In this document: positions 1 to 64,000 of the stretch, one piece after another
Numbering within the stretch: the stretch's first letter is position 1
Layout of the letters: the number at the start of each line of letters is the position of its first letter
Assembly: GCA_036338635.1 (NCBI GenBank)
Contig: JAYZBS010000045.1
Coordinates: forward strand, 4,601-68,600
From: Pseudomonadota bacterium
GTDB taxonomy: Bacteria > Pseudomonadota > Alphaproteobacteria > Rhodobacterales > Rhodobacteraceae
DNA: 64,000 bases
Direction: 5' to 3'
Notes under the pieces: model-generated
The model's database searches: none
What the model was told of the DNA's origin: nothing
What the model saw: only the letters and a program-made list of their open reading frames with translations
Program-made: the position numbers and the translations under genes

Positions 1-645
1 AAGGATCCCGACAGCTACGGCAAGGGCAATCCGGACGGCGTGGCGGCGGCGGAATCGGCAAACTCGTCGTCCGAAGGCGGCTCGATGGTCGGGCTGCTCG
101 CTCTGGGCATCCCCTCAAGCGCGGCAACCGCGATCATGCTCAGCGCTTTCGCGATGCACAATGTCACCGGTGGGCCGCGATTCATCTCGGACAACAAGGG
201 CGTGGTCTATGCCATCATCGCGGGCAACCTTCTTCAGGCGATCCTGCTGGTGGTGGTCGGCATCCTGTTCATCCGGCTCGCGGTCTACCTGGTCCGGGTG
301 CCGTTGGCCTTCCTGCTACCGCCCATCGTGATCTGCACGGTCCTCGGCTCATATGCCCTGACGATGAGCCTGAACGGCCCGGCCACGCTGTTCGTGTTCT
401 CGGTGCTGGGTGTCGTCATGAAGCGTTACGGCTATTCGGTCGTGGCGGTCGTGATCGGCCTGCTGTTGGGATCCATGATGGAGGGCAATCTGGTCCGCAC
501 GTGGCAGCTGGGTCGCAGCAGCCTGATGCCCTTGGTCGAACGCCCCCTGTCGCTGATCATCATGGCGCTGATCGTAACGACTGCCGCGGGGGCCTTCCTT
601 GCAGCCCGCCAGGCAGCCCGGCGCCGTTCCATCACAGGCAAATAG
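1..645 (+). CDS. tctA: Tripartite tricarboxylate transporter permease TctA, C-terminal part (5' end outside window)
   Basis: Frame 1 is open from base 1 and reads KDPDSYGKGNPDGVAAAESANSSSEGGSM..LGIP..., the TctA motif, followed by multiple TM helices. Confidence 0.85.
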   Translation, partial: KDPDSYGKGNPDGVAAAESANSSSEGGSMVGLLALGIPSSAATAIMLSAFAMHNVTGGPRFISDNKGVVYAIIAGNLLQAILLVVVGILFIRLAVYLVRVPLAFLLPPIVICTVLGSYALTMSLNGPATLFVFSVLGVVMKRYGYSVVAVVIGLLLGSMMEGNLVRTWQLGRSSLMPLVERPLSLIIMALIVTTAAGAFLAARQAARRRSITGK

Positions 646-680
646 GCAAGGGAAATAGCTTTTCATGAAGAGGAGACATC

Positions 681-1541
681 ATGGCTGACAAGCGGCTCAA
701 GACGGCCATCGAGGCAAAGGAATTCGTGCTGGCCCCCGGAGTGTTCGACCTGATTTCGGCGCTCGTCGCGGACCGGATGAACTTTCCCGCCCTTTATGTC
801 ACCGGATACGGCACCGTCGCCTCGCATCTGGGCATTCCCGATGCAGGCATCGCGACCTATCGCGACATGCTCGAGCGCATCGCCCAGATCTGCAAGCGCA
901 CCGACCGGCCTGTCATCGCCGATGCCGATACCGGATATGGCGGCTTACTGAACGTGCGCAGCACGGTCGAGGGCTACGAGGCTGCCGGCGTCTCGGCGAT
1001 CCAGCTCGAGGATCAGGAATTTCCCAAGAAATGCGGCCACACGCCCGGCCGCCGGGTCATCCCCGCCGCCGAGATGCAGCGGAAGATCGAGGTTGCGGCA
1101 CAGACCCGGCAGTCCGACGATTTCTTGATCATCGCGCGCACTGACAGCCGAACATCCTTGGGCATTGACGAAGCAATCCGGCGCGGCAAGGCCTATGCCG
1201 AAGTCGGCGCGGATATCATCTTTGTGGAATCGCCGGAAAGCGTCGATGAGATGCGACAGGTCGCGGCCGAGATCAGCACGCCCTTGCTCGCCAACATGGT
1301 CAATGGGGGGCGCACACCGCTCGTTCCGGTCGGCGAGCTTGGGCAGATGGGATATGCCGTAGCCATTCATCCGGCACTGGGCTTTCTCGCCACGGCGCGC
1401 GCTCTCGAGACGGCGTTCTCCGACCTTCTTGCGCATGGCGAGACGACGGACGCGGTCGAACTTTACGATTTCGCCCGCATGAACGAGCTTCTGGGATTTG
1501 AAGAGATCTGGCAGTTCGAACAAAAGTGGCGGGACAAATAG
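681..1541 (+). CDS. Isocitrate lyase/PEP mutase family lyase (2,3-dimethylmalate lyase / oxaloacetate hydrolase-like), copy 1
   Basis: DADTGYGG, QLEDQ, catalytic PKKCGH and IIARTD motifs; RBS GAGGAG upstream. Confidence 0.9.
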   Translation: MADKRLKTAIEAKEFVLAPGVFDLISALVADRMNFPALYVTGYGTVASHLGIPDAGIATYRDMLERIAQICKRTDRPVIADADTGYGGLLNVRSTVEGYEAAGVSAIQLEDQEFPKKCGHTPGRRVIPAAEMQRKIEVAAQTRQSDDFLIIARTDSRTSLGIDEAIRRGKAYAEVGADIIFVESPESVDEMRQVAAEISTPLLANMVNGGRTPLVPVGELGQMGYAVAIHPALGFLATARALETAFSDLLAHGETTDAVELYDFARMNELLGFEEIWQFEQKWRDK

Positions 1542-1668
1542 GACCCTAGCGCGGCGGCGGCTTTTGGGCGGCGAACGGCAATCGTCCGAGTGGGCCTGCG
1601 AACAGGGATCTTCGCCTGCATGATGATGAGGCTGGCTTCCCACTGGCGGCGCCGTGAAGGGTGTCTTC

Positions 1669-1796
1669 TTGATACAACTTGTCCAAAAATGCACTGCAGC
1701 CTTAAGCCTGAGGCAGATTGCATGCGAAAAGTCTGTTACATGTCGCTTTGAAGTTATTTTTGCCGCATATTGCATGCCAATTGCGGTTTGTATAAC
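1669..1796. promoter_or_regulatory. Putative GntR/FCD operator-like sites upstream of gntR
   Basis: TTGATACAA (1669), TTGCATGC (~1718 and ~1770) and TTGTATAAC (1788) resemble TTGTATACAA/TTGCATGCAA-type GntR boxes in an AT-richer spacer. Confidence 0.35.
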
Positions 1797-1821
1797 GCTC
1801 AGATGCGACAACGAGGATGCG

Positions 1822-2481
1822 ATGAAGCGACCTATTTCGATTACAGCGACCGACAAGGTCTATGCTCATGTTCGCGACCAGATCCTCGCAGGTGTGTACG
1901 GCGCCGCGACCCGCCTCGGCGAGGCGGCGCTGGCAGAGGAGCTGGGCATCAGTCGGACACCGGTCCGCGAGGCGCTGCGAAAGCTGTCATCTGATGGTTA
2001 TGTTGATCTTCGGCCCCATGTCGGAGCCGTCGTCAAGCCATGGAACCCTGAGGAGGTGCAATCGAGCTTCCTCATCCGCGCCGATATCGAAAGCCAGGCA
2101 GCCGCGCGTGCGGCAGAGCGGATCGCCCTTGCCGACCTCGCCGCGCTGGAGGATATCTGCGAGCGGATCGAGGCGGCTACCGACACTTCGGGCGAAGCAA
2201 TGCGTAGCGCGCTGAATCGTGAGCTACACGCGCGCATTCTCGAGATTTCAGGATTGTCCCATGCGGAAAAGATCGTGACGCAGCTGATGGATCTTGCGGT
2301 GCTGACCTTCACCTTCGGCAGCTTCACGGCCGAAGAGGTCGCGCGCAGCAATTCTGATCACCGCCTTCTTATGCGCGCCTTTCGCGCCCGCGACGCGCAG
2401 CTGGCCCAGTCCGTCATGCGCACGCATATCCTGACGGCCGCTGTCGTCCACGACGAGCGCCGCGCCGGCCTGCGGCGCTGA
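1822..2481 (+). CDS. GntR family (FCD) transcriptional regulator
   Basis: ATG at 1822 after GAGG; HTH LGISRTPVREALRKL; FCD motifs LNRELH and DHRLL. Confidence 0.9.
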   Translation: MKRPISITATDKVYAHVRDQILAGVYGAATRLGEAALAEELGISRTPVREALRKLSSDGYVDLRPHVGAVVKPWNPEEVQSSFLIRADIESQAAARAAERIALADLAALEDICERIEAATDTSGEAMRSALNRELHARILEISGLSHAEKIVTQLMDLAVLTFTFGSFTAEEVARSNSDHRLLMRAFRARDAQLAQSVMRTHILTAAVVHDERRAGLRR

Positions 2482-2508
2482 CTTCAACAAAGAGGAACTG
2501 GACAGGGA

Positions 2509-3138
2509 ATGACCGACGACCTGGATGAGAACTATGCCCGCGCCTATGGCGGCCGGCTCGGCTTCGGCAAGCGGCCCGCGCTGATCCTGATCGATCTGGT
2601 GCGCGGCTACTTCGACCGCGACTGCGATCTGTGGGCCGATTGCGACGACGCGCTGGCCTCGGCGATCCGGTTGCGCGACGCGGCGCGGGTGGCGGGCATT
2701 CCGGTCATCTACACCAATGTCGTCTATCACCCCAAGGCGCTGGACGGGGGGCGCTTTTATCAAAAGGCACTGCCGCTGCGCCATTTCCTCAAGGGCAGCC
2801 CCTGGGGGGAATGGGCGCCGGGCCTTGAGCCGTCTGAGGACGAGCTGGTCATCTCGAAGCAGTATGCCAGCGTGTTCTTCGGCACATCGCTGTCCTCGAC
2901 GCTGACCGCGCAGGGGATCGACACGGTGATCCTGACCGGGGTGTCGACCTCGGGCTGCGTGCGGGCGTCCTGCGTGGACGCCAATTCCCACGGCTTCATC
3001 CCGATCATCCCGCGCGAGGCGGTGGGCGACCGCCACCCCGCCCCGCACGAGGCCAACCTCTTCGACATGAATGCCAAATACGGCGACGTCGTCTCCGAGG
3101 CTGAAACGCTGACCTATCTTTCAGGATTGAACCGATGA
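2509..3138 (+). CDS. Isochorismatase-family cysteine hydrolase (maleamate amidohydrolase NicF / N-carbamoylsarcosine amidase-like)
   Basis: Asp-Lys-Cys triad in ILIDL, ISKQYAS and TGVSTSGCVRAS. Confidence 0.85.
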   Translation: MTDDLDENYARAYGGRLGFGKRPALILIDLVRGYFDRDCDLWADCDDALASAIRLRDAARVAGIPVIYTNVVYHPKALDGGRFYQKALPLRHFLKGSPWGEWAPGLEPSEDELVISKQYASVFFGTSLSSTLTAQGIDTVILTGVSTSGCVRASCVDANSHGFIPIIPREAVGDRHPAPHEANLFDMNAKYGDVVSEAETLTYLSGLNR

Positions 3139-4004
3139 CCAAAGCCAGTTTGAAAGCCGCCCTCGCCTCGGGCAAATTCGTCGCCGCACCGGGGCTGCAT
3201 GACATGATCACCGCCGCGGTCGCGAACAAGTTCAACCTGCCCTTCGCCTATGCCTCGGGCTACTGGCTGACCGCCTCGACCCATGGCCTGCCCGATGCCG
3301 GGATCGCGACCTATACGCAGATGGTGGACCGCATCGCCACGCTCTGCCGGGTCAGCAATTCCGCCATCATCGCCGATGCGGACACGGGCTATGGCGGACT
3401 TCTGAACGTGCACCATACCGTGCGCGGCTACGAGGAAGCGGGCGTCATCGCCGTTCAGATCGAGGATCAGGAATTTCCCAAGAAATGCGGCCACACGCCC
3501 TTCAAGCGGGTGATTTCGCTGCAGGACATGACCGACAAGATCAAGGTCGCCTGCGAGGCACGCCGCTCGGACGAGACGCTGATCATCGCCCGCACCGACG
3601 CCCGCCAGACCGAGGGGTTCGAAGGCGCGCTGGCCCGCGGTCAGGCCTTCGCCGATGCCGGCGCCGACGTGGTCTTCGTCGAGGCGCTGGAAAGTGTGGA
3701 CGAGATGCGCGAGGCCTGCCGCCGCATCGATGCTCCGATGATGGCCAACATGGCCGATGGGGGCAAGACGCCGATCCTGCCCGCCGCCGAGCTTCAGGCG
3801 ATCGGCTACTCCATGGCCATCTATCCGGCGATGACCGGCCTTGCCGCCGCACAGGCCGCCGAGAACGCTTTGGCTGCCTTCATTCAGCACGGCACCTCGG
3901 TCACCCCCGCCCAGCCCCTGTTCGACTTCGCGGAGTTCAACGGCCTGATCGGCTTCCCGGAAGTCTGGGAGTTCGAACGCAAATGGGCGCGCGAGCGGGC
4001 ATGA
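3135..4004 (+). CDS. Isocitrate lyase/PEP mutase family lyase, copy 2
   Basis: DADTGYGG, IEDQ, PKKCGH, IIARTD; ATGA overlap with the upstream gene. Confidence 0.9.
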   Translation: MTKASLKAALASGKFVAAPGLHDMITAAVANKFNLPFAYASGYWLTASTHGLPDAGIATYTQMVDRIATLCRVSNSAIIADADTGYGGLLNVHHTVRGYEEAGVIAVQIEDQEFPKKCGHTPFKRVISLQDMTDKIKVACEARRSDETLIIARTDARQTEGFEGALARGQAFADAGADVVFVEALESVDEMREACRRIDAPMMANMADGGKTPILPAAELQAIGYSMAIYPAMTGLAAAQAAENALAAFIQHGTSVTPAQPLFDFAEFNGLIGFPEVWEFERKWARERA

Positions 4005-4759
4005 CTGCTACCCTGCCTCGCCGCGTCCTGGTCGCGGGCGGTTGCGGCGGGATCGGCCGCGCTGTGGTCACGGCGCTTCTGGCCCAGGGGGATGAGGTGG
4101 CGATCCTCGATCTGCCCCTGTCGCTGGACCGGCACCCACCGCCGCCGGGCGTGCTGTCCTGGCCCGTCGACGCCTCCGACCCGGCCAGCGTCACGGCGGC
4201 CGTCGGCGCGCTTGGCGGGGAATGGCCCGCGCTGGACGGCATGGTGAACCTAGTCGGCTTCGCGCCGCCGCCGGTGCCGGTCAGCGATCTGGCGCCCGAG
4301 ATCTGGTCCGAGACGATCGCCGGCAACCTCGGCGCCGGCTTCCTGCTGGCGCGTGCCGCGCTGCCGCTTCTGCGCAAGGGCCGGCAGGCGTCGATGGTCA
4401 ACGTCGCTTCGGGCCTCGCACTGAAATCGACGCCGGGCTACGGCGCCTATGCCGCCGCCAAGGCCGGGATGCTGGCCCTGACGCGCGTCCTTGCGCAGGA
4501 AAATGCGCCGGGCGTGCGAGTGAACGCCGTCGCCCCCTCGGCCGTGGACACCGCTTTCCTGTCGGGCGGCACCGGCCGCGGCGGCGAAGATGGTGCGCCT
4601 GTGATGCTGGACACCGAGGCTTATCTTCGCACGATCCCGATGGGCCGGCTGGCCACGCCCGAGGACGTGCTGGGCCCGATCCTCTTTCTTCTTTCCCCTG
4701 CCGCCGGCTACGTGACGGGCCAGACGCTGCACGTCAATGGCGGCACCCTGATGGTGTAG
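4001..4759 (+). CDS. SDR oxidoreductase
   Basis: ATGA-coupled start at 4001; AGGCGGIG nucleotide-binding motif; YAAAK; VTGQTLHVNGG. Confidence 0.85.
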   Translation: MTATLPRRVLVAGGCGGIGRAVVTALLAQGDEVAILDLPLSLDRHPPPPGVLSWPVDASDPASVTAAVGALGGEWPALDGMVNLVGFAPPPVPVSDLAPEIWSETIAGNLGAGFLLARAALPLLRKGRQASMVNVASGLALKSTPGYGAYAAAKAGMLALTRVLAQENAPGVRVNAVAPSAVDTAFLSGGTGRGGEDGAPVMLDTEAYLRTIPMGRLATPEDVLGPILFLLSPAAGYVTGQTLHVNGGTLMV

Positions 4760-4762
4760 GCA

Positions 4763-6274
4763 ATGACCAAGATGACGATCCCCCACGCCCTGCCGCAGCG
4801 CGTCGGCAGCCTGATCGACGGCCGCGACGCCCCCGGCGCGGGCCATGAGATCCCGGTCTTCTATCCCGCGACCGGCCGCCAGATCAGCACCCTGATCGAG
4901 GCGGATGCAGCCGAGGTGGACCGCGCCGTCACTGCCGCCCGCCGCGCCTTCGACCGCACCGACTGGCCGCGCTGGAGCGTCGATCGCCGCCAGGCCCTGC
5001 TGATGCGCATCAACGAGGTGCTGCTGGCCCATGCCGATGAACTGGCGCTGCTGGAATGCTTGAACCTCGGGGTGTCGCTGCGCGAGCTTCGCGAGATCCA
5101 GATGACCCGCGCCGCCTACAACTTCCGCTTCTTCGCCGAGTATATCAGCCAGCGGCAGGGCGAGGTCTATGATCAGGTGACCGGCTACCGCTCGATCGTG
5201 GTGAAGGAACCGGTAGGCGTCGCCGCCCTGATCGCACCTTGGAACGCGCCGACAGCGCTGGCCTCGATGAAGGTCGCCGCCGCGCTGGCTTTCGGCAATA
5301 CCTGTGTGTTGAAACCCTCCGAGCAGACCCCGCTTGCCCTGCGCCGCTTCGTCGAGCTGCTGCACGAGGCCGGTGTGCCTGAGGGTGTCGTGAACCTGGT
5401 GAACGGCCGCGGGCAGGTCACGGGCGAGGCGCTGGTCGCCCATCCCGGCATCGATCTGGTCAGCTTCACCGGCGGGACGGGAACGGGACGACGGATCATG
5501 GCCTCGGCCGCGCAACGCCTCAAGCCCAGCTCGCTGGAGCTGGGGGGCAAAAGCGCCAACGTGATCTTCGCCTCGGCCGATCTGGATCGGGCGCTGGACG
5601 GCGCGCTGCTCAGCATCTTTTCGGGCAACGGGCAGCAATGCTTGGCCGGATCGCGCATCCTTCTGGAAAAGTCGATCAGCGCCGATTTCATCGACCGTTT
5701 CGTCGCGCGCGCCCGCCAGCTGCGGATCGGCGATCCGATGCTGGACGCGACCGAGATGGGGCCGCTTGGCTCGGCGGCGCATCGCGACCGGGTGCTGTCC
5801 TATGTGGACATCGCCAAGGCCGACGGCGCCCAGATCCTGACCGGCGGCGGCCCCGCCGCGCTTGAGGGCGATCTGGCGGGCGGCTACTTCGTGCAGCCGA
5901 CGGCGGTGCTGGCGCCCTCGAATGCCAGCCGCGTCTGCCAGGAGGAGATCTTCGGCCCCTTCGCGACCTTCGTCACTTTCGACGGCTATGATCAGGCGAT
6001 GCAGATCGCCAATGACACCGAGTTCGGCCTGGTGTCCTATGTCTGGTCGGACCACCTGCCGACGGTCGAGGCCGCCTCGCGCGATCTTCAGGCGGGGGTG
6101 GTCTGGGTCAACACGCCGATGACCCGCGATCTGCGCGCGCCCTTCGGCGGCTACAAGAATTCGGGCGTGGGGCGCGAAAGCGGCGCCTCCAGCGAGGCGT
6201 TCTACACCGAGCTGAAGACCGTCACGATCCCCGAGCGTCCCCTGACCCTGCGCCGGATCGGCCTGCCGGAGTAA
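4763..6274 (+). CDS. Aldehyde dehydrogenase, 2-hydroxymuconic-semialdehyde DH-like subfamily
   Basis: PWN, LKPSE, LELGGKS, catalytic GQQCLAGSR, EEIFGP, RDLRAPFGGYKNSGVGRE. Confidence 0.9.
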   Translation: MTKMTIPHALPQRVGSLIDGRDAPGAGHEIPVFYPATGRQISTLIEADAAEVDRAVTAARRAFDRTDWPRWSVDRRQALLMRINEVLLAHADELALLECLNLGVSLRELREIQMTRAAYNFRFFAEYISQRQGEVYDQVTGYRSIVVKEPVGVAALIAPWNAPTALASMKVAAALAFGNTCVLKPSEQTPLALRRFVELLHEAGVPEGVVNLVNGRGQVTGEALVAHPGIDLVSFTGGTGTGRRIMASAAQRLKPSSLELGGKSANVIFASADLDRALDGALLSIFSGNGQQCLAGSRILLEKSISADFIDRFVARARQLRIGDPMLDATEMGPLGSAAHRDRVLSYVDIAKADGAQILTGGGPAALEGDLAGGYFVQPTAVLAPSNASRVCQEEIFGPFATFVTFDGYDQAMQIANDTEFGLVSYVWSDHLPTVEAASRDLQAGVVWVNTPMTRDLRAPFGGYKNSGVGRESGASSEAFYTELKTVTIPERPLTLRRIGLPE

Positions 6275-6283
6275 GGCGCATGA

Positions 6284-6326
6284 GAAAGGGCCGCGCCTGC
6301 CATCCGGCGGGCGCGGCCCTTTTTTC
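6284..6326. terminator. Bidirectional intrinsic terminator
   Basis: AAAGGGCCGCGCCTGC-catcc-GGCGGGCGCGGCCCTTTTTT between convergent genes. Confidence 0.85.
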
Positions 6327-6337
6327 GTGTCCGCGGT

Positions 6338-8323
6338 TCAGGCCGGGGCGGTCGCCGTCCGGCGCGTCAGGCCCAGATGGTGCAGGACCAAACCCAGCCC
6401 GATGGCGGCGATGCCATATTCCAACGCGCGCCCGCCGATCTGCATCAGCGGCAGGATCGTCAGCACGCCGACCGCCACCCAGGCCACTCGCAGCGCCCCG
6501 CGCACCGGCACGAAGCCGTGCCCCATCCAGCCCCCGCAGACCAGCGCTAACGCGATCACCGACGAGACGGCGACATAGACGATCTCGGGCAGGTTGCCCT
6601 CCATCAGAAGCGCCGGCTTGTAGATGAAGAGGAACGGCAGCAGATAGGCGACCCAGCCCACCTTGAAGGATTCCACCGCCGTCTCGACCTGCCCGGCCCC
6701 CGAGATGGTCGCGGCGGCGAACGAGGCCAACGCGATGGGTGGCGTGATCATCGACAGCATGCCGAAGTAGAAGACGAACATATGCGCGGCCAGCGGCGGG
6801 ATGCCCATCTGGACCAAGGCGGGCGCGGCCAACGAGGCCAGCAGCAGATAGACCGCCGTGGTCGGCAGGCCCAGCCCCAGCACGATGGCGACGAAGGCCG
6901 TGACGACCAGCATCCCCAGCAAGCTCGCCCCGCCCAGATCCAGCAGCACCATCGACAGCGAGAAGCCCAGCCCTGTCACCGACAGGATGCCGACGATCAT
7001 CCCGGCGGCGGCGGTGACCAGCAGCACCTCGGCGGTGGCCATGCCGGTGGTGGCCAACGCCTCCCACGCCTTGCGGGGCGAGATCGAGCCGGGCAGCCCC
7101 GGCCGCACCAGATGCGCGATCAGCGCCGCACCCAGCAACACGAAGATCGTCCAGGTCGCCGCCAGCTGCGCCTGCAGGTTCAGCCAGAAGATCCCCGCCA
7201 GCAACGAGATGAACCCCAGGATCGGCGTCCAACCCTGTGCCAGCACGCGGCCCATAGCGACTCGCCGTTCCCCGCGCAGGGTGCCGACACCGTCGCGCCG
7301 GGACAGGAAGTCGATCTGCAGGAAGATCGACAGGTAATACAACAGTGCCGGCAGCAGCGCGGCAACCAGAACGTCGCGATAGGGGACCTGCACGATCTCG
7401 GCCATCAGGAAGGCGGCCGCGCCCATGATCGGCGGCATCAGCTGCCCCCCGGTCGAGGCGACGGCCTCGATCGCGCCCGCCTGCCGCGCGGTGATCCCCG
7501 AGCGGCGCATCATCTGGATCGTGACGACCCCCGTGGACATCACGTTCGACACCGCGCTGCCCGAGACCGAACCGAAGAGCCCCGAGGCCGTCACCGCGAT
7601 CTTCGCCGCCCCGCCCGGCCCCTTGCCGGCGACGCGCATCGACAGCTGGGTGAAGAAATCCCCGCCGCCGACTGCGATCAGAAAGCCCCCGAATAGCACG
7701 AAGACCGCGACCACGAAGGCACCGACCTGCAACGAGGCGCCCCAGGTCGCCGAGCTGTCGCTGCCCAGAAAGCGCAACACCTGCGGCAGCGCGATGGCCC
7801 GGCCCGACAGCGCGCCCGGCACATGGTTGCCCCAGAGCGCATAGGCGAAGAACAACCCGAAGATCACCACCAGCGTCCAGCCGACGACCCGGCGCAGCAC
7901 GTCCATCACCAGCACGACGACGAAGGCGCCCAGGATCAGCGCCTCGGTCGGGTGAAAGGCCGCCATCTCGGACAGGACCTGAAAGCGAGCATAGACCCAA
8001 GCCCCGACGCCAAGGGCGACCAGCGCCAGCCCGATGTCGCAGACGGCGGGAAAGCCCGCCCGGCCCCGCGTGCGCAGATAGATCGCCGCCATGGAAACGG
8101 TCAGCATGACGGCGGCGATCTGCTCGGGGAAGACCAGCATGCTCGCGCGCATAGGCAGGCGCAGGACCCAGACCAAGGCCAGCAGCGGCACCAGCGCGCC
8201 CAGCACGGCCGAGATCCGGTCGGCAAGGCCGTTGCCTGCGGTCGGCATGGCGGGAAGTTCGCCAGCGGGGCTGGCGGCGGGTGGGATCTTGGAGCTCATC
8301 GCATCGCTCACGCTGAGGGGCAT
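6338..8323 (-). CDS. TRAP transporter fused 4TM/12TM permease (TAXI-associated), copy 1; start may be 8299
   Basis: GSVSGSAVSNV, AIEAVASTGGQLMPPIMGAAAFLMAE, LGLGLPTT and MITPPIALA motifs. Confidence 0.92.
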   Translation of the reverse strand: MPLSVSDAMSSKIPPAASPAGELPAMPTAGNGLADRISAVLGALVPLLALVWVLRLPMRASMLVFPEQIAAVMLTVSMAAIYLRTRGRAGFPAVCDIGLALVALGVGAWVYARFQVLSEMAAFHPTEALILGAFVVVLVMDVLRRVVGWTLVVIFGLFFAYALWGNHVPGALSGRAIALPQVLRFLGSDSSATWGASLQVGAFVVAVFVLFGGFLIAVGGGDFFTQLSMRVAGKGPGGAAKIAVTASGLFGSVSGSAVSNVMSTGVVTIQMMRRSGITARQAGAIEAVASTGGQLMPPIMGAAAFLMAEIVQVPYRDVLVAALLPALLYYLSIFLQIDFLSRRDGVGTLRGERRVAMGRVLAQGWTPILGFISLLAGIFWLNLQAQLAATWTIFVLLGAALIAHLVRPGLPGSISPRKAWEALATTGMATAEVLLVTAAAGMIVGILSVTGLGFSLSMVLLDLGGASLLGMLVVTAFVAIVLGLGLPTTAVYLLLASLAAPALVQMGIPPLAAHMFVFYFGMLSMITPPIALASFAAATISGAGQVETAVESFKVGWVAYLLPFLFIYKPALLMEGNLPEIVYVAVSSVIALALVCGGWMGHGFVPVRGALRVAWVAVGVLTILPLMQIGGRALEYGIAAIGLGLVLHHLGLTRRTATAPA

Positions 8324-8360
8324 CGAGGAGCGCCGGCACGGGCAGCACCGGCGGTGTGGA

Positions 8361-9308
8361 TCACTCGGCGACGGGCACGCCCTGCGCCTGATAGAAGGCC
8401 AGCGCGCCGGGGTGATAGGTCATCCCGCCGGCCCGGCCCATCGTTTCGGGATCGAAACTGTTCCACATGGGGCTGGTCGCCAGCAGCGCGTCCTCGCCCT
8501 CGTAGAGGGCCTTGACCATCGCCGTCACGACCTCGTCCGAGACATCGGCATTGGCGAACAGCAGGTATTCATAGCCGAAGACCTTGGTGTCCTCGGTCAC
8601 CGCCGCCTCGCCCGAATCCGAGACGTCGAAGATGCGCGTGCCGGGCAGGATCTCGGCCATCACGGCCTCATCTTCTTCGGACATCGGCAGGTAGCGTACC
8701 TCGCCGACGCTGGCCTGCATGTCCATCACGAAGGCCGAGCCGACGGTCGCGATGGAAGTGTCCAGGATCCCGTCGCGGAAGCCGTCATACATCGACACGA
8801 AGTTGGCCGTGGGGATGGCGCGCACATCGTCATAGCTCATGTCCCCCGTCGCCAGCACCGCCCGCATGACGTAATCGCCAAGCGAGCCGTCGGGGAAGCG
8901 CGGCACGTTGCGGCCGGCCAGATCCTCAAGCTCGCGGATGCCCGAGCTTTCCAGCACCAGCATCCCCGAGGTGAAATCCATCAGCGAGGCGACCAGCCGC
9001 AGGTTGTCACCCGGCTGCCCCTCGGACAGGCCCGTGCCGGTCATGGCGAAATAGGTCTGGGGATAGTTCGCGATGCCGAATTCCAGCTGCCCCTGATCGA
9101 CCAGCGGGATGTATTGCGCGGTGTTCGCCGTCTCTTGCGGGATCACGCGGATCTCGCCGCCCGCGGTCGCCACGCTGGCGATCGCCAGCCCGATCTGCCC
9201 GGTCGCCGCGCCGCTCAGCGTGCCAAGGGCCACGTTCTCGGCGGCCGCAAAAGGCGCGGCTGCCAAGGACAGCAGGGCAGCGGCGGCCGTGTTCCGAATG
9301 AAGGACAT
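8361..9308 (-). CDS. TAXI-family TRAP solute receptor, copy 1
   Basis: ATG at 9308 after AGGAG; signal peptide; GQLEFGIAN; HPGALAFY C-terminus. Confidence 0.85.
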   Translation of the reverse strand: MSFIRNTAAAALLSLAAAPFAAAENVALGTLSGAATGQIGLAIASVATAGGEIRVIPQETANTAQYIPLVDQGQLEFGIANYPQTYFAMTGTGLSEGQPGDNLRLVASLMDFTSGMLVLESSGIRELEDLAGRNVPRFPDGSLGDYVMRAVLATGDMSYDDVRAIPTANFVSMYDGFRDGILDTSIATVGSAFVMDMQASVGEVRYLPMSEEDEAVMAEILPGTRIFDVSDSGEAAVTEDTKVFGYEYLLFANADVSDEVVTAMVKALYEGEDALLATSPMWNSFDPETMGRAGGMTYHPGALAFYQAQGVPVAE

Positions 9309-9350
9309 CTCATCTCTCCTAATGGACCGAAAGGAACTCATGCCCGTCTC

Positions 9351-9561
9351 TTGTGTACGAACTTGTATGCAGGCAGCCACGACCTGCATGCATCTGTCAA
9401 GCGCGACATTCGCCCGTTTGCATAAATTCGACCTGCCGAACTGTCCTGCTACTTAATGCGTATACGCTGCCTTCGACGGCAGCATTACCGGTGCTCCGGC
9501 ATCCGAATCCAAGCAGGACGCAAAAAAACATTTGCAGTATCATCCGTCTCTTTGCATACAA
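9351..9561. promoter_or_regulatory. Divergent promoter region with several GntR-type operator candidates
   Basis: TTGTGTACGA (9351), TTGTATGCAG (9363), perfect palindrome GCGTATACGC (9458) and TTGCATACAA (9552). Confidence 0.5.
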
Positions 9562-9622
9562 TGGGAACAAGAGAGCGCGCACCAACCGCCTTTATGTGCA
9601 CAAGCGCGACGGAGAAAATGCC

Positions 9623-10291
9623 GTGTCCTACATCCGCCTCGAGCAAGACCCCGCGATACGGCCGGCGCTGCGGGCCTATATGGTGATCCGCGACGCGATC
9701 CTGTCCGGCACGCTGCGCTCGGGCACGCATCTGCGCGAAGAGACGCTGGCCGAGATGACCGAGACCAGCCGCACCCCGGTCCGCGAGGCGCTGAGCCGCC
9801 TTGTTGCCGAGGGCCTGGCGATCGAGGAGAACCGCAGCCGCTACGTCGCTGATTTCTCGCCCTCCGAGATCATGGTGATGTTCGACATGCGCGCCCGGCT
9901 GGAGGGCTACGCAGGCCGCTTGGCTGCCGCCCATGTCACGCCGCCCGAATTGGACGAGATGGCGCGGCTGATCGACCAGATCGACGCGCTGGATGTCGAC
10001 AGCAGCCCCACCGCAACCGACGATTTCCTGGCGCTGAACGACCGCTTCCACGCCTGCATCCTGACGGCCGCCCGCTCGGCCCAACTGAAGATTATGATCC
10101 GCCCCGTGATGACCGCGCCCGTGGCGCTGCTCAAGCGTCACGTGATGGCGCAGCCGATCGGCGTGCGCGCCTCGAACGCGCAGCACCGGGAGATCCATCG
10201 AGCGCTGTCCAGCGGCGATCCGGATTGGTCGGAAACGGCGGTGCGGCTGCACGTCCTGTCCACGAAACCCGTCCCCACGGCCCGCGCATGA
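9623..10291 (+). CDS. GntR family (FCD) transcriptional regulator
   Basis: GTG at 9623 after GGAGA; TSRTPVREALSRL HTH; LNDRFH and QHREI. Confidence 0.88.
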   Translation: MSYIRLEQDPAIRPALRAYMVIRDAILSGTLRSGTHLREETLAEMTETSRTPVREALSRLVAEGLAIEENRSRYVADFSPSEIMVMFDMRARLEGYAGRLAAAHVTPPELDEMARLIDQIDALDVDSSPTATDDFLALNDRFHACILTAARSAQLKIMIRPVMTAPVALLKRHVMAQPIGVRASNAQHREIHRALSSGDPDWSETAVRLHVLSTKPVPTARA

Positions 10292-11112
10292 CTGGTCTTA
10301 CGGGTCTGAAGGGGCGCAGCGTCCTGATCACCGGCGGCGGCCGCGGCCTTGGTCGCGCCATGGCGCTGGCGCTGGCGCCCCACGGCGTGCGGCTGGCGCT
10401 GAGCGCCCGCGCGCCCTCCACCGCGCTGGACCAGACGCTGGCCGAGTGCCGCGCGCTCGGCGCCAAGGCGGCCATTGGGATCACGCTGGATGTCGGCGAT
10501 GCGGCCGCCTGCGCCGCTGCCGTGGCTCAGGTCGAGCCAACGATCGGCCTGCTGGACGTGCTGGTGAACAACGCCGGTCAGGGGATGCGGCTCGTCTCCG
10601 AGACGTTCAACACGCGCCCGACCCGATTCTGGGAGACCGCGCCCGAAGCCTGGGCGTCCATCATCGCCAGCAACGTGAACGGTCCCTTCAACATGGCCCG
10701 GGCGGCAGTGCCGGGCATGGTGGCGCGGGGGCGGGGCAAAGTGATCAACATCTCGACCTCGGACCAGACAATGGTGCGGAAGGGCTATGCGCCTTACGGC
10801 CCGTCCAAGGCCGCGCTGGAGGCCGCAAGCCGGATCTGGGCGCAGGATCTGGCCGGCACCGGCGTCACGGTCAACGTCTTCCTGCCCGGCGGGGCGGCCG
10901 ATACCGACCTGCTGCCGCCTGCGCCGGACAAGAAGGGCGCCGACGGCAAGCTGCTGTCTCCGCAGGTTATGGCGCCGGGCATCCGCTGGCTCTGCTCGGA
11001 CGCCTCGGACGGGACCACCGGCGCGCGCTTCATCGCCGCGCTCTGGGGCGATGCCGATGCGCCTGCCCCGGCCGCGATGTCGGCCCATGCGCCCAAGCCG
11101 GCGATCATGTGA
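10288..11112 (+). CDS. SDR oxidoreductase
   Basis: TGGGRGLG, LVNNAG, YGPSK; ATGA-coupled start. Confidence 0.88.
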   Translation: MTGLTGLKGRSVLITGGGRGLGRAMALALAPHGVRLALSARAPSTALDQTLAECRALGAKAAIGITLDVGDAAACAAAVAQVEPTIGLLDVLVNNAGQGMRLVSETFNTRPTRFWETAPEAWASIIASNVNGPFNMARAAVPGMVARGRGKVINISTSDQTMVRKGYAPYGPSKAALEAASRIWAQDLAGTGVTVNVFLPGGAADTDLLPPAPDKKGADGKLLSPQVMAPGIRWLCSDASDGTTGARFIAALWGDADAPAPAAMSAHAPKPAIM

Positions 11113-11121
11113 GGGCCCCAA

Positions 11122-12018
11122 ATGTTCCCCCCAAAGCCCTTGCGCCAGACCGACCTTCTGACACTGGGCGACGCCCGGATCAGCCGGATCACGGACATGG
11201 ACCCTTTCGCCTTGCCGCTGACATTCCTCTTCCCCGGCGCCGTCCCCGAGGCGCTGGAGGCGCATCGCAGCAGCCTTGCCCCATGGCACGTGGATTTCGC
11301 GGCCGGCTCGGTCCTTCTAGGCGTGCACAGCCTGCTGCTGCAGGCGGGCGGGCTGAACATCCTGATCGACACCTGCGTCGGCGCCTGCAAGCCCCGCCCC
11401 GCCCGGCCGGAATGGCACCAGCGCAGGGCCGCCGGTTATCTGGCAGCGCTGTCCCGCGCCGGCCTTGCGCCCGAGGATATCGACATCGTCCTTTGCACGC
11501 ATCTGCACGCCGATCATGTCGGCTGGAACACCCGACTGCAGGACGGGCGGTGGGTGCCCACCTTCCCCCGCGCCCGCTACGTGATCGGCCGGCAAGAGCT
11601 TCAGGACGCAGCCTCCGCGCATCAGGCGGGCCACAACCATGGCGCCTATGCTGACAGCGTCCTGCCGGTGATCGAAGCTGGCCTCGTGCAGCCCGTGGAT
11701 GGCGGGGCGGAGCTCCAGCGCGGCATGACCCTGACGCCGCTGCCGGGGCACACTGCCGGGCAGCTGGGTCTTGCCCTCAGCGTCGCCGGGCGCCGCGTCC
11801 TTTTCTGCGGCGATGCGCTGCATTCGCCCGTGCAGGTCCACCACCCGGACTGGAGCAGCCGCTTCTGCGCCGACCCCGCCCAGGCCGCCCGCACCCGTCG
11901 CACCCTGCTGGAGACCGTGGCCGAGGACGCCGCCCTTCTGGTCCCCGCCCATCTGCGCGGCGATCTGGCCCTGTCTGTCCGCCGCCAAGGCGACGCCTTT
12001 CATCCCGCGCCGGCATGA
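11122..12018 (+). CDS. Metallo-beta-lactamase-fold hydrolase (lactonase/hydrolase-like)
   Basis: THLHADHVGWN, PGHTAG, GDALH. Confidence 0.9.
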   Translation: MFPPKPLRQTDLLTLGDARISRITDMDPFALPLTFLFPGAVPEALEAHRSSLAPWHVDFAAGSVLLGVHSLLLQAGGLNILIDTCVGACKPRPARPEWHQRRAAGYLAALSRAGLAPEDIDIVLCTHLHADHVGWNTRLQDGRWVPTFPRARYVIGRQELQDAASAHQAGHNHGAYADSVLPVIEAGLVQPVDGGAELQRGMTLTPLPGHTAGQLGLALSVAGRRVLFCGDALHSPVQVHHPDWSSRFCADPAQAARTRRTLLETVAEDAALLVPAHLRGDLALSVRRQGDAFHPAPA

Positions 12019-12061
12019 CCTGCTGCCGCGCCTCCCGTTTCGAAGAAGAAGGTAAGAACCG

Positions 12062-13258
12062 ATGAGCCACGAATCCGTCATCATCGTCGGCGCCGGGCCG
12101 GTCGGGCTGGTGTCGGCCCTCAGCCTCGCCGAGGCCGGCATCCCCGTCACCGTGATCGAGGCGCATGGCGAGGTGCCGCGCGACCTGCGCGCTTCGACCT
12201 TTCATCCGCCGACCCTGGACATGCTGGACCGCTTCGGCATCTCGGACGAGCTGGTGGCGCGCGGGCTGATATGCCCCACCTGGCAGTTCCGCGACCGGGC
12301 CGAGGGCGTGGTGGCCGAATTCGATCTTGGCCTTCTGAAGGACGAAACCCGCCACCCCTATCGCCTGCAATGCGAACAGTGGAAGCTGGCCGAGGCGCTG
12401 CGCGACCGCATCGCGAAACTTGACAAGGTCGAGGTCCGCTACCACACCCGCGCGACCGAGGTGGCGCAGGATGACCTGGGCGTCAGCCTTACCGTCGCCG
12501 ACGCGGATGGCCGGACCGAGACCCTTCGCGCCCGCTACCTGATCGCCGCGGACGGCGCACACAGCGTCACACGCAAGGCGCTTGGCATCGCCTTCGACGG
12601 TTTGACCATTCCCGAGATCTTCCTGTCCATGTCCACCAGCTTCGATTTTTCCGAAGCCATCGGCGATTTGGCCCCCATCGCCTATATCACCGACCCGGAC
12701 GAATGGGCCGTCCTGCTGCGCACGCCGACCCTGTGGCGCGTGCTGCTGCCGACCGATCCCACGCTCAGCGACGCCGAGATCAAGGACCCCGCCGTGATGG
12801 AGGCGCGGATGCAGCAGATCTGCCCCAAGGATGGGCCCTATGACATCGTCCACGCCACCGCCTATCGCGTCCATCAGCGGGTGGCCGAGCGCTATGTCGA
12901 GGGGCGCATCTTCCTCGCCGGCGACGCCGCACATCTGAACAACCCGCTTGGCGGGATGGGGATGAACGGCGGCATCCATGATGCCGTGAACCTGACCGAT
13001 AAGCTGGTCCGCATCTGGAACGGCGCCCCCCTGTCCGAGATGGGCCGCTACGAGCGGCAGCGCCGCAAGGTCGCCATCGACACGGTGCAGGAGCAGTCCC
13101 TGCGCAACCGCAAGATCATGGCCGAGAACGACCCCGCCGCCCGCGCCGCCCATCACGACGAGCTGCGTGCCATCGCCGCCGATCCGGTGCGGCACAAGGC
13201 CTATCTGATGCGCTCGTCCATGCTGCAATCGCTGCACGAGCTGGAAGACGTCGCCTGA
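12062..13258 (+). CDS. FAD-dependent monooxygenase (group A aromatic hydroxylase-like)
   Basis: GAGPVG, IAADGAHS, LAGDAAHLNNPLGGMGMNGGIHDA. Confidence 0.9.
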   Translation: MSHESVIIVGAGPVGLVSALSLAEAGIPVTVIEAHGEVPRDLRASTFHPPTLDMLDRFGISDELVARGLICPTWQFRDRAEGVVAEFDLGLLKDETRHPYRLQCEQWKLAEALRDRIAKLDKVEVRYHTRATEVAQDDLGVSLTVADADGRTETLRARYLIAADGAHSVTRKALGIAFDGLTIPEIFLSMSTSFDFSEAIGDLAPIAYITDPDEWAVLLRTPTLWRVLLPTDPTLSDAEIKDPAVMEARMQQICPKDGPYDIVHATAYRVHQRVAERYVEGRIFLAGDAAHLNNPLGGMGMNGGIHDAVNLTDKLVRIWNGAPLSEMGRYERQRRKVAIDTVQEQSLRNRKIMAENDPAARAAHHDELRAIAADPVRHKAYLMRSSMLQSLHELEDVA

Positions 13259-13285
13259 ACGGGCACAAGTGAAAGGAACTGACAT

Positions 13286-14032
13286 ATGACCGACAGCCTG
13301 GGCTATCGCATGAAATTCGGGGTCATCGCGCCCTCGACCAACACCTCGGTGCAGCCGGAGTTCGACGACATGCGCCCGGTGGGGGTGACGAACCACTTCT
13401 CGCGCATCTCGATCCCGGACGATCCCGTCCACAGCGATGACGACTTCAACGAGCTGGTGATGCGCATCCGCGCCGCCACGATGGAGGCGTTCGACGTGGT
13501 CAAGACCTGCTCGCCCGACGCGCTGGTCATGGGCATGTCGGCCGAAACCTTCTGGGACGGCAAATCCCGCGCCGACGAGCTGAAGCGCGAGATCGAGGAC
13601 CGCGCAGGCATGCCCGTCGCCATGGGCTCGGACGCCTGCCAGGCGGCTTTGTCCTGCTATGGGAACATCAAGCGCATCGCGGTCGTCACCCCCTATATGC
13701 CGGTGGGCGACGAACAGGTGCGCCGCTTCTTCGAAGATTGCGGCTACGAGGTCGTCACGATCAAGGGCCTCAAATGCAAAAGCCCGATGCTGATCGCGCA
13801 CGAGACCGAGCAGACTTTGCGCGACGCGATCATCGAGGTGAACGATCCCTCCGTCGACGCCATCGTGCAGGCGGGCACCAACCTTGCGATGGCCCGTGTC
13901 GGCGCCATGGCCGAGTTCTGGCTGGACAAGCCCGTGATCGCCATCAACACCGCGACCTACTGGCACGCGCTGCGGATGAACGGGATCAAGGACAAGGTGC
14001 AGGGCTTCGGCTCGCTTCTGTCCCATCACTGA
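13286..14032 (+). CDS. Asp/Glu racemase superfamily (arylmalonate decarboxylase/maleate isomerase-like) protein lacking both catalytic Cys
   Basis: FGVIAPSTNT and VVTPY motifs present; the catalytic positions read VMGMSAETF and VQAGTNL. Confidence 0.8.
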   Translation: MTDSLGYRMKFGVIAPSTNTSVQPEFDDMRPVGVTNHFSRISIPDDPVHSDDDFNELVMRIRAATMEAFDVVKTCSPDALVMGMSAETFWDGKSRADELKREIEDRAGMPVAMGSDACQAALSCYGNIKRIAVVTPYMPVGDEQVRRFFEDCGYEVVTIKGLKCKSPMLIAHETEQTLRDAIIEVNDPSVDAIVQAGTNLAMARVGAMAEFWLDKPVIAINTATYWHALRMNGIKDKVQGFGSLLSHH

Positions 14033-14051
14033 GCCGGCGGAGCCCCAGCCT

Positions 14052-14798
14052 ATGCGCCACGCATCCGTGTACAGCCATCGCGGCAAGATCGGCCTCGTCA
14101 CCCCCGCGACCAACACCGTCAACGAGGCCGAATGGACCCGCCTGATGCCGGACGGCGTCACCTTCCACGCGCAGCGGATGGTGCTGCGCGGGGGCAGCCA
14201 TTCAGAGGCCGAGGTCCTGGACCAAATTGCGGATGCCGGTGAGGTGCTGGCGCGGGCGGATGTGGACGTGATCGCCTATGCCTGCACCGCAGGCTCGATG
14301 GTGACCCCGGCCGGTGGCTTGGAGCAGGCGGCCTCGGCCCGCGCGGGGCGGCCGGTGGTGACCACCGCCGCCGCCATCGTCGCGGCCCTCGGGGCACTTG
14401 GCGCCACGCGGGTCGCGATCGCAACGCCCTATCACGAGGCGCTGAACGATCACGAACGCGACTTCCTTTCCGGCCATGGCATCCGGACGCTGGCGATCCG
14501 CGGCCTCGGGATCGGGGCGGGCGGGCCGGCGGAATACCCGCAGATTGCCCGCACGCCGCTGGACCGGGTCCGCGCCCTGGCGCTCGAGGTGCATGACCCG
14601 GACGCCGAGGCGCTGCTGCTGACCTGCACCGATTTCCCGACCCTGCCGCTGATCCCCGAGCTGGAGGCCGAGCTTGGGATTCCGGTCGTCAGTTCGAACA
14701 CGGTGACGCTCTGGGCGGCGCTGCGCGCAGCCGGGATCAACGACCGGATCAATGATGCAGGGCGGCTTCTGACCCTGACAAGCGCCCGAAAGGACTGA
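14052..14798 (+). CDS. Maleate cis-trans isomerase-like protein (two-Cys type)
   Basis: IGLVTPATNT, AYACTAGS, ATPY, LLTCTDFP. Confidence 0.85.
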   Translation: MRHASVYSHRGKIGLVTPATNTVNEAEWTRLMPDGVTFHAQRMVLRGGSHSEAEVLDQIADAGEVLARADVDVIAYACTAGSMVTPAGGLEQAASARAGRPVVTTAAAIVAALGALGATRVAIATPYHEALNDHERDFLSGHGIRTLAIRGLGIGAGGPAEYPQIARTPLDRVRALALEVHDPDAEALLLTCTDFPTLPLIPELEAELGIPVVSSNTVTLWAALRAAGINDRINDAGRLLTLTSARKD

Positions 14799-14801
14799 TC
14801 G

Positions 14802-15044
14802 ATGACCCTGCCGCCCCCGACCTGCGCCGCGCTTGCCGAGGACGCTGCGGCGGAGGTGCGCTTCACGTTCGACATCCCGGCGCTGCGCCCGACAATCCGC
14901 CACATCTGCGACTTGCAGCTGAGCTCGGCGCAGCAGGCGCTGCTGAACGGGATCGATGTGATCCTCAACCGCGACCTGCCGGACATCCGCGCCTTCGAGG
15001 CCGAGCGCGCACGCCGCCAGCCATGGTTCTTCGCCGCCGGCTGA
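14802..15044 (+). CDS. 80-aa hypothetical protein
   Basis: Starts just after the previous stop, fills the gap in the operon, GC-rich third codon positions; no motif recognised. Confidence 0.6.
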   Translation: MTLPPPTCAALAEDAAAEVRFTFDIPALRPTIRHICDLQLSSAQQALLNGIDVILNRDLPDIRAFEAERARRQPWFFAAG

Positions 15045-15082
15045 CGGCCCAACACGATAAAAACCAACACGGAGAGAAAAAG

Positions 15083-16024
15083 ATGAACATCCTGACCCCG
15101 ATTGCCGCTTTGGCCCTCAGCGTGGCCGCCGTTCCCGCCTCGGCGCAGATGGTGGGGCTTGCCACCACGACCGGCGGCGCGACCGAACAGATCGGCCTGC
15201 ACCTCGCCACGATCCTGTCCGATCACAGCGGGCTGACCATCCGCCCGCAGGTGATGGCCAACACCTCGCAATACGTGCCGATGGTCAATGCCGGCAGGAT
15301 CGAGTTCGGCATCGCCAACTACCCCCAGATCGCCCATGCGATCGAAGGCATCGGCATGTCCGAAGGCGACGCGAACCCGGACCTGCGCATGGTCGCGACG
15401 ATCCTGCCCTTCAATGCGGGTCTCGTGGTGCCCGTCGACACCGGGATCGAGCAGCTGTCGGATCTGGCCGGCCATGCGGTCCCGCGCTTTCCGGCCAATT
15501 CGCTTGGCGAGTTCTTCTTCACCGCCGCGATGGAGACGGCGGGCGTGAGCTATGACGACGTGCGCCCCGTGCCGACCGCGAATTTCGGCGAGCAGTTCAA
15601 CAACATCAAGGCGGGGCTGACGGACGTGACCATCGGTTCGGTCGGGGCGCAGTCGATCATGGATGTCGAGGCCTCGCGCGGCGAGGTCCGATATCTGTCG
15701 TTCTCCGAGGGCGACGACGAAATCCTGTCGAGGTATCTGCCCGGGACCAGTCTGACCACATGGGGCGACCGCCCCGCAGCGGCGGGGGTGACGCCCGAAA
15801 CGGTAGTGTTGTTCTACGACTACACGCTGTTTGCCCACAAGGACGTGCCCGACGAGGTCGTCACCGCCGCGCTCGAGGCGCTTTACAGCCAGCCCGAGGC
15901 CGCCCGGTCCGGCGGCGCGCTGTGGTCGGAATATGACGAGACGCAGCTGGCCCGCGTGACCACCCTGCCCTATCACCCGGCCGCCGAAGCCTTCTTCCGC
16001 GACCGCGGCATCTGGGCCGACTGA
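15083..16024 (+). CDS. TAXI-family TRAP solute receptor, copy 2
   Basis: ATG at 15083 after GGAGAG; signal peptide; GRIEFGIANYPQ; PYHPAAEAFF. Confidence 0.85.
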   Translation: MNILTPIAALALSVAAVPASAQMVGLATTTGGATEQIGLHLATILSDHSGLTIRPQVMANTSQYVPMVNAGRIEFGIANYPQIAHAIEGIGMSEGDANPDLRMVATILPFNAGLVVPVDTGIEQLSDLAGHAVPRFPANSLGEFFFTAAMETAGVSYDDVRPVPTANFGEQFNNIKAGLTDVTIGSVGAQSIMDVEASRGEVRYLSFSEGDDEILSRYLPGTSLTTWGDRPAAAGVTPETVVLFYDYTLFAHKDVPDEVVTAALEALYSQPEAARSGGALWSEYDETQLARVTTLPYHPAAEAFFRDRGIWAD

Positions 16025-16083
16025 CGCCGCAGCGACGGCGGGCCGCGCCCCGCCGGCTCACCCTCTTGGCGAAGGAGCCCTCG

Positions 16084-18012
16084 ATGTCCGATCTTACGGG
16101 AACCGGGCCGCGCGCGGTCCGGATCGCGGCCGCCGTTCTGGCCGTCGCGGTGCCGCTGCTGGCCATGGCCTGGGTCCTGGCGCTTCCGCAGCGCGCCGGG
16201 TTGATGATCTTTCCACAGCAGACCGTGGCGCTGATGCTGGGCCTGTCGCTGGCGGTCTGCTTCCTGCGCGGCGGGCCGGATCGGGGGCCGAACGCCCTGG
16301 ACATCGCGCTGGCGCTGGCCTCGCTGGCGCTGGCGGCGCATGTCTTCTGGCGCTTTCCACTTCTGTCCGAACGCGCCTGGAGCCATCCGACCGAGGCAAC
16401 GATCCTCGGCATCGCGGTCATCCTTCTGGTGATGGAGGGCCTGCGCCGCGTTATCGGCGCAATGCTGATCGTGATCTTTGCGATTCTGGTTCTTTACGCC
16501 GTCGCCGGCCAGCATGTTCCGGGCGCGCTGCAAGGCCGGGCGCAGCCCATCGGTGACGTGCTGCAATACATCGGCAGCGATTCCTCGGCCACATGGGGGC
16601 AGTCCTTGCAGATCGCCGCCTTCGTCGTAGTGCTGTTCGTCCTGTTCGCGGCGTTCCTGATGGGCACGGGCGGGTCGGACTTCTTCTCCAGCCTGGCGGG
16701 GCGGGTGTCGGGCAAGGGGCCGGGCGGGTCGGCCAAGGTCGCCGTCACGGCCTCGGGGCTGACGGGCATGATCTCGGGCAGCGCGGTCTCAAACGTGATG
16801 ACGACCGGCGTCATCACCATCCCGGTGATGAAACGCGCGGGCTTCAGCCCCGCCAACGCCTCGGCGATCGAGGCCGTCTCGTCGACCGGCGGCCAGCTGA
16901 TGCCGCCGATCATGGGCGCCGCCGCCTTCCTGATGGCCGAGTTCCTGCAGGTCCCCTACCGCGAAATCATCATCGCTGCCGCCCTGCCGGCGCTGCTCTA
17001 TTTCCTGTCGCTTTACATCCAGATCGACTTCCTCGCCCGCCGCGACCGCCTGCCCGCGGGCGAGGACGGCCCGCGCCGCAGCCTAGGCGCGATCCTGCTG
17101 CGCGGTTGGGTCAGCCTGGCCGCCATCGCGGCGCTGATGAGCGGGATCTTCGCCTTCAACCTGCCGGCCGAGATCTCGGTCGTCTATGCCACGCTGGCGG
17201 TGATGGCGCTGGCCTTGGGGGCCTGGGCGCTCCGTCTGCCCTATGGAGGCATGGCCCCGCGCAAGGTGCTGGACGCGCTGATCGAGGCCGGCCGTTCGAC
17301 CTGCGACATCCTGCTGATCTGCGCGGCGGCAGGGATGATCATCGGGCTGATGACGCTGACCGGCCTCGGCTTCACGCTGAGCTACTACCTGATGTCCTTC
17401 GGCTCGGGCAGCCTGTTCCTACTGCTTCTGCTGGCGGCGGCGATCGGGCTGGTGCTGGGGCTGGGCCTGCCGACGACGGCGGTCTATCTGCTGCTGGCGA
17501 CGCTAGCCGCACCCGCGCTGACGCAGCTGGGCGTTCCGGCCATGTCGGCGCATATGTTCCTGCTGTATTTCGGGATGCTTTCGATGATCACCCCGCCCAT
17601 CGCCATCGCCGCCTATGCCGCTGCCAGCATCGGTGGGGCGGACCAGTACCGCACGGCCTTCGCCGCCTTCCGCTTTGGCTGGGCGTCCTACATCCTGCCC
17701 TTCTACTTCATTTACAAGCCGGGGCTGCTGCTGGATACCGGCTGGATGCAATCGGCCTATGTCTTCGTGTCGACCGCCGTGTCGCTGGCCCTGATCGCCG
17801 GCGCGGTGATCGGCTTCGGCCACAGGCGCCTCAGCGCGGCTGAACGCGGCCTTTGGCTCCTGCTGGGCGCCGGCGTTATCGTGCCGCTGCACGGCATCAC
17901 GCCGCTGGCCGAATATGCCGTCGCGCTGCTGGCGGCGATCGTGCTGGGCCATCACCTGATCGCCAGCCGGCCCGCCCCGGCCCTCCGATCCCACCCTCAG
18001 GAGAACACATGA
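16084..18012 (+). CDS. TRAP fused 4TM/12TM permease, copy 2
   Basis: GMISGSAVSNV, STGGQLMPPIMGAAAFLMAE, LGLGLPTT, MITPPIAIA. Confidence 0.92.
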   Translation: MSDLTGTGPRAVRIAAAVLAVAVPLLAMAWVLALPQRAGLMIFPQQTVALMLGLSLAVCFLRGGPDRGPNALDIALALASLALAAHVFWRFPLLSERAWSHPTEATILGIAVILLVMEGLRRVIGAMLIVIFAILVLYAVAGQHVPGALQGRAQPIGDVLQYIGSDSSATWGQSLQIAAFVVVLFVLFAAFLMGTGGSDFFSSLAGRVSGKGPGGSAKVAVTASGLTGMISGSAVSNVMTTGVITIPVMKRAGFSPANASAIEAVSSTGGQLMPPIMGAAAFLMAEFLQVPYREIIIAAALPALLYFLSLYIQIDFLARRDRLPAGEDGPRRSLGAILLRGWVSLAAIAALMSGIFAFNLPAEISVVYATLAVMALALGAWALRLPYGGMAPRKVLDALIEAGRSTCDILLICAAAGMIIGLMTLTGLGFTLSYYLMSFGSGSLFLLLLLAAAIGLVLGLGLPTTAVYLLLATLAAPALTQLGVPAMSAHMFLLYFGMLSMITPPIAIAAYAAASIGGADQYRTAFAAFRFGWASYILPFYFIYKPGLLLDTGWMQSAYVFVSTAVSLALIAGAVIGFGHRRLSAAERGLWLLLGAGVIVPLHGITPLAEYAVALLAAIVLGHHLIASRPAPALRSHPQENT

Positions 18013-19178
18013 CCGACCCCCACCCCACGGCTCAGTTCAGCTTCGACACACCCGGCGCGCTTTTGATGGAATGGGACGGGGCCGCGCGGCTTGGCGAGTT
18101 GATGGCCGGCTGGTTCCCCGAGCGCGAGCTGTTGATCGTCACTGACGCTTTCCTACACGACGCGGGTCTTCTTGAGCCTGCGAAGGCCTCGCTTCTGGCG
18201 GCAGGATTCCGGATCACGGTCTTCGACGCAGTCGCCGCCGACCCGCCCGAGGCGGTGATGCTGGCCTGCGTTGACACTGGCATTGCCGCGGGGGCAAATG
18301 CCGTCCTGGGCCTTGGCGGCGGCTCGTCGATGGATGTCGCAAAACTCGCGGCGTTCCTGATCCGGAACCCGCAGCCGCTGGCGCCACTTTACGGGATCGG
18401 CAAGCTGCAGGGTGCACGCGCGCCGCTGGTGCAGGTGCCGACGACCTCGGGCACCGGATCCGAAGTGACGAACATCACCATCCTGACCACGGGCGAGACG
18501 ACCAAGATGGGGATCGTTGCCCCGCAGCTTTACGCCGATAAGGTGCTGCTGGACGCGGCGCTGACCGTCGGGCTGCCCCCCGCGCAGACCGCCGCCACAG
18601 GCATCGACGCTATGGTCCACGCGATCGAGGCCTTCACCAGCCGCCATCGCAAGAACCCCGTCTCGGACATGCACGCGCGCGAAGCCCTGCGGCTGCTGGC
18701 GGCCAATCTGGTCATCGCCTGCACTGACGGCGCGCACCGACCTGCGCGCGAGGCGATGCTGCTCGGCGCCGCGCTGGCGGGGCAGGCATTCGCCAACAGC
18801 CCTGTCGCGGCGGTCCATGCGCTGGCCTATCCCTTGGGCGGGCATTTCCACTTGGCCCACGGGCTGACGAACGCGCTGATGCTGGGTCCGGTCCTGCGCC
18901 ACAACCTTCCGGCCGCCGCCCCGCTATATGCCCAGTTGGCCGATACGTTGGGCGTAGGCGAAGGGACGGACGCCGACCGCGCGGCCGCCTTCATCGCCCA
19001 TCTGGAAGGGTTGATGGACGCGGCCGGCTTCAAACGGCACCTGCGCGATCACGCCGTGCCCGAAGAGAGCCTGCCGATGCTGGCGCGCGACGCGATGCTG
19101 CAGACGCGGCTTCTGGTCAACAACCCCGTCGAGGTGACCGAGGCGGACGCCCTGTCGCTGTACCGGCAGGCCTACTAG
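18009..19178 (+). CDS. Iron-containing alcohol dehydrogenase
   Basis: GLGGGSSMD, PTTSGTGSE, DAMVHAIE, HALA..HFHLAHG. Confidence 0.92.
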   Translation: MTDPHPTAQFSFDTPGALLMEWDGAARLGELMAGWFPERELLIVTDAFLHDAGLLEPAKASLLAAGFRITVFDAVAADPPEAVMLACVDTGIAAGANAVLGLGGGSSMDVAKLAAFLIRNPQPLAPLYGIGKLQGARAPLVQVPTTSGTGSEVTNITILTTGETTKMGIVAPQLYADKVLLDAALTVGLPPAQTAATGIDAMVHAIEAFTSRHRKNPVSDMHAREALRLLAANLVIACTDGAHRPAREAMLLGAALAGQAFANSPVAAVHALAYPLGGHFHLAHGLTNALMLGPVLRHNLPAAAPLYAQLADTLGVGEGTDADRAAAFIAHLEGLMDAAGFKRHLRDHAVPEESLPMLARDAMLQTRLLVNNPVEVTEADALSLYRQAY

Positions 19179-19207
19179 CGACTACGCGGCACCGATGCAG
19201 GGCGCGC

Positions 19208-19585
19208 TCACCATCGCCTCGTCATCTGGTCGAAGGTCACGACGGGCATTCCGCGCGCCTGCGCGAAGTCCGGCAGATCGCCAAGGCGCACCATGCACCC
19301 GTCATCGGTCATCGCCTCGCACAGAACGCCGGCGGGCCGCAGTCCCGCCAGCGCCATCAGCGCCAGCGTCGCCTCCGTATGGCCGCGGCGGGCGGCCAGT
19401 CCCTCGGGACGGGCGATCAGCGGGAAGACATGCCCTGGCCGCGACAGGTCCGAGGGGACCGCAGCCGGCGCCGTCAGCGCCGCCATCGTCCGGCAGCGGT
19501 CGGCGGCCGAAACGCCGGTGCTGACCCCCGCCGCCGCCTCGACCGAGACGGTGAACAGCGTCAGATAGGGAGAGCCGTTCCGCAC
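19208..19585 (-). pseudogene. ribB: 3,4-dihydroxy-2-butanone-4-phosphate synthase, 5'-truncated by an IS
   Basis: FTVSVEA..GVSTGVSAADR, RPGHVFPL, RRGHTEA, GVLCE; the N-terminus is replaced at the IS inverted repeat at 19586. Confidence 0.85.
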
Positions 19586-20260
19586 GGCTCTATTGCGCAA
19601 AGCGCATAAGAAATTCATGCACTGAATTCAGCGTGGTAGCTGCAATGCAAGAGCAAACCTGCACCAACGACCTACAAGACCAGGAACTGGCCTACCTATA
19701 GCGAAGCGCTCAAGCGCCGGGGCTCGCTGACGATTTGGTTCGATCCCGAGATGAGGTGGGGGGTCGCGGCGACAGGCAAGCGTGGCCGCCGGCAGAGCTA
19801 CAGCGATGCCACCATCCAAACCTGCCTTTTCATGAAGGTGCTGTTCGGAATGGTGGACATCGGAGCGCCATTGGTCCGAGCGACAATGTCGACCAGGCAG
19901 ACGACAGGATTTGTCGAAAGACTGTTGCGTCAGGTCGGCCTTGACTGGTCGGTGCCCGACTTCAGTACCCTGAGCCGCCGCCAGAAGACTGTCGCCGTCA
20001 ACATCCCGTATCGTGGCTGCAAAGGGCTGTTGCACCTGCTGATAGACAGCACCGGCATCAAGGTCGAGGGCGAAGGCGAGTGGCGCATCGTCACCGGTCC
20101 GAGCGTGCCGCGAACGTCCTACCCGACCTGCTCAGCCAGATCCCGGCCGACGAGGAAATCGGCAGGGGTGAGCCCCGCGAACGCTGATGGCGCCTATGGT
20201 TCGCGCAAGTGCTATGATGCGATCGCTGACTGCGGCGCCCACGCGATCATCCCGCCCCAC
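19586..20260 (+). mobile_element. Degenerate IS5-family (IS903 group) element
   Basis: Left IR GGCTCTATTGCGCAAA (14/16 identity to the intact copy at 44505); YKTRNW..LKRRGSLTIWFDP, DSTG, DGAY; internal deletion and frameshifts. Confidence 0.85.
19850..19893. repeat. Palindromic mini-insert, copy 1 (in-frame, in the IS5 transposase)
   Basis: ATGG + 32 nt (TGGACATCGGAGCGCCATTGGTCCGAGCGACA) + ATGT; net +12 codons versus the intact transposase at 44569. Confidence 0.75.
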
Positions 20261-20722
20261 CGTATTGGCAGCTCGCGCACCCGAAAGACCATGGCCGCGC
20301 CTTGGACCTTTCCGCTCTTGACCGGAACAAAGCGCATCGTGGGTTGCATAGCTGCCTCGCAGATGGCCTCCGCATTGGCGGCATCATCCTTCTGGCGCCT
20401 CACATAGGGCTTCACATAAGCAGGCGGGATCAACCGCACGTGATGGCCCAGCTTGCCGATCTCGCGACTCCAAAAATGGGCACCGCCACAGGCCTCCATC
20501 GCCAATGCAAGCGGGCAGCTAGCCGAAAAATTCCAGCACCTGAGCCCGCCGTATCTTCTTGCGCAGGACGGCCCCCCTGCGCCGTCGGCTCCATGCACTC
20601 GGAAAACATTCTCTGCCAGGTCGAGCCCGACCGTGATAATCTTCGACATGACCGCTCCCCTCTGTGGATCGTTGCAGACCCACCTTGGCATACAGATGCC
20701 GTCGGGGGGCGGTCACATCATC
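20261..20722 (-). mobile_element. IS110-family transposase 5' fragment with upstream end
   Basis: MSKIITVGLDLA (ATG 20649), MEACGGAHFW, IPPAYVKPY, DAANAEAICEA (DEDD N-terminal domain); frameshifted and truncated. Confidence 0.85.
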
Positions 20723-20870
20723 AGAGCCGTCTGAAGGCGCGATTTGCGCATCCCTCGAGCCACGACCGGCAGCTAAGGGCCGGTGTGAATGGCTAAAGCG
20801 GGAAGCCCAACTCACGAAATATTAGCCACTCAGGTCTGCCGCCGTTGCTCGTGACGGTCGACCATTCCGA

Positions 20871-21626
20871 TCAGCCCGCTGACCAGCCTCCGTCCAGCAT
20901 CAGTGCGCTGCCGGTCATCAGGTTCGAGGCGTCTGAGGCAAGGAAGATCGCGGCGCCGATGATGTCGTCTACCGTGCCGAGGCGGCCGAGCTTGATCTTT
21001 GACAGAACCTCTTCGCGGAATGCGGTATCTTTGAAATAGGGCCGGGTCAGGGGCGTGTCGATGAAGGTCGGGCAGATGGTGTTGACGCGGATGTTATGCG
21101 GACCTAGTTCGATCGCGGCGGCCTTGGTGAAGCCTTCAAGCCCCCATTTCGACGCGCAGTAGAGCGCGCGGCTTGCGGCGCCGACATGGCCCATCTGGCT
21201 CGACATGTTGATGATCGAGCCGGCAATCCCCTCACCCAGCATGCGACGCGTCACCGCCTGCAGCACGAAGATCGCGGCGCGCAGGTTCAGGCCCATGATG
21301 AGGTCGTAATCCTCGGCTGTCAGTTCGGTCAGTGGGCGGGGACGGTTGGTGCCGGCGTTGTTGACCAGGACGTGGAAGGCTGGCCGCGCCTCGATCAGGG
21401 CGGTGAAGGCGGCGATGTCGGTGACGTCAGCCACCATCGCCTCTGCATCGAGGCCGCGAGCGCGCAGGTTCTCCGCGGCGGCCGTCACCTCGTCCTCGCT
21501 GCGGGCGCAGAGGGTGACGGCGGCACCGCGCTCGGCATAGGCGCGCGCGATCGCAAGCCCGATGCCCCGCCCCGCGCCCGTCACCAACGCGCGCTTGCCG
21601 TAAAGGCGGAAGATGTCGCCGCTCAT
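20871..21626 (-). CDS. SDR oxidoreductase
   Basis: [24 protein letters not shown]. Confidence 0.9.
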
Positions 21627-22933
21627 TCTGCCGCCTCGCCATAGGCCACGTTCTGCCCGCCATAGCGGCGCACGCGGATGTTGCACTGCTCGGCATGGCC
21701 GACGAACCCTTCTAGCACGCACAGGCGAGAGCCGTAGGCGCCGATGCTGGCCGCCGCCTCGTCCGTCGTGATGCGCTGGTAGCTGTGGGTCTTGAGGAAC
21801 TTGCCGACCCAGAGCCCGCCGGTATAGCGCCCCGCCTTCTTCGTCGGCAGCGTGTGGTTCGTGCCGATCACCTTGTCGCCATTCGCGACATTGGTGCGCG
21901 GCCCGAGGAACAGCGCGCCATAGCTGTGCATCTGCTCCAGATACCAGTCGTCGCGGTCGGTCATCACCTGCACATGCTCATATGCCATGTCGTTGGCGAC
22001 CTGCAGCATCTCGTCATGGCTGTCGCAGAGGATCACATCGCCATAGTCGCGCCAGCTCGCCGCCGCCGTCTCGGCCGTCGGCAGGATGGTCAGCAGGCGG
22101 TCCACCTCGGCCAGCGCTTCTTCGGCGAGGCGGCGAGAATTGGTGATGAGGCAGGCGGGCGAGTTGTAGCCATGCTCGGCCTGGCCCAGAAGGTCGGTGG
22201 CCACGAGTTCAGCGTCCACGGTGTCGTCGGCGATCACCATCGTCTCGGTCGGCCCGGCGAAGAGGTCGATGCCGACGCGCCCGTAGAGCTGGCGTTTCGC
22301 CTCGGCCACGAAGGCATTGCCGGGACCGACCAGCATATCGACCGGCGCGATCCTCTCGGTGCCAAGGGCCATGGCGCCGACCGCCTGGATGCCGCCGAGC
22401 ACATAAATCTCGTGCGCGCCGGCCATGTGCATGGCGGCGATGACGGCCGGGTTCGGCGCGCCCTTGAAGGGAGGAGTCGCCGCGATGATCCGCGGCACGC
22501 CCGCGACAGCGGCCGTCAGGACTGACATGTGCGCCGAGGCGACCATCGGGAACTTGCCGCCGGGCACGTAGCAGCCGACCGACTGCACGGGGATATTGCG
22601 GTGGCCAAGGACGACGCCGGGCAGCGTCTCGATCTCGATGTCCTGCATCGAGGCGCGCTGTGCCTCGGCGAAGCGGCGCACCTGAGCCTGTGCGAAGTGG
22701 ATATCCTCCAGATCGTGCGGCGAGACCTGGCCGATCAGCGCCTGGATCTGGTCCTCCGTCAGGCGGAAGCTTTCGGGCGTGTAGCCGTCGAACTTCGCGG
22801 CCATCTCGCGCACGGCGGCATCGCCGCGGGTCTCGATGTCCGCCAGCGCCGCTTCGACACTGGCGCGGACGGCCGCGTCATCCTGACTACGCTCGCCCTC
22901 GGGCTTGCCGGTCTTCAGGTGGTGAGTCGCCAT
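21623..22933 (-). CDS. Histidinol-dehydrogenase-family (HpsN-like) dehydrogenase, probably catabolic
   Basis: [54 protein letters not shown]; outside any his operon. Confidence 0.85.
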
Positions 22934-22959
22934 GGTCTCTCCTTCTTTGCTTGCGGGGC

Positions 22960-23727
22960 TCAGCCCAGCATTCCTGTGTCGCCGCAGACGGACAGTGCTT
23001 GTCCCGATATCGTTCGACCGCGCGGGCTGGCGAGGAAGAGGATCTGGTCCGCGATCTGCTGCGGGCTTACGTAGTCCCGGATCGAGGTATAGGAAAACGC
23101 CTCGGTCTCGGCCTCGGCGAAGCCGATTCCGCGTGCATCGGCGCGGGATTGCAGCACCCGCCGCTGCCGTTCACCTGCCACGAGGCCGGGCAGGACTGCG
23201 TTGACGCGGATGCGGTCATCGCCCAGCTCCGCCGCCATGGATTTGGTCAGGCCGATCACCCCCCATTTCGCCGCCGCATAAGGGCTGCGGAGCCGGAACC
23301 CGAGCCGGCCGGCGAGCGAGGAGATGTTCACGATAGACGGGTTTTCGCTGCGCCGCAGATGCGGCACTGCGCGGCCGATGGTGACGAACTGGCTGGTCAG
23401 GCAGACGGAAAGGCAACGCTCAATCTCGATGAGGTCCAGCTCTTCGATCCGGCCCGTCGGCCCTGCGATACCGGCGTTGTTCACAAGGCAGTCGAGGCCG
23501 CCCAGTTGGTCCGCCGTCCGCGTCACGAAAGCGCCAAGGGCTGCGTGGTCCGAGACATCGACCATCTCACGCAGGACCTCGACCGGCAGGGCGGCCAGTG
23601 CGTCCGCGTCGATGTCGCAGGTGGCGACGCGTGCGCCTTCGGCGAGAAAAGCCTCGACGATGGCGCGGCCGATGCCCCCGGCGCCTGCCGTCACGATCAC
23701 CCGTGCGCCTTGCAATTGCATATCCAT
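22960..23727 (-). CDS. SDR oxidoreductase
   Basis: [29 protein letters not shown]. Confidence 0.9.
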
Positions 23728-23746
23728 GTCGGGTCCTTTCGAAAGG

Positions 23747-25002
23747 TCAGCGGCCGGTCAGCGCCAGCGACAGCCAAGGCACGAAGCTGATGATCACCAA
23801 AAGCCCCAGCATCAGCGCCACGAAGGGCAGCACCACCACGGACAGCCGCGCAATGGGAAACTTGGCCAGGGTGGACGCAATGAAGAAGTTCAGCCCTACC
23901 GGCGGCGTGAACATCCCCATTGCCAAGTTCACCACCATGATAATCCCGAAATGCACCGGGTGGATGCCGAAGTTGATGGCGATGAGCAGAAGGATGGGGG
24001 TGAAGATCAGGATCGCGGCCGCCGCCTCCAGGAACATCCCGACGAAGAGCAGGAGCAGGTTCACCAGGATGATGAAGAGCCAGGGGCTCTCGATGGCGCC
24101 GATTACGAAGTCAGAGATGGCGGCCGGCACCTGCAGCGACAGGATGATGCGGCCGTAGAGGCCGGCCGTCGCGATGATCGACAGCACCACCGCCGAGGTG
24201 ATGGCGCTGTCTCTGAGGATTACTGGCAGGGCGCGCACCGGCAGCTCGCGGTAGATCAGGACGCCGACCAGCAGCGAATAGACGACGGCGATGACGGCTG
24301 CCTCCGTCGGCGTGACGACGCCGCCATAAATGCCGCCCAAGATAAGCGCAGGCATCAGCAGCGCCAGGATGGCCTTGCGACCGGCGCGGCCGATCTCGGC
24401 CAAGCTGGCGCGCTCGTCGCGGACCGCCGGGTGACGAAGGGCATGCAGCCAGGCGAAGATCATCAGCCCGCCGACGACGACGAAGCCGGGCAGAAAGCCC
24501 GCTGCGAACATATCGCCGACGGACTGGTTCGCCGAGATCGCATAAAGGATCAGCGGGATCGAGGGCGGGATGATGACGCCGAGCGCGCCCGAGGCCGCCT
24601 GGTTCGCTGCCGCATAGGAGGCGCTGTAGCCCTGCGCGACCATGGCCGGGATCAGGATCGCGCCCACGGCGGCCGTGGTCGCCGCGCCCGAGCCCGAGAT
24701 GGCGGCGAAGAAGGCCGAGGTGACGATGGCAACCATGGCGAGCCCGCCATTCATGCTGCCGACCAAGGTGCGCGAGAAGGCGACCACCCGCTGCGAGATG
24801 CCGCCCTGTTGCATCAGGTTGCCGGCCAGGATGAAGAACGGGATCGCCAGAAGGGGGAACGAGTTGATCGAGCGGATCATCTCTTGCGGGACGATCAGCA
24901 TGGGCATCAGATCGTCGCGATGGCGGCGAGGCCAAGCGCGAAGGCTACGGGCACGCCCGCGAGCAGCAACACCAGGAGGACGCCAAAGAGGATCGCGGTC
25001 AT
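23747..25002 (-). pseudogene. dctM: TRAP large permease DctM, frameshifted near 24910
   Basis: ATG at 25002 gives MTAILFGV...LAAIATI-stop; the rest (SFPLLAIPFF, SGSGAA, IIPPSI, TPTEAA, TPPVG) continues in another frame. Confidence 0.85.
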
Positions 25003-25499
25003 GCCGTCTGCTCCTGCCGCGTGCGCAGGCTATCCGCGATCACCGCCAGCGCGTTCAGCACGATCATTGCGGCCCCGGCAGGCATGGCGGCATATAGCCA
25101 AGCCATCGAGACGCGGGTGCTTGGGGCGGTTTGCGGCAGCACGCGCTGTGTGATCGCCAGCCCTTCGCGCAGTAGCACCAACGCAAAGAGTGCGGATGCG
25201 AGCGCGACGACGATCCTCAGCACCGTGACCATACGCGGGCCCATCAGGCTGGGCAGCAGCTCGACCGCGATAAGGGCGCCGTAGCGGTAGGCATAGGCTG
25301 CGCCCAGCATTGTCAGCCAGACCGTCGAGAAGCGCGCGACCTCCTCCGAGAAGGTCAGCGAGTTGCCCATCACGTAGCGGGCGAAGACCTGCCAGCTGAT
25401 CAGCACCGTCATCACGGCCATCAGCGCCGCCATGAGCCAGCCGATCACCCAGTTGACCCCGTCAACGCCGCGCACGAAGGCGCCCAGAACAGCCTGCAT
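24999..25499 (-). CDS. dctQ: TRAP small permease DctQ
   Basis: QVFARYV..SLTFSEEVARF; four TM helices. Confidence 0.88.
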   Translation of the reverse strand: MQAVLGAFVRGVDGVNWVIGWLMAALMAVMTVLISWQVFARYVMGNSLTFSEEVARFSTVWLTMLGAAYAYRYGALIAVELLPSLMGPRMVTVLRIVVALASALFALVLLREGLAITQRVLPQTAPSTRVSMAWLYAAMPAGAAMIVLNALAVIADSLRTRQEQTA

Positions 25500-25557
25500 C
25501 GTCACCCCTCTCGTAGTTGTGGGTGTGGCCGGAGCAGGGCGCCCCGGCCGTGCCGCC

Positions 25558-26532
25558 TCAGGACGAGGTCGCTTGCGCCGCTTCGACCAGTTCGGCGCCG
25601 ACCGTGTCCTTCCACTGCTCGATCACGGGCTGCACCCGCTCGCGGAACGGCTCGAGATCGGGGCGGGTCACGGTCATGCCCAAGGTTTCCAGCTCAGCAA
25701 TCAGCTCCTCTTCCATCCGCTACAAGGCTTCGCGCTGGACCGGCACGGCCAGGGCCGCGGCCTCCATCACGATGGCCTTGTCCTCTTCGGACAACGAGTT
25801 GAAGAGCTGCGCGCCCATCATCAGCGGCGCAGGGGAATAGACGTGCTGCGTCAGGTTCAGGTAGCGCTGCACGTCGTAGAACTTGACGTCGTAAATGGTC
25901 GGGATCGGGTTCTCTTGGCTGTCCATCACGCCCTGCTGCAGCGCGGTGAACACCTCGGTCCAGGCCATAGGCGAGGCGTTGGCGCCAAGCGCGGTCCAGG
26001 TGTCCACCTGCACGCGGCTTTCCTGCGTGCGGTGGCGGATGCCGTTCAGATCGTCCGGGCTATTCAGCGGCCGCACGTTGTTTGTGTTATGCCGGAAGCC
26101 GTTCTCCATCCAGCCGAGGATCTTCACGCCGGCATCGTTCTCCAGCTTCTCGGCCAGCGCCTCGCCATGCTCGCCGTCGAGGAAGCCATAAGCCGCCTCG
26201 GCGCTGGTGAAGATATATGGCAGGTCGAACAACAGGAAATCGTTGACGAAGCCACCCATCGGCCCGGTCGAGGTGATGCCCATGTCGATGAGACCGAAAC
26301 CCATTCCCTCGACCACCTCGCGCTCGGCGCCCAAGGCATTGTCGTATTGCGGGCGGATGGTCAGGCGGCCGTCGGAAAGCCGCTCCAGCTCCTCACCAAA
26401 CTTGTGGACGCCCACGGCCTGGTGTGATTCCGGACCGAGGGGCAGGCTGACCTCGAAAGTCCGCGTCTCCTGCGCACCGGCAGCGCCTGCCGCCAGCAAA
26501 AGCACCGGAATGATCGTGGTGAAGTGCCGCAT
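25558..26532 (-). pseudogene. dctP: TRAP solute-binding protein DctP with in-frame TAG at 25720-25722
   Basis: DLNGIRHRT, SPMAWTEVFTALQQGVMDSQEN; the frame continues past TAG (RMEEELIAELETLGMTV...) to TGA at 25558. Confidence 0.88.
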
Positions 26533-26710
26533 GATATCTCCTCTCGTCGATGGACTGGCACCCCCTCCTCAGGGCATTCCGCCAGCAGCTACACCGTGAT
26601 CTCACTTAAGCGTAAGGCTGCCGAATGTAGATCGTCAACAGGTATATTTACCCTATTATTGCTGGAAAAAGCGCTGACTGAAAGACATTATCACCAGAAA
26701 TAAGCAATAA

Positions 26711-27448
26711 GTGAGGTCACGGTTGCAAGACGCAGCGGCGGCAGCGGCGCAGAGCGACGGTTGGTCCCGAATCGGCCCCCTTGCCCTGCGCGAGGGGCAG
26801 ACGGCGCAGGCCCAGATCTACTCCGCGCTGCGTGAGGCGTTGATCAGCGGCTACTTTCGCCCCGGCGAAGAGATCAGCCTGCGCCGCGCCGCCGCCGTTC
26901 TTGGAACCAGCGTCACGCCCGTGCGCGAGGCGCTGCGCCAACTGGAAAGCGACGGCGGGCTCGAGGTCTTCGGCGGCAACCGGGTCCTGCGCGTCCCGGT
27001 GCTCGGCCCGGCCGAGCTGCTGGACATCCGCGACATCCGGATCAACCTCGAGGGCTTTGCCGCCGAAGTGGCAATCGGGGGCATGCGTCCCTCACGGCTT
27101 CGTCTGATCGAGAACGCGTGCCGATTGATGCAGCGTGCTGCGGATGCCGGGGATGCGGACATGTATCTGGAGAACAACTGGCGCTTTCATTCGCTGATCT
27201 ACGAGGCGGCCGAGCGGCCGGTGCTGATGGGACTGATCCGCGGCATGTGGCTGCGCGTCGGTCCGCTGATCCGCACCGCCGTCACGGCACCGCTGCATTT
27301 CGACCGCTCGATGAGCAGCCACGACGCGGCCATGGAGGCGCTGCGTCGGGGCGACGGCGCCGCGCTGCGGGACGCGATCATCCGCGACATCAGTGATGCG
27401 GCCGCCGACCTGACTGCCGCGCCCGCCGGCGCAGCGCGGTCGGCATGA
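26711..27448 (+). CDS. GntR family (FCD) regulator
   Basis: GTSVTPVREALRQL; NWRFH; divergent from dctP. Confidence 0.88.
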   Translation: MRSRLQDAAAAAAQSDGWSRIGPLALREGQTAQAQIYSALREALISGYFRPGEEISLRRAAAVLGTSVTPVREALRQLESDGGLEVFGGNRVLRVPVLGPAELLDIRDIRINLEGFAAEVAIGGMRPSRLRLIENACRLMQRAADAGDADMYLENNWRFHSLIYEAAERPVLMGLIRGMWLRVGPLIRTAVTAPLHFDRSMSSHDAAMEALRRGDGAALRDAIIRDISDAAADLTAAPAGAARSA

Positions 27449-27470
27449 CCGGCAAAGGGAGAGGGAAACC

Positions 27471-28379
27471 ATGTCACGAAGCATCGCCGTCATCGGCTGC
27501 GGCCTGATCGGCCGCGCCTGGAGCATCGTCTTTGCGCGCGCAGGCTGCGACGTCCGCCTGTGGGACCCTGTCCCCGCGGTGCGCGACGCGCTGCCGGGCC
27601 TTCTGGAGGCGACGATTCAGGTCAGCGGTGACGATCCGGATGCCCTGCAGCGAATTCAGATCGTCGACACGCTGCAGGACGCCCTAGCCGGCGCCGAGTG
27701 GGTGCAAGAAAACGGCCCCGAGCAGCTGGACATCAAGCGCGACCTCTACGCGCAGATGGACGCCGTCGCCGCGCCGGACACGATCCTCGCCTCGTCCAGT
27801 TCGGCGCTGGTCGCCTCCAGCTTCGCGGCGGGCCTTGCGGGGCGGAGCAGAATCCTCGTCGCTCATCCCGTCAACCCGCCGCATGTGATCCCCGTGGTTG
27901 AGCTGTGCCCCGCGCCCGACACTGCGCCCGAGGTGGTGGACCGGGCCGAGGCGCTGATGCGCGACGTGGCGCAGGTGCCCGTCCGCATGACCCGCGAGGT
28001 AGACGGCTTCGTGCTGAACCGCCTGCAGGCGGTCGTGCTGGCCGAGGCGCTGTCGCTGATCGAGCAGGGCATCGTCACCCCGCAGGGACTGGACGACACG
28101 ATGGCCCACGGGCTCGGCCGCCGCTGGACGCTGATGGGGCCGATGGCGACGATCAACCTGAATGCACCGGGCGGCGTGGCGGATTATCTGAACCGCTACG
28201 GCCCCACCATGGCGCGCCTTTCCGATAGCGCCGCGCGGGGCGGGGCGTTCACCGCCAGTGCCGCGCAGATGGTGGCCGAGGCGATGCCCAGCCCGGCAGA
28301 GGTGCCGGTCCTCAGCATGGCGCGCGACCGCCGGCTGGCCGCCCTGACCCGCCACCTGAACGCAGAAAAGGAGACGTAA
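27471..28379 (+). CDS. 3-hydroxyacyl-CoA dehydrogenase family (L-gulonate 3-DH / carnitine DH-like)
   Basis: GCGLIG, QENGPE, SSSS, AHPVNPPH, GFVLNRLQ. Confidence 0.88.
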   Translation: MSRSIAVIGCGLIGRAWSIVFARAGCDVRLWDPVPAVRDALPGLLEATIQVSGDDPDALQRIQIVDTLQDALAGAEWVQENGPEQLDIKRDLYAQMDAVAAPDTILASSSSALVASSFAAGLAGRSRILVAHPVNPPHVIPVVELCPAPDTAPEVVDRAEALMRDVAQVPVRMTREVDGFVLNRLQAVVLAEALSLIEQGIVTPQGLDDTMAHGLGRRWTLMGPMATINLNAPGGVADYLNRYGPTMARLSDSAARGGAFTASAAQMVAEAMPSPAEVPVLSMARDRRLAALTRHLNAEKET

Positions 28380-28380
28380 G

Positions 28381-29312
28381 ATGCCCGCAGCCCGCAAGGT
28401 CGTCATCACCTGCGCCGTCACTGGCGCGATCCACACCCCGTCCATGTCCCCGCACCTGCCGGTCAGCGCCAGCGAGATCGCCGAAGCCGCCATCGGAGCG
28501 GCCGAGGCCGGTGCCGCCATCGTCCACCTGCACGCCCGCGACCCCGATGACGGTCGCCCCGACCAGACGCCGGAGGCCTTTGAGCCGTTCCTGCGGGTGA
28601 TCAAGCAACGCTCGGACTGCGTCGTGAATATCACCACGGGCGGGGCGCCAACGATGAGCATCGCCGAGCGCGTCCGTCCTGCCGCCACTTGGAAGCCCGA
28701 GCTCGCCTCGCTGAACATGGGCTCGATGAATTTTGGCCTCTTCCCGATGCTGAAGCGGTTCGAGTCGGACCTGAAGCATGAGTGGGAACGGACCTACCTC
28801 GCCGACAAGGGCATCCTCTTCCGCAACACATTTGCGGACATCGAGCACATCCTGACGACGCTCGGCGCCAATGGCACCCGCTTCGAGTTCGAGTGCTATG
28901 ACACCGCCCATCTCTACAACCTCAAGCATTCGTCGATGCGGGGCTGGTCGAGGGGCCGCTGTTCATCCAGACGGTCTTTGGCCTGATGGGCGGGATCGGC
29001 GCCCATCCCGACGACGTCATGCACATGAAGCGCACGGCGGACCGGCTGTTTGGCGACAACTACCGCTGGTCCGTCCTCGGCGCTGGCCGCAACCAGTTGC
29101 CCCTCGCGGCCATGGCGGCCGCCATCGGTGGTCATGTGCGTGTGGGCCTCGAGGACTCGATCTGGGCCGGGCCGGGCAAGCTTGCAGAGAGCAACGCCCA
29201 GCAGGTCCGCGCGGCGCGTCAGATCATCGAAGGGCTGGGGCTCGAGGTCGCGACCCCCGACGAGGCGCGCGGCCTGCTAGCGCTGATGGGGAGAGACAAG
29301 ACATCCTTTTGA
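28381..29312 (+). pseudogene. Beta-keto acid cleavage enzyme (BKACE/Kce, DUF849), -1 frameshift at ~28930
   Basis: ITCAVTG, IVHLHARD, ECYD, RVGLED; CATTCGTC where CATTTCGTC would restore HFVDAGL..PLFIQTVFG. Confidence 0.88.
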
Positions 29313-29370
29313 GTGAGGCATTCGGATGGCGGCTAGTCGGAGACGACTAGCAGAACTGAAGGAGCTTCAA

Positions 29371-29575
29371 TGTTAATTAGGTGTTTGATCCCATGGTTTG
29401 ATGGTGCGATCCTTTCCGCGGAATGGAAGGAAGCATTATGGGCCAAGTTCGTCACGGAAGCGCCACGACCACGCACGCCGTCAGAGCTGCAATACAGCGA
29501 TCGCAAGCTTCGCTCGCAAGGCTGAGCCGGGAGCTTGGCATCAACCCAAAGACAGTGGCGAAATGGCGCAAGCCC
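29371..29575 (+). mobile_element. IS481-family 5' fragment
   Basis: TGT-starting end; MGQVRHGSATTTHAVRAAIQRSQAS..GINPKTVAKWRK from ATG 29438. Confidence 0.75.
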
Positions 29576-29645
29576 GCAAATCATCGCCTTGTTCTGGATG
29601 GAATTTTCTGGATCGCGCGGACCGGCTCTCCTTGGCGTGACTGTA
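29576..29645 (+). mobile_element. IS5-family (DUF4096-type) N-terminal fragment
   Basis: NHRLVLDGIFWIARTGSPWRD. Confidence 0.65.
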
Positions 29646-29691
29646 TCGACCCAGTGAAACCTGCTCATGCTACAAGGAGTAAAACGTAGCG

Positions 29692-30305
29692 ATGAGTGGA
29701 CCATTGGAAGACGTCGACAAGCGGTGGACGGCCAAGCGTAAGTCGGCGCTGGTCATCGAGATCATTCAGGGCAAGACGACGGTGGCGGAAGCCAGCCGCA
29801 GCTATGACCCTTCTCCATCGGAGATCGAAGGCTGGGTTGGTGATGCCCGTCGGGGCATGGAGAACGCACTGCGGACAAACCCGCTCGATGTTCGCCAGGA
29901 ATACGAGAAGCGGTTCCGGGATCTACAGGAAGCCTATGGCGAGGCTATGCTGGAGCTGCGCGCGCGATAAAGTTGGCGGCCCTCATGGTGAGCCATTGAG
30001 CCGCCATCGGTCCGAGGCCAATGGCGAACGGAGGACGACAATTGATCCGGACGCTTCATGAGGGCCTTCTGGCGGATGGCATCAGAGTGTCGCTGGTGAA
30101 GCTCTGCGCCTGGTTCGGCGTCCCGCGGCGGACGGTGTATTACAAACCCGTCAAGGCCGCGCCGGAGGTCGATCCCCGCTTCGCCGAGCCGATCAAGGCC
30201 ATGATCGAGGAAAACCCGTCGTTCGGCTATCGGACGGTGGCATTTCTGCTGGGCTTCAACAAGAACACCGTGCAGCGGATCTTCCAGCTGAAGAACTTGC
30301 AGTGA
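29692..30305 (+). mobile_element. IS3-family remnant: DUF1153 orfA plus truncated orfB
   Basis: RWTAKRKSALVIEIIQGKTTVAEASR; orfB LCAWFGVPRRTVYY..PSFGYRTVA..NKNTVQRI. Confidence 0.85.
29985..30029. repeat. Palindromic mini-insert, copy 2 (IS3 orfA/orfB junction)
   Basis: ATGG + 32 nt (TGAGCCATTGAGCCGCCATCGGTCCGAGGCCA) + ATGG; GCCATTG/CAATGGC stem. Confidence 0.75.
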
Positions 30306-30397
30306 CCTGCCCCTCGGAACGTCTCTCGGTTTAATGTAGAGTTTGCTTCATCACGAAGGAGCAGATGACATGAGAAAAAGCCGCTTCACCGAGGCGC
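30303..30397 (+). mobile_element. Second IS3-family left end with orfA stub
   Basis: TGACCTGCCCC end; MRKSRFTEA from ATG 30370. Confidence 0.7.
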
Positions 30398-30770
30398 GGC
30401 ATTGTTGCAGAACTCGGCGTTGAGGCGTGATTTTCCCTTACCCATTAAACCCATGCCACGTGCTCAATCTCGGCGGTGCCGAGGGCGTTGAAGCGGTTCA
30501 TGAGTGCGATGCGGATGTGGATCTCGGCCGCTTGTCTGTCGGGGTCTCGCGAAGCAATCCTTTCGCCAAAGGATTTGAGGCAGCGCATCTTCGCCTCGAT
30601 CCGACTTCGCATGTCATAGCCAGCCCAGTGCTTCCAGTTCGTCCGGCCAAAGCGTTTGCTCGCCCGCAGGATGTCGTTGCGGGCGCGGGCAGCAGGGCAG
30701 TCCTCCTTCCAGAGGCGTCCGTTCTTGCGGATCGGGATGACGGCCGTGCCGCCGCCGCGATCCACGATTG
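30398..30770 (-). mobile_element. IS5 (IS903 group) 3' fragment with right IR
   Basis: IPIRKNGRLWKEDC..RSRIEAKMRCLK..GERIASRDPDRQ; IR GGCATTGTTGCAGAA at 30398. Confidence 0.8.
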
Positions 30771-30784
30771 CGCTGCGCCAGCCG

Positions 30785-31033
30785 ATCGGTGCTCTTCTCG
30801 CCGTAGTCCGCGCCGGTCTTGGCGCCGACCTCCAGTTCCATCAGTCGCTCGGCCACGAAGCCGATCATCTCACGAAGCACGTCGGCGTCTGCGCTCTGTT
30901 CGACATGCGCACGCAGGTCCATCATGGGTTTGGTCATCGGGTATTGTCCTTGGTTCAGGTTGGTTCTCACAACCCGACCCTACCGGGAAACCCGATGGCC
31001 ACCGAAAGCTACACCACGTCCGTGGACGTCACC
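30785..31033 (-). mobile_element. IS256-family 5' fragment
   Basis: MTKPMMDLR..DADVLREMIGFVAERLMELEV..RLAQRN from ATG 30937; end sequence CTACACCACGTCCGTGGACG. Confidence 0.8.
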
Positions 31034-31794
31034 TCCCGCAAGGGAGCCACCCGAGCCGATGCGCACTGGGAATTGCACGGGGACGAGCTGCAGGCCAACC
31101 AGAGCCCCGGAACGTTGCGCATGCCACAGGAGGGCAGCTTAGCGATATTCGGACCCACCGCGTGTCGCAGGGGCGGTCAGTTCGACCGCGCGAGATCTTG
31201 GACGCCCGCGATGGCAAGCGCCAAGCTGCTTGCGCGAGCCAACGCCGGAGTGGCGCTGGAGACGTCCAACAACCGGGCGGCGCCACTCGGAACGCACAGA
31301 CAATACAAGCCGCCCGGTTGTTGATTGAGTGATCGCTCAACCATTGCTTCTTGAACAGCTGTCTTAATCGACACCCGCCCGCCGCCGCACTGGATGTGAC
31401 AGGGAAAGCAGCATGGCCAGCGGGCGCTTAAGGCGCAGGATGAGCGCCCGCCGCTGCCGGTCCGCAGAATTGCATCCTACGACGCGTCCTCGGCCTAGAT
31501 GACGTCACCGGGCATACACTTGGCGACCACAAGAAATGGGCCGACGAGCGGAGCTGCAGCCGAAGCCTCCCCGGCCGCATAAGAATTCAGCCCGATGTTG
31601 TCGTCAGGCTCGGTCATTCCGTCTGCCGGTAGCCAAGCCGGAACTGTGCCAGTCCCAGATCGCTGACATGGCCGTGCCTGCTGCCGCTCGTCATCATCTC
31701 CCGCCGACCGGACGGTGGCCGCAAAAGCATACCCTGCTCATTCGGGATCGGCTGTAGATGGGGGCCGTGACGCGGCGCGACTGGCTGTTTTACC

Positions 31795-31925
31795 CATGCG
31801 GATGAATGGATTTTATCCCAATGGATGAACGCACTCCCCCTGCTGCCAATCCTGCGCATGACGAAAACGCCGGCGGCATTTCATTGTGGACGGCCGAACT
31901 AATCATTCTGACTTTTCGCAGGATC
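31795..31925. other. Candidate oriT (RP4/IncP-type nic-like)
   Basis: AATCCTG|C at 31848-31855; inverted ATCCTGCG/CGCAGGAT (31849/31917); direct repeat CCCA..GGATGAA; sits upstream of the mob genes. Confidence 0.4.
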
Positions 31926-31973
31926 TGCATAATTTACCTGTCGGAACATCCCCATGAAGGAGACGCACCGACG

Positions 31974-32375
31974 ATGACCCTGATCACCGAAACCCAGCTG
32001 ACGGCCATGCGCGCGGCGCTCGCGGCGCTCGAGGCGAAGCCGAAGACGCAGTTCACCAATCCCGAGGTGGTGGAGGCACTCGCCCGCGAGATCCGCCACG
32101 CGCAGGACAAGCTCGGCTACAGTCTGACCGACATTGCGCTGCTGCTGCAGAAGCACGGCATGAGCATCCAGCCGACGACGCTGCGCGGCTATCTGCGCAG
32201 GCTGAAGGAGGCGGCGCCGAAGCCGAAGGCGCGCAAGACGCGGACCTCCACGGCAAGGACGATGCCCGCTGCGGCGGGGCCGGCCGTGGTGGTTGACGGG
32301 ACTGCGCCGCTTTCCGGCGAAACGATGGCGGATGATGACGTTGTGCTGGAGGTGGTCGATGGCCAGGGCGGGTGA
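31974..32375 (+). CDS. Mobilisation accessory protein, resembling pTF-FC2/pTC-F14-type MobC
   Basis: EVVEALAREIRHAQDKLGYSLTDIALLL..GMSIQPTTLRGYLRR pattern with a Pro/Lys/Ala tail; RBS AAGGAG. Confidence 0.6.
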   Translation: MTLITETQLTAMRAALAALEAKPKTQFTNPEVVEALAREIRHAQDKLGYSLTDIALLLQKHGMSIQPTTLRGYLRRLKEAAPKPKARKTRTSTARTMPAAAGPAVVVDGTAPLSGETMADDDVVLEVVDGQGG

Positions 32376-32706
32376 CGGGCGGCCCCGCTCGGCGGCGCGT
32401 CAGAGAACGGTGGTCCTGCGGTTTCGCGTCAGCGACGAGGAGCACGGGCGGATCCGCGCGGCCGCTGCTGCGGGCCGTCATGCCAACACGGCTGCCTATC
32501 TGCGCGCCTGCGCGCTGCACGCCGGGCCCCGCCCGGTGCCCGCAGCTCGCCTTGTCGGCGGGCTCGGGCTGATCGCGGGGCGGCTCGCCGCGATCACCCG
32601 GCTGGCCGAGCGGGGCGGGATGGCCGCGATCATCGCGGAGGCGAACGAAGCCGAGGCCGCGCTGGCGGCCTGTCTGCGGGACGTGATGGCGGAGGATGCA
32701 GGATGA
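32359..32706 (+). CDS. Ribbon-helix-helix relaxosome accessory protein (MobC/TraJ-like)
   Basis: RTVVLRFRVSDEEHGRIRAAA..AAYLRACAL; overlaps the relaxase start. Confidence 0.75.
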   Translation: MARAGDGRPRSAARQRTVVLRFRVSDEEHGRIRAAAAAGRHANTAAYLRACALHAGPRPVPAARLVGGLGLIAGRLAAITRLAERGGMAAIIAEANEAEAALAACLRDVMAEDAG

Positions 32707-34517
32707 TCGCGAAGGTGATCCACCCGAAGCGCCGCGCATGTGCCGGCGCCGAGGACCGCTTTGCCGCGCGCCTGCGCTATGCCTGCGGCAAGGCCGCGGC
32801 CATCGAGACGGGCAATCTGGTCGGCACCTGGCCGGCGGCGGCGGTGCAGATGCGCGTGGTTGCGGCGGCAAGCGCGCGGGTGCGCCAGCCCTGCCACCAT
32901 GTCGTCCTGTCTTGGGGCGACGGGGAGGCGCCGTCCGACACGGCGGCCCTCGCCGCGGGCCGGATGGTGGTGCTGCGGATGGGCTGGCAGGACCATCAGC
33001 ATGTGCTGGCCGTGCACCGCGATCGCCCGAACCTGCATGTCCATCTGGTGTTGAACCGGGTCCATCCGCGGACCGGAAGAGCCTGCTCGCTCGGCCATGA
33101 CTATGCCCGGCTCGAGCATGCCTGCCGCAGCACCGAGATGGTCTTCGGCTGGCCCCCGGATCGCGGCCGGTTCCAGACGGAAATGAGTAAGGGCGTGCTG
33201 CGGCTGGTGCCGATGCCGGAGGCGCATTGGCGGGCCCGCCATGCGGCGCGGGAGGCCGGGCTGCGCACCGATCCGCTCAGCGTGCGCGGACCCGAACGGC
33301 GTTCGGGCACGGCACCCCTGCGCGACCGGCTGCCGGCCTCGATCCTGCAGCGCGCGCAACAGCTGCTTGCGGATGTGGCCAGTTGGGCGGGGCTTCATGC
33401 GGGTCTTGCCGCACTCGGCCTGCGCTATCTGCGCCATGGCAGCGGGGCGCGCGTGACGGAGAGGGACGGCAGCGGCGCCATGCCGGCCTGTCATCTGGGC
33501 GCCGCCTTCGGATTGGCCCGCATGGTAGCGCGGCTCGGGCGCTTCCGCCCTGCCCCGACACCAGACGCCGTTCTGCCGGTTGTGGCTCGGCCGGAAGCCG
33601 CAGCGCGCGCGGCGTATGACCGCGCCCGCGCCGAACGTCGGGCGCGGCGGGCCGACCTTGGCCGCGAGCACAAGGCCGAACGCAGTGGGCTGGGCCATGC
33701 GCTGCGCGGGCTCGATCCCGTCATTGCCGACGCCTTTCGGGTGGCGCTGCAGGCCGAGCAGCGCGCGGCGCGGACGGCGTTCCGCGCCATCCCGCTGCCG
33801 CGCCTGGCCGATTACGGGATGACGATCCCGGCCCCGACCTCATGGGCATCCCGCGACAGCCGGCATCGGCATCTGCGGCGCGAGGCGCAATGCTGGCAGG
33901 CGGATCCCACCTTCCCGCGCCCACCGCTCGATCACACCCGCGCCCGCCAATTGTGGCACTTGGCAAGTGCGCAGGCGGGGCCTGACGACCGTCATGTCCA
34001 TGCCGATGATGGGGCGGGTCTGCGGCGCGTCGCCAAGAGCCGGATGCTGCTGGCCCGGCGCAGCCCGGACGAGGCGGTGCTCGGCTATGACTTGATCACC
34101 GAGACGCGCGACGGACGCCTGATCGCCACTCCGATCTCCGGCATGCACCACGCCCTCGGGCTGATCGGCCCGCGCCGGGCGCGGCACTGCCTGGTGACGA
34201 CGGATGCGGGCATGGGCGCGAGGCTCGCGGTCGCAAGGCCGACCGAGCTGGTGATCGTCGCGTCCCCCTCCCCTGCCCCGCGACTGGCCGGCTGGTTGCG
34301 GAAGCTCGTGGGGGGCCGCTCGGCCTCTCTCGACTGCGCAGCAGGTTCGGATGATGCGGCGCAGCTGCGCGCCTGCTTGCCGCAGGCTGTCCTGTCCGAC
34401 GCTGGTGCCCCCGGACCTGTGGCACTACCGCCGCGACAGGACATGCATGCTGCCGAGATAGAGAGCGACGCGCGCGCTGCGACGGACCCCGGGGATGATC
34501 CCCCTGCCCCGGGCTGA
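32703..34517 (+). CDS. MOBP-type relaxase
   Basis: Motif I Tyr (RLRYAC), motif II CHHVVLSW, motif III AVHRDRPNLHVHLVLNRVHP. Confidence 0.88.
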   Translation: MIAKVIHPKRRACAGAEDRFAARLRYACGKAAAIETGNLVGTWPAAAVQMRVVAAASARVRQPCHHVVLSWGDGEAPSDTAALAAGRMVVLRMGWQDHQHVLAVHRDRPNLHVHLVLNRVHPRTGRACSLGHDYARLEHACRSTEMVFGWPPDRGRFQTEMSKGVLRLVPMPEAHWRARHAAREAGLRTDPLSVRGPERRSGTAPLRDRLPASILQRAQQLLADVASWAGLHAGLAALGLRYLRHGSGARVTERDGSGAMPACHLGAAFGLARMVARLGRFRPAPTPDAVLPVVARPEAAARAAYDRARAERRARRADLGREHKAERSGLGHALRGLDPVIADAFRVALQAEQRAARTAFRAIPLPRLADYGMTIPAPTSWASRDSRHRHLRREAQCWQADPTFPRPPLDHTRARQLWHLASAQAGPDDRHVHADDGAGLRRVAKSRMLLARRSPDEAVLGYDLITETRDGRLIATPISGMHHALGLIGPRRARHCLVTTDAGMGARLAVARPTELVIVASPSPAPRLAGWLRKLVGGRSASLDCAAGSDDAAQLRACLPQAVLSDAGAPGPVALPPRQDMHAAEIESDARAATDPGDDPPAPG

Positions 34518-34805
34518 GCCAAGGCAATGGAGATAAGAGGACAGCCGCGAAGCGGTCGCCCGGAGAAAGCTGCGCGGAGCCGAAGCGGCCAAGGGCGCGA
34601 CGCTGCACGGCCGGGGCGCACTTGAGACGCCGTCCCGAGAACGCCCTCGTCGCCGTCCACATAAATCCGACTGACGACAGGCGCAGAGCCCTGCGCATGT
34701 CGACGATCGAGCTTAGACTGTCGCCACCACGGAAAGAATTCCGGCCCCACCTGAGAACCCTTCGACCCCCGGCGCCTGCCCCGCAGGTGCAGACGACGCG
34801 AGGCC

Positions 34806-36824
34806 ATGCCCATGACCATCACCCGGACCATCAACACCAGCGATGGCACGCAGATCTCCGAGAACAGGTCGATGTGCTGCCGGCATGTGTCGAGCCTTCT
34901 GCCCGAACTGACCGACCCGGAGCGTGTCGTCGAGGCCAGTCATGAGGAGACGAGCGCAGCTGCTGTCTCTCCCGTCCATTCGGAGGAACCGTTCAGCAGC
35001 TTGTCCCGCGACAAGGCCTTTGCAGAGGCGGCAGGGCCGACTGTGGAAGACACCGCCCACCCCGACAGGGTGCCCTTGCGGACCTCCGCGGCGTCAGGTG
35101 CGCGAGGCCCGGATGGGCAGGTAGCCGAAGGCGACGCGGACCTGCGCCGCTTCTTCGAGGATATCCATCGCACCCTGCCGACGAACTTTACCCTGAATGA
35201 GAACATCCCATGCATTCTCTACAAGGGCATGAGGTTCTGCGACCCGCTGCGTGTCGTGTCTCACGCCCGTCGCATCGATGGCACGGGCTGGATGCTCGAT
35301 CTGGAGATCCTCGACGGCGACATGACGCCCCGCCGGATGCCGGTGTCGCGGATGGATCTCAAATCCAAGCCGACCATGCTGCTCAGCGCGCTCGCCGATC
35401 GCGGCTTCCGGCTCTTTTGCCTGCGGGAGGACTTTTTCGAGTTCTTGAACATCTGGGACCGCGCGCCGAGAAGTTGGCGCGCGGATCACCCCGGGTGGTT
35501 CGAGGCGCCCTCGGATGCGCCCAGCTATCTGCGCCCCGATGGGACCCGGCACGCCCCGGCCAGGGCGCAGGCAGAGGCCGTTCTGGCCGAACCGCTGCGT
35601 GATCCCTACGGCCGGTCCGGCAGCCTGGCCGGCTGGCAGACGGAGATCGCCCGCCGGGCGATCGACAATCCGGCCCTCGTCTTTGCCATCTCGGCGGCGC
35701 TCGCCGGCCCGCTGCCGCGACTGGTCGGGCTTCAGACCGCGGGCTTCAATTTCTTTGGCACCGCGGCCAGCGGCAAGTCGCTCCTGCTCCATGTGGCAGC
35801 GAGCGTGCTTGGCCACCCGGAGGGGGTCAGCCCCTGGTCGGCAGCCACCACCGGTCTGCATCGGCTGAGCGCGGAGGCGCAGGACAGCCTGCTGGCGCTC
35901 GATGGCTACCCGCTCCGGCCCGACGGCCAGCACCGGCGCGCTCTGCTCGCGATCGGCAATGATGCCGGGGCCGGCCGGGCGCTGTCTGCGCGCGATCCGC
36001 ATGGCAGCAAGCGCTGGCGGCGGGTGATCCTGTCCACTTCGGAGACCCCGCTTCGCAGCAGCCTCGGGCAAGGCAAGCAGGCGCCCCCTGCCCCGCTCTT
36101 GCGCCGCATGATCGATCTGCCGGCTGAAATCCACGCGCACGGAGCTTTTGCGGCTCTTCACGGCGCCGCGGATGGCGCCAGTTTCACGCGCGGGCTGGAA
36201 CGCGCGCTACGCCGGCATCACGGCCATCTTCTTCCGGCATTTCTGGAACGGTTGATTGCAGATCTCGACCGGCATGCCGAGACCCTCGACGCCGATCTTC
36301 AGCGCCTCACCACCCGGATCATGGCGCATGCGCAGCGTGCGGCGCCATCCTCCCCCGCCGCCGACGCCCCCGGCGCCGAGCGCCTCGCCCTTGTCGGCTG
36401 CGCCGGCGAGATGGCCATCCGCTTCGGGTTGCTGCCCTGGCCAGACGGCACGGCAAGCGAGGCCACACATGCGATGGCCAACCTGGCGCAACACTTACCG
36501 ACGGGATCAGGCTGGGACGCCTCACGGGCCCGGGCCGAACTGCGCCGCTATGCCGAGAAGAACGACACCCGGATCGTCGATCTCGACGCGGCCCCGCGGC
36601 CTACCGGCGATGTCCCTCTCGTCGGCTGGCAGGATCGCGATCATCTCTACCTGTCCGGCGATCCGCTGCGGGGCGAAGTCGAGGCGCTCGACGACTTGCT
36701 GGCCGCCGTCGATCATATCCTGAAGCCCGGCGGCGAGGCCCGATCAAAGCAATACCGCATGCCCGCGACGAAGGTCCCCGACCGGCCCCGGGTCTATCGC
36801 TTCGACAAGGCAAAGCTCGGATAG
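34806..36824 (+). CDS. DUF927 (Cch-like) P-loop helicase-family protein
   Basis: GSLAGWQ..LVFAISAALAGPL, Walker A GTAASGKS, WRRVILSTSE, RMIDLP. Confidence 0.82.
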   Translation: MPMTITRTINTSDGTQISENRSMCCRHVSSLLPELTDPERVVEASHEETSAAAVSPVHSEEPFSSLSRDKAFAEAAGPTVEDTAHPDRVPLRTSAASGARGPDGQVAEGDADLRRFFEDIHRTLPTNFTLNENIPCILYKGMRFCDPLRVVSHARRIDGTGWMLDLEILDGDMTPRRMPVSRMDLKSKPTMLLSALADRGFRLFCLREDFFEFLNIWDRAPRSWRADHPGWFEAPSDAPSYLRPDGTRHAPARAQAEAVLAEPLRDPYGRSGSLAGWQTEIARRAIDNPALVFAISAALAGPLPRLVGLQTAGFNFFGTAASGKSLLLHVAASVLGHPEGVSPWSAATTGLHRLSAEAQDSLLALDGYPLRPDGQHRRALLAIGNDAGAGRALSARDPHGSKRWRRVILSTSETPLRSSLGQGKQAPPAPLLRRMIDLPAEIHAHGAFAALHGAADGASFTRGLERALRRHHGHLLPAFLERLIADLDRHAETLDADLQRLTTRIMAHAQRAAPSSPAADAPGAERLALVGCAGEMAIRFGLLPWPDGTASEATHAMANLAQHLPTGSGWDASRARAELRRYAEKNDTRIVDLDAAPRPTGDVPLVGWQDRDHLYLSGDPLRGEVEALDDLLAAVDHILKPGGEARSKQYRMPATKVPDRPRVYRFDKAKLG

Positions 36825-36830
36825 GCCCTC

Positions 36831-36858
36831 AACCGTCCAACCGTCCAACCGTCCAACC
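36831..36858 (+). repeat. Tandem 8-mer (AACCGTCC)x3.5, iteron-like
   Basis: AACCGTCC AACCGTCC AACCGTCC AACC, 6 nt after the DUF927 stop. Confidence 0.9.
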
Positions 36859-37413
36859 ACGACAGCTTCTCGGCCGGTTCTGCAAGAGGTTCTCGGTGCT
36901 AAGGGCCATGATCTCCACTGTGGCGCGGCCCTTTATGTCAGGCAGTCGGGGGGCAGTGTCCATGTCCCATTGTGCCGGCGGAACGGTATCCGGTTCGAGT
37001 CGCAAGGGGCAGTCCAGCAAGCCCACCATGTCTCATCTGGTCCACCGCCTGGACATCTCTATCGCCATTCCAACCTCGACCGGCGCTTCAGTCGCCCACT
37101 CGTCTCGGCGCTCCCGCAGCGCGGCCATCATTCACCGTGGTCAAACCTTCGCCGGGTCGTTTCCAACCGTTGGGCTAGCAATTTGTGGGTCATCCAAAGA
37201 CGTGTGGCGATGTCCATCTTGGCGTATCGTATGTCATCAACTGCCAGCACGTCCGATTTTCCCGCAACGTAGTTTTTTCCTGCTGCGGTGTTGACATGCC
37301 GATTCGCGACCGCCAGAATCACCCCATGTCGCGGCAAATGCCCGACGGGCCTCAGCGGGGCATCCTACCTCCCCGCCGAGACCCTGACCAGCCAATCTGA
37401 TGTGGAGACTGAC

Positions 37414-37917
37414 ATGGCTACCGATACCCCTACCACCGCGCCTAGCGCGGCGAAAGCGCCGTTCTGGTCCGCCAGCTTCTACGGCTTGCAGTTCATTTCT
37501 CTCCTCGACGCATGGGGCGAGCATATCACGGCTCAGCGCATCCTGGAATGGACCGACCCTGCCGATCCCGGTTACGAGCGTGCGGCGGCTTGGGCCGAGA
37601 TGGCGCTGCCGAGCTTTCATCAGACTCTCCTCAACGCGCTCGAGGCCGCGCCGAAGGAGCCGCTCGATCTGCCCCTGCGCCGGATGACGCTTCTCGTCGC
37701 GACGCTGGTCCGGGAGGACCGCGGCTCGGCTTTTATTCGCTACGAAGCGTTGAAGAGCGAGTTTGCGCCGTTCTTCGTCGTCACGGGCGGAGGTCCTGCG
37801 GCGGATGAAGTGCGTGCGATGCTCGCTTCCGCCGAACGGCGTCTGACGTTGATGTCGCGGCTGTCCTGCTATCGCACCGAGAGTGCGGCGTGCGAAGCCG
37901 AGCTGCTCGCAGCCTGA
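37414..37917 (+). CDS. Hypothetical protein (167 aa)
   Basis: RBS GGAGA before ATG 37414; GC-rich third codon positions; no motif recognised. Confidence 0.7.
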   Translation: MATDTPTTAPSAAKAPFWSASFYGLQFISLLDAWGEHITAQRILEWTDPADPGYERAAAWAEMALPSFHQTLLNALEAAPKEPLDLPLRRMTLLVATLVREDRGSAFIRYEALKSEFAPFFVVTGGGPAADEVRAMLASAERRLTLMSRLSCYRTESAACEAELLAA

Positions 37918-38068
37918 CACTTCTCCTGATTCCTGACAGCCTGGGCTGACGCCTTCCGGATCTGCGGGTGGCGCCATCTCGCGCGTCGATGTCCGCGTTT
38001 CGACATCGGTGCCCCCACGCGTGTCCGGCTGTCCCTTTTTTTTCCCATTCCAAACGGGAGGACCACGC

Positions 38069-39115
38069 ATGTCCTTTTATGACCTTGCCCCGGCCGACAC
38101 CAACGGCGGGGAATTCCATCCCATCTACGCGCACCCCATCCCGGATCACTGGCATGATTGGGCTGAGGACAAGGGCTTCGAGATCGTCGAGCGCGTCCTG
38201 GACAAGAACCATCTCCAGCTGCGTTGCGACAGCTGCGGCGGAGACATGGTTTCAAAGGTCTTCGTGTTGCGCTCCGCGACGCCGCGCTGTCCGCACTGTC
38301 TCAATGACCGACGCGAGCGCTTGTGCGCCGAGGCTGGCGTCACCTTTATCGAGGCCGACGGATCGCATGACTTCTGGATCCGCTTGCCATGCGGTCATGA
38401 GACGGGCCGGCAGCAGTCGCTCCTGGAACGCGTCAGGGCGGTCGAGGTCAATATCCGCTGCGAAGACTGCCTCGACGCGCGGCTGGAGGCGGAGGCGGAA
38501 GCCCGCGGGTGGCGGGTCATCGATGGTGATCCCGACGGCGACCATGATTACCTGCTTTATCGGCACGGCTGCGGTCATGAGCAGCGGGCTGCAATCATCA
38601 ACATGCGCACGGGACGCCTGACATGCCATGGCTGCAGCGACGCGTGGACCAGCGCTCCGAGCTACATCTATGCGATGCGTTTCGGTCTTAAGAGCGGGCG
38701 GAATGCAATCAAGGTCGGATATTCCCGTGATCCGTGGTCGCGCCTGCGCCATCAGCTGGTGACCGACCTCGAGCAAGACGCCGAACTGGTTCGGGTCATC
38801 CCGATCCGCACCGGCCATGACGCTATCCGGCGCGAGAAGCGCCTGCATGCCATGCTGCGCGATCTTCATCCCGAGGCCGTGCTGGAGCCGGCTGAGTTCG
38901 CCGGTCAGGTCAAGGTCAGGTCGGAGCTCTACTGCGCCAGCATTGAACCCGAGATCATGGCCCTGCTGGACGACATCGAGCTGCGCGTCAGGTCGCTGGC
39001 GAAGCGTGCCAAAAGGCTCGCCCGCCGCCGCGCGCGGCAGGAGGCTCGGCGCGCCAGGAACCATCAGCGCCGCAAGCGGAACGGTGGCTGCGGCGCCCGC
39101 GCCGCCATCGTCTGA
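38069..39115 (+). CDS. Triple Zn-finger-repeat protein with C-terminal GIY-YIG (T5orf172-like) nuclease
   Basis: RBS GGGAGG; CDSC..CPHC / CGH..CEDC / CGH..CHGC repeats; YIY..IKVGYSRDPWSRL..REKRLH..SELY. Confidence 0.82.
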   Translation: MSFYDLAPADTNGGEFHPIYAHPIPDHWHDWAEDKGFEIVERVLDKNHLQLRCDSCGGDMVSKVFVLRSATPRCPHCLNDRRERLCAEAGVTFIEADGSHDFWIRLPCGHETGRQQSLLERVRAVEVNIRCEDCLDARLEAEAEARGWRVIDGDPDGDHDYLLYRHGCGHEQRAAIINMRTGRLTCHGCSDAWTSAPSYIYAMRFGLKSGRNAIKVGYSRDPWSRLRHQLVTDLEQDAELVRVIPIRTGHDAIRREKRLHAMLRDLHPEAVLEPAEFAGQVKVRSELYCASIEPEIMALLDDIELRVRSLAKRAKRLARRRARQEARRARNHQRRKRNGGCGARAAIV

Positions 39116-39163
39116 CGACGCCCACCGATCACGCAATCCGATCCAATTCATATGGAGGTCCCG

Positions 39164-41293
39164 ATGACCGATCCTGACACGCCGGCAGCCGTTCCGCCTT
39201 GCCCCGAATGGCGCACTTACGCCGCCGAGATCCTCGACCGCGCGCGCGAGGAGGAGAAGCGCAATGACGCCGAGCGGGCAATCCTGCTTCAGGAGCATGG
39301 CGAGGCCGCTGACGACCTGCCCCCGCTGCGCGGCGAAGGCGCGGTGTCGTATACGTCCCGCCGGCAGCAGATGATGATCCTCTGCCTCGCGGCGACCGTC
39401 GGCAGCGAAGCCCGGCTGCGGGAGGAGCTGGAGCGCAAAGCCGTCGTCGCGATCACCGGCCTGCCGGATGATCTCCTCAAAGATGCGCGCCGGCTCCTGC
39501 CGCTCCTCCTCCCGCCTGGCTGGCAGATTGCGCGGACGGAGCACGAGCGCCGACGTCCCGGCGCGGTCGCGGTGATCGAACCCGGACAGAGCTACAGCGG
39601 CTACGCCCGAGAACAAATGGAGAAAAATCTGGTGGAGGCCCTGACGCTGGATGTGCCGCTTATCCTGCTGCTGCCTGACGCGATATCGGCCGGAGAGATC
39701 CTTGGTGCGGCGGAGGTTCCGCGCTGGCCGTATCGCAGAATGGATCGCGAGATCGCCGCGGAGCTGCTTGCGCTGAGCTGGCCGCAATCCGACCCTGCGG
39801 CCCTTCGCGAGGAGCTGCCGTCAGATGATCAGCTCACGGCGACACCGATGCTGGCTCTCATGCTCGCACTGCGCAGCGACAACATCGAAGAGGCCGCAAA
39901 GGTGCTCCGCGACACGCCCCGGGAGCCGAACCCCGGGACCTTCAAGGACAAGTTCAAAGCGATCGCGCCCGACAAGGCGAAGGCGGAGGCGCGGAAACAG
40001 ACCGGCATTCGCCTCGCTGATCTCGCGGGCCTCGGCGCAGCGCGCGATGTGGCTCTCGGCATCGTCGAGGACCTGAAGGCGTGGCAGGCTGGCGAGCTCT
40101 CCTGGGACGCAGTCCATCGCGGCACGCTCGTCGCCGGCCCTCCCGGCGTCGGCAAAACAGAGTTGGCCCGCGCGATGGCACGCGAACGTGGCATCCACCT
40201 TGAGAGCGGCAGCTACGCTCAGTGGCAATCTCGCGGCGCCCTGGGGGATATGCTCAAGGCGATGCGCGCCAGCTTCGCGACGGCGGCCGACCAGGCGCCG
40301 TCGATCCTTTTTTTGGACGAGCTCGACGCCTTCGGGTCGCGGACGAGCGCGCGAACCAGCCAGCATCAGAGCTACGACACCAAAGTGATTGCCGCCTTGC
40401 TGGAGCAGCTCGACGGCGTCGAGGGGCGGGAGGGTGTCGTAGTGCTGGGCGCGTGCAACCATCCGGACCACATCGACCCCGCAATCCTGCGCGCGGGGCG
40501 TTTCGACACGTGCGTCGAGATATCCCGACCCGACGCCGTGGCCCTCGCGATCATCCTGCGCCAACACCTCGAAAATGACCTGCCCGAGGCCGACCTCACC
40601 GCGCTCGGGCAGATGGCCTTCGGCCTCTCGGGCGCGGACTGCGCGGCCGCCGTTCGGGCGGCACGAGGCGTTGCCCGCCGCGCGGGGCGGCCGCTGACGC
40701 CCGACGATCTGCGCACGGCGCTGGTCCCGAACCATCTCGCGCTGCCCCCGGACATGCGCCGCCGCGCGGCTGTTCATGAAGCCGGCCACGCCGTGGTAAT
40801 GACCGCGCTCGGCGTGGGCGAGGTGAAGGTCCTTCGCCTCAGCCCGGACGGCGGCGAAACGCAACTGCGCTGGTTCAACATGGACGTGACGCGGAACATG
40901 CTGCAGCAGCGCTGCGCCGCGCATCTCGCGGGGCGCGCCGCCGAAATCCTGCTGCTGGGAGAGCCAAGCGGCGGCGCTGGTGGCACCGACGACAGCGATC
41001 TGCACGCCGCGACCGTGCTCATGCTGCAGTGCCACTTGAGCCTCGGCTTGGGGGACGTGGGCCATCTCTCGCTTGGCGCGCCACCCGCGGCAACGACGCT
41101 GCTCGCGCTGCCGGGGTTCATGCGGCAGAACATGCAGCGCGACCTCGACCGGGCGCTCACACTGGCACTGGAAGTTCTCCAACGGCATCGGCCGACCTTG
41201 GAAAGCCTCGCGCGGGATCTCGAGATCCGAGGCTTCCTGGTGGAAGCGGATCTGACAGCGGCGCTGGCCCCAATCGGGGAGAAACTGCCATAA
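39164..41293 (+). CDS. Soluble FtsH-like AAA+ ATPase / peptidase M41
   Basis: GGAGG RBS before ATG 39164; GPPGVGKT, FLDELD, ACNH, ILRAGRFD, HEAGH, SDLHAAT; no TM helix. Confidence 0.88.
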   Translation: MTDPDTPAAVPPCPEWRTYAAEILDRAREEEKRNDAERAILLQEHGEAADDLPPLRGEGAVSYTSRRQQMMILCLAATVGSEARLREELERKAVVAITGLPDDLLKDARRLLPLLLPPGWQIARTEHERRRPGAVAVIEPGQSYSGYAREQMEKNLVEALTLDVPLILLLPDAISAGEILGAAEVPRWPYRRMDREIAAELLALSWPQSDPAALREELPSDDQLTATPMLALMLALRSDNIEEAAKVLRDTPREPNPGTFKDKFKAIAPDKAKAEARKQTGIRLADLAGLGAARDVALGIVEDLKAWQAGELSWDAVHRGTLVAGPPGVGKTELARAMARERGIHLESGSYAQWQSRGALGDMLKAMRASFATAADQAPSILFLDELDAFGSRTSARTSQHQSYDTKVIAALLEQLDGVEGREGVVVLGACNHPDHIDPAILRAGRFDTCVEISRPDAVALAIILRQHLENDLPEADLTALGQMAFGLSGADCAAAVRAARGVARRAGRPLTPDDLRTALVPNHLALPPDMRRRAAVHEAGHAVVMTALGVGEVKVLRLSPDGGETQLRWFNMDVTRNMLQQRCAAHLAGRAAEILLLGEPSGGAGGTDDSDLHAATVLMLQCHLSLGLGDVGHLSLGAPPAATTLLALPGFMRQNMQRDLDRALTLALEVLQRHRPTLESLARDLEIRGFLVEADLTAALAPIGEKLP

Positions 41294-41756
41294 ACGTCCT
41301 GATGCCGTCCCGATGAGACGATGATTGGCTACGACGGAGGCTGCATGACCATTGCGGGCTCTCAAGCGGCAAGCCCCGGCCGTCGCCATTGCTCAATCGA
41401 TCAAAGCGAGAGACTGCGCCCCGGAGGGGGTAAATGCTGCGAGATTGCCGGGACGAGACTGCCCGGCGGCGCCCTGCCCGGGATTTCGCCCGCAACACTC
41501 GTATGGCTGCGTGAAGGTCCCGGCGCCGCGTGCTTCTTGCCTTCCCTCACCAAGTCGTTATGTTCTGGCGCGCCCGGCCGGGAAGGCCGGGCCTGTTGCG
41601 CGTGCATCCGCATGCGCCGACGCGCGGCCTTTCGTGGCGCGCCTTCGGCCTGAACGCCGATCCGGATAAAGCCGCGGCCTGCGGCATTCGCAAACAGCGG
41701 TTGCCGCCTGCGGCATCGCCTTGGGCCGCTTTGTGTCAACAACGACGACAGGTGCA

Positions 41757-43394
41757 ATGCAACCCTATACACTTGGAACACCGCTGATCCTTTCGCTGAT
41801 GCTTCTGTTCTTCGGCGGGACCTTTTTTCTTTCGCTTTCCGTCGGCCGCAGACGCGAGAACGCCGACAACTACATGACTGCGGGCAATCAGGTCGGCTTC
41901 GGCATCTCTGCCGCCTCGATGACTGCGACCTGGATCTGGGCCTCATCGCTCTATGCCTCCGCCACATCCGGATACACCTATGGGATTTCCGGCCCGATCC
42001 ATTACGGATTGTGGGGCGCGCTGATGATCCTGTTCATCTATCCCTTCGGCCGTCGTATCCGCAGTCTGGCACCAGAGGCGCATACGCTGGCCGAGATCCT
42101 GCACGCGCGGCATGGCCGGTCCAGCCAGCTGATCCTTGCAGGGTCCAACGTGCTCGGCAGCCTGCTCAGCCTGACATCCAACTTCATCGCCGGCGGCGCG
42201 CTGATCGCGATGCTGTCGCCCTTGTCCTTCAGCGCGGGCATCCTGATGATCGCGAGCGGCGTGCTGCTTTACACGCTGTGGTCGGGGGTGCGGGCGTCGA
42301 TCCTGACCGACTTCATTCAGGTCTGCGCGATGTTGGGGGCCGTCGTGGTGATCGTGCCGGCGGTGTTCTTCGCAGCGGGCGGTCCGGCGATCTTCACCGA
42401 AGGGGCCATGAACCTGACCCCCTCGCAGCAGAACTTCTTTTCTTCCGATGCGTTTTTCAATCAGGGCGCGCCCTATATCGCGGCAGTTCTGGCCTATGCG
42501 ATCGGCAACCAGACCATCGCGCAGCGCCTGTTTGCCGTGCGCGAGGACAAGATCAAGCAGACCTTCGTCACCGCGACAGTCGGTTATGGCGCAACGGTGA
42601 TCGGCGTCGGCGTGCTGGGCGTGCTGGCACTCTATCTGGGCGTCGACCCGGCCGGAGGCGATACGAACAACCTGATCCCGCAGCTTGCCTCGACCTATCT
42701 GGGGCCACTTCTTCTGTGCGTGTTCTTCGTGATGGTCATCGGATCGCTGGCCTCGACGGCGGATTCGGATCTGGCGGCTATGTCGTCGATCGTGATGACC
42801 GACATCTATGGCCGCAACATCGCCAAGGGCGATGCGGACCCGCGCCTGATGCTGCTGATCGGGCGCGTCACGATGATCATCGCCACCGGCGCCGCGCTGT
42901 TCTTTGCCAGCGCGAAGTTCAACATTCTTGAGCTGCTGGTTCTGGTCGGGGCGATCTGGGGGGCACTGGTCTTTCCCGTGATCGCCAGCTTCTATTGGGC
43001 CAAGGTCACCAACCGCGCCTTCACCGTGTCGGTTCTAGCTGCATTGGCGGCGTTCTTTCCCGTGCGCTTCGGGCTGATCCCGCTGGAGGGTGGCTTGGCC
43101 ATCGTCACCGACGTTCTGGCAGTGATCGGCGTCGGCGTGATCGCGGGGCTGATGATCTTCGGCTTTCTGGGCGCCCGCGCCGGCGTCTCGGCCGGGATCA
43201 TGGCGACACTGGTCGTCCTGCCCTTCGGGATCGGTTTTCTGCATCTCTATCCGGTGCTGACGGCCTCGCTGCTGGCCTATGCCATCAGCATGATCCTGTG
43301 CGTCGCCCTGTCCTGGGGCAGTGACGAGCAGTTCGACTTCAAACGCATCAGCCGCAAGACCGGCAGCTTCGACCAAAACAAAGTCACAGCCTGA
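41757..43394 (+). CDS. Sodium:solute symporter family protein (DUR3/urea-transporter-like)
   Basis: YMTAG..SMTATWIWASS, SILTDFIQ, LASTADSDL; many TM helices. Confidence 0.85.
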   Translation: MQPYTLGTPLILSLMLLFFGGTFFLSLSVGRRRENADNYMTAGNQVGFGISAASMTATWIWASSLYASATSGYTYGISGPIHYGLWGALMILFIYPFGRRIRSLAPEAHTLAEILHARHGRSSQLILAGSNVLGSLLSLTSNFIAGGALIAMLSPLSFSAGILMIASGVLLYTLWSGVRASILTDFIQVCAMLGAVVVIVPAVFFAAGGPAIFTEGAMNLTPSQQNFFSSDAFFNQGAPYIAAVLAYAIGNQTIAQRLFAVREDKIKQTFVTATVGYGATVIGVGVLGVLALYLGVDPAGGDTNNLIPQLASTYLGPLLLCVFFVMVIGSLASTADSDLAAMSSIVMTDIYGRNIAKGDADPRLMLLIGRVTMIIATGAALFFASAKFNILELLVLVGAIWGALVFPVIASFYWAKVTNRAFTVSVLAALAAFFPVRFGLIPLEGGLAIVTDVLAVIGVGVIAGLMIFGFLGARAGVSAGIMATLVVLPFGIGFLHLYPVLTASLLAYAISMILCVALSWGSDEQFDFKRISRKTGSFDQNKVTA

Positions 43395-43405
43395 GAGGAG
43401 CCAAG

Positions 43406-43537
43406 ATGACACCGACGTTTCTGACCGCATATGTCCTGATCTGCCCGGTCATCGTGGCAGTCGTCCTGTTCGTACTCGTTCGCGCGTTCTGGAGCGAATG
43501 GCGCAAGGCCAGACGACAGGGCCGAAGCATCATCTAA
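43406..43537 (+). CDS. 43-aa single-TM small protein, probable transporter small subunit (absent from the ORF track)
   Basis: GAGGAG RBS; MTPTFLTAYVLICPVIVAVVLFVLVRAFWSEWRKARRQGRSII; followed by a terminator. Confidence 0.8.
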   Translation: MTPTFLTAYVLICPVIVAVVLFVLVRAFWSEWRKARRQGRSII

Positions 43538-43547
43538 CTACCAAAGG

Positions 43548-43574
43548 GGGCGCCTCAGGGCGCCCATTTTATTT
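43548..43574 (+). terminator. Intrinsic terminator
   Basis: GGGCGCC-tcag-GGCGCCC followed by ATTTTATTT. Confidence 0.75.
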
Positions 43575-43829
43575 CGCGGGGCTCTCCGGGATCCTGCACT
43601 TTCGGAAGGTCGATCCTGCATTTGACAGCTTGCACGACGCAGAAGGTGAGGCTCTTTGAAGGCCTGTCAACGGCTGCTCCGAGCTGGCGGCGCAGGCGCC
43701 ATAATTCCGGTCCGAGCTCTGTCCTTCCAGCAGTTCTGTCGGATCGCCGCCTGAAGGCCGAGGCGGTTGTCGCCCTCCTCCGTCATGTCTTGCGGTCTGC
43801 GACAGATCCTGTCGATCATCCCCCCGGCC

Positions 43830-43892
43830 TAAATTTTAAAGATCTATTATGTATATTTATCAGGTACTTAATATGCTTTAGGTATGATATGA
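43830..43892. other. AT-rich tract (possible unwinding element or promoter relic)
   Basis: AAATTTTAAAGATCTATTATGTATATTTAT..TTAATATGCTTTAGG within otherwise GC-rich DNA. Confidence 0.5.
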
Positions 43893-43998
43893 GGTTCGCG
43901 GTGATCACCCGGCGTACTTGGCAATGCCTTTAACCCGGCCCTCGCCAGCGACCTCCGGCTTGGCGCCGGAAGCCATACGCCTGCCCCCTCGTAAGGGT

Positions 43999-44018
43999 GG
44001 GTAACCCGCGGGTTACCC
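43999..44018. repeat. Perfect 20-bp palindrome, candidate parS
   Basis: GGGTAACCCGCGGGTTACCC overlaps the parB stop; half-site TTAACCCG at 43930. Confidence 0.7.
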
Positions 44019-44504
44019 TTCCCCAAGAACCCTGTGAAAGGCCTCGATCGCGCTTTGCAGTCGCTTCCGGTCGATCGACGAAAAGTCCGTGTCCGAGAGG
44101 ATACGGCATTCCCCTTTGCGGGCAGTCACCTTTGCTGCCCCGACATGAAACTCGTACTTGACCGCCTTTTTCTGATCTGCAGCCCGCCCAGGAGCACCTC
44201 GATCAACTGGGGAGGCGAAGAAGCGCGAAAGCACATCGACCTGCTCGTCCGCCGAGCGCACCGACGCCAATGCGTCCCGAAGGTGTTGGGCGGTTTCCGG
44301 CGACGCCTGAATGCGCCTGGCAACCTCCACCCCAGATTGCGCGAGATGGCCTTGGGATAGGGAAGGACGTCGCCGAGTTCCTGCAGCAGGAAGACGAAGC
44401 TGCGGATATAGGACCGTTTCATCTTGTGAAGCGATGCAAAGATCCGACCGAAAAGGACATCCGGGCCCTGCCCGTCCAGCCCGGAATCCCCCGCCGCGGT
44501 GATG
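44013..44504 (-). pseudogene. Plasmid ParB-like partition protein, C-terminal remnant
   Basis: SLHKMKRSYIRSF..PKAISRNLG|VEVAR..YEFHVGAAKVTARKGECRI; cut by the IS at 44505; -1 in a G-run near 44330. Confidence 0.6.
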
Positions 44505-45555
44505 GGCTTTGTTGCGCAAAGTCTGAAGGGGGATTCAGCTGTCGACTCCAGCGTGGTAACCGTGCTGCATGAGCAGACCCACCCCGCCGAGCTACAAGAC
44601 CAAGAACTGGCCAGCGTATAACGAAGCCCTCAAGCAGCGCGGCTCTCTGACCATCTGGTTCGACCCGGACATGGCGTGGGTGCCGCCACCGACCGGCATG
44701 CGAGGCCGGCAGCCGCAGTATAGCGATGCCGCGATCCAGACGTGCCTGACGATGAAGGTGCTCTTCGGCATGGCGCTCCGTCAGACGAGCGGCTTCGTCG
44801 AGAGCCTGCTGCGCCTGGCCGGCCTCGATTGGACGGTGCCGGATTTCAGCACGCTGAGCAGGCGCCAGAAGACGTTGGCCGTGTCCATTCCCTACCGGGG
44901 CTCACAGGGGCCGCTGAACCTGCTGATCGACAGCACCGGCATCAAGGCGGAGGGCGAAGGCGAGTGGAATGCCCGCAAGCACGGCGGCGCGAAACGCCGC
45001 CTCTGGCGCAAGATCCACATCGGCGTCGATGAACAGACGCTGGAAATTCGAGCCATCGAGGTTACCGGTAGCAGCGTCGGCGATGCGCCCATGCTGCCTG
45101 AACTGCTCAGCCAGATCCCCGCCGGTGTGGAGCTCGGCACGGTCACCGCGGATGGCGCCTACGACACGCGCAAGTGCCATGACGCCGTCGCCGACCGAGG
45201 CGCCCATGCGATCATTCCGCCGCGCAGGAACGCCAGGCCCTGGAAGCCATCGACAGCGGGCGCGATCGCCCGGAACGAAGCACTGCGCGCATCGAAATAC
45301 CTCGGCCGCGCGATTTGGCGAAAGTGGAGCGGTTACCATCGCCGAAGCCGCGCCGAGACGAAGATGCATTGCGTGAAGCTGCTCGGGCAGAGCCTCATGG
45401 CACGCGACTTCGACCGCCAAGTCGCTGAACTCCAAATCCGCGCCGCCGTGCTCAACGGCTACACCGCGCTCGGCATACCTGTCACAGAACTCGTGGGATA
45501 AGCCCGCCAGGGGAAAGGGGAAGCCCGGCCTTCAAGCTCTTTGCGCAACAAAGCC
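44505..45555 (+). mobile_element. Intact IS5-family (IS903 group) element, 1051 bp
   Basis: Perfect 16-bp TIR GGCTTTGTTGCGCAAA at 44505-44520 and 45540-45555; no flanking direct repeat. Confidence 0.95.
44569..45501 (+). CDS. IS5-family DDE transposase
   Basis: IDSTG, ADGAYD, RSRAETKM; uninterrupted 310 aa. Confidence 0.95.
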   Translation: MSRPTPPSYKTKNWPAYNEALKQRGSLTIWFDPDMAWVPPPTGMRGRQPQYSDAAIQTCLTMKVLFGMALRQTSGFVESLLRLAGLDWTVPDFSTLSRRQKTLAVSIPYRGSQGPLNLLIDSTGIKAEGEGEWNARKHGGAKRRLWRKIHIGVDEQTLEIRAIEVTGSSVGDAPMLPELLSQIPAGVELGTVTADGAYDTRKCHDAVADRGAHAIIPPRRNARPWKPSTAGAIARNEALRASKYLGRAIWRKWSGYHRRSRAETKMHCVKLLGQSLMARDFDRQVAELQIRAAVLNGYTALGIPVTELVG

Positions 45556-46042
45556 GCTTGCGGGTCGAGATCGTCGCCCAATCCGTGGCCGCCGCCCGCG
45601 CGATGGCAGTCGAGGATCTGGGCCCGGCCTTGGGGGTGACGGTAGGTGCACGCCCTTTTGGCGCCTACCCGGGGCCGCCGCTTGCGCCGCCATGATTACA
45701 AGTAATCAGACTGTGGTCATTGGTTCTGTCGGAGGATTTGGCTGTCCCACATTTGGATCTGTCCGAATACCAAGAGTGTAGAAAGAAGCGTCGGTATGGT
45801 CTCGGCACAGATACATTCTGGCCGCTGCATCTCAGTTAGGCAGTGTTTTCCCGTAACCAAAGTCCGTTGGCTATAGGAGCATTCTCTGTTCGCCGTATGA
45901 GCATCGGCCCAGTTCGAATTGCGTTTCACCTTGATCGTCAGGCATTCGCGACCGCGCTCATCCAGGCTTTGGCCATGACAGCTGGATGAGGTGTGGCCGC
46001 CTTTGGCAATCGTTTCAGTTTTTGGGTTGACCAAGCCAGCTG

Positions 46043-47047
46043 TCAAAGATCGCTTCGCTCTTCCGATGTGACCGGTGGAGCCCAATAGGCAGCAGAGGTG
46101 ATTTGCTTGCGCGGCAGACCACGTTTCAGAAGAAGGGCGCGCGCGGCGCGGGCCTCAGGCGCGCTGGCAGCGAACCAGACATGCATATCTGCCGCGATCT
46201 CGGTTTCCTCCAGCGCGGCCAAGAGATTGCCGCAGCGGCTGACCCGAGGATCAGCGTCAAGCGCGCCCAGATCGTCTCTGTCACAACGCAGGATCGCGCG
46301 CGCGCAGCCTTGCGTCAGCGACAGGATTCGCGCAACGGCAGGCAGCGCCGTCTGATCGCCCATCAGCAGCAGACTGGGTGCATCGGGGCACCAGCCGCCC
46401 CCCGGCCCCAGAACGCCGACCGTCTGGCCCACCGGGTCGGACGCCACCCAGTCACATGTTGGGCTGGGGGTATGGTGGAAGATGTCGAATTCCAGCCAGT
46501 CAGGGCCATAACCCAAAACAGTATAGACCGGGCGGTGCAGCGCGTCACTCCCCTCGGGCCAGAGGGTGCGGCCCGTGGCGGCGACGCGAGGCCACACCGC
46601 AATGCGGCCAGCCGGGGGCAACAGCAGGCGGAAATGCAGGCCCCCATGGCCAAAGCGTCCGGCGTCCGGGCCTGTCAGCCGCACCCGCCGGAACCCCGTC
46701 ACCGGACGCGTGACGGCGGATACCGTCATCAGCGACAATCCCGGAGCAAGGGCGCCTGCCTGAACGTTTTCCCACGCGACCTGCAGGCCCGCCTCGGCCA
46801 TGATCTCGGTCGCGCTGTCGCGCAGGATGCCGATCAGCCGATCCTCCGGGGCCAGCAGGTCGATGCGCAGTGCGCCCGCATCGGGGATCAACCGCAGCTC
46901 GGCCCCCCAGATGTGCAGGCAAAGACCGTCGGTGGTCTCGGTCAGCGGCACATCCCATGCCGCAGCCCGCGCCTTCAGCGCCGCCACCGCCGCACCCGAC
47001 GCGGGCGCAATCAGGCCGGTTCCGTGATAGTTGCGCAGGTGGGTCAT
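46043..47047 (-). CDS. Siderophore-interacting protein (FAD-binding ferric reductase) with N-terminal DUF2218-like extension
   Basis: GLHFRLLLPP, RPVYTV, GPGGG, GDQTALPA, AAYW. Confidence 0.88.
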   Translation of the reverse strand: MTHLRNYHGTGLIAPASGAAVAALKARAAAWDVPLTETTDGLCLHIWGAELRLIPDAGALRIDLLAPEDRLIGILRDSATEIMAEAGLQVAWENVQAGALAPGLSLMTVSAVTRPVTGFRRVRLTGPDAGRFGHGGLHFRLLLPPAGRIAVWPRVAATGRTLWPEGSDALHRPVYTVLGYGPDWLEFDIFHHTPSPTCDWVASDPVGQTVGVLGPGGGWCPDAPSLLLMGDQTALPAVARILSLTQGCARAILRCDRDDLGALDADPRVSRCGNLLAALEETEIAADMHVWFAASAPEARAARALLLKRGLPRKQITSAAYWAPPVTSEERSDL

Positions 47048-47109
47048 GGGCACCACGTCGGGAAAAGCGGACGGTCGGATTTGAGAATCCGCCGGAGAGA
47101 TTGGCAGAT

Positions 47110-47152
47110 TGACGAATCCGACAGAAAAGATCAGATATGATCAAACGTGTCA
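47110..47152. promoter_or_regulatory. Tandem Iron-Rhodo-box-like sites in the divergent promoter
   Basis: TGAT-N7-GTCA (47138-47152) and CGAC-N7-ATCA (47119-47133) versus the TGAC-N7-GTCA consensus. Confidence 0.4.
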
Positions 47153-47167
47153 ATCCAGCAGGCGATC

Positions 47168-49261
47168 ATGACCTCCCTCCACCCCCGCCCCCTCTTTCTT
47201 GCCGGCGCCAGCGTCTTGGCCCTGTCCTCCGGCGCCGCCTGGTCGCAGCAGGAGGTCCAGCCAATCCTTCTGGACGAGATTGTGCTGACCGCGACCTCGG
47301 ACGTCTCGGTCCAGGCAGACGGCTATGTCGGCACGCAGGCGCAGGTCGCCACCAAGTCGAACACCCCCGTGGCCGAGACGCAGCAGTCAATCTCGGTTGT
47401 GACCAGCCAGCAGATCGAGGATCAGGGCGCCCAGAACCTTGGCCAGGCGCTGAACTATACAGCGGGCGTGCTGGGCCAGCCCTTCGGCGCAGACCCGCGC
47501 TTCGACAGCCCCACAGTACGCGGTTTCGAGGCGCGCGGGTCGCAATACGTCAACGGCCTGCGTCAGCTGCGCGATTTCGGCGCTCCGGCCTATGAGGTCT
47601 ACGGCCTCCAGCAGGTCGAAGTCCTTAAGGGGCCGAACTCGTCGCTCTATGGCGCCGGATCGCCGGCGGGGATCATCAACCAGGTGCAGAAGCGTGCCCA
47701 GGATCGCGATTTCTCGGAGATCGGGGCGGGCTTCGACAGCTTCGGAAGCGCGCAGAGCTTCTTCGACGTGAACCGCGTGGCGGGCCCGGAACTCTCCTGG
47801 CGCCTGACCGGCATCCTGCGCGACAGCCAGACGCAGATCGACGAGTTGACCAACGAACGCGGCTATCTGGGTGCGGCGCTACGCTATGCACCCAGCAACG
47901 AGACGACGCTGGACGTGATCGCCTCCTATACGAAGGATTCGCCCATCTCCCCGCCGGGCGTGCCCTTTGCCCTGACGCAGGCGGGCGATGTCGAGGCGCT
48001 GCGCGAACGTTACTTTGGCGAGCCCTCCTTCGACGACAGCAACCGGGAGATGGCCAATCTGGGCGTCGAGATCAGCCACCAGCTGGACAATGGCTGGACC
48101 CTGTCGCAGGGCTTTCGGGTCGAACGGTTCGACTGGACCTATACCGGCCATTATGTCACCGGCCTGACTGCGGACGGGCAGTCGGTGACGCGCGGCGCGA
48201 ACTTCCAAGACGAATCGACCCAAGGGTTGAACTTGGACACGCGGCTGTCGAACCGCATCACTACGGGCGAGGTCACGCATGACGTGCTGGTCGGACTGGA
48301 CATCCGTCAATACGACGCCGACACGACGACGCAGTTCTTCTTCGGCCAGCCCATCGACGCGTCCGACCCGGTCTATGGTGGCCTGCCCGACGCGGAGGCG
48401 TGGTTCACCAGCTCCAGCGACCTGACCCAGAAGCAGATCGGCATCTATGCCCAGGACGAGATCACGCTCGGCAACTGGCGTGGCAGCCTGGCGTTGCGCC
48501 ATGACTGGACTGAACAGACCGGCACCGAGTTGACCAATTTTGCGGGCGGCAGCACCATCGACCAGTCTGACAGCGCCACGACTGGCCGCGTCGGTCTGGG
48601 CTATGTGATGGCGAACGGCGTGATGCCCTATGCCAGCTATTCGACCTCGTTCGACCCGACTATCGGCACCGATACCACCATCGGCGAGGCGCTGAAGCCC
48701 ACCCAGGGCAAACAGTGGGAGGTCGGCGTCAAATATCAGCCCGCGGGCTTCGACGGGCTGTTCAGCGCCGCGATCTACGACCTGACGCAGGAGAACTTGG
48801 TCCGCAACTTGGGCCAGGGCCAGAACCGCCAGGTGGGCGAGGTCCGCTCCAAGGGGCTGGAACTGGAGGCCACCGGCGCTCTGAGCGCGGATTGGGACCT
48901 GCGCGCCAGCTATGCCTTCAACGAGACCGAGCAGAAGGGCGGCCCCGAGGACGGGCTGGAGATGCCCAATGCCCCGCGCCAACTGGCCAGCCTGTGGCTG
49001 GACCGCGATTTCGGCAACGGGCTGCGCGCTGGCGGCGGCATCCGCCATATCGGCGAGCGCAAGGGCGATTTCGCCAACACCTTCGATCTGGACGCGGTCA
49101 CGCTGGTCGACTTGGCCACGACCTATACCCGCGGCAACATCGAAGCCAGCGTGAACCTGAACAACCTGACCGACGAGGTCTATCTGGCCAATTGCGGCAA
49201 TTTCGGCTGTTATTACGGCGAGGGGCGCAGCATCGCGGCCAAGGTCGCCTACACGTGGTAG
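47168..49261 (+). CDS. TonB-dependent ferric-hydroxamate siderophore receptor (FhuA-like); start may be 47147
   Basis: Signal peptide; TonB box DEIVLTA; EVLKGPNSSLYG; NLNNLTDE; terminal aromatic YTW. Confidence 0.92.
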   Translation: MTSLHPRPLFLAGASVLALSSGAAWSQQEVQPILLDEIVLTATSDVSVQADGYVGTQAQVATKSNTPVAETQQSISVVTSQQIEDQGAQNLGQALNYTAGVLGQPFGADPRFDSPTVRGFEARGSQYVNGLRQLRDFGAPAYEVYGLQQVEVLKGPNSSLYGAGSPAGIINQVQKRAQDRDFSEIGAGFDSFGSAQSFFDVNRVAGPELSWRLTGILRDSQTQIDELTNERGYLGAALRYAPSNETTLDVIASYTKDSPISPPGVPFALTQAGDVEALRERYFGEPSFDDSNREMANLGVEISHQLDNGWTLSQGFRVERFDWTYTGHYVTGLTADGQSVTRGANFQDESTQGLNLDTRLSNRITTGEVTHDVLVGLDIRQYDADTTTQFFFGQPIDASDPVYGGLPDAEAWFTSSSDLTQKQIGIYAQDEITLGNWRGSLALRHDWTEQTGTELTNFAGGSTIDQSDSATTGRVGLGYVMANGVMPYASYSTSFDPTIGTDTTIGEALKPTQGKQWEVGVKYQPAGFDGLFSAAIYDLTQENLVRNLGQGQNRQVGEVRSKGLELEATGALSADWDLRASYAFNETEQKGGPEDGLEMPNAPRQLASLWLDRDFGNGLRAGGGIRHIGERKGDFANTFDLDAVTLVDLATTYTRGNIEASVNLNNLTDEVYLANCGNFGCYYGEGRSIAAKVAYTW

Positions 49262-50142
49262 GGCGCGGAGCCCTATCACCCCGGCCCAACCGCCGCGCCG
49301 TTTTGACGGCCGTCGGCATCCTGCTGGCGGCGGGCCTGCCCCTGCGCGCGGATACGGTCCCGCGCCTGGCCGCCATAGACTGGGCGATGCTGGAAACCGC
49401 GACCGCCCTCGGCCACATGCCGGTGGCCGCGGCCGAACTGATCCGCTTTCGCGCCGACGTGGCGATCCCCGCCATCCCTGACACGGTCACCGATCTGGGC
49501 CTGCGCGGCGCGCCCAATTTCGAACTGCTGCAGCTGGTCCGCCCGACGCTGATCCTCAGCTCTCCGTACTATACCCGCTATCAGGCACGGATGGAGGCGA
49601 TCGCCCCGGTTCTGTCCCTGCCCTTCTACCTGCCCGATGAAGCGCCTCTGCCCAAGGCGATGGAGGCGCTGGACACGCTGGCCCGGCGGATCGGTGATCC
49701 TGCTTCAGGCACGCGCGCACGGGCGCGGGCCGATGCGCATCTGGACCGGCTGGCCGCGCGGGTCGCACGCCATGCGGACCGTCCGCTGGCGCTGGTCGAC
49801 ATCGGCGATGCGCGCCACCTGCGCGCATTCGGGTTCGACAGCTTGTTCGGCAGCACCCTGACCCGTATGGGCCTGCGCAACGCCTGGTCCGACGCGACGG
49901 CTTTCAGCTTCCTGGCCCCGGTGCCCCTGGAACGCTTGGCCGACATGCCCGACGCGCGGCTGGTCATTACCGGTCCCATTCCCCCGCAGGCGCGGGGCGC
50001 GCTGGCCCGCAGCCGGCTGTGGCAGGCCCTGCCGCAGGTGGCGCAGGGCCGCGTGCATCAGCTGTCGCGGATGAACGCCTTTGGCGGAGTGCCCGCCGCC
50101 CTTCATTTTGGCGACCTGCTGGCCGACGCCTTGGACGCATGA
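49255..50142 (+). CDS. fhuD: Ferric-hydroxamate periplasmic binding protein
   Basis: RR-like leader; IDWAMLETATALG; GLRGAPNFELL; start overlaps the receptor stop. Confidence 0.82.
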   Translation: MVGRGALSPRPNRRAVLTAVGILLAAGLPLRADTVPRLAAIDWAMLETATALGHMPVAAAELIRFRADVAIPAIPDTVTDLGLRGAPNFELLQLVRPTLILSSPYYTRYQARMEAIAPVLSLPFYLPDEAPLPKAMEALDTLARRIGDPASGTRARARADAHLDRLAARVARHADRPLALVDIGDARHLRAFGFDSLFGSTLTRMGLRNAWSDATAFSFLAPVPLERLADMPDARLVITGPIPPQARGALARSRLWQALPQVAQGRVHQLSRMNAFGGVPAALHFGDLLADALDA

Positions 50143-50146
50143 AGTG

Positions 50147-52102
50147 ATGACGACCCGGACCCTTGCGCCCTGTGCGGCCCTGATCGCCATGGCGCTGTGG
50201 TGGCTGGCGGCGCGCGCGCTGCCCATGCCCGCCCTGCCCTGGGACCCGCAGACGATGAGCCTGGACCAGATCCGCATGGCCTTTGGTCTGATGCCGCGCG
50301 GGGTCATCGCGCTGCTGGCGGGGGCGATGCTGGGCCTGTCGGGCGCGATCCTGCAGGTGGTGCTGCGCAACCCGGTGGCCGACCCCACGACCTTGGGCAT
50401 CAGCGCGGGCGCGCAGCTGGCGCTGGTGCTGGCCACGATCCTGCAGCCCACCCTGCTGGAAACGGGGCGCTGGCCGGTTGCCATGGCGGGCGCGGGCGCG
50501 GCCGCAGGACTGGTAATGGCCATCGGCGCGCGGCGCGCCTTCCAGCCGGTGACGATGGTCATTGCGGGCATGCTGGTCGGGCTGACAGCCAGCGCCGTCG
50601 CGGGCGCGGTTACGCTGGCGCAGGGACAGTATCTGCTGTCGCTGGTCATCTGGAACGGCGGGTCGCTGGTCCAGCAGGACTGGTCCGGGGTCGCGGCGCT
50701 GGCCGTGGTGCTGGCCCTGGGTGCGCTGGCCGCGGCGGCGCTGGCCCGGCCGCTGCGCCTGCTGTCCCTGGGGGCCGAGGGCGCGCAGGGTCTGGGCCTG
50801 AACGTGGCCGCGATGCGGCTGGCGGCGGTGACCGTCGCGGTGGTGCTGGCGGCGGCTGTGTCGGCGGAACTGGGGCTGATCGGATTCGTCGGGCTGGCCG
50901 CCCCTGCCTTGGTGCGCAGCCTGGGGGTCCGGACCATCGCCGGGCTGCTGGCGTGGTCACCGGTTCTGGGCGCGCTGATCCTGTCGATCTGCGACGGGCT
51001 GATCCTGACCCTGGCGGGCCTTGGGGCCGAAATGTTTCCCACCGGCGCGCTGACCGGCCTGGTGGGCGGGCCGCTGCTGATCTGGTTGCTGCCGCGGCTG
51101 CGCGGGACGACCCCGCCCGGCGCTGAATCGGGCGACCGCCCTGCCCCGCGGCTGACCCGCCCGGGGCCGCTGTTGGCGGCGATGTCGGTGGCCTTGGTCC
51201 TCGCAGGGCTGGTCCTGTTGTGGATCGGGCGGGTGCCGGGGGGCTGGGCGGTGCTGGACCGCGCGAACCTGGCGGCGTTTCTGCCCATGCGCCTGCCCCG
51301 CCTGCTGGCGGCGGCGGCGTCGGGGGCGGCGCTGGCGCTGGCCGGGGCGATCCTGCAGCGGCTGACCGTGAACCCCTTGGCCTCGCCCGAGGTGCTGGGC
51401 GTGTCGGGCGGCGCCTCGCTTGGCTACGCGGCGGTGGTCTTTGGCCTGGCCGCCCCTGGCGCGCTGGCGCTGGCTCTTGGGACGATGGCGGGGGGCGCGC
51501 TGGCGCTGGCGGTGCTGGTGGCCTTCACAGCGCGCCGAGACATGCCGGCGGAACGCGTGCTGCTGGCGGGCATCGCGGTGTCGGCCCTGGCCTCGGCCGT
51601 GCTGTCGGCGATGATGGCGGTGGGCGACGCGCGGGCTTGGGCCATCCTGTCCTGGCTGTCGGGATCGGCCGCCGCCGTGCCGATGGCGGGCGCCGTCGCA
51701 CTGGCCGGGCTAGCCACAGCCGTCTGGCTGGTGGCGTTGGCGCTCAGGCGCTGGCTAGCGCTGCTGCCACTTGGGGCGGGGGTCGCGCGCGGGGTGGGGC
51801 TGGGCCTGCCGCCCGCACGGCTGGCTCTGATCGTGCTGGCGGGGCTGGCCACGGGTGCCGCGACCATGGTCACCGGTCCCTTGTCCTTTGTCGGGCTGAT
51901 GGCCCCGCATCTGGCCCGCCGCGTCGGTCTGGCGCGACCCGGCGACCACTTGACCGGATCGGCGCTGATCGGGGCAGGGCTGATGCTGGCCGCCGATTTC
52001 GGCGCGCGCATGGCCGGCTTCCCCTATGAACTGCCGCTTGGGCTGTTCGCCTCGCTCATCGGGGCGCCTTGGCTGATCTGGCTGATGACGAGGCACCGAT
52101 GA
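50147..52102 (+). CDS. fhuB: Fused ferric-hydroxamate ABC permease
   Basis: Two FecCD halves: NPVADPTTLGISAG and NPLASPEVLGVSGG. Confidence 0.9.
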   Translation: MTTRTLAPCAALIAMALWWLAARALPMPALPWDPQTMSLDQIRMAFGLMPRGVIALLAGAMLGLSGAILQVVLRNPVADPTTLGISAGAQLALVLATILQPTLLETGRWPVAMAGAGAAAGLVMAIGARRAFQPVTMVIAGMLVGLTASAVAGAVTLAQGQYLLSLVIWNGGSLVQQDWSGVAALAVVLALGALAAAALARPLRLLSLGAEGAQGLGLNVAAMRLAAVTVAVVLAAAVSAELGLIGFVGLAAPALVRSLGVRTIAGLLAWSPVLGALILSICDGLILTLAGLGAEMFPTGALTGLVGGPLLIWLLPRLRGTTPPGAESGDRPAPRLTRPGPLLAAMSVALVLAGLVLLWIGRVPGGWAVLDRANLAAFLPMRLPRLLAAAASGAALALAGAILQRLTVNPLASPEVLGVSGGASLGYAAVVFGLAAPGALALALGTMAGGALALAVLVAFTARRDMPAERVLLAGIAVSALASAVLSAMMAVGDARAWAILSWLSGSAAAVPMAGAVALAGLATAVWLVALALRRWLALLPLGAGVARGVGLGLPPARLALIVLAGLATGAATMVTGPLSFVGLMAPHLARRVGLARPGDHLTGSALIGAGLMLAADFGARMAGFPYELPLGLFASLIGAPWLIWLMTRHR

Positions 52103-52866
52103 CCCTCTTCCACCTGTCCGGCCTGTCGGTCGACGTTCCCGGTCGCCGCCTGCTGGACGACATCACGCTGGACCTGCCTGCGGGCCGCACGACCGCGCTG
52201 ATCGGCCATAACGGGTCGGGCAAGTCGACGCTGCTGCGCGCGCTGGCCCGCCAGATCCCCGCCCAGGGCACCGCCACGTTCGAGGGGCGCGCCCTGACCG
52301 CCTGGCCCGCCCGCGATCTGGCCCGCCGCATGGCCTTCCTGCCCCAGACCACCCCCCCGGCCGATGGCATGCTGGTGCGCGAACTGGTGGCGCTTGGCCG
52401 CTATCCTTGGCACGGCGCTCTGGGCCGCTTTGGTCCCCCCGATCACGCCGCCGTCGCCCGCGCTCTGGTCGAATGCGGGGTCGAGGCCTTTGCCGACCGG
52501 CTGGTCGACACCCTGTCGGGCGGTGAACGCCAGCGCGCCTGGCTGGCCATGATGGTCGCGCAACAGGCAGGCACCCTGCTGCTGGACGAACCGATCAGCG
52601 CGCTGGACATCGCCCACCAGGTCGAGGTGCTGGCCCTGGTCGCCGCAATGTGCCACGACCAAGGGCGCAGTGCTGTCATCGTGCTGCATGACGTGAACAT
52701 GGCCGCGCGGTTCTGCGATCATGTCGTGGCGCTGAAAGCCGGGCAGTTGGTCTGGCAGGGCGGCCCGGACACCCTGATGCGCCCCGACACGCTGCACGAC
52801 ATCTATGGCCTGCCGATGCAGGTTTTGACCCGCCCGGACGGACGCCCCGTCGCCATTCCCGCCTGA
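52099..52866 (+). CDS. fhuC: Ferric-hydroxamate ABC ATPase
   Basis: GHNGSGKS, LSGGERQRAW, LLDEP, LHD. Confidence 0.9.
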   Translation: MTLFHLSGLSVDVPGRRLLDDITLDLPAGRTTALIGHNGSGKSTLLRALARQIPAQGTATFEGRALTAWPARDLARRMAFLPQTTPPADGMLVRELVALGRYPWHGALGRFGPPDHAAVARALVECGVEAFADRLVDTLSGGERQRAWLAMMVAQQAGTLLLDEPISALDIAHQVEVLALVAAMCHDQGRSAVIVLHDVNMAARFCDHVVALKAGQLVWQGGPDTLMRPDTLHDIYGLPMQVLTRPDGRPVAIPA

Positions 52867-52874
52867 GAGGCCGC

Positions 52875-54575
52875 ATGCTGAAAGACTTCTTTTCCTACTA
52901 TCGTCCGCATCTGGGCCTCTTCTGGCTGGATTTCGGCTGCGCCGTCATCTCGGGCCTGCTGGAACTGGCCTTTCCGCTGGCCGTCACCGCCTTCATCGAC
53001 CACCTGCTGCCGCAGGGCGACTGGACGCTGACGGTGGCCGCGGCCTGTGGTCTGCTGGCGCTGTATGCAGTCAACACCGGCCTTTTGACAGTGGTGATCT
53101 ACTGGGGGCACAAGCTGGGCATCAACATCGAGACCGCGATGCGGGCCCGCGCCTTCGACCACCTGACGCGGCTGTCCTGGCGCTGGTACGACCGTGCGCG
53201 CACCGGCAAGCTGGTCGCCCGCGTCACCCGCGACCTGGAGGAGATCGGAGAGGTCGCCCATCACGGCCCCGAGGACGCCTTTATCGCGCTGATGACCTTT
53301 GTAGGGGCCTTCGGGCTGATGTACTGGATCAACCCGCAGCTGGCGATCATCGTGGCGCTGATCGTGCCTGCCATGCTGACGCTGGTTATCGTTTATGGCG
53401 GGCGCATGACGCGGACCTGGCGCGCGATCTACTCCCGCGTGGGCGATTTCAACGTGCGCCTGGAGGAGACCTTGGGCGGCGTCCGTGTCGTGCAGGCCTT
53501 CGGCAACGAGGCGCATGAAAGCCACCTCTTCGCCGCTGACAACGCCCGCTATCGCCAGGCGAAGCTGGACGCCTATCGCGTGATGGCTGCATCCTCGGCG
53601 CTGCAATACATGGGCCTGCGGCTGGTGCAGGTGATTGTCATGGTCATGGGCGCGGGGTTCGTGCTGTCGGGCGACCTGACCACAGGCGGCTTCGTTGGGT
53701 TCCTGCTGCTGGTCAGCGTCTTTTACCGCCCGCTGGAAAAAATCGCCGCCGTCATCGAGACCTATCCCCGCGGCATCGCCGGGTTCCGTCGCTATCAGGA
53801 ACTGTTGGCGACCGATCCAGAAATCGCGGATACCCCCGACGCCACCCCCGCCCCCGCCCTGCGCGGGGACATCCGGTTCGAGGGGGTGGGCTTTGCCTAC
53901 GACCCAAACTGCCCAATCCTGTCGGGGATCGACCTGTCGATCCGCGCCGGAGAAACCGTAGCCTTTGTCGGCCCGTCGGGGGCGGGCAAGACCACGCTGC
54001 TGGCGCTGCTGCCGCGATTCTACGAGCCGACCGAGGGGAGGATCGTCGTCGACGGGCTCGCCCTGCCCGCGATGCGGCTGCACAGCCTGCGCCGCCAGAT
54101 CGGGTTGGTCAGCCAGGACGTGTTTTTGTTCGGTGGCACGCTGCGCGAGAACATTGCCTATGGTCGGCTGGATGCGACCGACATGGACATCGCGCAGGCT
54201 GCCGCCAAGGCGCAGCTGTCAGCGATGATCGAAAAATTGCCACAGGGGCTGGACACGATCGTAGGCGAACGCGGGGTGATGCTGTCGGGCGGCCAGAAAC
54301 AGCGTGTCGCAATCGCGCGGGCCTTCCTGAAGAACCCGCCGATCCTGATCCTGGACGAGGCGACCAGCGCCCTGGACAGCCAGACCGAACGTGAGATCCA
54401 GTTGGCGCTGGACGCGCTGTCGGTGGGCCGCACCACGCTGGTGATCGCCCACAGGCTTGGCACGATCCGCAACGCCGACAGGATCGTGGTGATGGACCAA
54501 GGCCGCATTGTAGAAACTGGTACCCATGTCGATCTTGTGTCGCAGGGTGGCATCTATGCCAGTCTTGCCGCCTAA
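52875..54575 (+). CDS. Fused ABC exporter (TMD + ATPase)
   Basis: TM domain followed by GPSGAGKT, LSGGQKQR, ILDEATSALD. Confidence 0.92.
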   Translation: MLKDFFSYYRPHLGLFWLDFGCAVISGLLELAFPLAVTAFIDHLLPQGDWTLTVAAACGLLALYAVNTGLLTVVIYWGHKLGINIETAMRARAFDHLTRLSWRWYDRARTGKLVARVTRDLEEIGEVAHHGPEDAFIALMTFVGAFGLMYWINPQLAIIVALIVPAMLTLVIVYGGRMTRTWRAIYSRVGDFNVRLEETLGGVRVVQAFGNEAHESHLFAADNARYRQAKLDAYRVMAASSALQYMGLRLVQVIVMVMGAGFVLSGDLTTGGFVGFLLLVSVFYRPLEKIAAVIETYPRGIAGFRRYQELLATDPEIADTPDATPAPALRGDIRFEGVGFAYDPNCPILSGIDLSIRAGETVAFVGPSGAGKTTLLALLPRFYEPTEGRIVVDGLALPAMRLHSLRRQIGLVSQDVFLFGGTLRENIAYGRLDATDMDIAQAAAKAQLSAMIEKLPQGLDTIVGERGVMLSGGQKQRVAIARAFLKNPPILILDEATSALDSQTEREIQLALDALSVGRTTLVIAHRLGTIRNADRIVVMDQGRIVETGTHVDLVSQGGIYASLAA

Positions 54576-54956
54576 GCCTTCCGATTAACTAATGGAACGA
54601 CCTTCGCAACAAAGTATCGGCCAGACAATCTGGAGCTCGGACACCGCTTACGAAGTTGCACTGGATCACTTGCCAAATTGTCGACCGGAGAGAGTGGGAG
54701 ACGACACCAGGAGGGAACGTCTCGATCCGCATAAGCCCAAAAATTGTCCGTAACACGGCCTCCGTCAAGGATAATCGCTGGCAACGGCTTTGGTATGCAC
54801 GTGATCTTGCGCGAGTTACAGGCATGCACAAGTCCATGATCCATGCAGCGGACAGCAAAGCACCGCAATCTAGACTTTTTAGTAAGTGTTTCTAACCTGC
54901 AGCCGTAACACCCGAAGCCGCCCATGATTCCGGCGTTGCGGCAGCCGAAGGACACA

Positions 54957-55643
54957 ATGATGGACAACCTCTCGCAGACCCTTTCCAGCCTGCCGCTGTT
55001 CGGTCTAATCCGTGACGGCGGCTGGACGATGTGGCTGATCGCGGCTCTCTCGGTCATCACGCTCACCATCGTCCTGTGGAGGCTCTTCGCGCTGTGGCGG
55101 CTCGGGGTCTGGGGCGGGCGCCATTCGCGCCGGGCGTTGCAGCTCTGGTCCGCCGGTCGCCCGGCCGAGGCCATTGCCAAGGTCCGCGGCCGCCCCTCGG
55201 CTCGCGCTCGCGTCGCGCAGGCGGCCATCGGCACGTCGCTGGACCCGCATTTCGATGAGGCCGCAGCGCGCGAGGAAACTGCACGGGTCGCCCGCAACAC
55301 ACTCTACCGGGCGCGCGGGGGGCTGCGGGCGCTTGAGCTGATCGCAACTATCGCGCCGCTGCTGGGCCTTCTGGGAACGGTTCTGGGGATTATCACTGCC
55401 TTCCAGGTGCTGCAGACCTCGGGCAATCAGGCCGATCCGGCCGATCTTGCGGGCGGTATCTGGGTCGCGCTGCTGACCACGGCGGCCGGCATGGCCGTGG
55501 CGATCCCGGCGGGGGTCGCGCTGTCCTGGTTTGAAAGCATTGCCGACCGCCTGCAGGCCGATCTCGAGGATCTGGCAACCCGCATCTTTGTCGCCGCTTC
55601 CGCACATGACGCCCGTCCCTTCCTGCGCGAGGCCGCGGAATGA
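54957..55643 (+). CDS. exbB: MotA/TolQ/ExbB proton channel
   Basis: IATIAPLLGLLGTVLG, GGIWVALLTTAAG. Confidence 0.9.
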   Translation: MMDNLSQTLSSLPLFGLIRDGGWTMWLIAALSVITLTIVLWRLFALWRLGVWGGRHSRRALQLWSAGRPAEAIAKVRGRPSARARVAQAAIGTSLDPHFDEAAAREETARVARNTLYRARGGLRALELIATIAPLLGLLGTVLGIITAFQVLQTSGNQADPADLAGGIWVALLTTAAGMAVAIPAGVALSWFESIADRLQADLEDLATRIFVAASAHDARPFLREAAE

Positions 55644-56038
55644 GCCTGCAGGTAGGGTTCGATCTCGGCCCGCGCCGACGCCCCCGGCGCATGTCGCTGA
55701 CGCCGATGATCGACGTCGTCTTCCTGCTGCTGATCTTTTTCATGCTTGCCTCGCGCTTTGGCATGGACGCGGTCCTCCCCATCGCGGGCGGCGCCGAAGG
55801 GGCGGGCAGCGATTGGCAGGGCGCTCCGCGCCTCGTGGACATTGCCCCGGTCGAGCTGCGCCTCAACGGCGCTCCGGTGACGCCCGAAACCCTGCCTGAG
55901 GCACTCTCCGACCTGCTGCCCAACCCCGCCGCCGCCGTGATCCTGCGCCCGCAAGAGGGAGCAGACCTCCAGCGCCTCGTCGATGTGATGGACCTGCTGA
56001 CGGCAGCGGGCCTGACGAATCTCATCCTGATCGAGTAG
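55640..56038 (+). CDS. exbD: ExbD/TolR biopolymer transporter
   Basis: SLTPMIDVVFLLLIFFML. Confidence 0.9.
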   Translation: MSLQVGFDLGPRRRPRRMSLTPMIDVVFLLLIFFMLASRFGMDAVLPIAGGAEGAGSDWQGAPRLVDIAPVELRLNGAPVTPETLPEALSDLLPNPAAAVILRPQEGADLQRLVDVMDLLTAAGLTNLILIE

Positions 56039-56042
56039 TTAG

Positions 56043-56427
56043 ATGCGCATCGACATGCCCCCAGGCGCCCGCGCGGCGAGTCCATCATCCCCATGATCAA
56101 CGTGGTCTTCCTGCTGCTGATCTTTTTCCTGCTGACTGCCCAGATCGCCCCCTCGACCCCCTTTCCGCTGACGCCGCCCGACAGCGCCTCGGACCTGCCG
56201 GCCGAGGGGCGCGACGTCCTCTTCGTTTCCGCTGACGGGGAGCTTGCTTGGAACGAGGCGAGGGGCAAGGCAGTCTGGGACGCCATCGCCGCGCGGACGG
56301 GCGAGAGCCCGCTCGAAATCCGCACCGATGCCGCGGCCGATGCCGCTGCCTTGGTCGCCCATCTGAAACGCCTGCGCGAGCTGTCGGAGAGCGGCGCGCG
56401 TCTCGTGGTCAGCGGAGGATGCCATGA
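56043..56427 (+). pseudogene. exbD: Second ExbD, frameshifted near 56060 and near its stop (~56420)
   Basis: MRIDMP|PRRPRGESIIPMINVVFLLLIFF; the C-run is one base short; the ORF reads through its expected stop. Confidence 0.75.
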
Positions 56428-57336
56428 TCTCACGCCGCACGCTGGAAACCGCCGGCTTCTTCACAATCGCTGCCGCCCTGCACGTCTCGACCGCCGCGAT
56501 CATGCTGCCCGAGCAACTGGAACGCGGCGAGCCCGCAGACGCGCCCCCCGCCGCCCTCGCGGCGGGGGGCGTCGAAGTGCAGGCGATGGTCGAGGCTTGG
56601 GAACCGCACCCGAACTAGCCGCACCCGCCGACATGCCCGAACCCATGCCCATGCCCGAGCCGGAACTGTCACCACCCGTACCGGAAGCGCCACCCGAGAT
56701 CGCACTGGCCCTCGCTCCGCCCCCGTCGATGACGCTGCCCGAAGCAGCGCCGACGCGACCCAACCTGCCCGAGCCTCCGGCCCCGCCGCGGATCAACCCG
56801 GCCCATTTGGACCTGCCTAAGCTGCAGGAACTCACCCCGCCGCAGATCGAGCCGCCCCTCGCGCTCGCCGCTTCGAACCGCCCCGAGCGACACCCGGAAC
56901 GCCGCGCCGCCCGATCTGCGCGCGACCCAGAGCCCCGCCGCCAGCAACAGGCCGAGCGCCTGTCCGCACCTGCTCCGGCCCCCTATCAAACCGGCCAAAG
57001 CGGTCAGTCCCAAGCCGCCAGCGCGGGCGGAGGCGGGGGCGGCGTCAGCGCGCCAGCCTGATGTCACAACGGGGCGGCCAGATCCGCAGCTGCATCAATC
57101 GCCGCGCCCGCGCCCCGCGCGGCCTGCGCGAGGGCGGGCAAGTCGTTCTCGCCCTGACCATCGGCCGCGACGGCGCGGTCCGCGGCGTAGGCCTGGCAGC
57201 CTCCTCGGGCCAGCCGGCTCTCGATCAGGCCGCCACCGATGCGGCCCGCCGTGCCGGCCGCTGCCCGGCCGCTCCAACGGGACTGAACGATGCGAGCTAC
57301 AGCTTCGAGCTGCCCCTCAGCCTCAACGTCAGGTGA
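56424..57336 (+). pseudogene. tonB: TonB, split into three pieces
   Basis: TM anchor with ALHVS (56424-56618); Pro-rich linker in another frame; TonB_C domain (GQIRSCI..LTIGRDG..SSGQPALDQAA) at 57061-57336. Confidence 0.82.
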
Positions 57337-57354
57337 CAGCCGCCTGCCCTATCC

Positions 57355-57407
57355 CATCTTCTGTGCCCAAATATCCTACGGGAGTGCGGGGGGTGTGAAA
57401 CCCCTGC
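57355..57407. repeat. REP-like intergenic element with GC hairpin
   Basis: CATCTTCTGTGCCCAAATATCC..GCGGGGGGTGTGAAACCCCTGC; resembles short repeats I recall from Rhodobacteraceae, but only one copy is in this window. Confidence 0.4.
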
Positions 57408-57800
57408 TTCTGCCCAAGCCGCAGGCGTGGTGCAGCACCAAGGGCCGCACCGCGTGCCCGCCCAGCCAGATAAGCGCGTCGTAAAGCGGCGAAGAGGACA
57501 AGCTTGCTTGAGCGTTCCGGTGGGCGTTGATGAGTAACCGCCTCCGACGGCATCTCTGTGCCACTGTGGAGGCGAAAAGTTTGATTTATGTCATGCTTAG
57601 CATGTGATCGACAGAATGGTTGTTTCTTCGCAATCGCTAGCATTCTTGGCCGGTCCTATGCCTGAGCAGCCTCGTGATTAGCTTCATGAACCGCAGCACT
57701 GATACCTATATGGCGAGATCAAGCATCAAGTTCTGTTTGGCGCGCTGACAGCCGGATTATTCGGATGTAGTAGTAGCAGACTCAAAGTGCGGGGGCTCGA

Positions 57801-58370
57801 GTGACGACATCAGATTTACGGACACTGCTGCGTCGCGAGAGTGCTGTTTTGCACGCTACGCTGGACAAGGGCATCGGTCATCTGACCGACGCGGCGGACT
57901 ACCGGCGTTACGTCCTTGGTAGTCACGCCTTTCGCGCCTCACTCGAACCAGCGCTTTCCAACGCCGAAGCCGCGACGGGCTGGCAACCGCTGCTGCTGGA
58001 GGCGGAACTCTACGGTGATCTTGCCGCCCTTGGCCTCTGCGCCATGACGCCTCTCGTGGCGCCGCCGCTGGAGAGCGAGGCCTCGCTGATCGGTGCGCTC
58101 TATGTGCTTGAAGGCTCTTCGCTTGGTGCGGTGCTATTGTCTCGGCAGGCCGCCGTACTGGGGTTTGACGCGACGCGGGGTGCGCTGCATCTGGCACGGC
58201 AGACTCATGATCCGCGTCGCTGGACTGCCTTCCAGCATGTGCTGCAGCAGCCAAATGTTGATCGCGACGAGGCATGTACCGCTGCGCGGGCGGTATTCCG
58301 GCTGGCGCTGGCGGCGTTCAGCGTGTCGGCGCCTGCCACCGTCGAAGTCTGTCTCGACGACTGTCGATAA
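57801..58370 (+). CDS. bphO: Biliverdin-producing heme oxygenase
   Basis: LRRES..LHATLD, LYVLEGSSLG; directly upstream of the phytochrome. Confidence 0.88.
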   Translation: MTTSDLRTLLRRESAVLHATLDKGIGHLTDAADYRRYVLGSHAFRASLEPALSNAEAATGWQPLLLEAELYGDLAALGLCAMTPLVAPPLESEASLIGALYVLEGSSLGAVLLSRQAAVLGFDATRGALHLARQTHDPRRWTAFQHVLQQPNVDRDEACTAARAVFRLALAAFSVSAPATVEVCLDDCR

Positions 58371-58411
58371 GCAATTGAACGTGCTGCTTGCCGCGGCCAT
58401 AGAGCGTTGGA

Positions 58412-60562
58412 ATGACCAAGCCACCTGACACCGAGACCGCCGCCGCCTTTCGCGCCGAACTGACCGCGTGCGACCTGGAGCCGATCCATATCCCTGGATC
58501 GATTCAATCCCACGGCCACTTGCTGATCTTTGGTCACGACCTGACGCTGCACGGCGTCGCCAGCCGGGATGCCGCTTTGGCCGGTGCCGCTTCGGGCATG
58601 CCCCTGAACCAGCTTCTCGACGGGGCATTGGCGCATTTGAAGCTTGAAACCCTTGGTCCGCACGAAGGCACGCAGGTCATGCAGAGCGTTCACGCGCTCG
58701 GGCAGAACTGGGATGTCGTAGCCTATAGAAGTGGCGCCTATATCATGGTCGAGCTTCTGCCCACCGACGCGACGGAGACGCTGGATGCGCGCTTCATCGG
58801 CCGGATGCAGGCGCTGGACGGCGTATTGGAGCGGTCAGCGTCGTTGGTCGATCTCTATCGCAACGCGGCCGAGGTGTTCCGGCAACTGACCGGCTATGCC
58901 CGGGTGATGGTATACCGTTTTCTTGCAGGAGAAGCCGGCGTCGTGGTCGGCGAAAGCCGCGCCGGCGATTCGGGCAGCTTCATGAACCACCACTTCCCAG
59001 CCAGCGACATTCCCGCTCAGGCGCGGGCGCTTTATGTGCGCAACCGAATTCGGGTCATTGCCGATGCGAGGGCGGACGTGCAGCCGATCATCGGGAAGGA
59101 TGCCGGCATCGCCGAGGTCGATCTGAGCGATTCAATGCTCCGCAGCGTGTCTCCCATTCATCTGCAGTATCTACAAAACATGGGGGTCCGGGCGTCGGCC
59201 TCAATGTCGATCGTGCAGAACGGCATGCTGTGGGGGCTGATTGCCTGCCACGATCCCGAACCGCGAAACGTGTCTTTGACCACGCGGCTGGCCTGCGTCA
59301 GCCTTGCAGAAAGCCTCTCGCGCCAGATCCGCCTGCGCGAGGAGACGCTGCTTTACCGCGAACGTATCCGGCTGCGCTCGGCCGAGGATGCCATCATGGC
59401 AAAGCTGGGCAAGGATGAGGGGCTGAACAACTTCTTTGCAGATGCGGCACCCGGGCTGAGGGAGCTGGTGGACGCAACCGGCTTTGCCGCCGTGCAGGGC
59501 AGCGAAATATTCACCCACGGCGAATGCCCGCCGCACGAGGACTTACGCAAGATCGCCGAGCGACTGCGCAACGGGGCAGCGGTCCGTCCCTTCGCCACTG
59601 CACGACTCGGCACCGATCTTCCGGACGCGACCATCCGCCTGGACATCGCCTCTGGTCTTCTGGCGGTGACGATGTCGACCGAAGTGCCGACCGTCCTCAT
59701 CTGGCTACGCGCCGAAGAGCTTCAGGTTCTGACTTGGGCCGGGAACCCACACAAGGACGTGGCGATGCGGCCGGGGGCCGAGTTGGAACCGCGCGCATCT
59801 TTCGAGGCGTGGTCTGAACAGGTGCGTGGCCGCGCACGCCCGTGGAGTACTGCCGAGATCGAGGCGGCGGGCCGGCTGGTGCGGCTGCTGCTGGAAGCGC
59901 GCAACGCGCTTCGCATCCGACGCCTGCACTCGGAGCTGTCGGTTGTGGTGCGCGAGAACGAGAGCCTGCTGCGCCAGAAGGACTTTCTGCTGAAAGAGGT
60001 GAACCATCGCGTCCAGAACAGCCTCTCGCTTGTTGGGTCGTTCCTTCGCATGCAGGCGCGCGGCGCTGAGCCTTCGGTGCGCGCCCAGCTTGAAGAGGCG
60101 CAGGGCCGATTGGCGGCGGTAAGCCTGGTCCATCGCCGTCTCTATCAGGACGACCGCGCCGAAATCGTGGACCTGTCCATCTATCTGGACGATCTGCTGC
60201 GCGACATGCGTGCGGCGCTGGATCCTCGCTGGAGCACGCTGATCGAAGGAGAGTTCGCGCCGATCCTGGTTTCCGCAGATGCGGCGGTGACCATCGGATT
60301 GCTGGTGAATGAGCTGGTCGCCAACGCGATCAAATATGCCTATGGCGGAGAGCCAGGGCCGATTGCCGTGACGCTGGCCGCCTGGCGCGACGGCTTCCGG
60401 CTACAGGTTGCCGATCGCGGGGTCGGATCTGGCGGAGCGGTGCAGGGCACAGGGTTCGGGACACGGATGATCGACGCACTAGTCTCGCAGCTTGGCGGAA
60501 CGGTCCAGTCAGAAGCAAACGAACCGGGTCTACGCATCTCGGTTGTCGGGGTGCTTAGCTGA
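58412..60562 (+). CDS. bphP: Bacteriophytochrome PAS-GAF-PHY-HisKA_2-HATPase
   Basis: Chromophore Cys in CDLEPIHIPGSIQ; HFPASDIP; PIHLQYL; PRASF; KEVNHRVQN; NELVANAIKY; DRGVG; GFG. Confidence 0.95.
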   Translation: MTKPPDTETAAAFRAELTACDLEPIHIPGSIQSHGHLLIFGHDLTLHGVASRDAALAGAASGMPLNQLLDGALAHLKLETLGPHEGTQVMQSVHALGQNWDVVAYRSGAYIMVELLPTDATETLDARFIGRMQALDGVLERSASLVDLYRNAAEVFRQLTGYARVMVYRFLAGEAGVVVGESRAGDSGSFMNHHFPASDIPAQARALYVRNRIRVIADARADVQPIIGKDAGIAEVDLSDSMLRSVSPIHLQYLQNMGVRASASMSIVQNGMLWGLIACHDPEPRNVSLTTRLACVSLAESLSRQIRLREETLLYRERIRLRSAEDAIMAKLGKDEGLNNFFADAAPGLRELVDATGFAAVQGSEIFTHGECPPHEDLRKIAERLRNGAAVRPFATARLGTDLPDATIRLDIASGLLAVTMSTEVPTVLIWLRAEELQVLTWAGNPHKDVAMRPGAELEPRASFEAWSEQVRGRARPWSTAEIEAAGRLVRLLLEARNALRIRRLHSELSVVVRENESLLRQKDFLLKEVNHRVQNSLSLVGSFLRMQARGAEPSVRAQLEEAQGRLAAVSLVHRRLYQDDRAEIVDLSIYLDDLLRDMRAALDPRWSTLIEGEFAPILVSADAAVTIGLLVNELVANAIKYAYGGEPGPIAVTLAAWRDGFRLQVADRGVGSGGAVQGTGFGTRMIDALVSQLGGTVQSEANEPGLRISVVGVLS

Positions 60563-60611
60563 AGCCCCGCCTCGACTTGGAGATACATGCCGGCTGCGCG
60601 CCGATCGTCGT

Positions 60612-61049
60612 TCAGGCCACCCGGGGCACGGGACTGAAACCTGCCGGAACGCTCTGATCGTCAGCTGTGCCTCTGAGCAACTGCTGGATATATTGAAGCG
60701 CCGCCGCGAAGCCGGTTGCCGAAAAGGGTTTCCCGATCACACCGATGGCGCCATCGCAGCCTTCGGGAACCTTTTTCGGATTGGCCGTCACGAAGATGAT
60801 CGCGGTGTCGGGCCAGCGTGCGCGGATCTCGGCACTTGCCTCCAGACCATTCGACCCGCCGGCCAGGTTCATGTCGACAAGAGCCAGATCGGGCGCCGCT
60901 GCCGCGGACAATGCCTTGATGTCATCCAGCGAAGTGCAGGTTGCGACGGGCTGATGGCCGGCGTCCTCGATCATCATTTCGATGTCCATGGCAATGATGA
61001 GCTCGTCCTCGACCACGAGGATGGACAGCGGTGGCGCCTTGTCGTTCAT
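60612..61049 (-). CDS. Single-domain response regulator receiver
   Basis: VVEDE, ALVDMNL (phospho-Asp), IFVTAN, GKPF; ATGA-coupled to the LOV gene. Confidence 0.9.
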   Translation of the reverse strand: MNDKAPPLSILVVEDELIIAMDIEMMIEDAGHQPVATCTSLDDIKALSAAAAPDLALVDMNLAGGSNGLEASAEIRARWPDTAIIFVTANPKKVPEGCDGAIGVIGKPFSATGFAAALQYIQQLLRGTADDQSVPAGFSPVPRVA

Positions 61050-62164
61050 GAATGATCTCTCGCAATGGAAAGTATGACCTCGAGGTCCCCGCCGTCGGCC
61101 TGGGACCACTCGACGCGCGTGCGCGTCTGAGCCGCAAGGCGCGTGATGATCTGTGCGGTGATGCCGCTCGGCGAAAAGCTTGATGGCGATTCTCCTGCGG
61201 CCTGCCCCGAGACCCGGATCCGCAACTCGACCTTCCTGACATCTGCAGAAGAGGAGATATCCAGATAGCCCCCCTCGCGCCCGGCTATCATATGGTTGAG
61301 CACTTCGTTGACCACGAGCCCGCTGGCCGAGGCTTGACCGGCCGGGATCTCCGCGCGGCCAAGATCCGCCCGCACGCGCAGCTCTGCACCGGTCTGGCCT
61401 TGCGCTAGATCCGACGCCAGACCGACAGCGTAGGACCCGATATCGAAGCGTGTCACATCCTCGGCCTGATAGAGATGACGATGCACGCTGGCGATCGCGT
61501 CAATTCTAGACATCATCAGCCGCAGCAGATCTGCGGTCGCGGAATCCTGGGCCACACGCAGCTGCATGCGCAGGATCGAACCGATCATCGTCATGTTGTT
61601 CTTCACGCGGTGGTCAACTTCGTGCAGCAGCAGTCGCTGTGCGTCCAGCGCGTCACGCAGTTCGGCCACGCGCCGGGCGACCTCGGCCTCGACCAGTGCC
61701 TTCTCTCGCATCACGCGGGCCTGCTGATCGATCCGGTCGGTGATATCCACCTGTGACGCGAAGTGAAAACGGATGACCCCCGCGTCGTCCCGAACCGGGC
61801 TGACGTAGAGAGCGTTCCAGAACGGCGTGCCGTCCTTGCGGTAGTTCAGCAGGTCGACCGACGTGTCCTCGCCAGTCGCGATCGCTTGCCGAACCTTCGC
61901 AACGGCCGTGGGATCTGTGTTCGGGCCCTGCAGAAAACGGCAGTTCCGTCCAATCAGTTCTTCGCGCGTGTATCCGGTCAGCTTCTGGAAGGACGCGTTC
62001 GCAAAGACGATCGGGTTGTCGGACTGGTTGGGGTCCGTGATGATCATCGGCATTCGGGTCGCCCGAACAGCTGCAGCAAAGGGATCGCCGCGCCCATGCT
62101 CGTGGTGCAGCGCCTCCGTCAGCGTCCAATCGTCTTGCTGTCTCACCAGTTCATCCCGATTCAA
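61046..62164 (-). CDS. LOV-domain HisKA_2 sensor with degenerate HATPase domain
   Basis: GRNCRFLQ, NYRKDGTPFWN, SQVD; H-box HEVDHRVKNN; N/G1/G2 boxes eroded. Start is TTG 62164 or GTG ~62146. Confidence 0.9.
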   Translation of the reverse strand: MNRDELVRQQDDWTLTEALHHEHGRGDPFAAAVRATRMPMIITDPNQSDNPIVFANASFQKLTGYTREELIGRNCRFLQGPNTDPTAVAKVRQAIATGEDTSVDLLNYRKDGTPFWNALYVSPVRDDAGVIRFHFASQVDITDRIDQQARVMREKALVEAEVARRVAELRDALDAQRLLLHEVDHRVKNNMTMIGSILRMQLRVAQDSATADLLRLMMSRIDAIASVHRHLYQAEDVTRFDIGSYAVGLASDLAQGQTGAELRVRADLGRAEIPAGQASASGLVVNEVLNHMIAGREGGYLDISSSADVRKVELRIRVSGQAAGESPSSFSPSGITAQIITRLAAQTRTRVEWSQADGGDLEVILSIARDHS

Positions 62165-62390
62165 CCACCGCCTTCGTCAAGCCGGCAGGGGCTCTTTAGT
62201 TTCATGCTACGTCCGGTGCAGGCACAAACACCTGCGCCGGCTACAGAACAATTCCGTCAGCGGCAAGAGAGGCGGATCACGATAGACCTGCATCTGCTGA
62301 TCGTCAGGCGGGCGATCTTGACCGCCTCGGCCAAGTCCGTTCCGTCCGATCAGCGAACTGATGTCGTGTTCCGGTCATGTCTCCAGACAA

Positions 62391-64000
62391 TCAATCGGGA
62401 ACGCGCTGACCCAGAATGCTACGAGGCGCTGCAGGCTCCTCTCGCCGGGGTTCTGGGGCCACCGCGTTCTCTTTTGTCATGACAGCGACGACATCAGCTG
62501 CGATCTTGTCGAGCAGGTCCAATTCGGCATCTTCAATCCGGCGCGGCGAACGATCCACGATGGAGAGCGCGCCCAACACATGCCCTTCTAGAGTGCGGAG
62601 TGGTACGCTGGCGTAAAAGCGTCCCTGCCACTGCCGCACCGACTGATTGTCAGAGAAGCGCGGGTCGCGTTCCGTGTCCGGCACAACAAGCGAGTCGTTG
62701 GATGCGACGACATGGCTGCAAAGCGACTCAGCGCGCGGCATGTAGGTCATGCTCGCCTTGGTCGCAGTCCGCTGTCCGGGCAGATCCATACTCTGTCCTA
62801 GGATGTATTCCGCGTCGGCGTCGAGGGCGGAAATGAAGGCGAAGCTGACATCGAAAACATCTGAGGCGCGCGAGGCCAGCTCATCCAGATCCTCGCGCGC
62901 ATGGCCGTCCAGAATGTCGGTGGGGGCCAGTGCTTTCAGTCGCGCAGTCTCGGTTTCAGAGGATGCGGGCAGGCTTGCTGTAGCCATATGCTCGGGCTGC
63001 ATCAGCGACATGCGGCGCACGGCTTCGTCCATCGACAGCACGATCTGATCAACGCCGAGAGCTTCGGCCCGATGAGCAAACTCTGCGCCATCGGGTGCGT
63101 TCCACAACGCCAGAATGATCCGCACGTCGGGCCAGCGACGGCGGATACGGCGCACGAAGCCACGTACTGCCGTGTCGGGATCCCGGCTGAGATAGCCGAT
63201 ATAGACCGTGTCGACGCCCTCCAGCTCCAGCCCGTCGACGTAGCGTGCAGTAACGACGCCAGTCGCCCGCAGTTCTGCGGGGACGCCTGCAAGCGCCAGC
63301 GCGTGGACCAGCATCTCGGCCGCAATGGCAACGACCTGCCACTTGCCGCCGATACAGATCGTAGAGGCGTGACCGGCCTCAGGGGCAGGTGGTCCTCGCG
63401 GATTTTTTCCAGAAGGCGGTCCATGCCGGCGACAACGCGCAGGCGATGCTTCACGCGGGCATGCGAATGATAGCCCTTGCTGGTCTGGCGCAGGACTTCG
63501 AGCTCGATATCGTCATAGAACTCGGTCACTATGCTGGCACTTATTGACTCTGACGCAAGCTCATAGGCCTCTTCGGGATCGCTGGCGATCAGGCGTTGAT
63601 AGATGCGCCTCGGAAGGTTCAGCGCCGGGGCTGAGCCAGGTAGTGTTCCAAAGAACGCCATCTGGGGCACGTTGCGGCCTTGGACCAGCAGGCAAACCGT
63701 CAGCGGCGTGGACAGGATCAGGCCAAGCGGCCCCCAGAGGGCGGTCCAGAAGGTTGCCGCCGCGATCGACGACAGTGCCGACAACCCGGTCGAGGTCCCA
63801 CAAAGAAACGGCTCCACGATGTTGTTGCTGACCAGCTCCAGGAACAGGATCAGCGCTGGTGCCATCAGCACCATCTGCCAGCCCGGATCGACAGCGAAGG
63901 CCAAAGCCAGCAGGAAGGCGGCCGACAGCAACGGTCCAACGTAGGGAATAAACCGCATGATCGCGGCCAAGGTGCCCCACAGAACCCGACCCGGCACGCC
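62391..64000 (-). pseudogene. AI-2E family transporter fused to a C-terminal GAF domain; frameshift near 63390; 5' end outside window
   Basis: RFIPYVGP..EP...TGLS..FWTALWGPLGLILSTPLTVCL; the downstream frame has a GAF domain (CSHVV..VPDTERDPRF..FYASVPL). Confidence 0.75.

What the first reader, a model, noticed from the sequence alone, without database searches (positions are those of the whole stretch)
31795..41293. Compact mobilisable element pairing a MOBP relaxosome with a DUF927 helicase and downstream iterons
MobC-like, RHH and relaxase genes are followed directly by a DUF927 helicase and a repeat-rich spacer, then three cargo genes, all on one strand. DUF927/Cch helicases are established in SCCmec and phage-satellite-like islands. 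Combined with a conjugative relaxase and no T4SS or coupling protein, this suggests a self-replicating hitch-hiker of conjugative elements.
Basis: inference. Interest (0 to 1): 0.65.

Follow-up and report, generated by a model that had tools for sequence, protein, structure and literature searches.

The report
Portable DNA-transfer plus replication-initiator cassette
A 5-kb cassette found in Paracoccus-like bacteria always joins a DNA-transfer start site and its nicking enzyme to a relative of the replication starters of staphylococcal islands and that protein's own binding repeats, but the protein's motor site is broken, so it probably starts copying rather than unwinding DNA.

Summary
The genes and repeats are real and sit almost where stated. 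The core runs 31710-36858:
- an oriT-like site (inverted-repeat region plus CATACCCTG|C);
- a 134-aa HTH gene, which is not MobC;
- a NikA-like RHH gene;
- a MOBP-like relaxase;
- a DUF927 protein homologous to SaPIbov1 Rep and SCCmec Cch;
- three tandem GTCCAACC octamers directly after its stop codon.

I found the same four-gene order in 14 other loci: Paracoccus, Qingshengfaniella and Cereibacter plasmids, two chromosome-sized contigs and metagenomes. All loci with sequence upstream of orf1 keep the oriT motif. All but one keep GTCCAAC tandems beside the DUF927 gene. Among 401 genomes of the family, the triple octamer occurs only beside such genes.

Three corrections:
- The three "cargo" genes are a separate cassette with their own promoter.
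- No recombinase, att repeats or circular form were found here, and a relative's plasmid also carries RepC.
- The whole relaxase-linked clade lacks the Walker B glutamate, and some members have also lost Walker A. "Helicase" is therefore doubtful; an iteron-binding initiator is more likely.

Verdict: a new variant of known mobilisable, self-replicating modules. Function is untested. The scan had noted DUF927 plus relaxase once before, on other DNA, with an integrase and a PrimPol fusion.

The parts
31710..31743 (+). oriT-like site: GGACGGTGGCCGCAAAAG-CATACCCTG|CTCATTC. It consists of an inverted-repeat region followed by a nic-like core at 31728-31736. It is also the left edge of the conserved unit.
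   Evidence: The CATACCCTG core, preceded by G(G/A)CGGT, lies 215-285 bp upstream of orf1 in all 14 loci printed. A perfect hairpin (GACGGT..ACCGTC or GGCGGT..ACCGCC) is present in 6 of them. DNA homology to ME4 and to L052 starts at 31709/31710. The full motif is unique in the own genome.
31884..31938 (+). Conserved non-coding blocks upstream of orf1 (TTGTGGACGGCCGAAC and GCAGGATCTGCATAATTTACC). Probably a promoter or operator.
   Evidence: Near-identical in four relatives and partly kept in P. aestuarii. The function is inferred.
31974..32375 (+). orf1: a 134-aa HTH protein with a disordered tail. Probably an oriT-binding accessory protein or regulator. Not MobC.
   Evidence: Gene calls of 134 aa in L040 and L043. 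Alignment of 11 orthologues shows an invariant LGYS..TLRGY helix-turn-helix region. No Pfam or NCBIfam family matched. StbA HTH hit at E 0.062 only.
32359..32706 (+). NikA-like ribbon-helix-helix relaxosome accessory protein (115 aa). It overlaps the orf1 stop and the relaxase start.
   Evidence: PF21983 E 7.9e-9. Orthologues of 113-129 aa in relatives carry the same Pfam hit.
32703..34517 (+). MOBP-like relaxase (604 aa). N-terminal HUH nuclease domain, a TraI_middle-like region, a helical linker, and a conserved C-terminal alpha/beta domain (about 436-560) with a Toprim/primase-like fold.
   Evidence: PF03432 E 1.5e-24. NF041893 TraI_MobP E 3e-48, below its cut-off. Invariant Y26, H105, H112 and H114. 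AF2 model with pLDDT 74. Foldseek hits: T7 gp4 primase E 3.9e-3, DnaG 7.9e-3, NES and MobA relaxase domains. No sequence-level support for primase (hhalign probability 3%) and no DxD motif.
34655..34743 (+). Conserved motifs in the relaxase-DUF927 spacer: GTCCACATAAA (34655-34665) and the palindrome CGGAAAGAATTCCG (34730-34743). Probably regulatory sites for the DUF927 gene.
   Evidence: Both motifs recur in the same spacer in distant relatives L038, L001, L039 and L005. Positions. The function is inferred.
34806..36824 (+). DUF927 protein (672 aa) of the SaPIbov1-Rep / SCCmec-Cch family. Residues 1-100 are disordered and carry a conserved CCxxVxSLLP motif. The rest is a folded NTD, a P-loop domain and a CTD. 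Walker A is intact (GTAASGKS, 318-325). Walker B reads LLALDG, so the catalytic Glu is missing.
   Evidence: PF06048 E 1.8e-29. AF2 pLDDT 82, pTM 0.75. Profile against PDB: 8TCH E 1.7e-32, 5DGK E 3e-24. Foldseek: 1.6e-19 and 4.7e-18. Walker B is DG or DA in all 17 members of the relaxase-linked clade, against DE in 20 other DUF927 proteins and DD/DE in the solved homologues. Further Walker A loss occurs in some clade representatives. dN/dS is 0.2 for the folded part.
34974..34997 (+). Decayed remnant of a 5' iteron cluster (GTCCATTCGGAGGAACCGTTCAGC) inside the disordered-region coding part of the DUF927 gene.
   Evidence: The equivalent position holds intact GTCCAAC tandems in L043, L005, L038 and L002. 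L047 and L050 also carry 5' clusters within the called ORF.
36830..36858 (+). Iterons: (GTCCAACC)x3, 8-bp period, starting 6 bp after the DUF927 stop codon. Candidate binding sites for the DUF927 C-terminal domain, and so a candidate ori.
   Evidence: The same octamer core occurs in tandem beside the DUF927 gene in all but one of the loci checked. Copy number varies (3.6 here, 5.6 in L041/L052). It is the only such tandem in the own genome. Only 2 of 401 family genomes have it, each time beside DUF927 copies.
37128..37290 (-). Degenerate remnant of a CopG/RHH regulator gene, divergent from the downstream cassette.
   Evidence: Intact 54-60-aa RHH genes lie at this place in P. aestuarii, P. jeotgali, L041 and L048. 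The window shows only weak similarity over the C-terminal half (E 0.004 in a small database).
37291..37319 (+). Sigma-70-like promoter (TTGACA-17-CAGAAT) of the downstream three-gene cassette.
   Evidence: It is the only promoter-like site scoring 10 of 12 in 31500-41600. TTGACA is kept at the same place in P. aestuarii and P. jeotgali.
37414..41293 (+). Separate accessory cassette: a 167-aa unknown protein (37414-37917), a GIY-YIG/T5orf172-like protein (38009-39115) and a soluble FtsH-like AAA+/M41 protein (39152-41293). The conserved block ends at about 41315.
   Evidence: Pfam hits. The AAA domain resembles IetA/IteA. The cassette is present after the core in the window, L041/L052, ME4 and P. 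aestuarii (with a PDDEXK nuclease instead). It is separated from the core by three genes in L048. It is absent in L001, L039, L047, L049, L050 and L054. The right edge of homology is 41276-41315.

Best explanation
The region is a portable MOB-plus-initiator cassette of Paracoccaceae. It probably descends from a small mobilisable replicon and now sits inside a larger replicon between IS debris and metabolic genes. A separate three-gene accessory cassette is attached downstream.

Proposed mechanism:
1. The HTH protein and the NikA-like RHH protein bend and mark oriT at 31710-31743. The MOBP-like relaxase nicks at CATACCCTG|C. The strand is exported through a type IV secretion system supplied in trans. 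This is inferred from homology and a conserved site.
2. The DUF927 protein, a homologue of the self-loading SaPI Rep and SCCmec Cch initiators, binds the GTCCAACN octamers next to its own gene through its C-terminal domain. It opens or marks an origin there.
3. The whole clade has lost the Walker B glutamate, some members have lost Walker A, and no primase is paired with it. The protein therefore most likely acts as an ATP-hydrolysis-independent origin binder and melter. It would hand over to host helicase and primase rather than act as a motor. Origin binding and melting by SaPI Reps need no ATP.

Shown here: the anatomy, the conservation of gene order, the oriT motif, the iterons, the homology, the motif loss and purifying selection.
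Inferred: nicking, mobilisation, iteron binding and replication.
For: Gene order and co-divergence:
- The four-gene order is found in 14 other loci.
- Relaxase and DUF927 identities fall in parallel across hosts.
- More distant DUF927 genes in the same family are not next to a relaxase.

oriT and boundaries:
- The oriT motif is conserved in 14 of 14 loci and marks the sharp left edge of homology.

Iterons:
- They are conserved in sequence while the flanks are not, often as two clusters flanking the gene.
- The pattern is exclusive to DUF927 sites in 401 genomes, with zero hits for the reversed control.

Homology:
- Homology to 8TCH and 5DGK extends into the C-terminal domain.
- Literature: the SaPI Rep C-terminal domain binds iterons immediately downstream of rep, and origin binding and melting are ATP-independent (PMC9371898). 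Three direct repeats 3' of cch2 are enough for Cch2 binding (PMC7581432).

Other support:
- Walker B loss is clade-wide, with extra Walker A decay in some members.
- dN/dS is 0.17-0.6, so the genes are kept by selection.
- No T4SS or T4CP was found in the genome.
Against: - There is no direct evidence of replication, circular forms or transfer.
- No recombinase lies on the 73-kb contig, and no att-like flanking repeat longer than 10 bp was found.
- The ME4 plasmid carrying the closest complete copy also has RepC, and two copies lie on chromosome-sized contigs. The module is therefore dispensable for maintaining its carrier.
- Iterons here are only three direct repeats. There is no inverted set and no A+T-rich region as in SaPI origins.
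- One relative (L048) has no GTCCAAC tandems.
- Four of five host genomes checked lack VirB4, so helpers are usually absent.
- A motor-dead Rep homologue has no characterised precedent as an initiator.
Confidence: 0.5

Rival explanations
1. The cassette is simply the DNA-transfer (Dtr) module of the carrier plasmids. The DUF927 protein works in conjugative DNA processing, not in vegetative replication. It could be a relaxosome or establishment factor that assembles on the octamers, in the way helicase domains or plasmid primases accompany other relaxases.
For: The genes are tightly linked, co-oriented and co-diverging with the relaxase operon. Carrier replicons have their own replication genes. 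The relaxase carries a C-terminal primase-like fold that could dock a partner. ATPase decay argues against a replicative motor.
Against: The octamers lie next to the DUF927 gene, 3-5 kb from oriT, which is the hallmark position of Rep/Cch origins (PMC9371898, PMC7581432). Most host genomes have no T4SS for such a module to serve. The cassette occurs on chromosome-sized contigs with unrelated flanks.
Confidence: 0.25
2. In this genome the copy is an inert fossil of a former small plasmid. It was trapped by IS-mediated cointegration and no longer replicates or transfers.
For: There is IS debris on the left (29333-31670) and an IS5 element on the right. The 5' iteron cluster and the RHH gene have decayed. 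No helper T4SS and no recombinase were found.
Against: All seven ORFs are intact. The relaxase catalytic motifs and Walker A are intact. dN/dS against close relatives is 0.17-0.6. The oriT site and the 3' iterons are perfect copies of the family consensus.
Confidence: 0.15
3. The relaxase, not a T4SS-linked process, is the point. The relaxase nicks oriT to prime rolling-circle copying of the cassette. The motor-dead Rep-like protein marks a second-strand or helicase-loading site. Together they form a T4SS-independent hybrid replicon.
For: Four of five host genomes have no VirB4. No primase is paired with the Rep homologue. Homology starts exactly at oriT. Relaxase-driven rolling-circle replication is known for ICEs (my own knowledge of ICEBs1 NicK with PcrA/HelP).
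Against: There are no data on copy number. MOBP-type relaxases with NikA-type partners are typical transfer proteins. Mobilisable elements commonly live without a resident helper.
Confidence: 0.1

Closest known systems
SaPI Rep-ori replicons (SaPIbov1 Rep, PDB 8TCH) and SCCmec Cch/Cch2
   Same: It belongs to the same protein family (DUF927; profile E 1.7e-32 to 8TCH and 3e-24 to 5DGK; same fold, including the C-terminal domain). Short tandem iterons lie immediately 3' of the gene. It is carried by a mobile element that depends on a helper for transfer.
   Different: The helper route would be conjugation (relaxase and oriT), not phage packaging or ccr recombination. There is no primase or polymerase partner. 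The Walker B Glu is lost. The iterons are octamers in direct orientation with no A+T-rich centre. A second cluster often lies inside the gene's disordered-region coding part. No integrase is present in this copy.
IncQ plasmids (RSF1010/R1162)
   Same: The logic is the same: a compact mobilisable replicon in which relaxosome genes and replication genes are interleaved, the relaxase carries an extra C-terminal domain, and a dedicated replication protein and iterons are present with no T4SS.
   Different: The proteins are unrelated. IncQ uses a RepA DnaB-like helicase, a RepC initiator, a RepB' primase and 20-22-bp iterons. Here a Rep/Cch-family protein with a degenerate ATPase stands alone. The primase-like fold on the relaxase lacks catalytic motifs. 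The cassette is embedded in large replicons.
Mobilisable genomic islands with replication or DUF927 genes (SGI1; MGIVchHai6/MGIVflInd1)
   Same: These are non-conjugative elements that exploit helper T4SS and carry replication-type genes. DUF927 genes are conserved in MGIs, although their role is unknown and they are dispensable for mobilisation (PMC7449626). SGI1 replicates like a plasmid when its helper is present (PMC7826253).
   Different: Those islands have integrases, att sites and helper-controlled promoters, and they lack their own canonical relaxase next to DUF927. The cassette here has a full relaxosome operon and no recombinase.
R64 NikA/NikB and IncP TraJ/TraI relaxosomes (MOBP)
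   Same: An RHH accessory protein is encoded directly upstream of, and translationally coupled to, a PF03432 relaxase. The oriT has a repeat followed by a CCTG|C-type nick core.
   Different: The relaxase scores below the NCBIfam MobP equivalog cut-off. The nick core is CATACCCTG, not YATCCTG. There is an extra upstream HTH gene and a C-terminal Toprim-like domain. No linked T4CP or T4SS is present.

Membership tests
MOBP (TraI/NikB-type) relaxases | MobA/VirD2-type HUH nuclease domain with an HxDx(n)HxH motif and an N-terminal catalytic Tyr | tested here: met
   PF03432 E 1.5e-24. H105, D107, H112, H114 and Y26 are invariant in 23 orthologues.
MOBP (TraI/NikB-type) relaxases | Score above the curated TraI/MobA(P) equivalog threshold | tested here: not met
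   NF041893 scores 165 bits against a cut-off of 250. It is still the best-matching relaxase model.
MOBP (TraI/NikB-type) relaxases | oriT with an inverted repeat 5' of a YATCCTG|Y nick core | tested here: inconclusive
   A conserved repeat plus CATACCCTG|C lies upstream of the operon in 14 of 14 loci. The core differs by one base from the consensus, which I recalled from memory. Nicking was not tested.
SaPI Rep / SCCmec Cch self-loading initiator helicases (DUF927) | DUF927 domain and homology to the solved Rep and Cch structures | tested here: met
   PF06048 E 1.8e-29. 8TCH E 1.7e-32 and 5DGK E 3e-24. Foldseek E 1.6e-19 and 4.7e-18.
SaPI Rep / SCCmec Cch self-loading initiator helicases (DUF927) | Intact ATPase site: Walker A GKS/T and Walker B D-[DE] | tested here: not met
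   Walker A is present, but Walker B is LDG. The whole clade has G or A at that position, while other DUF927 proteins, Rep and Cch have E or D.
SaPI Rep / SCCmec Cch self-loading initiator helicases (DUF927) | Short iterons immediately downstream of the gene | tested here: met
   (GTCCAACC)x3 begins 6 bp after the stop codon and is conserved across relatives.
SaPI Rep / SCCmec Cch self-loading initiator helicases (DUF927) | Two oppositely oriented iteron sets around an A+T-rich region | tested here: not met
   The window holds only direct repeats. The spacer is 60% G+C with no A+T-rich tract. Relatives often have two direct clusters flanking the gene instead.
SaPI Rep / SCCmec Cch self-loading initiator helicases (DUF927) | Adjacent or fused primase or polymerase partner | tested here: not met
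   No Toprim, AEP or polymerase gene lies in the cassette. Only a weak primase-like fold is seen at the relaxase C-terminus, and it has no sequence support.
SaPI Rep / SCCmec Cch self-loading initiator helicases (DUF927) | Helicase and origin-binding activity | not testable with these tools
   This needs purified protein.
Integrative mobilisable elements (IMEs) | Own integrase or recombinase, and att repeats at the ends | tested here: not met
   No serine recombinase is present in the genome, and tyrosine recombinases occur only on other contigs. The longest flank repeat is 10 bp. Only the P. aestuarii copy has a large serine recombinase next to it.
Integrative mobilisable elements (IMEs) | oriT and relaxase without a mating-pore apparatus | tested here: met
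   No Pfam or NCBIfam hit even at E 1-5. It is an HTH protein with a weak StbA-like hit (E 0.062).
IncQ-type replicons | RepA (DnaB-like) helicase, RepC initiator, RepB' primase and 20-22-bp iterons | tested here: not met
   None of these families was detected. The iterons are 8 bp. The resemblance is in logic only.

The most novel reading that the evidence does not exclude
The cassette would be an undescribed replicon type of Rhodobacterales. A conjugative-type relaxase and an ATPase-dead descendant of the SaPI Rep/Cch helicases would work as a pair. The relaxase nick at oriT would supply the priming 3' end. The Rep-like protein, bound to octamer iterons that partly lie inside its own coding sequence, would load host helicase. 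The cassette could then copy itself, and whatever lies downstream, without any T4SS. This would explain why most hosts have none.
Probability: 0.12. Interest if true: 0.8.

Novelty: new variant of a known kind. Interest (0 to 1): 0.55.

Why it matters
- If the cassette replicates, it adds a replicon type to the Rhodobacterales catalogue. That catalogue lists RepABC, RepA, RepB, DnaA-like, RepC_soli, RepL, RepQ, RepY and RepW (PMC9025767). It would also give a compact oriT-plus-ori module usable for vectors in Alphaproteobacteria.
- It links two fields usually treated apart: SaPI/SCCmec-type Rep initiators and conjugative relaxosomes.
- The clade-wide loss of the Walker B glutamate, with Walker A decay in some members, is a natural experiment. 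It asks which functions of self-loading helicases (origin recognition and melting) survive without the motor.
- DUF927 genes are conserved but unexplained in mobilisable genomic islands of Vibrio and Salmonella relatives. A tractable, relaxase-linked clade could help explain what they do.

Tried and rejected
- Megablast of the 9.9-kb region against PLSDB gave no match. Relatives were reached only through protein searches.
- The genome-contig scan gave one locus and the metagenome scan gave two. No small circular contig consisting of the cassette alone was found. L052 (12 kb) has unrelated flanks and no terminal overlap.
- The idea that the octamers are a neutral microsatellite was rejected. 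The same core recurs beside genes only 35-46% identical while the flanks are unalignable.
- The scattered one-mismatch GTCCA-type words at 37140-37212 are not extra iterons. They lie in the decayed RHH coding remnant, whose intact counterpart is in L041.
- A relaxase-primase fusion could not be established. Foldseek gives primase domains at E 4e-3 to 1e-2, but hhalign against the genome's own DnaG gives 3% probability and the DxD motif is absent.
- BKACE is not truncated by an insertion. It is frameshifted at 28986 and continues to 29312.
- The att-site search between the flanks found at most 10 bp.
- The parB remnant at 43830-44504 noted by the scan could not be confirmed. Pfam and NCBIfam gave no hits for the ORFs there, and no ParB_N, RepC or RPA was found in the assembly. 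Whether contig C45 is plasmid or chromosome stays open.
- PADLOC gave no known defence system for the cargo cassette beyond IetA-like AAA similarity.

Full report
**What is there**

The window is high-GC (about 66%), so I picked real frames by GC3 and by gene calls in relatives.

On the + strand lie:
- orf1, 31974-32375, 134 aa;
- a NikA-like RHH gene, 32359-32706 (PF21983, E 7.9e-9);
- a relaxase, 32703-34517 (PF03432, E 1.5e-24; best NCBIfam model TraI/MobA(P), E 3e-48 but below its cut-off);
- a 288-bp spacer;
- a DUF927 gene, 34806-36824 (PF06048, E 1.8e-29);
- a 590-bp spacer;
- three further genes: a 167-aa unknown, a GIY-YIG/T5orf172-like protein and a soluble FtsH-like AAA+/M41 protein, ending at 41293.

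orf1 is an HTH protein. It matches no MobC or any other family.

The spacer after the DUF927 gene holds:
- (CAACCGTC)x3.6 at 36830-36858;
- a decayed RHH gene on the minus strand;
- the only strong sigma-70-like promoter of the region, at 37291-37319.

**The gene order is conserved**

tblastn against plasmids, genome scans and look-ups of homologues recovered 14 other loci with orf1, nikA, relaxase and DUF927 in the same order:
- Paracoccus sp. ME4 plasmid (79% DUF927 identity, all seven genes);
- P. jeotgali and Qingshengfaniella plasmids;
- the P. aestuarii chromosome;
- a 1.26-Mb contig;
- Paracoccus sp. Z118;
- Cereibacter changlensis;
- genome G273;
- several metagenome contigs.

Relaxase and DUF927 identities to the window fall in parallel.

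In 34 genomes of the same family that hold any DUF927 gene, only the two with the closest DUF927 (36-46% identity) have a PF03432 relaxase next to it. The linkage therefore defines one clade.

**Edges and context**

DNA homology to ME4 and to a bioreactor contig (L052) starts at 31709/31710. Homology to L043 starts at 31676. It ends at 41276-41315, and the flanks are unrelated in each case.

The downstream content varies among relatives:
- the three-gene cassette, with a PDDEXK nuclease in place of GIY-YIG in P. aestuarii, and displaced by three genes in L048;
- a methylase plus AbiE;
- CcdAB;
- arsenic-resistance genes;
- metabolic genes.

The constant core is therefore 31710-36858. The three "cargo" genes are a separate cassette.

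Around the window copy:
- the left flank is IS debris and an IS5 element lies to the right;
- no recombinase is on the contig;
- no flanking direct repeat is longer than 10 bp;
- only the P. aestuarii copy is followed by a large serine recombinase.

**oriT**

About 250 bp upstream of orf1, every locus with sequence there has G(G/A)CGGT...(4-9 nt)...CATACCCTG|C. Six of them have a perfect hairpin immediately 5' of the core. Conservation begins abruptly at this repeat.

This is the usual layout of a nick region. The core is one base away from the MOBP consensus, which I recalled from memory. The full motif occurs once in the genome.

**Iterons**

The octamer core GTCCAAC occurs in tandem (period 8-9) beside the DUF927 gene in all but one of the loci checked. 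Its position varies:
- directly after the stop codon (window, L040-L043, L052, Qingshengfaniella, L039);
- in the first 50-180 nt of the ORF or just upstream (ME4, P. aestuarii, P. jeotgali, L043, L047, L049, L050);
- upstream of oriT (G273).

Often there are two clusters flanking the gene. L048 has none.

Copy number varies among close relatives. The spacer is otherwise unalignable with ME4.

In 401 genomes of the family, GTCCAACNGTCCAACNGTCCAAC occurs only at the window site and at two sites in Qingshengfaniella. Both of those lie beside DUF927 copies. The reversed control gives zero hits (second copy seen).

The 5' clusters lie in the part of the gene that encodes a disordered N-terminus (pLDDT below 50 for residues 1-100; dN/dS 0.65-0.85 there against 0.2 for the folded part). 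In the window this 5' cluster has decayed (34974-34997).

**The DUF927 protein**

The AF2 model is confident for residues 108-672. A profile of the family matches SaPIbov1 Rep (8TCH, E 1.7e-32) and SCCmec Cch (5DGK, E 3e-24). The match reaches into the C-terminal domain. Foldseek ranks the same two first, then MCM and SaPI5 PriRep.

The literature states three relevant points:
- Cch (DUF927) is related to SaPIbov1 Rep.
- SaPI Reps bind iterons immediately downstream of rep through a C-terminal winged helix and need no ATP for origin binding or melting.
- Three direct repeats 3' of cch2 are needed for Cch2 binding.

(PMC7581432, PMC9371898, bioRxiv 10.64898/2026.10.17.759575)

Walker A is intact here, but Walker B reads LLALDG. 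All 17 members of the relaxase-linked clade have G or A where 20 other DUF927 proteins have E and where Rep and Cch have D or E.

I then searched 1.84 billion cluster representatives. Among the best 150 hits, 19 have G or A at this position. These include all of the closest 11. Several of them have also lost the Walker A lysine or the whole motif. The motor function therefore seems to be dispensable in this clade.

**The relaxase C-terminus**

Residues 436-560 form a conserved alpha/beta domain. Foldseek matches the primase domains of T7 gp4 and DnaG at E 4e-3 to 1e-2. However, hhalign against the genome's own DnaG gives 3% probability, and no DxD motif is present. I treat a primase function as unproven.

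**Helpers and carriers**

- No VirB4 or coupling protein was found in the 96%-complete assembly.
- Of four other host genomes, only P. aestuarii has VirB4.
- The ME4 plasmid carrying the module also encodes RepC.
- No ParB, RepC or RPA gene was found in the window's assembly. The nature of contig C45 is therefore unknown.

**Reading**

The best reading is a portable cassette joining a MOBP-like relaxosome and oriT to a Rep/Cch-type initiator and its iterons. It works like a mobilisable mini-replicon, with IncQ-like logic and a SaPI-like origin, but it is embedded in larger replicons. The "helicase" is probably an ATP-hydrolysis-independent origin binder.

Purifying selection on all genes (dN/dS 0.17-0.6) argues against a dead fossil at the level of the lineage. 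Replication, nicking and transfer are all still inference.

**Novelty**

I found no paper linking DUF927 with a relaxase operon or with Paracoccus. The Rhodobacterales replicon catalogue has no such type.

The scan's own notes record one other DUF927-plus-relaxase element, on other DNA, with an integrase and a PrimPol fusion. They also record several SaPI-like iteron origins next to DUF927 genes. I did not check those notes.

Noticed in passing
window 28381-29312: The BKACE (beta-keto acid cleavage enzyme) gene is split by a frameshift at 28986. Pfam positions 1-166 are in one frame and 178-274 in the next. This is either a pseudogene or an assembly error.
   Followed up: partly
window 29333-31670: An IS graveyard lies directly left of the cassette. 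It holds a chimeric HTH/DUF4096-like fragment (29423-29689), an IS3 orfA (29692-29970, HTH_Tnp_1), an HTH_23 fragment (30021-30305) and what reads like an IS256-type transposase N-terminus on the minus strand (about 30445-30970). The last was judged by eye and not tested.
   Followed up: partly
window 37128-41315; L038 12186-16114; L048 13565-17736: The cassette RHH + small unknown + nuclease + soluble FtsH-like AAA/M41 travels as a unit with its own promoter. Its nuclease is swapped in P. aestuarii (PDDEXK_5 instead of GIY-YIG-like). The AAA domain resembles the anti-phage IetA/IteA. In the window the RHH regulator has decayed.
   Followed up: partly
window 34872-34904 (DUF927 residues 23-33): A short conserved motif, CCxxVxSLLP, sits in the otherwise disordered and fast-evolving N-terminus of all clade members. 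It could be a docking peptide for the relaxase, a clamp or a transfer protein.
   Followed up: no
window 34655-34743: GTCCACATAAA and the palindrome CGGAAAGAATTCCG are conserved in the relaxase-DUF927 spacer across distant relatives. GTCCACA also occurs, inverted, in the conserved block upstream of orf1 (31884-31899). This hints at one regulator for both promoters.
   Followed up: partly
L040, L042, L043 (Logan contigs): Three independent assemblies all end exactly 35 bp after the DUF927 stop codon, inside the octamer array. The array probably varies in length or exceeds the assembler's word size in those samples.
   Followed up: partly
G130:C2:134493-134876: The Qingshengfaniella plasmid carries a second, broken DUF927 fragment (45% identity, an internal TGA) with its own intact triple octamer next to it. 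It is a decayed second copy that keeps its iterons.
   Followed up: no
whole assembly G000: No ParB_N match was found anywhere in a genome rated 96% complete, so even the chromosomal parB seems unassembled. Absences in this assembly should be read with care.
   Followed up: no
window 46043-54575 and L039 730-6835: Siderophore or iron-uptake genes (TonB-dependent receptor, FecCD, ABC ATPase) lie near the cassette both in the window and in an unrelated 1.26-Mb contig. This may be chance or a shared carrier backbone.
   Followed up: no

What the first reader, a model, noticed from the sequence alone, without database searches (positions are those of the whole stretch)
37414..41293. Orphan + Zn-finger GIY-YIG nuclease + soluble FtsH-like protease: candidate undescribed defence or addiction system
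Three co-oriented cargo genes on a mobile element; the nuclease and protease genes are only 48 nt apart. All catalytic motifs look intact (GIY-YIG Tyr/Arg/Glu; Walker A/B, Arg finger, HEAGH plus third Zn-ligand Asp). It is established that ATPase-protease-nuclease combinations on mobile elements often act in anti-phage defence, and that proteolysis can activate or remove effectors. I know of no named system with this M41 + T5orf172 combination. I infer that the AAA-M41 enzyme either keeps the nuclease degraded until a phage inhibits it, or cleaves an inhibitor (the orphan) upon sensing infection.
Basis: inference. Interest (0 to 1): 0.82.

Follow-up and report, generated by a model that had tools for sequence, protein, structure and literature searches.

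The report
Mobile-element nuclease plus soluble FtsH-like protease
Three neighbouring genes (a small helical protein, a zinc-finger DNA-cutting enzyme and a membrane-free FtsH-like protease) form a conserved, horizontally transferred unit in marine and soil alphaproteobacteria that matches no described defence or toxin-antitoxin system and whose function has not been tested.

Summary
The genes are ORPH (37414-37917), a 3x zinc-finger + T5orf172/GIY-YIG endonuclease (38069-39115), and a soluble AAA + M41 protease (39164-41293). They are co-oriented and all catalytic residues are intact.

The refutation test "not co-conserved" fails:
- The nuclease is followed by the protease in at least 17 of 22 genera of the family that carry it.
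- ORPH is conserved upstream.
- The module is patchy (about 30 of 400 genera) and sits on mobile elements. These are often small integrative mobilizable elements: MobV relaxase, a divergent RHH gene, ORPH, nuclease, protease, then a large serine recombinase.
- An 11.5-kb copy is 99.87% identical between two genera.

New findings:
- The nuclease slot is exchangeable (T5orf172 type, CoiA-like, a small PD-(D/E)xK-like protein, and once an Xre-RES toxin-antitoxin pair). ORPH and the protease stay constant and co-diverge.
- The protease's "novel" N-terminus folds as a dead AAA module.
- ORPH carries an acidic tail with a nonpolar end, which looks like a degron.

No component matches PADLOC beyond generic AAA hits, and I found no literature on such a system. 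The defence-island signal is modest.

My best reading (about 0.45) is a protease-gated nuclease conflict module carried by mobile elements. Function is inferred, not shown. This scan has not recorded the module on other DNA.

The parts
37291..37319 (+). sigma-70-like promoter candidate (TTGACA-17-CAGAAT), about 95 nt upstream of ORPH
   Evidence: It is the only hit in the 5.1 kb scanned (shuffles give 0.6 on average). This is a consensus match only.
37414..37917 (+). ORPH: a 167-aa protein (helical by sequence pattern; no model built) with no Pfam, NCBIfam, PHROG or PADLOC hit. It has a conserved MATxxxTT N-terminus, ERDLE and D-x-PL-[KR]-R motifs, and an acidic tail ending ...AELLAA.
   Evidence: Homologues lie upstream of the nuclease/protease in about 25 loci.
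38069..39115 (+). Endonuclease with three CxxC/CxH...CxxC zinc modules (about residues 50-190), a T5orf172-type GIY-YIG domain (198-290) and a long basic C-terminal helix (290-339)
   Evidence: AF2 model pLDDT 88. Foldseek against BFVD gives E down to 2.6e-18 to phage zinc-ribbon, CapR-homology, T5orf172 and homing-endonuclease proteins. phrog_681 endonuclease 9.5e-13. T5orf172 is hit by 8 of 30 family members. Catalytic and zinc-ligand residues are invariant.
39164..41293 (+). Soluble tandem-AAA M41 protease: degenerate AAA-like module (about 95-255), active classical AAA module (about 320-510) and M41 zinc peptidase (about 535-650). An alternative start lies at 39152.
32703..34517 (+). Context: MOBP-type relaxase (MobA/VirD2 nuclease domain, TraI middle domain)
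34806..36824 (+). Context: DUF927 protein, the putative replication/helicase gene of the mobilisable element

Best explanation
The three genes are one operon-like module that mobile elements carry between Rhodobacterales.

Shown:
- The constant parts are ORPH and a soluble hexamer-type protease. The protease is built from a dead AAA-like module, a live classical AAA module and an M41 zinc peptidase.
- The gene between them is an exchangeable gene. Here it is a zinc-finger/T5orf172 endonuclease of the kind phages use as sequence-directed homing nucleases; the other fillers are predicted nucleases only from motifs.

Inferred:
- The protease is an ATP-driven gate that sets the amount or activity of the nuclease by proteolysis.
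- ORPH works with the protease as a competing substrate, adaptor or sensor, not as a nuclease-specific inhibitor. Its disordered acidic tail with a nonpolar end resembles the C-terminal tags that FtsH-type proteases recognise. The logic would resemble lambda CII/CIII/FtsH.
- The released or stabilised nuclease cuts incoming DNA (phage or rival elements) or, on loss of the element, the host's own DNA. Either way the module protects the element and its host in genetic conflicts.
For: Co-inheritance:
- The nuclease is followed by the protease in at least 17 of 22 genera that have the nuclease.
- The trio or quartet order RHH<, ORPH>, NUC>, PROT> recurs in about 25 loci.
- The same metagenomic contigs hold close homologues of all three genes.
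- Within T5orf172-type loci, nuclease and protease divergences correlate (Spearman 0.79) and every catalytic and zinc-ligand residue is invariant.

Modularity typical of conflict systems:
- The middle gene changes type at least 3 times on the protease tree. The types are T5orf172, CoiA-like and a small PD-(D/E)xK-like protein.
- In L124 a bona fide Xre-RES toxin-antitoxin pair occupies the ORPH-NUC position.
- Within one genome (L147 versus L148), PROT + recombinase are 83% identical at the DNA level while ORPH and NUC are only 31-36% identical at the protein level.

ORPH-protease link:
- ORPH identity tracks the protease (0.73), not the nuclease (0.12).
- The last residue of ORPH is nonpolar in 19 of 21 cases against 37% of background genes, and the tail is acidic.

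Protease competence:
- All ATPase and peptidase motifs are invariant.
- The N-domain folds as an AAA module without a P-loop. As in p97/NSF-type double rings, this could supply the hexamerisation that the missing membrane anchor gives FtsH (inference).

Mobility:
- Relaxase and DUF927 lie upstream here.
- MobV and a large serine recombinase flank the module elsewhere.
- An 11.5-kb block is 99.87% identical between two genera and ends at the recombinase gene's 3' end.

Autonomy: the module also stands alone among housekeeping genes (L081, L084).

Some copies adjoin CRISPR, Mza, PD-T7-1, Z1 or type I R-M loci.
Against: - No phenotype, expression or interaction data.
- Defence-gene neighbours are a minority.
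- No PADLOC model or paper links M41 proteases to defence.
- An intact nuclease occurs without a functional protease (L155, L150) and without ORPH (L081). Neither partner is therefore needed to tolerate the nuclease, and the gating step is unproven.
- The pore-loop motif is W-Q rather than FtsH's F-V-G, so substrate threading is assumed.
- The CoiA-like and small PD-(D/E)xK assignments rest on motif inspection only; no HMM hit reaches significance.
- The correlations are over related, non-independent loci.
Confidence: 0.45

Rival explanations
1. Self-contained addiction (post-segregational killing) module. The nuclease is the toxin and ORPH is an unstable neutraliser. The element brings its own AAA protease so that the neutraliser's turnover does not depend on the host's Lon, Clp or FtsH. 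Loss of the element would then free the nuclease.
For: - The module sits in small mobile elements and plasmids.
- The gene order, small protein then effector, resembles antitoxin-toxin.
- An Xre-RES pair sits in the same position in L124.
- ORPH has a degron-like tail.
- A divergent RHH regulator is present in 17 or more loci.
Against: - The same ORPH family pairs with three unrelated middle-gene families (one confirmed nuclease, two predicted from motifs) and tracks the protease rather than the nuclease.
- L081 keeps nuclease + protease without ORPH.
- A nuclease with a three-module zinc-finger array resembles sequence-specific homing enzymes and need not be toxic to its host.
Confidence: 0.2
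2. Life-cycle switch of the mobile element. The protease removes a repressor (the RHH protein or ORPH), much as ImmA cleaves ImmR in ICEBs1. This would switch on excision and mobilisation. The nuclease would serve the element's own DNA processing.
For: - The protease gene lies about 0.5 kb upstream of, and co-oriented with, the large serine recombinase in 13 loci.
- PROT + recombinase move as one block (L147/L148).
- A divergent RHH gene faces the relaxase side.
- Relatives in Rhizobiales and others sit directly upstream of Tn7-like tnsA/B/C-tniQ genes.
Against: - The module occurs with no recombinase or relaxase within 10 kb (L081, L084).
- In the window it occurs with a different (MOBP/DUF927) backbone and no RHH gene.
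- An element-processing nuclease would not be expected to be swapped among unrelated folds, or replaced by an Xre-RES pair.
Confidence: 0.17
3. The nuclease is a selfish homing endonuclease gene that has settled in a landing pad between ORPH and the protease gene. Only ORPH and the protease would form a functional pair.
For: - The closest structural relatives are phage T5orf172, CapR-homology and homing endonucleases.
- Different nuclease families occupy the same slot.
- The nuclease lies at a recombination boundary in L147/L148.
- That pattern has been reported for T5orf172 genes in phages (title of PMC10448857, listed; I did not read the paper).
Against: - No "empty" ORPH-protease junction was seen in about 28 loci with ORPH.
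- Nuclease and protease co-diverge at similar rates (Spearman 0.79), and all catalytic residues are invariant down to about 30% identity.
- No relative turned up in 2.9 million viral contigs or 50,697 phage records.
Confidence: 0.08

Closest known systems
FtsH (M41 AAA+ zinc protease), including its lambda CII/CIII regulatory circuit
   Same: It has a classical AAA module with Walker A/B and arginine fingers, followed by an HEAGH M41 peptidase with an Asp third ligand. The proposed logic, a small protein that modulates degradation of a second substrate, mirrors lambda CIII/CII (recalled from established knowledge, not tested here).
   Different: It has no transmembrane or periplasmic N-terminus. 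In their place is a P-loop-less AAA-like module. The pore loop reads W-Q, not F-V-G. TIGR01241 scores 160 bits against a 600-bit cut-off. The gene is accessory and mobile, not a housekeeping gene.
IetAS (Gao et al. 2020 defence system: AAA ATPase IetA + S8 protease IetS)
   Same: An FtsH/Cdc48-type AAA ATPase is combined with a protease. The AAA module matches the IetA models at 2e-21 and NCBIfam IteA at 1e-21.
   Different: The match covers the generic AAA core only (78 bits against a 510-bit cut-off). The protease is M41 and fused, not a separate subtilase. A nuclease and ORPH are added. No IetS homologue is present.
Phage and satellite T5orf172 nucleases (ICP1 Odn, PLE CapR, putative homing endonucleases)
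   Same: They share an N-terminal zinc-ribbon/treble-clef DNA-binding array plus a C-terminal T5orf172 GIY-YIG-type domain. Foldseek against BFVD gives E down to 2.6e-18, and phrog_681 gives 9.5e-13.
   Different: This nuclease family was found in bacterial chromosomes and plasmids, with none in phage or viral collections. It is always linked to an AAA protease and co-diverges with it.
Tripartite toxin-antitoxin systems (for example toxin-antitoxin-chaperone)
   Same: A small upstream protein is followed by an effector and then a proteostasis component, and the unit is mobile. In one locus a true Xre-RES pair takes the ORPH-NUC place.
   Different: The third component is a protease, not a chaperone. 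ORPH is not specific to one toxin fold. Variants lacking ORPH or the protease keep an intact nuclease.
ImmR/ImmA regulation module of ICEBs1
   Same: A metalloprotease gene sits next to the element's recombinase gene, with a small DNA-binding regulator nearby.
   Different: ImmA is a small ATP-independent peptidase that cleaves an adjacent HTH repressor. Here the protease is an AAA-M41 machine, the regulator is RHH and divergent, and a nuclease is interposed. The module also exists without any recombinase.

Membership tests
FtsH (TIGR01241 / M41 AAA proteases) | AAA module with Walker A, Walker B and second-region-of-homology arginines | tested here: met
   PF00004 4.5e-29. K335, D389-E390, R447 and R450 are invariant in 19 relatives.
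FtsH (TIGR01241 / M41 AAA proteases) | HEXXH zinc site plus a third acidic ligand in an M41 domain | tested here: met
   PF01434 33.5 bits against a 29.9-bit cut-off. H542, E543, H546 and D616 are invariant.
FtsH (TIGR01241 / M41 AAA proteases) | N-terminal membrane anchor (two transmembrane helices and a periplasmic domain) | tested here: not met
   No transmembrane segment. Residues 1-314 fold as a soluble AAA-like module.
FtsH (TIGR01241 / M41 AAA proteases) | Equivalog score and the F-V-G pore loop | tested here: not met
   TIGR01241 scores 159.6 bits against a 600-bit cut-off. The pore-loop position reads W358-Q359.
GIY-YIG superfamily, T5orf172/MUG113 branch | Match to the domain model | tested here: inconclusive
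   The window protein scores 17.9 bits, below the 20-bit cut-off. Eight of 30 family members hit T5orf172 (best 4.5e-6) and 5 hit MUG113. The L083 orthologue scores 21.6 bits. phrog_681 endonuclease gives 9.5e-13. BFVD fold matches to T5orf172 and homing-endonuclease proteins reach E 2.6e-18. Taken together these support membership at the family level.
GIY-YIG superfamily, T5orf172/MUG113 branch | Catalytic Tyr (GIY), Arg and Glu conserved | tested here: met
   Y201, R225 and E286 are invariant in 30 homologues and 15 loci. The second Tyr (Y218 here) is Phe in most relatives.
GIY-YIG superfamily, T5orf172/MUG113 branch | Nuclease activity | not testable with these tools
   Needs a biochemical assay.
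IetAS defence system | IetA equivalog plus an adjacent S8 protease IetS | tested here: not met
   The IetA and IteA models match only the AAA core (75-78 bits; NCBIfam cut-off 510). No S8 protease lies in the locus.
Any system in PADLOC-DB v2.0.0 | HMM match of the components | tested here: not met
   ORPH, the nuclease, RHH, and the CoiA-like, c15, c8 and c21 proteins have no hit. The protease has only generic AAA hits.
Type II toxin-antitoxin module | Antitoxin cognate to, and required to tolerate, the toxin | tested here: inconclusive
   ORPH co-occurs with three unrelated nuclease families and tracks the protease. L081 lacks ORPH yet keeps an intact nuclease. No toxicity data exist.
Free-standing homing endonuclease gene | Patchy presence or absence at a conserved site and rapid turnover | tested here: not met
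   No empty site in about 28 loci. The nuclease co-diverges with the protease (0.79).
Defence-island resident | Enrichment of known defence genes among neighbours | tested here: inconclusive
   About 5-6 of roughly 35 loci adjoin CRISPR, Mza, PD-T7-1, Z1 or type I R-M genes. Most neighbours are housekeeping genes. No background rate was computed.

The most novel reading that the evidence does not exclude
This would be the first immune or addiction system built around an FtsH-type (M41) AAA protease. A self-encoded soluble double-ring protease and a fast-evolving, degron-tailed partner would form a proteolytic timer that gates interchangeable nuclease (or RES-toxin) effectors. Small serine-recombinase elements, plasmids and possibly Tn7-like transposons would spread it across Alphaproteobacteria.
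Probability: 0.3. Interest if true: 0.8.

Novelty: new variant of a known kind. Interest (0 to 1): 0.6.

Why it matters
If the function is confirmed, it would add ATP-dependent M41 metalloproteases to the known machinery of bacterial conflict systems. It would also give a compact natural example of proteolysis-gated nucleases with swappable effectors.

The module shows how a membrane protease scaffold can be made soluble by adding a dead AAA ring.

It defines a family of very small integrative mobilizable elements in Rhodobacterales whose only cargo is this module.

The zinc-finger/T5orf172 nuclease is a chromosomal counterpart of phage homing-type nucleases, so its target specificity could be of practical interest.

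Tried and rejected
1. The search for related loci on genome contigs with the protease alignment mostly returned ordinary FtsH genes. Only L001-L005 and L017 were useful.
2. Foldseek of the whole nuclease model against the PDB found nothing (best E 0.012). The viral library was informative instead.
3. A profile search of ORPH against PDB sequences gave only chance-level hits.
4. hhalign between the main ORPH family and the positional analogues c21, u183 and u228 was not significant (probability 2.8%). They do share an M-[AT]-T...TTP start.
5. The CoiA-like and c15 proteins have no significant Pfam, NCBIfam, PHROG, PADLOC or PDB-sequence hit. Their nuclease nature rests on my reading of the motifs: PDV...FDVQ, and GE...D...QVK.
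6. An RHH gene upstream of ORPH in the window was not found by tblastn.
7. No serine recombinase or MobV relaxase was found in the window.
8. Phage GenBank records and IMG/VR contain no relative of the nuclease.
9. Six literature searches found no paper describing an M41 protease in defence or in toxin-antitoxin systems.
10. I considered that the AAA-M41 gene might be the attachment site of Tn7-like elements. I did not adopt this, because the genes in between differ from locus to locus.


Full report
**1. What is in the window**

The region holds three co-oriented ORFs with the high third-position G+C of real genes.
- ORPH runs from 37414 to 37917 and encodes 167 aa. All 23 close homologues are 167-169 aa, which fixes the start.
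- The nuclease runs from 38069 to 39115 and encodes 348 aa. A GGGAGG lies 7 nt before its ATG.
- The protease ORF opens at 39152. A GGAGG 5 nt before the ATG at 39164 and the MTD... N-termini of relatives make 39164-41293 (709 aa) the likely gene.
- One sigma-70-like site, TTGACA-17-CAGAAT, lies at 37291-37319.
- Directly upstream are a MOBP relaxase (32703-34517) and a DUF927 protein (34806-36824). Downstream are a solute:sodium symporter gene and an IS5-family transposase.
- The best named homologues are from Paracoccus. The window is contig C45 of a 3.5-Mb draft genome.

**2. The proteins**

Protease
- Pfam AAA scores 4.5e-29 and Peptidase_M41 scores 5e-8, both above cut-off.
- In an alignment of 19 relatives down to 30% identity, these residues are invariant: Walker A K335, Walker B D389-E390, R447 and R450, H542-E543-xx-H546 and D616.
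- It is not an FtsH orthologue. TIGR01241 scores 160 bits against a 600-bit cut-off. There is no transmembrane segment. The pore-loop position reads W-Q instead of F-V-G.
- An AlphaFold2 model of residues 1-314 (pLDDT 80, pTM 0.72) is an alpha/beta core plus a helical lid. It matches AAA+ modules (proteasome Rpt subunits, RFC, p97, spastin, Vps4, TRIP13) with Foldseek probability near 1 and E from 2e-4 to 4e-3.
- No P-loop is present in that stretch. The architecture is therefore a dead AAA-like module, a live AAA module and an M41 peptidase.
- I infer that the dead ring replaces the membrane anchor as the hexamerisation device. The precedent is double-ring AAA proteins such as p97 and NSF (from established knowledge).

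Nuclease
- The AF2 model (pLDDT 88) shows three repeated zinc modules, a beta-beta-alpha-beta-alpha domain at 198-290 and a 50-residue basic helix.
- Twelve Cys/His ligands, plus Y201, K215, G217, R225, E256, H260 and E286, are invariant in 30 database homologues and in 15 genomic loci.
- Pfam T5orf172 is just below cut-off for this protein (17.9 against 20 bits). It is hit by 8 of 30 relatives.
- phrog_681 "endonuclease" scores 9.5e-13.
- Foldseek against predicted viral structures gives 187 hits at E <= 1e-3, the best at 2.6e-18. They are phage proteins named zinc-ribbon, treble-clef, CapR-homology, T5orf172 or homing endonuclease.
- The PDB library gave nothing.
- It is therefore a bacterial member of the zinc-finger + T5orf172 nuclease architecture known from phages and phage satellites.

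ORPH
- It has no hit in Pfam, NCBIfam, PHROGs or PADLOC, and only chance-level hits (best E 0.015) against PDB sequences.
- It is a real family. The alignment shows a conserved MATxxxTT start, an ERDLE motif and a D-x-PL-[KR]-R motif.
- Its tail is not conserved in sequence but is conserved in character. It is acidic: 4-8 D/E (about 6 on average) in the last 30 residues against 3.5 in background genes. It ends in a nonpolar residue in 19 of 21 cases against 37% of 435 background genes from the same loci. The window's copy ends ...AELLAA.
- From memory, not tested here: FtsH degrades proteins with nonpolar C-terminal tags such as ssrA's ...LAA.

**3. Is the trio co-conserved?**

Yes. I searched 400 genomes, one per genus of the family.
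- 22 have the nuclease and 29 have a protease relative at E <= 1e-50.
- In at least 17 of the 22, the protease lies directly downstream on the same strand. The exceptions are mostly at contig ends.
- tblastn typing of 40 fetched loci gives a recurrent order: a divergent RHH gene (17 or more loci; Pfam RHH_1), ORPH, a middle gene, then the protease.
- Close homologues of all three window genes occur on metagenomic contigs of identical length (12245, 15930, 15660, 10073, 7504, 7663 and 4330 bp). These are presumably the same contigs.
- The one other genome sampled from the same genus lacks the module, so it is an accessory module.

**4. Mobility**

- In 13 loci a large serine recombinase gene (Resolvase + Recombinase + Zn_ribbon_recom) follows the protease by about 0.5 kb.
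- In 4-5 loci a MobV-like relaxase lies beyond the RHH gene. The Mob_Pre hit is weak, at 4e-4.
- Such units are about 8-9 kb, and the module is essentially their only cargo.
- L139 and L157, from two different genera, share 11,483 bp at 99.87% identity. The block ends inside the 3' end of the recombinase gene. This indicates recent horizontal transfer with the recombinase at the element's edge.
- Several genomes hold two or three copies.
- The window's genome has a second, decayed protease copy on contig C185, with two in-frame TAG codons and frameshifts, and no nuclease.
- Decayed remnants also sit on Paracoccus plasmids. One is next to a type I-E CRISPR-Cas locus.
- The module also stands alone among housekeeping genes (L081, L084). 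It is therefore not merely part of one element's backbone.

**5. Modularity**

The middle gene varies.
- It is the T5orf172 type in 21 loci.
- In 4 loci it is a 485-512-aa protein with a CxxC...C zinc site and PDV...FDVQ motifs. I read this as a CoiA-like PD-(D/E)xK nuclease. That is inference only; the weak DUF6035 and DUF7830 hits do not confirm it.
- In 3 loci it is a roughly 200-aa protein with a GE...D...QVK pattern, again PD-(D/E)xK-like by inspection.
- On a maximum-likelihood tree of 35 proteases, these types need at least 2 changes for the CoiA-like type and 1-2 for the small type, with starred support. The slot has therefore been refilled repeatedly.
- In L124 the two genes before the protease are a bona fide Xre(MbcA/ParS)-RES toxin-antitoxin pair (RES 8e-26).
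- In L152, ORPH and the nuclease are followed by a 104-aa gene and a Lon-like AAA ATPase with no peptidase domain.
- Within one genome (L147, L148), protease + recombinase are 83% identical at the DNA level. Yet the ORPH-type proteins share 31% and the nucleases 36%.

**6. Who goes with whom**

- Over 15 loci holding all three genes, ORPH identity correlates with protease identity (Spearman 0.73). It does not correlate with nuclease identity (0.12), because ORPH persists through nuclease swaps.
- Within T5orf172-type loci, nuclease and protease co-diverge (0.79) at similar rates.
- The loci are related, so these numbers are descriptive and not tests.
- ORPH evolves faster than either partner.

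**7. Wider family**

- The AAA-M41 clade extends to Rhizobiales and Acetobacterales.
- In Rhizobium, Agrobacterium and Microvirga, a co-conserved 204-aa protein with a weak TnsA-like match (6e-6) precedes the protease.
- Elsewhere a divergent HTH gene and one or two unannotated genes precede it.
- In five loci from five genera, a Tn7-like tnsA/tnsB/tniB/tniQ set follows within 1-3 kb.
- One Roseibium locus sits between MZB-helicase, PLD-like and UvrD-like genes.

**8. Known systems and literature**

- PADLOC-DB v2 has no model for ORPH, the nuclease or any alternative component. The protease matches only the AAA cores of IetA and TRIP13.
- Among 115 neighbour genes of 30-odd loci there are two CRISPR-Cas loci, MzaB/C, PD-T7-1 and a Z1 protein. 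The rest are transporters and metabolic genes. L083 adjoins a type I R-M system and an integrase.
- This signal is modest and uncalibrated. For a self-mobile unit, neighbours say little in any case.
- Six full-text searches found no description of an M41 protease in a defence or toxin-antitoxin system.

**9. Mechanism**

Shown:
- a co-inherited, mobile module
- a constant ORPH-protease pair
- an exchangeable middle-gene slot (a nuclease here; the other fillers are read as nucleases from motifs only)
- intact catalytic sites in every component

Inferred: the protease gates the nuclease by proteolysis, and ORPH acts on or through the protease as a competing substrate, adaptor or sensor.

- L155 has an intact nuclease with only a 132-aa protease remnant, and that genome showed no protease match at E <= 1e-50 in a screen that scored only two candidates per genome. 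L150 has an intact nuclease beside a frameshifted protease. The protease is therefore not needed to keep the nuclease harmless.
- L081 has nuclease + protease but no ORPH. The same ORPH family also serves three unrelated middle-gene families (one confirmed nuclease, two predicted from motifs). ORPH is therefore unlikely to be a dedicated nuclease inhibitor.
- A homing-type, sequence-directed nuclease need not be toxic to its carrier. That would reconcile these variants with a role against incoming DNA.

I put the conflict-module reading (defence against phages or rival elements) at about 0.45, a self-contained addiction module at 0.2, a life-cycle switch of the element at 0.17 and a selfish homing endonuclease in a landing pad at 0.08. 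The remaining ~0.1 is left for unlinked cargo or an explanation not considered here.

**10. Verdict**

The proposed mechanism does not survive unchanged.

Novelty: a new variant of a known kind, namely a multigene conflict module combining an AAA ATPase, a protease and a nuclease. No M41-based precedent was found.

This scan's index holds only first-reader notes on this same stretch and nothing on other DNA.

Noticed in passing
G000 contig C185:6163-8181 (locus L160), outside the window: A second copy of the AAA-M41 gene, 71-77% identical, is broken by two in-frame TAG codons and frameshifts. It has no nuclease or ORPH upstream, so it is a decaying paralogue in the same genome.
   Followed up: partly
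L002, L004, L124, L164, L167 (relatives in five genera): A Tn7-like gene set (TnsA-like, Mu-transposase_C/TnsB-like, TniB, TniQ) begins 1-3 kb downstream of the AAA-M41 gene, in the same orientation. Either the protease module rides at the transposon's tnsA-proximal end, or this neighbourhood is a preferred target.
   Followed up: partly
L124:10370-11388 (-): A canonical Xre(MbcA/ParS)-RES toxin-antitoxin pair sits exactly where ORPH and the nuclease sit elsewhere, upstream of and co-oriented with an AAA-M41 gene.
   Followed up: partly
L152:8571-10196 (+): RHH, ORPH and a T5orf172 nuclease are followed by a 104-aa gene and a 432-aa Lon-like AAA ATPase with no peptidase domain, in place of the AAA-M41 protease.
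   Followed up: partly
L139:423-11905 versus L157:1-11483: An 11.5-kb block is 99.87% identical between genomes of two different genera. The identity ends inside the 3' end of the large serine recombinase gene, which points to very recent transfer and marks the element's edge.
   Followed up: partly
window 41721-43394 (+) and 44569-45501 (+): A solute:sodium symporter gene (SSF, 2.5e-31) follows the module after a 430-nt G+C-rich spacer, and an intact IS5-family transposase gene follows that. The element's downstream boundary in the window is undefined.
   Followed up: no
window 39164-41293: The protease matches phrog_30773 (unknown function, 1.3e-41, over AAA + part of M41). Some phages therefore encode FtsH-like proteins of similar build.
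   Followed up: no
L163 (Paracoccus aestuarii plasmid NZ_CP067170.1, 21176-21679): A lone ORPH homologue (74% nucleotide identity) lies beside cas3 of a type I-E CRISPR-Cas locus. It is followed by about 1.3 kb with no listed gene, possibly a nuclease remnant.
   Followed up: no
L164:8599-9567 (+): In Aureimonas, an RNase_T-family (DEDD) exonuclease gene follows the AAA-M41 gene. This is another nuclease adjacent to this protease family.
   Followed up: no

What the first reader, a model, noticed from the sequence alone, without database searches (positions are those of the whole stretch)
57801..62164. Convergent red/far-red and blue light module sharing one receiver protein
bphO-bphP(HisKA_2) faces LOV(HisKA_2)-RR, and both chromophore cysteines are intact. 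It is established that HWE/HisKA_2 kinases and single-domain receivers feed the alphaproteobacterial general stress response (PhyR-NepR-EcfG), none of which is encoded here. I infer a portable two-colour integrator that plugs into the host stress pathway in a locus with no photosynthesis genes.
Basis: partly seen in the sequence, partly recalled or inferred. Interest (0 to 1): 0.7.

Follow-up and report, generated by a model that had tools for sequence, protein, structure and literature searches.

The report
Two-colour light module with dead-kinase LOV sensor
A non-photosynthetic Paracoccus carries a conserved four-gene unit: a red/far-red phytochrome kinase with its haem oxygenase, facing a blue-light LOV protein and a small receiver. 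The LOV "kinase" has lost its ATP-binding motifs, so it probably relays or removes phosphate rather than making it.

Summary
HO (57801-58370) and BphP (58412-60562) converge on RR (60612-61049) and LOV-HisKA_2 (61046-62164). Both chromophore cysteines are present (BphP Cys20, LOV Cys75).

Three points change the interpretation:

1. **The LOV protein is probably not a kinase.** It keeps the HRxxN phospho-histidine. It has lost the N-box Asn and the G1 and G2 motifs. All six other HWE/HisKA_2 kinases of this genome keep the N-box Asn and G2. Another first-stage note on this same window says the same; I reached it independently and tested it.

2. **The two halves are co-inherited, but asymmetrically.** In 155 Paracoccus species, all 10 orthologous BphPs sit next to LOV-RR. 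Five species keep LOV-RR alone. A divergent version of the same trio occurs in Rhizobiaceae, once on a conjugative plasmid.

3. **The stress-response core is present elsewhere in the genome.** PhyR-NepR-EcfG plus a PhyK-like kinase lie on another contig. PhyR was found in 154 of 155 Paracoccus genomes.

My best reading is a GSR-type phosphorelay. BphP would be the phosphodonor, the RR an SdrG/LovR-like shuttle, and the LOV protein a blue-light-gated phosphotransferase or phosphatase, like PhyT or Caulobacter LovK. The phosphotransfer steps are inferred, not shown. "Portable" is only weakly supported. Verdict: a new variant of a known kind, moderately interesting.

The parts
57801..58370 (+). 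Haem oxygenase (BphO-like), 189 aa. It would supply biliverdin for the phytochrome.
   Evidence: Pfam PF01126 gives 19.2 bits, below the cut-off of 23. It matches pa-HO 1sk7 at E=6e-8 and HemO 1j77 at E=6e-6. An HMM of its orthologues finds an HO next to BphP in 29 loci. It lies 41 nt upstream of bphP on the same strand.
58412..60562 (+). Bacteriophytochrome histidine kinase (PAS_2-GAF-PHY-HisKA_2-HATPase_c), 716 aa. The catalytic domain is intact. It is the only phytochrome in the genome.
   Evidence: Pfam: PHY 1.5e-45, HisKA_2 4.3e-17, HATPase_c and HATPase_c_2. Cys20, DIP, SPIH, PRASF, N-box NELVANAIKYA, G1 DRGVG and G2 GTGFG are read. There is a single PHY match in the genome.
60563..60611 (.). 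49-bp gap between the two convergent stop codons. No intrinsic terminator was detected.
   Evidence: Sequence. No terminator-like site lies here. Folding is no better than shuffles on either strand, z = +1.3. In relatives the gap is 4-13 bp.
60612..61049 (-). Single-domain response regulator (LovR/SdrG-like), 145 aa, phospho-acceptor Asp59. It is translationally coupled to the LOV gene.
   Evidence: Response_reg 2e-14. NCBIfam PRK13435 gives 108 bits and the PhyR receiver 82.7 bits. It is the second-best PhyR-receiver match in the genome. Best PDB hits are PhyR receiver domains, plus 2n9u, SdrG 5ieb and Sma0114 2lpm. ATGA overlap. The KPFSATGF motif and the 4-nt overlap are conserved in orthologues.
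61046..62164 (-). LOV-HisKA_2 protein with a degenerate catalytic domain (pseudokinase; candidate light-gated phosphotransferase or phosphatase). The likely true start is the GTG at 62146.
   Evidence: PAS_9 1.8e-22 and HisKA_2 3e-20, but no HATPase hit. Cys75 sits in GRNCRFLQG and His185 in HRVKNN. The N-box reads NEVLNHMI, G1 reads RVSG, and G2 reads PSGITAQII, against NEILTNAIKHA / DDGPG / GLG in homologues. The AF2 model has mean pLDDT 85.9 and the CA-like fold is kept. Top fold hits are EL346 4r3a and YF1 4gcz. dN/dS of the CA-like domain is 0.13-0.54.
62391..64000 (-). Neighbour, probably not part of the module: a broken AI-2E-transporter/GAF gene upstream of the LOV gene. It runs past the window end to about 64450.
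   Evidence: Pfam hits for GAF and for an AI-2E_transport fragment. Against an intact 792-aa homologue it shows a frameshift near 63356-63392 and lacks the first 120 aa. An IS5-family fragment follows.

Best explanation
This is an accessory, vertically co-inherited photosensory module of Paracoccaceae. It probably forms a small phosphorelay of the alphaproteobacterial general-stress-response (GSR) type.

Shown:
- bphO-bphP encodes a complete biliverdin phytochrome with an intact HisKA_2 kinase.
- The facing operon encodes a photochemically competent LOV domain fused to a HisKA_2 DHp domain. It keeps the HRxxN phospho-histidine, but its catalytic domain has lost the N-box Asn and the G1 and G2 motifs.
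- The LOV gene is translationally coupled to a LovR/SdrG-like single-domain receiver.

Inferred:
- The LOV protein cannot autophosphorylate.
- BphP, the only competent kinase in the unit, supplies phosphate under red/far-red control, to the receiver and/or to PhyR.
- The LOV protein acts on the receiver through His185 as a blue-light-gated histidine phosphotransferase and/or phosphatase.
- It then either passes phosphate on towards PhyR, as S. melonis PhyT does, or drains it, as the Caulobacter LovK-LovR sink does.
- The output would be EcfG-dependent transcription from the phyR-nepR-ecfG locus on contig C25.
- Where BphP has been lost, other HWE/HisKA_2 kinases would feed the same LOV-RR pair.
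For: Domain content and motifs.

Loss of ATP-binding motifs:
- No HATPase hit.
- The closest homologues listed lack PF02518, while most of the more distant ones carry it.
- Motif table.
- In this genome the N-box Asn and G2 are kept in the six other HWE/HisKA_2 kinases and lost only here.

The LOV gene is not decaying. dN/dS is 0.02-0.15 for DHp, 0.08-0.19 for LOV and 0.13-0.54 for the CA-like domain. The fold is predicted confidently.

Linkage:
- In 155 Paracoccus species the 10 BphP orthologues all co-occur with LOV-RR. Nine are adjacent and convergent. The tenth is split across contig ends, with the RR still abutting BphP.
- The BphP and LOV trees show the same starred groupings.
- A divergent RR<LOV | BphP> version occurs in 7 Rhizobiaceae loci and on a conjugative Neorhizobium plasmid.
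- No other receiver lies in the bphOP operon.

CA degeneration arose at least 3 times, each in a clade linked to BphP. An unlinked Rhizobium LOV-HK is intact, while the linked Neorhizobium one is degenerate.

Precedent:
- PhyT has HRxxN and a degenerated ATPase domain, and relays phosphate from SdrG to PhyR (PMC5898713).
- Caulobacter LovK and PhyK work as phosphotransferases even with G1/G2 mutations, and LovK-LovR is a phosphate sink (PMC5964349).

The GSR core is present in the genome.
Against: - No phosphotransfer step has been tested.
- Four Paracoccus species keep a CA-degenerate LOV-RR with no phytochrome at all and no relic of one, so BphP is dispensable for it.
- P. aerius and a MAG have the convergent module with an intact CA domain.
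- Most BphP relatives of this family are orphan kinases, so the adjacent RR need not be BphP's substrate.
- The DHp domains of BphP and LOV are no closer to each other (36%) than to other kinases of the genome.
- No EcfG-type promoter (GGAAC-N15-18-CGTT) occurs anywhere in the window.
- The link between BphP adjacency and CA loss is not statistically demonstrable. Independent contrasts gave 2 same, 0 opposite and 4 unchanged, p about 0.5.
- Motif loss predicts loss of ATP binding but does not prove it.
Confidence: 0.5

Rival explanations
1. Two independent light pathways that merely travel together. BphP would be an orphan Pak-type kinase signalling directly to PhyR or to a distant regulator. 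LOV-RR would be a self-contained LovK-LovR-like sink fed by other kinases. Adjacency would reflect co-transfer or co-regulation, not shared phosphotransfer.
For: - Most BphP relatives have no RR within 2.5 kb.
- LOV-RR is an old two-gene cassette with a 4-nt overlap, found without BphP in Sphingomonas, Altererythrobacter, Aliihoeflea and Rhizobium.
- Five Paracoccus species have LOV-RR only.
- Falsirhodobacter flavus has both sensors unlinked.
- RR sequences barely differ between a BphP-bearing species and a close relative lacking BphP (L049 vs L090).
Against: - All 10 BphP orthologues in the genus are linked to LOV-RR, although flanks are reshuffled.
- The same trio is linked in a different orientation in Rhizobiaceae.
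- The bphOP operon has no receiver of its own.
Confidence: 0.27
2. One reading: both sensors are autokinases, and each phosphorylates the one shared receiver.
For: - Both have HisKA_2 DHp domains with HRxxN.
- There is one receiver between them.
- In P. aerius-type modules the LOV-HK catalytic domain is intact, so this may have been the ancestral state.
Against: In this window the LOV protein lacks the N-box Asn, G1 and G2, and gives no HATPase hit. Its close homologues are the same.
Confidence: 0.08
3. BphP and the LOV protein form a DHp heterodimer. The BphP catalytic domain would phosphorylate LOV His185 in trans, or the LOV protein would inhibit BphP in a RetS/GacS-like way (that comparison is from my own knowledge).
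For: - Both have the same DHp family.
- A related LOV-HK autophosphorylates in trans (PMC11580852 abstract).
- A dead kinase sits next to a live one.
Against: - DHp identity is only 36%, no higher than to other kinases of the genome.
- Degenerate LOV-RR persists without any BphP.
- I found no heterodimer precedent for HisKA_2 photoreceptors in the papers searched.
Confidence: 0.1
4. The LOV gene is a decaying remnant and only BphP is functional.
For: Loss of the catalytic motifs. The upstream AI-2E/GAF gene is broken and IS fragments are nearby.
Against: - The frame is open, and LOV and DHp are under strong purifying selection (dN/dS 0.02-0.19).
- The degenerate form is conserved across at least 12 sequences in Paracoccus, with the ATGA coupling kept.
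- The fold is predicted confidently.
Confidence: 0.03

Closest known systems
Caulobacter crescentus LovK-LovR (with MrrA and PhyK) in the general stress response (PMC5964349)
   Same: A LOV-HisKA_2 protein is encoded with a single-domain receiver in one operon. LovK functions as a histidine phosphotransferase and LovR~P phosphatase, even when G1/G2 are mutated.
   Different: Caulobacter LovK keeps catalytic motifs; here they are naturally lost. Here a bacteriophytochrome kinase is physically linked. No experiment exists for Paracoccus.
Sphingomonas melonis Pak-SdrG-PhyT-PhyR phosphorelay (PMC5898713)
   Same: PhyT has the HRxxN DHp motif with a degenerated ATPase domain, and relays phosphate from the single-domain receiver SdrG to PhyR. 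The RR here resembles SdrG and the PhyR receiver.
   Different: [quoted passage not shown]
Short LOV-HK plus receiver pairs of Erythrobacter, Rubellimicrobium and Brucella (EL346 4r3a, RT-HK, LOV-HK 6ph4; 10.1101/641647, PMC11580852)
   Same: Same LOV-Jalpha-HisKA_2-CA architecture and size. The LOV domain aligns best with Brucella LOV-HK chains (6ph4 and its constructs), and EL346 is the best fold match. These proteins regulate PhyR and the GSR by light.
   Different: Those proteins autophosphorylate. The window's protein lacks the ATP-binding motifs.
bphO-bphP operons; Pseudomonas syringae BphP1 / LOV-HK integration (PMC3684834)
   Same: A haem oxygenase lies upstream of a biliverdin phytochrome kinase. 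In P. syringae, red/far-red and blue inputs are integrated in one behaviour (title and abstract).
   Different: In the papers I saw, the P. syringae sensors are treated as separate genes, with no shared locus described. Here the kinase output is HisKA_2 and the two sensors form one conserved gene cluster.

Membership tests
Bacteriophytochrome (BphP) | PAS_2-GAF-PHY photosensory core with an N-terminal biliverdin-binding Cys, plus the DIP, SPIH and PRxSF motifs | tested here: met
   Pfam PAS_2, GAF and PHY. NCBIfam BphP gives 288 bits over residues 14-504, below the equivalog cut-off. Cys20, SDIP, SPIH and PRASF are read.
LOV photosensor | GXNCRFLQ flavin-adduct cysteine motif in a PAS fold | tested here: met
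   GRNCRFLQG with Cys75, invariant across 65 homologues. Brucella LOV-HK constructs 6ph4 and 6ph3 match at E=1.9e-44 and 2.9e-39.
HWE/HisKA_2 histidine kinase (active autokinase) | HRxxN phospho-acceptor motif in the DHp domain | tested here: met
   BphP has NHRVQN and the LOV protein has DHRVKN. HisKA_2 hits are 4.3e-17 and 3e-20.
HWE/HisKA_2 histidine kinase (active autokinase) | Catalytic domain with the N-box Asn and the G2 glycine motif for Mg-ATP binding | tested here: not met
   Not met for the LOV protein: no HATPase hit; NEVLNHMI and PSGITAQII; it is the only one of 7 family members in the genome lacking both. Met for BphP.
PhyT-type histidine phosphotransferase | HRxxN DHp together with a degenerated ATPase domain | tested here: met
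   Definition taken from PMC5898713.
PhyT-type histidine phosphotransferase | Membrane-anchored and encoded at the phyR locus | tested here: not met
   The protein has cytoplasmic LOV architecture with no TM segment in the model. phyR is on contig C25, not C45.
PhyT-type histidine phosphotransferase | Transfers phosphate from a single-domain receiver to PhyR | not testable with these tools
   Needs in vitro phosphotransfer assays.
FAT GUY / SdrG-LovR-type single-domain response regulator | Receiver domain only, with the PhyR receiver as its closest homologue | tested here: met
   145 aa with a single Response_reg domain. PhyR receiver chains top the PDB hits; SdrG 5ieb and Sma0114 2lpm are also found.
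FAT GUY / SdrG-LovR-type single-domain response regulator | PFxFATGY motif (consensus recalled from memory) | tested here: inconclusive
   The window has KPFSATGF and orthologues have KPFS[SA]xGF. This is a partial match to a consensus I could not check in a tool.
Haem oxygenase (BphO) | HO family membership and a position in an operon with bphP | tested here: met
   The Pfam score is below the cut-off (19.2 vs 23), but pa-HO matches at E=6e-8. The gene is co-directional, 41 nt upstream of bphP, and the layout recurs in 29 loci.
Mobile genetic element ('portable' module) | Defined boundaries (repeats, integrase or transposase pair) or atypical composition | tested here: not met
   GC3 lies at the 10th-36th percentile of the genome. 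The IS5-family copies at 44.6 and 64.6 kb are 74% identical over 538 nt. In favour: flanks are not conserved between lineages, and relatives sit on plasmids.

The most novel reading that the evidence does not exclude
A natural two-colour logic gate built from a live and a dead histidine kinase. Red/far-red light would set phosphate entry through BphP. A LOV protein that has become a light-gated histidine phosphotransferase or phosphatase would set, under blue light, whether that phosphate reaches PhyR or is drained through the coupled receiver. The catalytic domain would have been lost repeatedly (at least 3 times) once LOV-RR became linked to a phytochrome kinase.
Probability: 0.3. Interest if true: 0.75.

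Novelty: new variant of a known kind. Interest (0 to 1): 0.6.

Why it matters
LOV kinases and bacteriophytochromes are studied as separate, self-sufficient sensors and are widely used as optogenetic parts.

A conserved gene cluster that pairs them would give a direct, testable case of how a non-phototroph combines two colours of light at the level of phosphate flow. This is sharper still because the LOV member has naturally given up ATP binding while keeping its phospho-histidine and its coupled receiver.

It would also be a natural counterpart of the finding that Caulobacter LovK/PhyK and S. melonis PhyT act as phosphotransferases rather than kinases. That would extend the idea to a light-gated, soluble protein.

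Cultured type strains carry the module (P. sediminilitoris, P. saliphilus, and P. aerius with an intact catalytic domain). They offer a built-in comparison for experiments.

Tried and rejected
- **EcfG promoter.** A search for GGAAC-N15-18-CGTT found 0 matches in the window, against 1.1 expected. There is no sign that the module belongs to the EcfG regulon.
- **Terminator.** The terminator scan and folding of the convergent gap found nothing above shuffles.
- **DHp similarity.** I used it as a proxy for shared partner specificity. BphP vs LOV is 36%, no higher than to other kinases, so it is uninformative.
- **Horizontal transfer by composition.** GC3 is unremarkable.
- **Composite transposon.** The two IS5-family pieces are only 74% identical.
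- **Phytochrome relics.** None were found in the LOV-only loci.
- **Class-wide survey.** Only 3 of 400 genomes had a close LOV-HK. That is too sparse for a base rate, so I did not run the matching BphP search.
- **Independent-contrast test of BphP adjacency against CA loss.** It was underpowered: 2 same, 0 opposite, 4 unchanged, p about 0.5. My regex also misclassified P0102 as degenerate, although Pfam lists a HATPase domain for it.
- **Context look-ups.** Two were not on record.
- **Literature.** Searches found no paper on Paracoccus photoreceptors, on BphP-PhyR links, or on LOV kinases with degenerate catalytic domains. The library is incomplete, so this is not proof of absence.
- **Bathy or canonical phytochrome.** I could not decide this from sequence.

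Full report
**What is there**

The window is G000:C45:4601-68600 of a 3.5-Mb, 203-contig, 66.3% G+C genome. Its closest relatives in public genomes are Paracoccus species. The BphP is 77% identical to that of P. sediminilitoris.

- **HO, 57801-58370 (+).** It scores below Pfam's cut-off (19.2 against 23 bits). It matches P. aeruginosa haem oxygenase 1sk7 at E=6e-8. It has orthologues next to BphP in 29 related loci.
- **BphP, 58412-60562 (+).** Its domains are PAS_2-GAF-PHY-HisKA_2-HATPase_c. It has Cys20 and the DIP, SPIH and PRASF motifs. Its N, G1 and G2 boxes are intact. It is the only phytochrome in the genome.
- **LOV protein, 61046-62164 (-).** It has GRNCRFLQG with Cys75 and an HRxxN phospho-histidine, His185.
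- **Receiver, 60612-61049 (-).** Its ATG overlaps the LOV gene's TGA as ATGA.

The convergent stop codons are 49 bp apart. No terminator-like structure lies between them.

**The LOV "kinase" has a degenerate catalytic domain**

Pfam finds PAS and HisKA_2 in the LOV protein, but no HATPase domain. It finds HATPase in BphP.

Aligned with BphP and with homologues, the LOV motifs differ as follows:

| Motif | Window LOV protein | Homologues |
|---|---|---|
| N-box | NEVLNHMI | NEILTNAIKHA |
| G1 | RVSG | DDGPG |
| G2 | PSGITAQII | GLGxxLI |

The precomputed Pfam annotation of homologues agrees. The closest ones, which are Paracoccus and Falsirhodobacter proteins, lack PF02518. Most of the more distant short LOV-HKs carry it.

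Within this genome there are seven HWE/HisKA_2 proteins. Six keep the N-box Asn and G2. Only the LOV protein has lost both.

The gene is not decaying. dN/dS between close orthologues is 0.02-0.15 for the DHp domain, 0.08-0.19 for LOV, and 0.13-0.54 for the CA-like domain. An AlphaFold2 model has mean pLDDT 85.9, with the CA-like alpha/beta fold intact and a short, low-confidence loop where the ATP lid would be. Its best fold matches are EL346 and YF1.

A first-stage note on the same window (e1-5275560) makes the same observation. I had reached it before reading that note, and the tests above support it.

On a tree built from the LOV and DHp columns only, the degenerate state needs at least three changes:
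- a Paracoccus clade of 12 rows;
- Falsirhodobacter, 3 rows;
- a Rhizobiaceae clade of 8 rows.

An intact clade (P. aerius, P. laeviglucosivorans, and the protein named Cereibacter sp.) is sister to the degenerate Paracoccus clade.

**Are the two halves co-conserved?**

In 155 Paracoccus species genomes, BphP orthologues (at least 54% identity, about 715 aa) occur in 10, and LOV orthologues in 15.

All 10 BphP genomes have the LOV gene. In nine the genes are adjacent and convergent. In the tenth, a fragmented assembly, the RR abuts BphP at a contig end and the LOV gene sits at another contig end.

Five species have LOV-RR only. They have no phytochrome of this type and no relic of one. Four of these are CA-degenerate and nest among BphP-bearing relatives, which suggests BphP was lost secondarily.

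The BphP and LOV trees share the same strongly supported groupings, with Falsirhodobacter outside Paracoccus in both. This fits long co-inheritance.

Flanking genes are shared only between close relatives. None of the window's flanks recur elsewhere.

Outside the family, 78 BphP(HisKA_2) rows, the window's included, were surveyed. They divide as follows:

| Arrangement | Count | Where |
|---|---|---|
| Convergent | 11 rows labelled (window included; one Rhizobiales locus has the LOV gene 5 kb away), plus 2 loci cut by contig ends | Paracoccaceae |
| Divergent, RR<LOV \| BphP> | 7 | Rhizobiaceae |
| Co-directional LOV-HK-REC hybrid abutting BphP | 2 | Sphingomonadaceae |
| No LOV nearby (labelled 'none'; includes the 2 contig-end loci above) | 58 | mostly no receiver within 2.5 kb |

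A further divergent copy lies on a conjugative Neorhizobium plasmid. Its LOV protein is CA-degenerate, while a Rhizobium tumorigenes plasmid LOV-HK-RR without BphP is intact.

Intact LOV-HK-RR cassettes without BphP are common in Sphingomonadales and elsewhere.

A phylogenetically controlled test of "BphP adjacency goes with CA loss" is underpowered. It gave 2 contrasts the same way, 0 opposite and 4 unchanged, p about 0.5. I therefore treat that association as a lead only.

**Link to the general stress response**

The receiver is a single-domain protein. Its best matches are PhyR receiver domains, SdrG and Sma0114. It is the second-best PhyR-receiver match in the genome.

The window encodes no PhyR, NepR or EcfG. 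Contig C25 carries all of them:
- phyR, at 359 bits;
- a 48-aa NepR-like ORF;
- an ECF sigma factor;
- a 610-aa PhyK-like HisKA_2 kinase.

PhyR was found in 154 of 155 Paracoccus genomes. The GSR core is therefore universal in the genus, and the light module is an accessory input found in about 6% of species.

No EcfG-type promoter was found in the window. No reaction-centre genes were found in the 96%-complete genome.

**Mechanism**

Two published systems give the closest functional analogies.

- In S. melonis, PhyT has HRxxN and a degenerated ATPase domain. It relays phosphate from the single-domain receiver SdrG to PhyR (PMC5898713).
- In Caulobacter, LovK and PhyK act as histidine phosphotransferases even with G1/G2 mutations. 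LovK-LovR forms a phosphate sink (PMC5964349).

By analogy I propose the following. BphP is the phosphodonor under red/far-red control. The receiver is the shuttle. The LOV protein is a blue-light-gated phosphotransferase or phosphatase acting through His185. It would either pass phosphate on to PhyR or drain it.

This accounts for four observations:
- the loss of ATP binding with the DHp domain retained;
- the ATGA coupling of the LOV and receiver genes;
- the absence of a receiver in the bphOP operon;
- the survival of LOV-RR after BphP loss, when other kinases would feed it.

All phosphotransfer steps are inferred. The main rival is that the two pathways are functionally separate and only co-inherited. 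I put my reading at about 0.5 and that rival at about 0.27.

**Portability**

Evidence for mobility in this window is weak.
- GC3 of the four genes lies at the 10th-36th percentile of the genome.
- An intact IS5-family transposase at 44569-45501 and a fragment at about 64.6 kb bracket the region, but they are only 74% identical.
- The gene upstream of the LOV gene, an AI-2E transporter with a GAF domain, is truncated and frameshifted.

The patchy distribution, the reshuffled flanks and the plasmid-borne relatives are compatible with occasional transfer. They do not prove it.

**Verdict**

The module is a new variant of known GSR-type light signalling. In the library searched I found no description of this gene cluster or of CA-degenerate LOV kinases.

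Noticed in passing
window 62391-64000 (continues to about 64450 on the contig; L009:391-2450): An AI-2E-transporter/GAF gene upstream of the LOV gene is broken. It has a frameshift near 63356-63392 and lacks the first ~120 aa, compared with an intact 792-aa homologue in P. laeviglucosivorans. Intact homologues lie 2-3 kb from the LOV gene in three other loci (L094, L026, L013).
   Followed up: partly
window 44569-45501 (+) and L009:2639-3139 (about 64.6 kb in window coordinates): An intact IS5-family DDE transposase and a partial second copy bracket the iron-uptake and light-module region. They are only 74% identical over 538 nt, so they are not a pair of identical arms.
   Followed up: yes
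window 47147-57336 (+): A TonB-dependent receptor, FecCD permease, two ABC ATPase genes and ExbB-ExbD-ExbD-TonB form an iron/haem-uptake-like cluster directly upstream of the haem oxygenase. This neighbourhood is not conserved in other module-bearing species.
   Followed up: partly
RR orthologues: L010-L049, L090-L094; window 60612-60680: The receivers carry a conserved C-terminal tail beyond the receiver fold: PPPVSPxPGSFVASPAFAA in Paracoccus and Falsirhodobacter, PPSLVLA in Rhizobiaceae. It has diverged in the window's copy. It could be a docking peptide.
   Followed up: no
L070:5831-7852 and L071:10145-11863: In a Sphingomonas paucimobilis MAG and in Novosphingobium sp. Leaf2, a LOV-kinase-receiver hybrid gene abuts the BphP gene on the same strand. 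This is a third kind of LOV-phytochrome linkage.
   Followed up: no
L100 and L037 (Falsirhodobacter flavus assembly JARWBI01): One genome holds an intact-CA LOV-HK-RR pair and, on another contig, a BphP with its own same-strand receiver. It would be a useful natural 'unlinked' comparison.
   Followed up: partly
L103:8397-8810: In the locus carrying the Sphingomonas jatrophae LOV-HK (a Logan contig), a BLUF-domain protein lies about 3 kb from the LOV-HK-RR pair.
   Followed up: no
window 39152-41293 (+): A 713-aa AAA plus Peptidase_M41 (FtsH-like) protein. It was seen while checking context and is also noted by the first stage.
   Followed up: no
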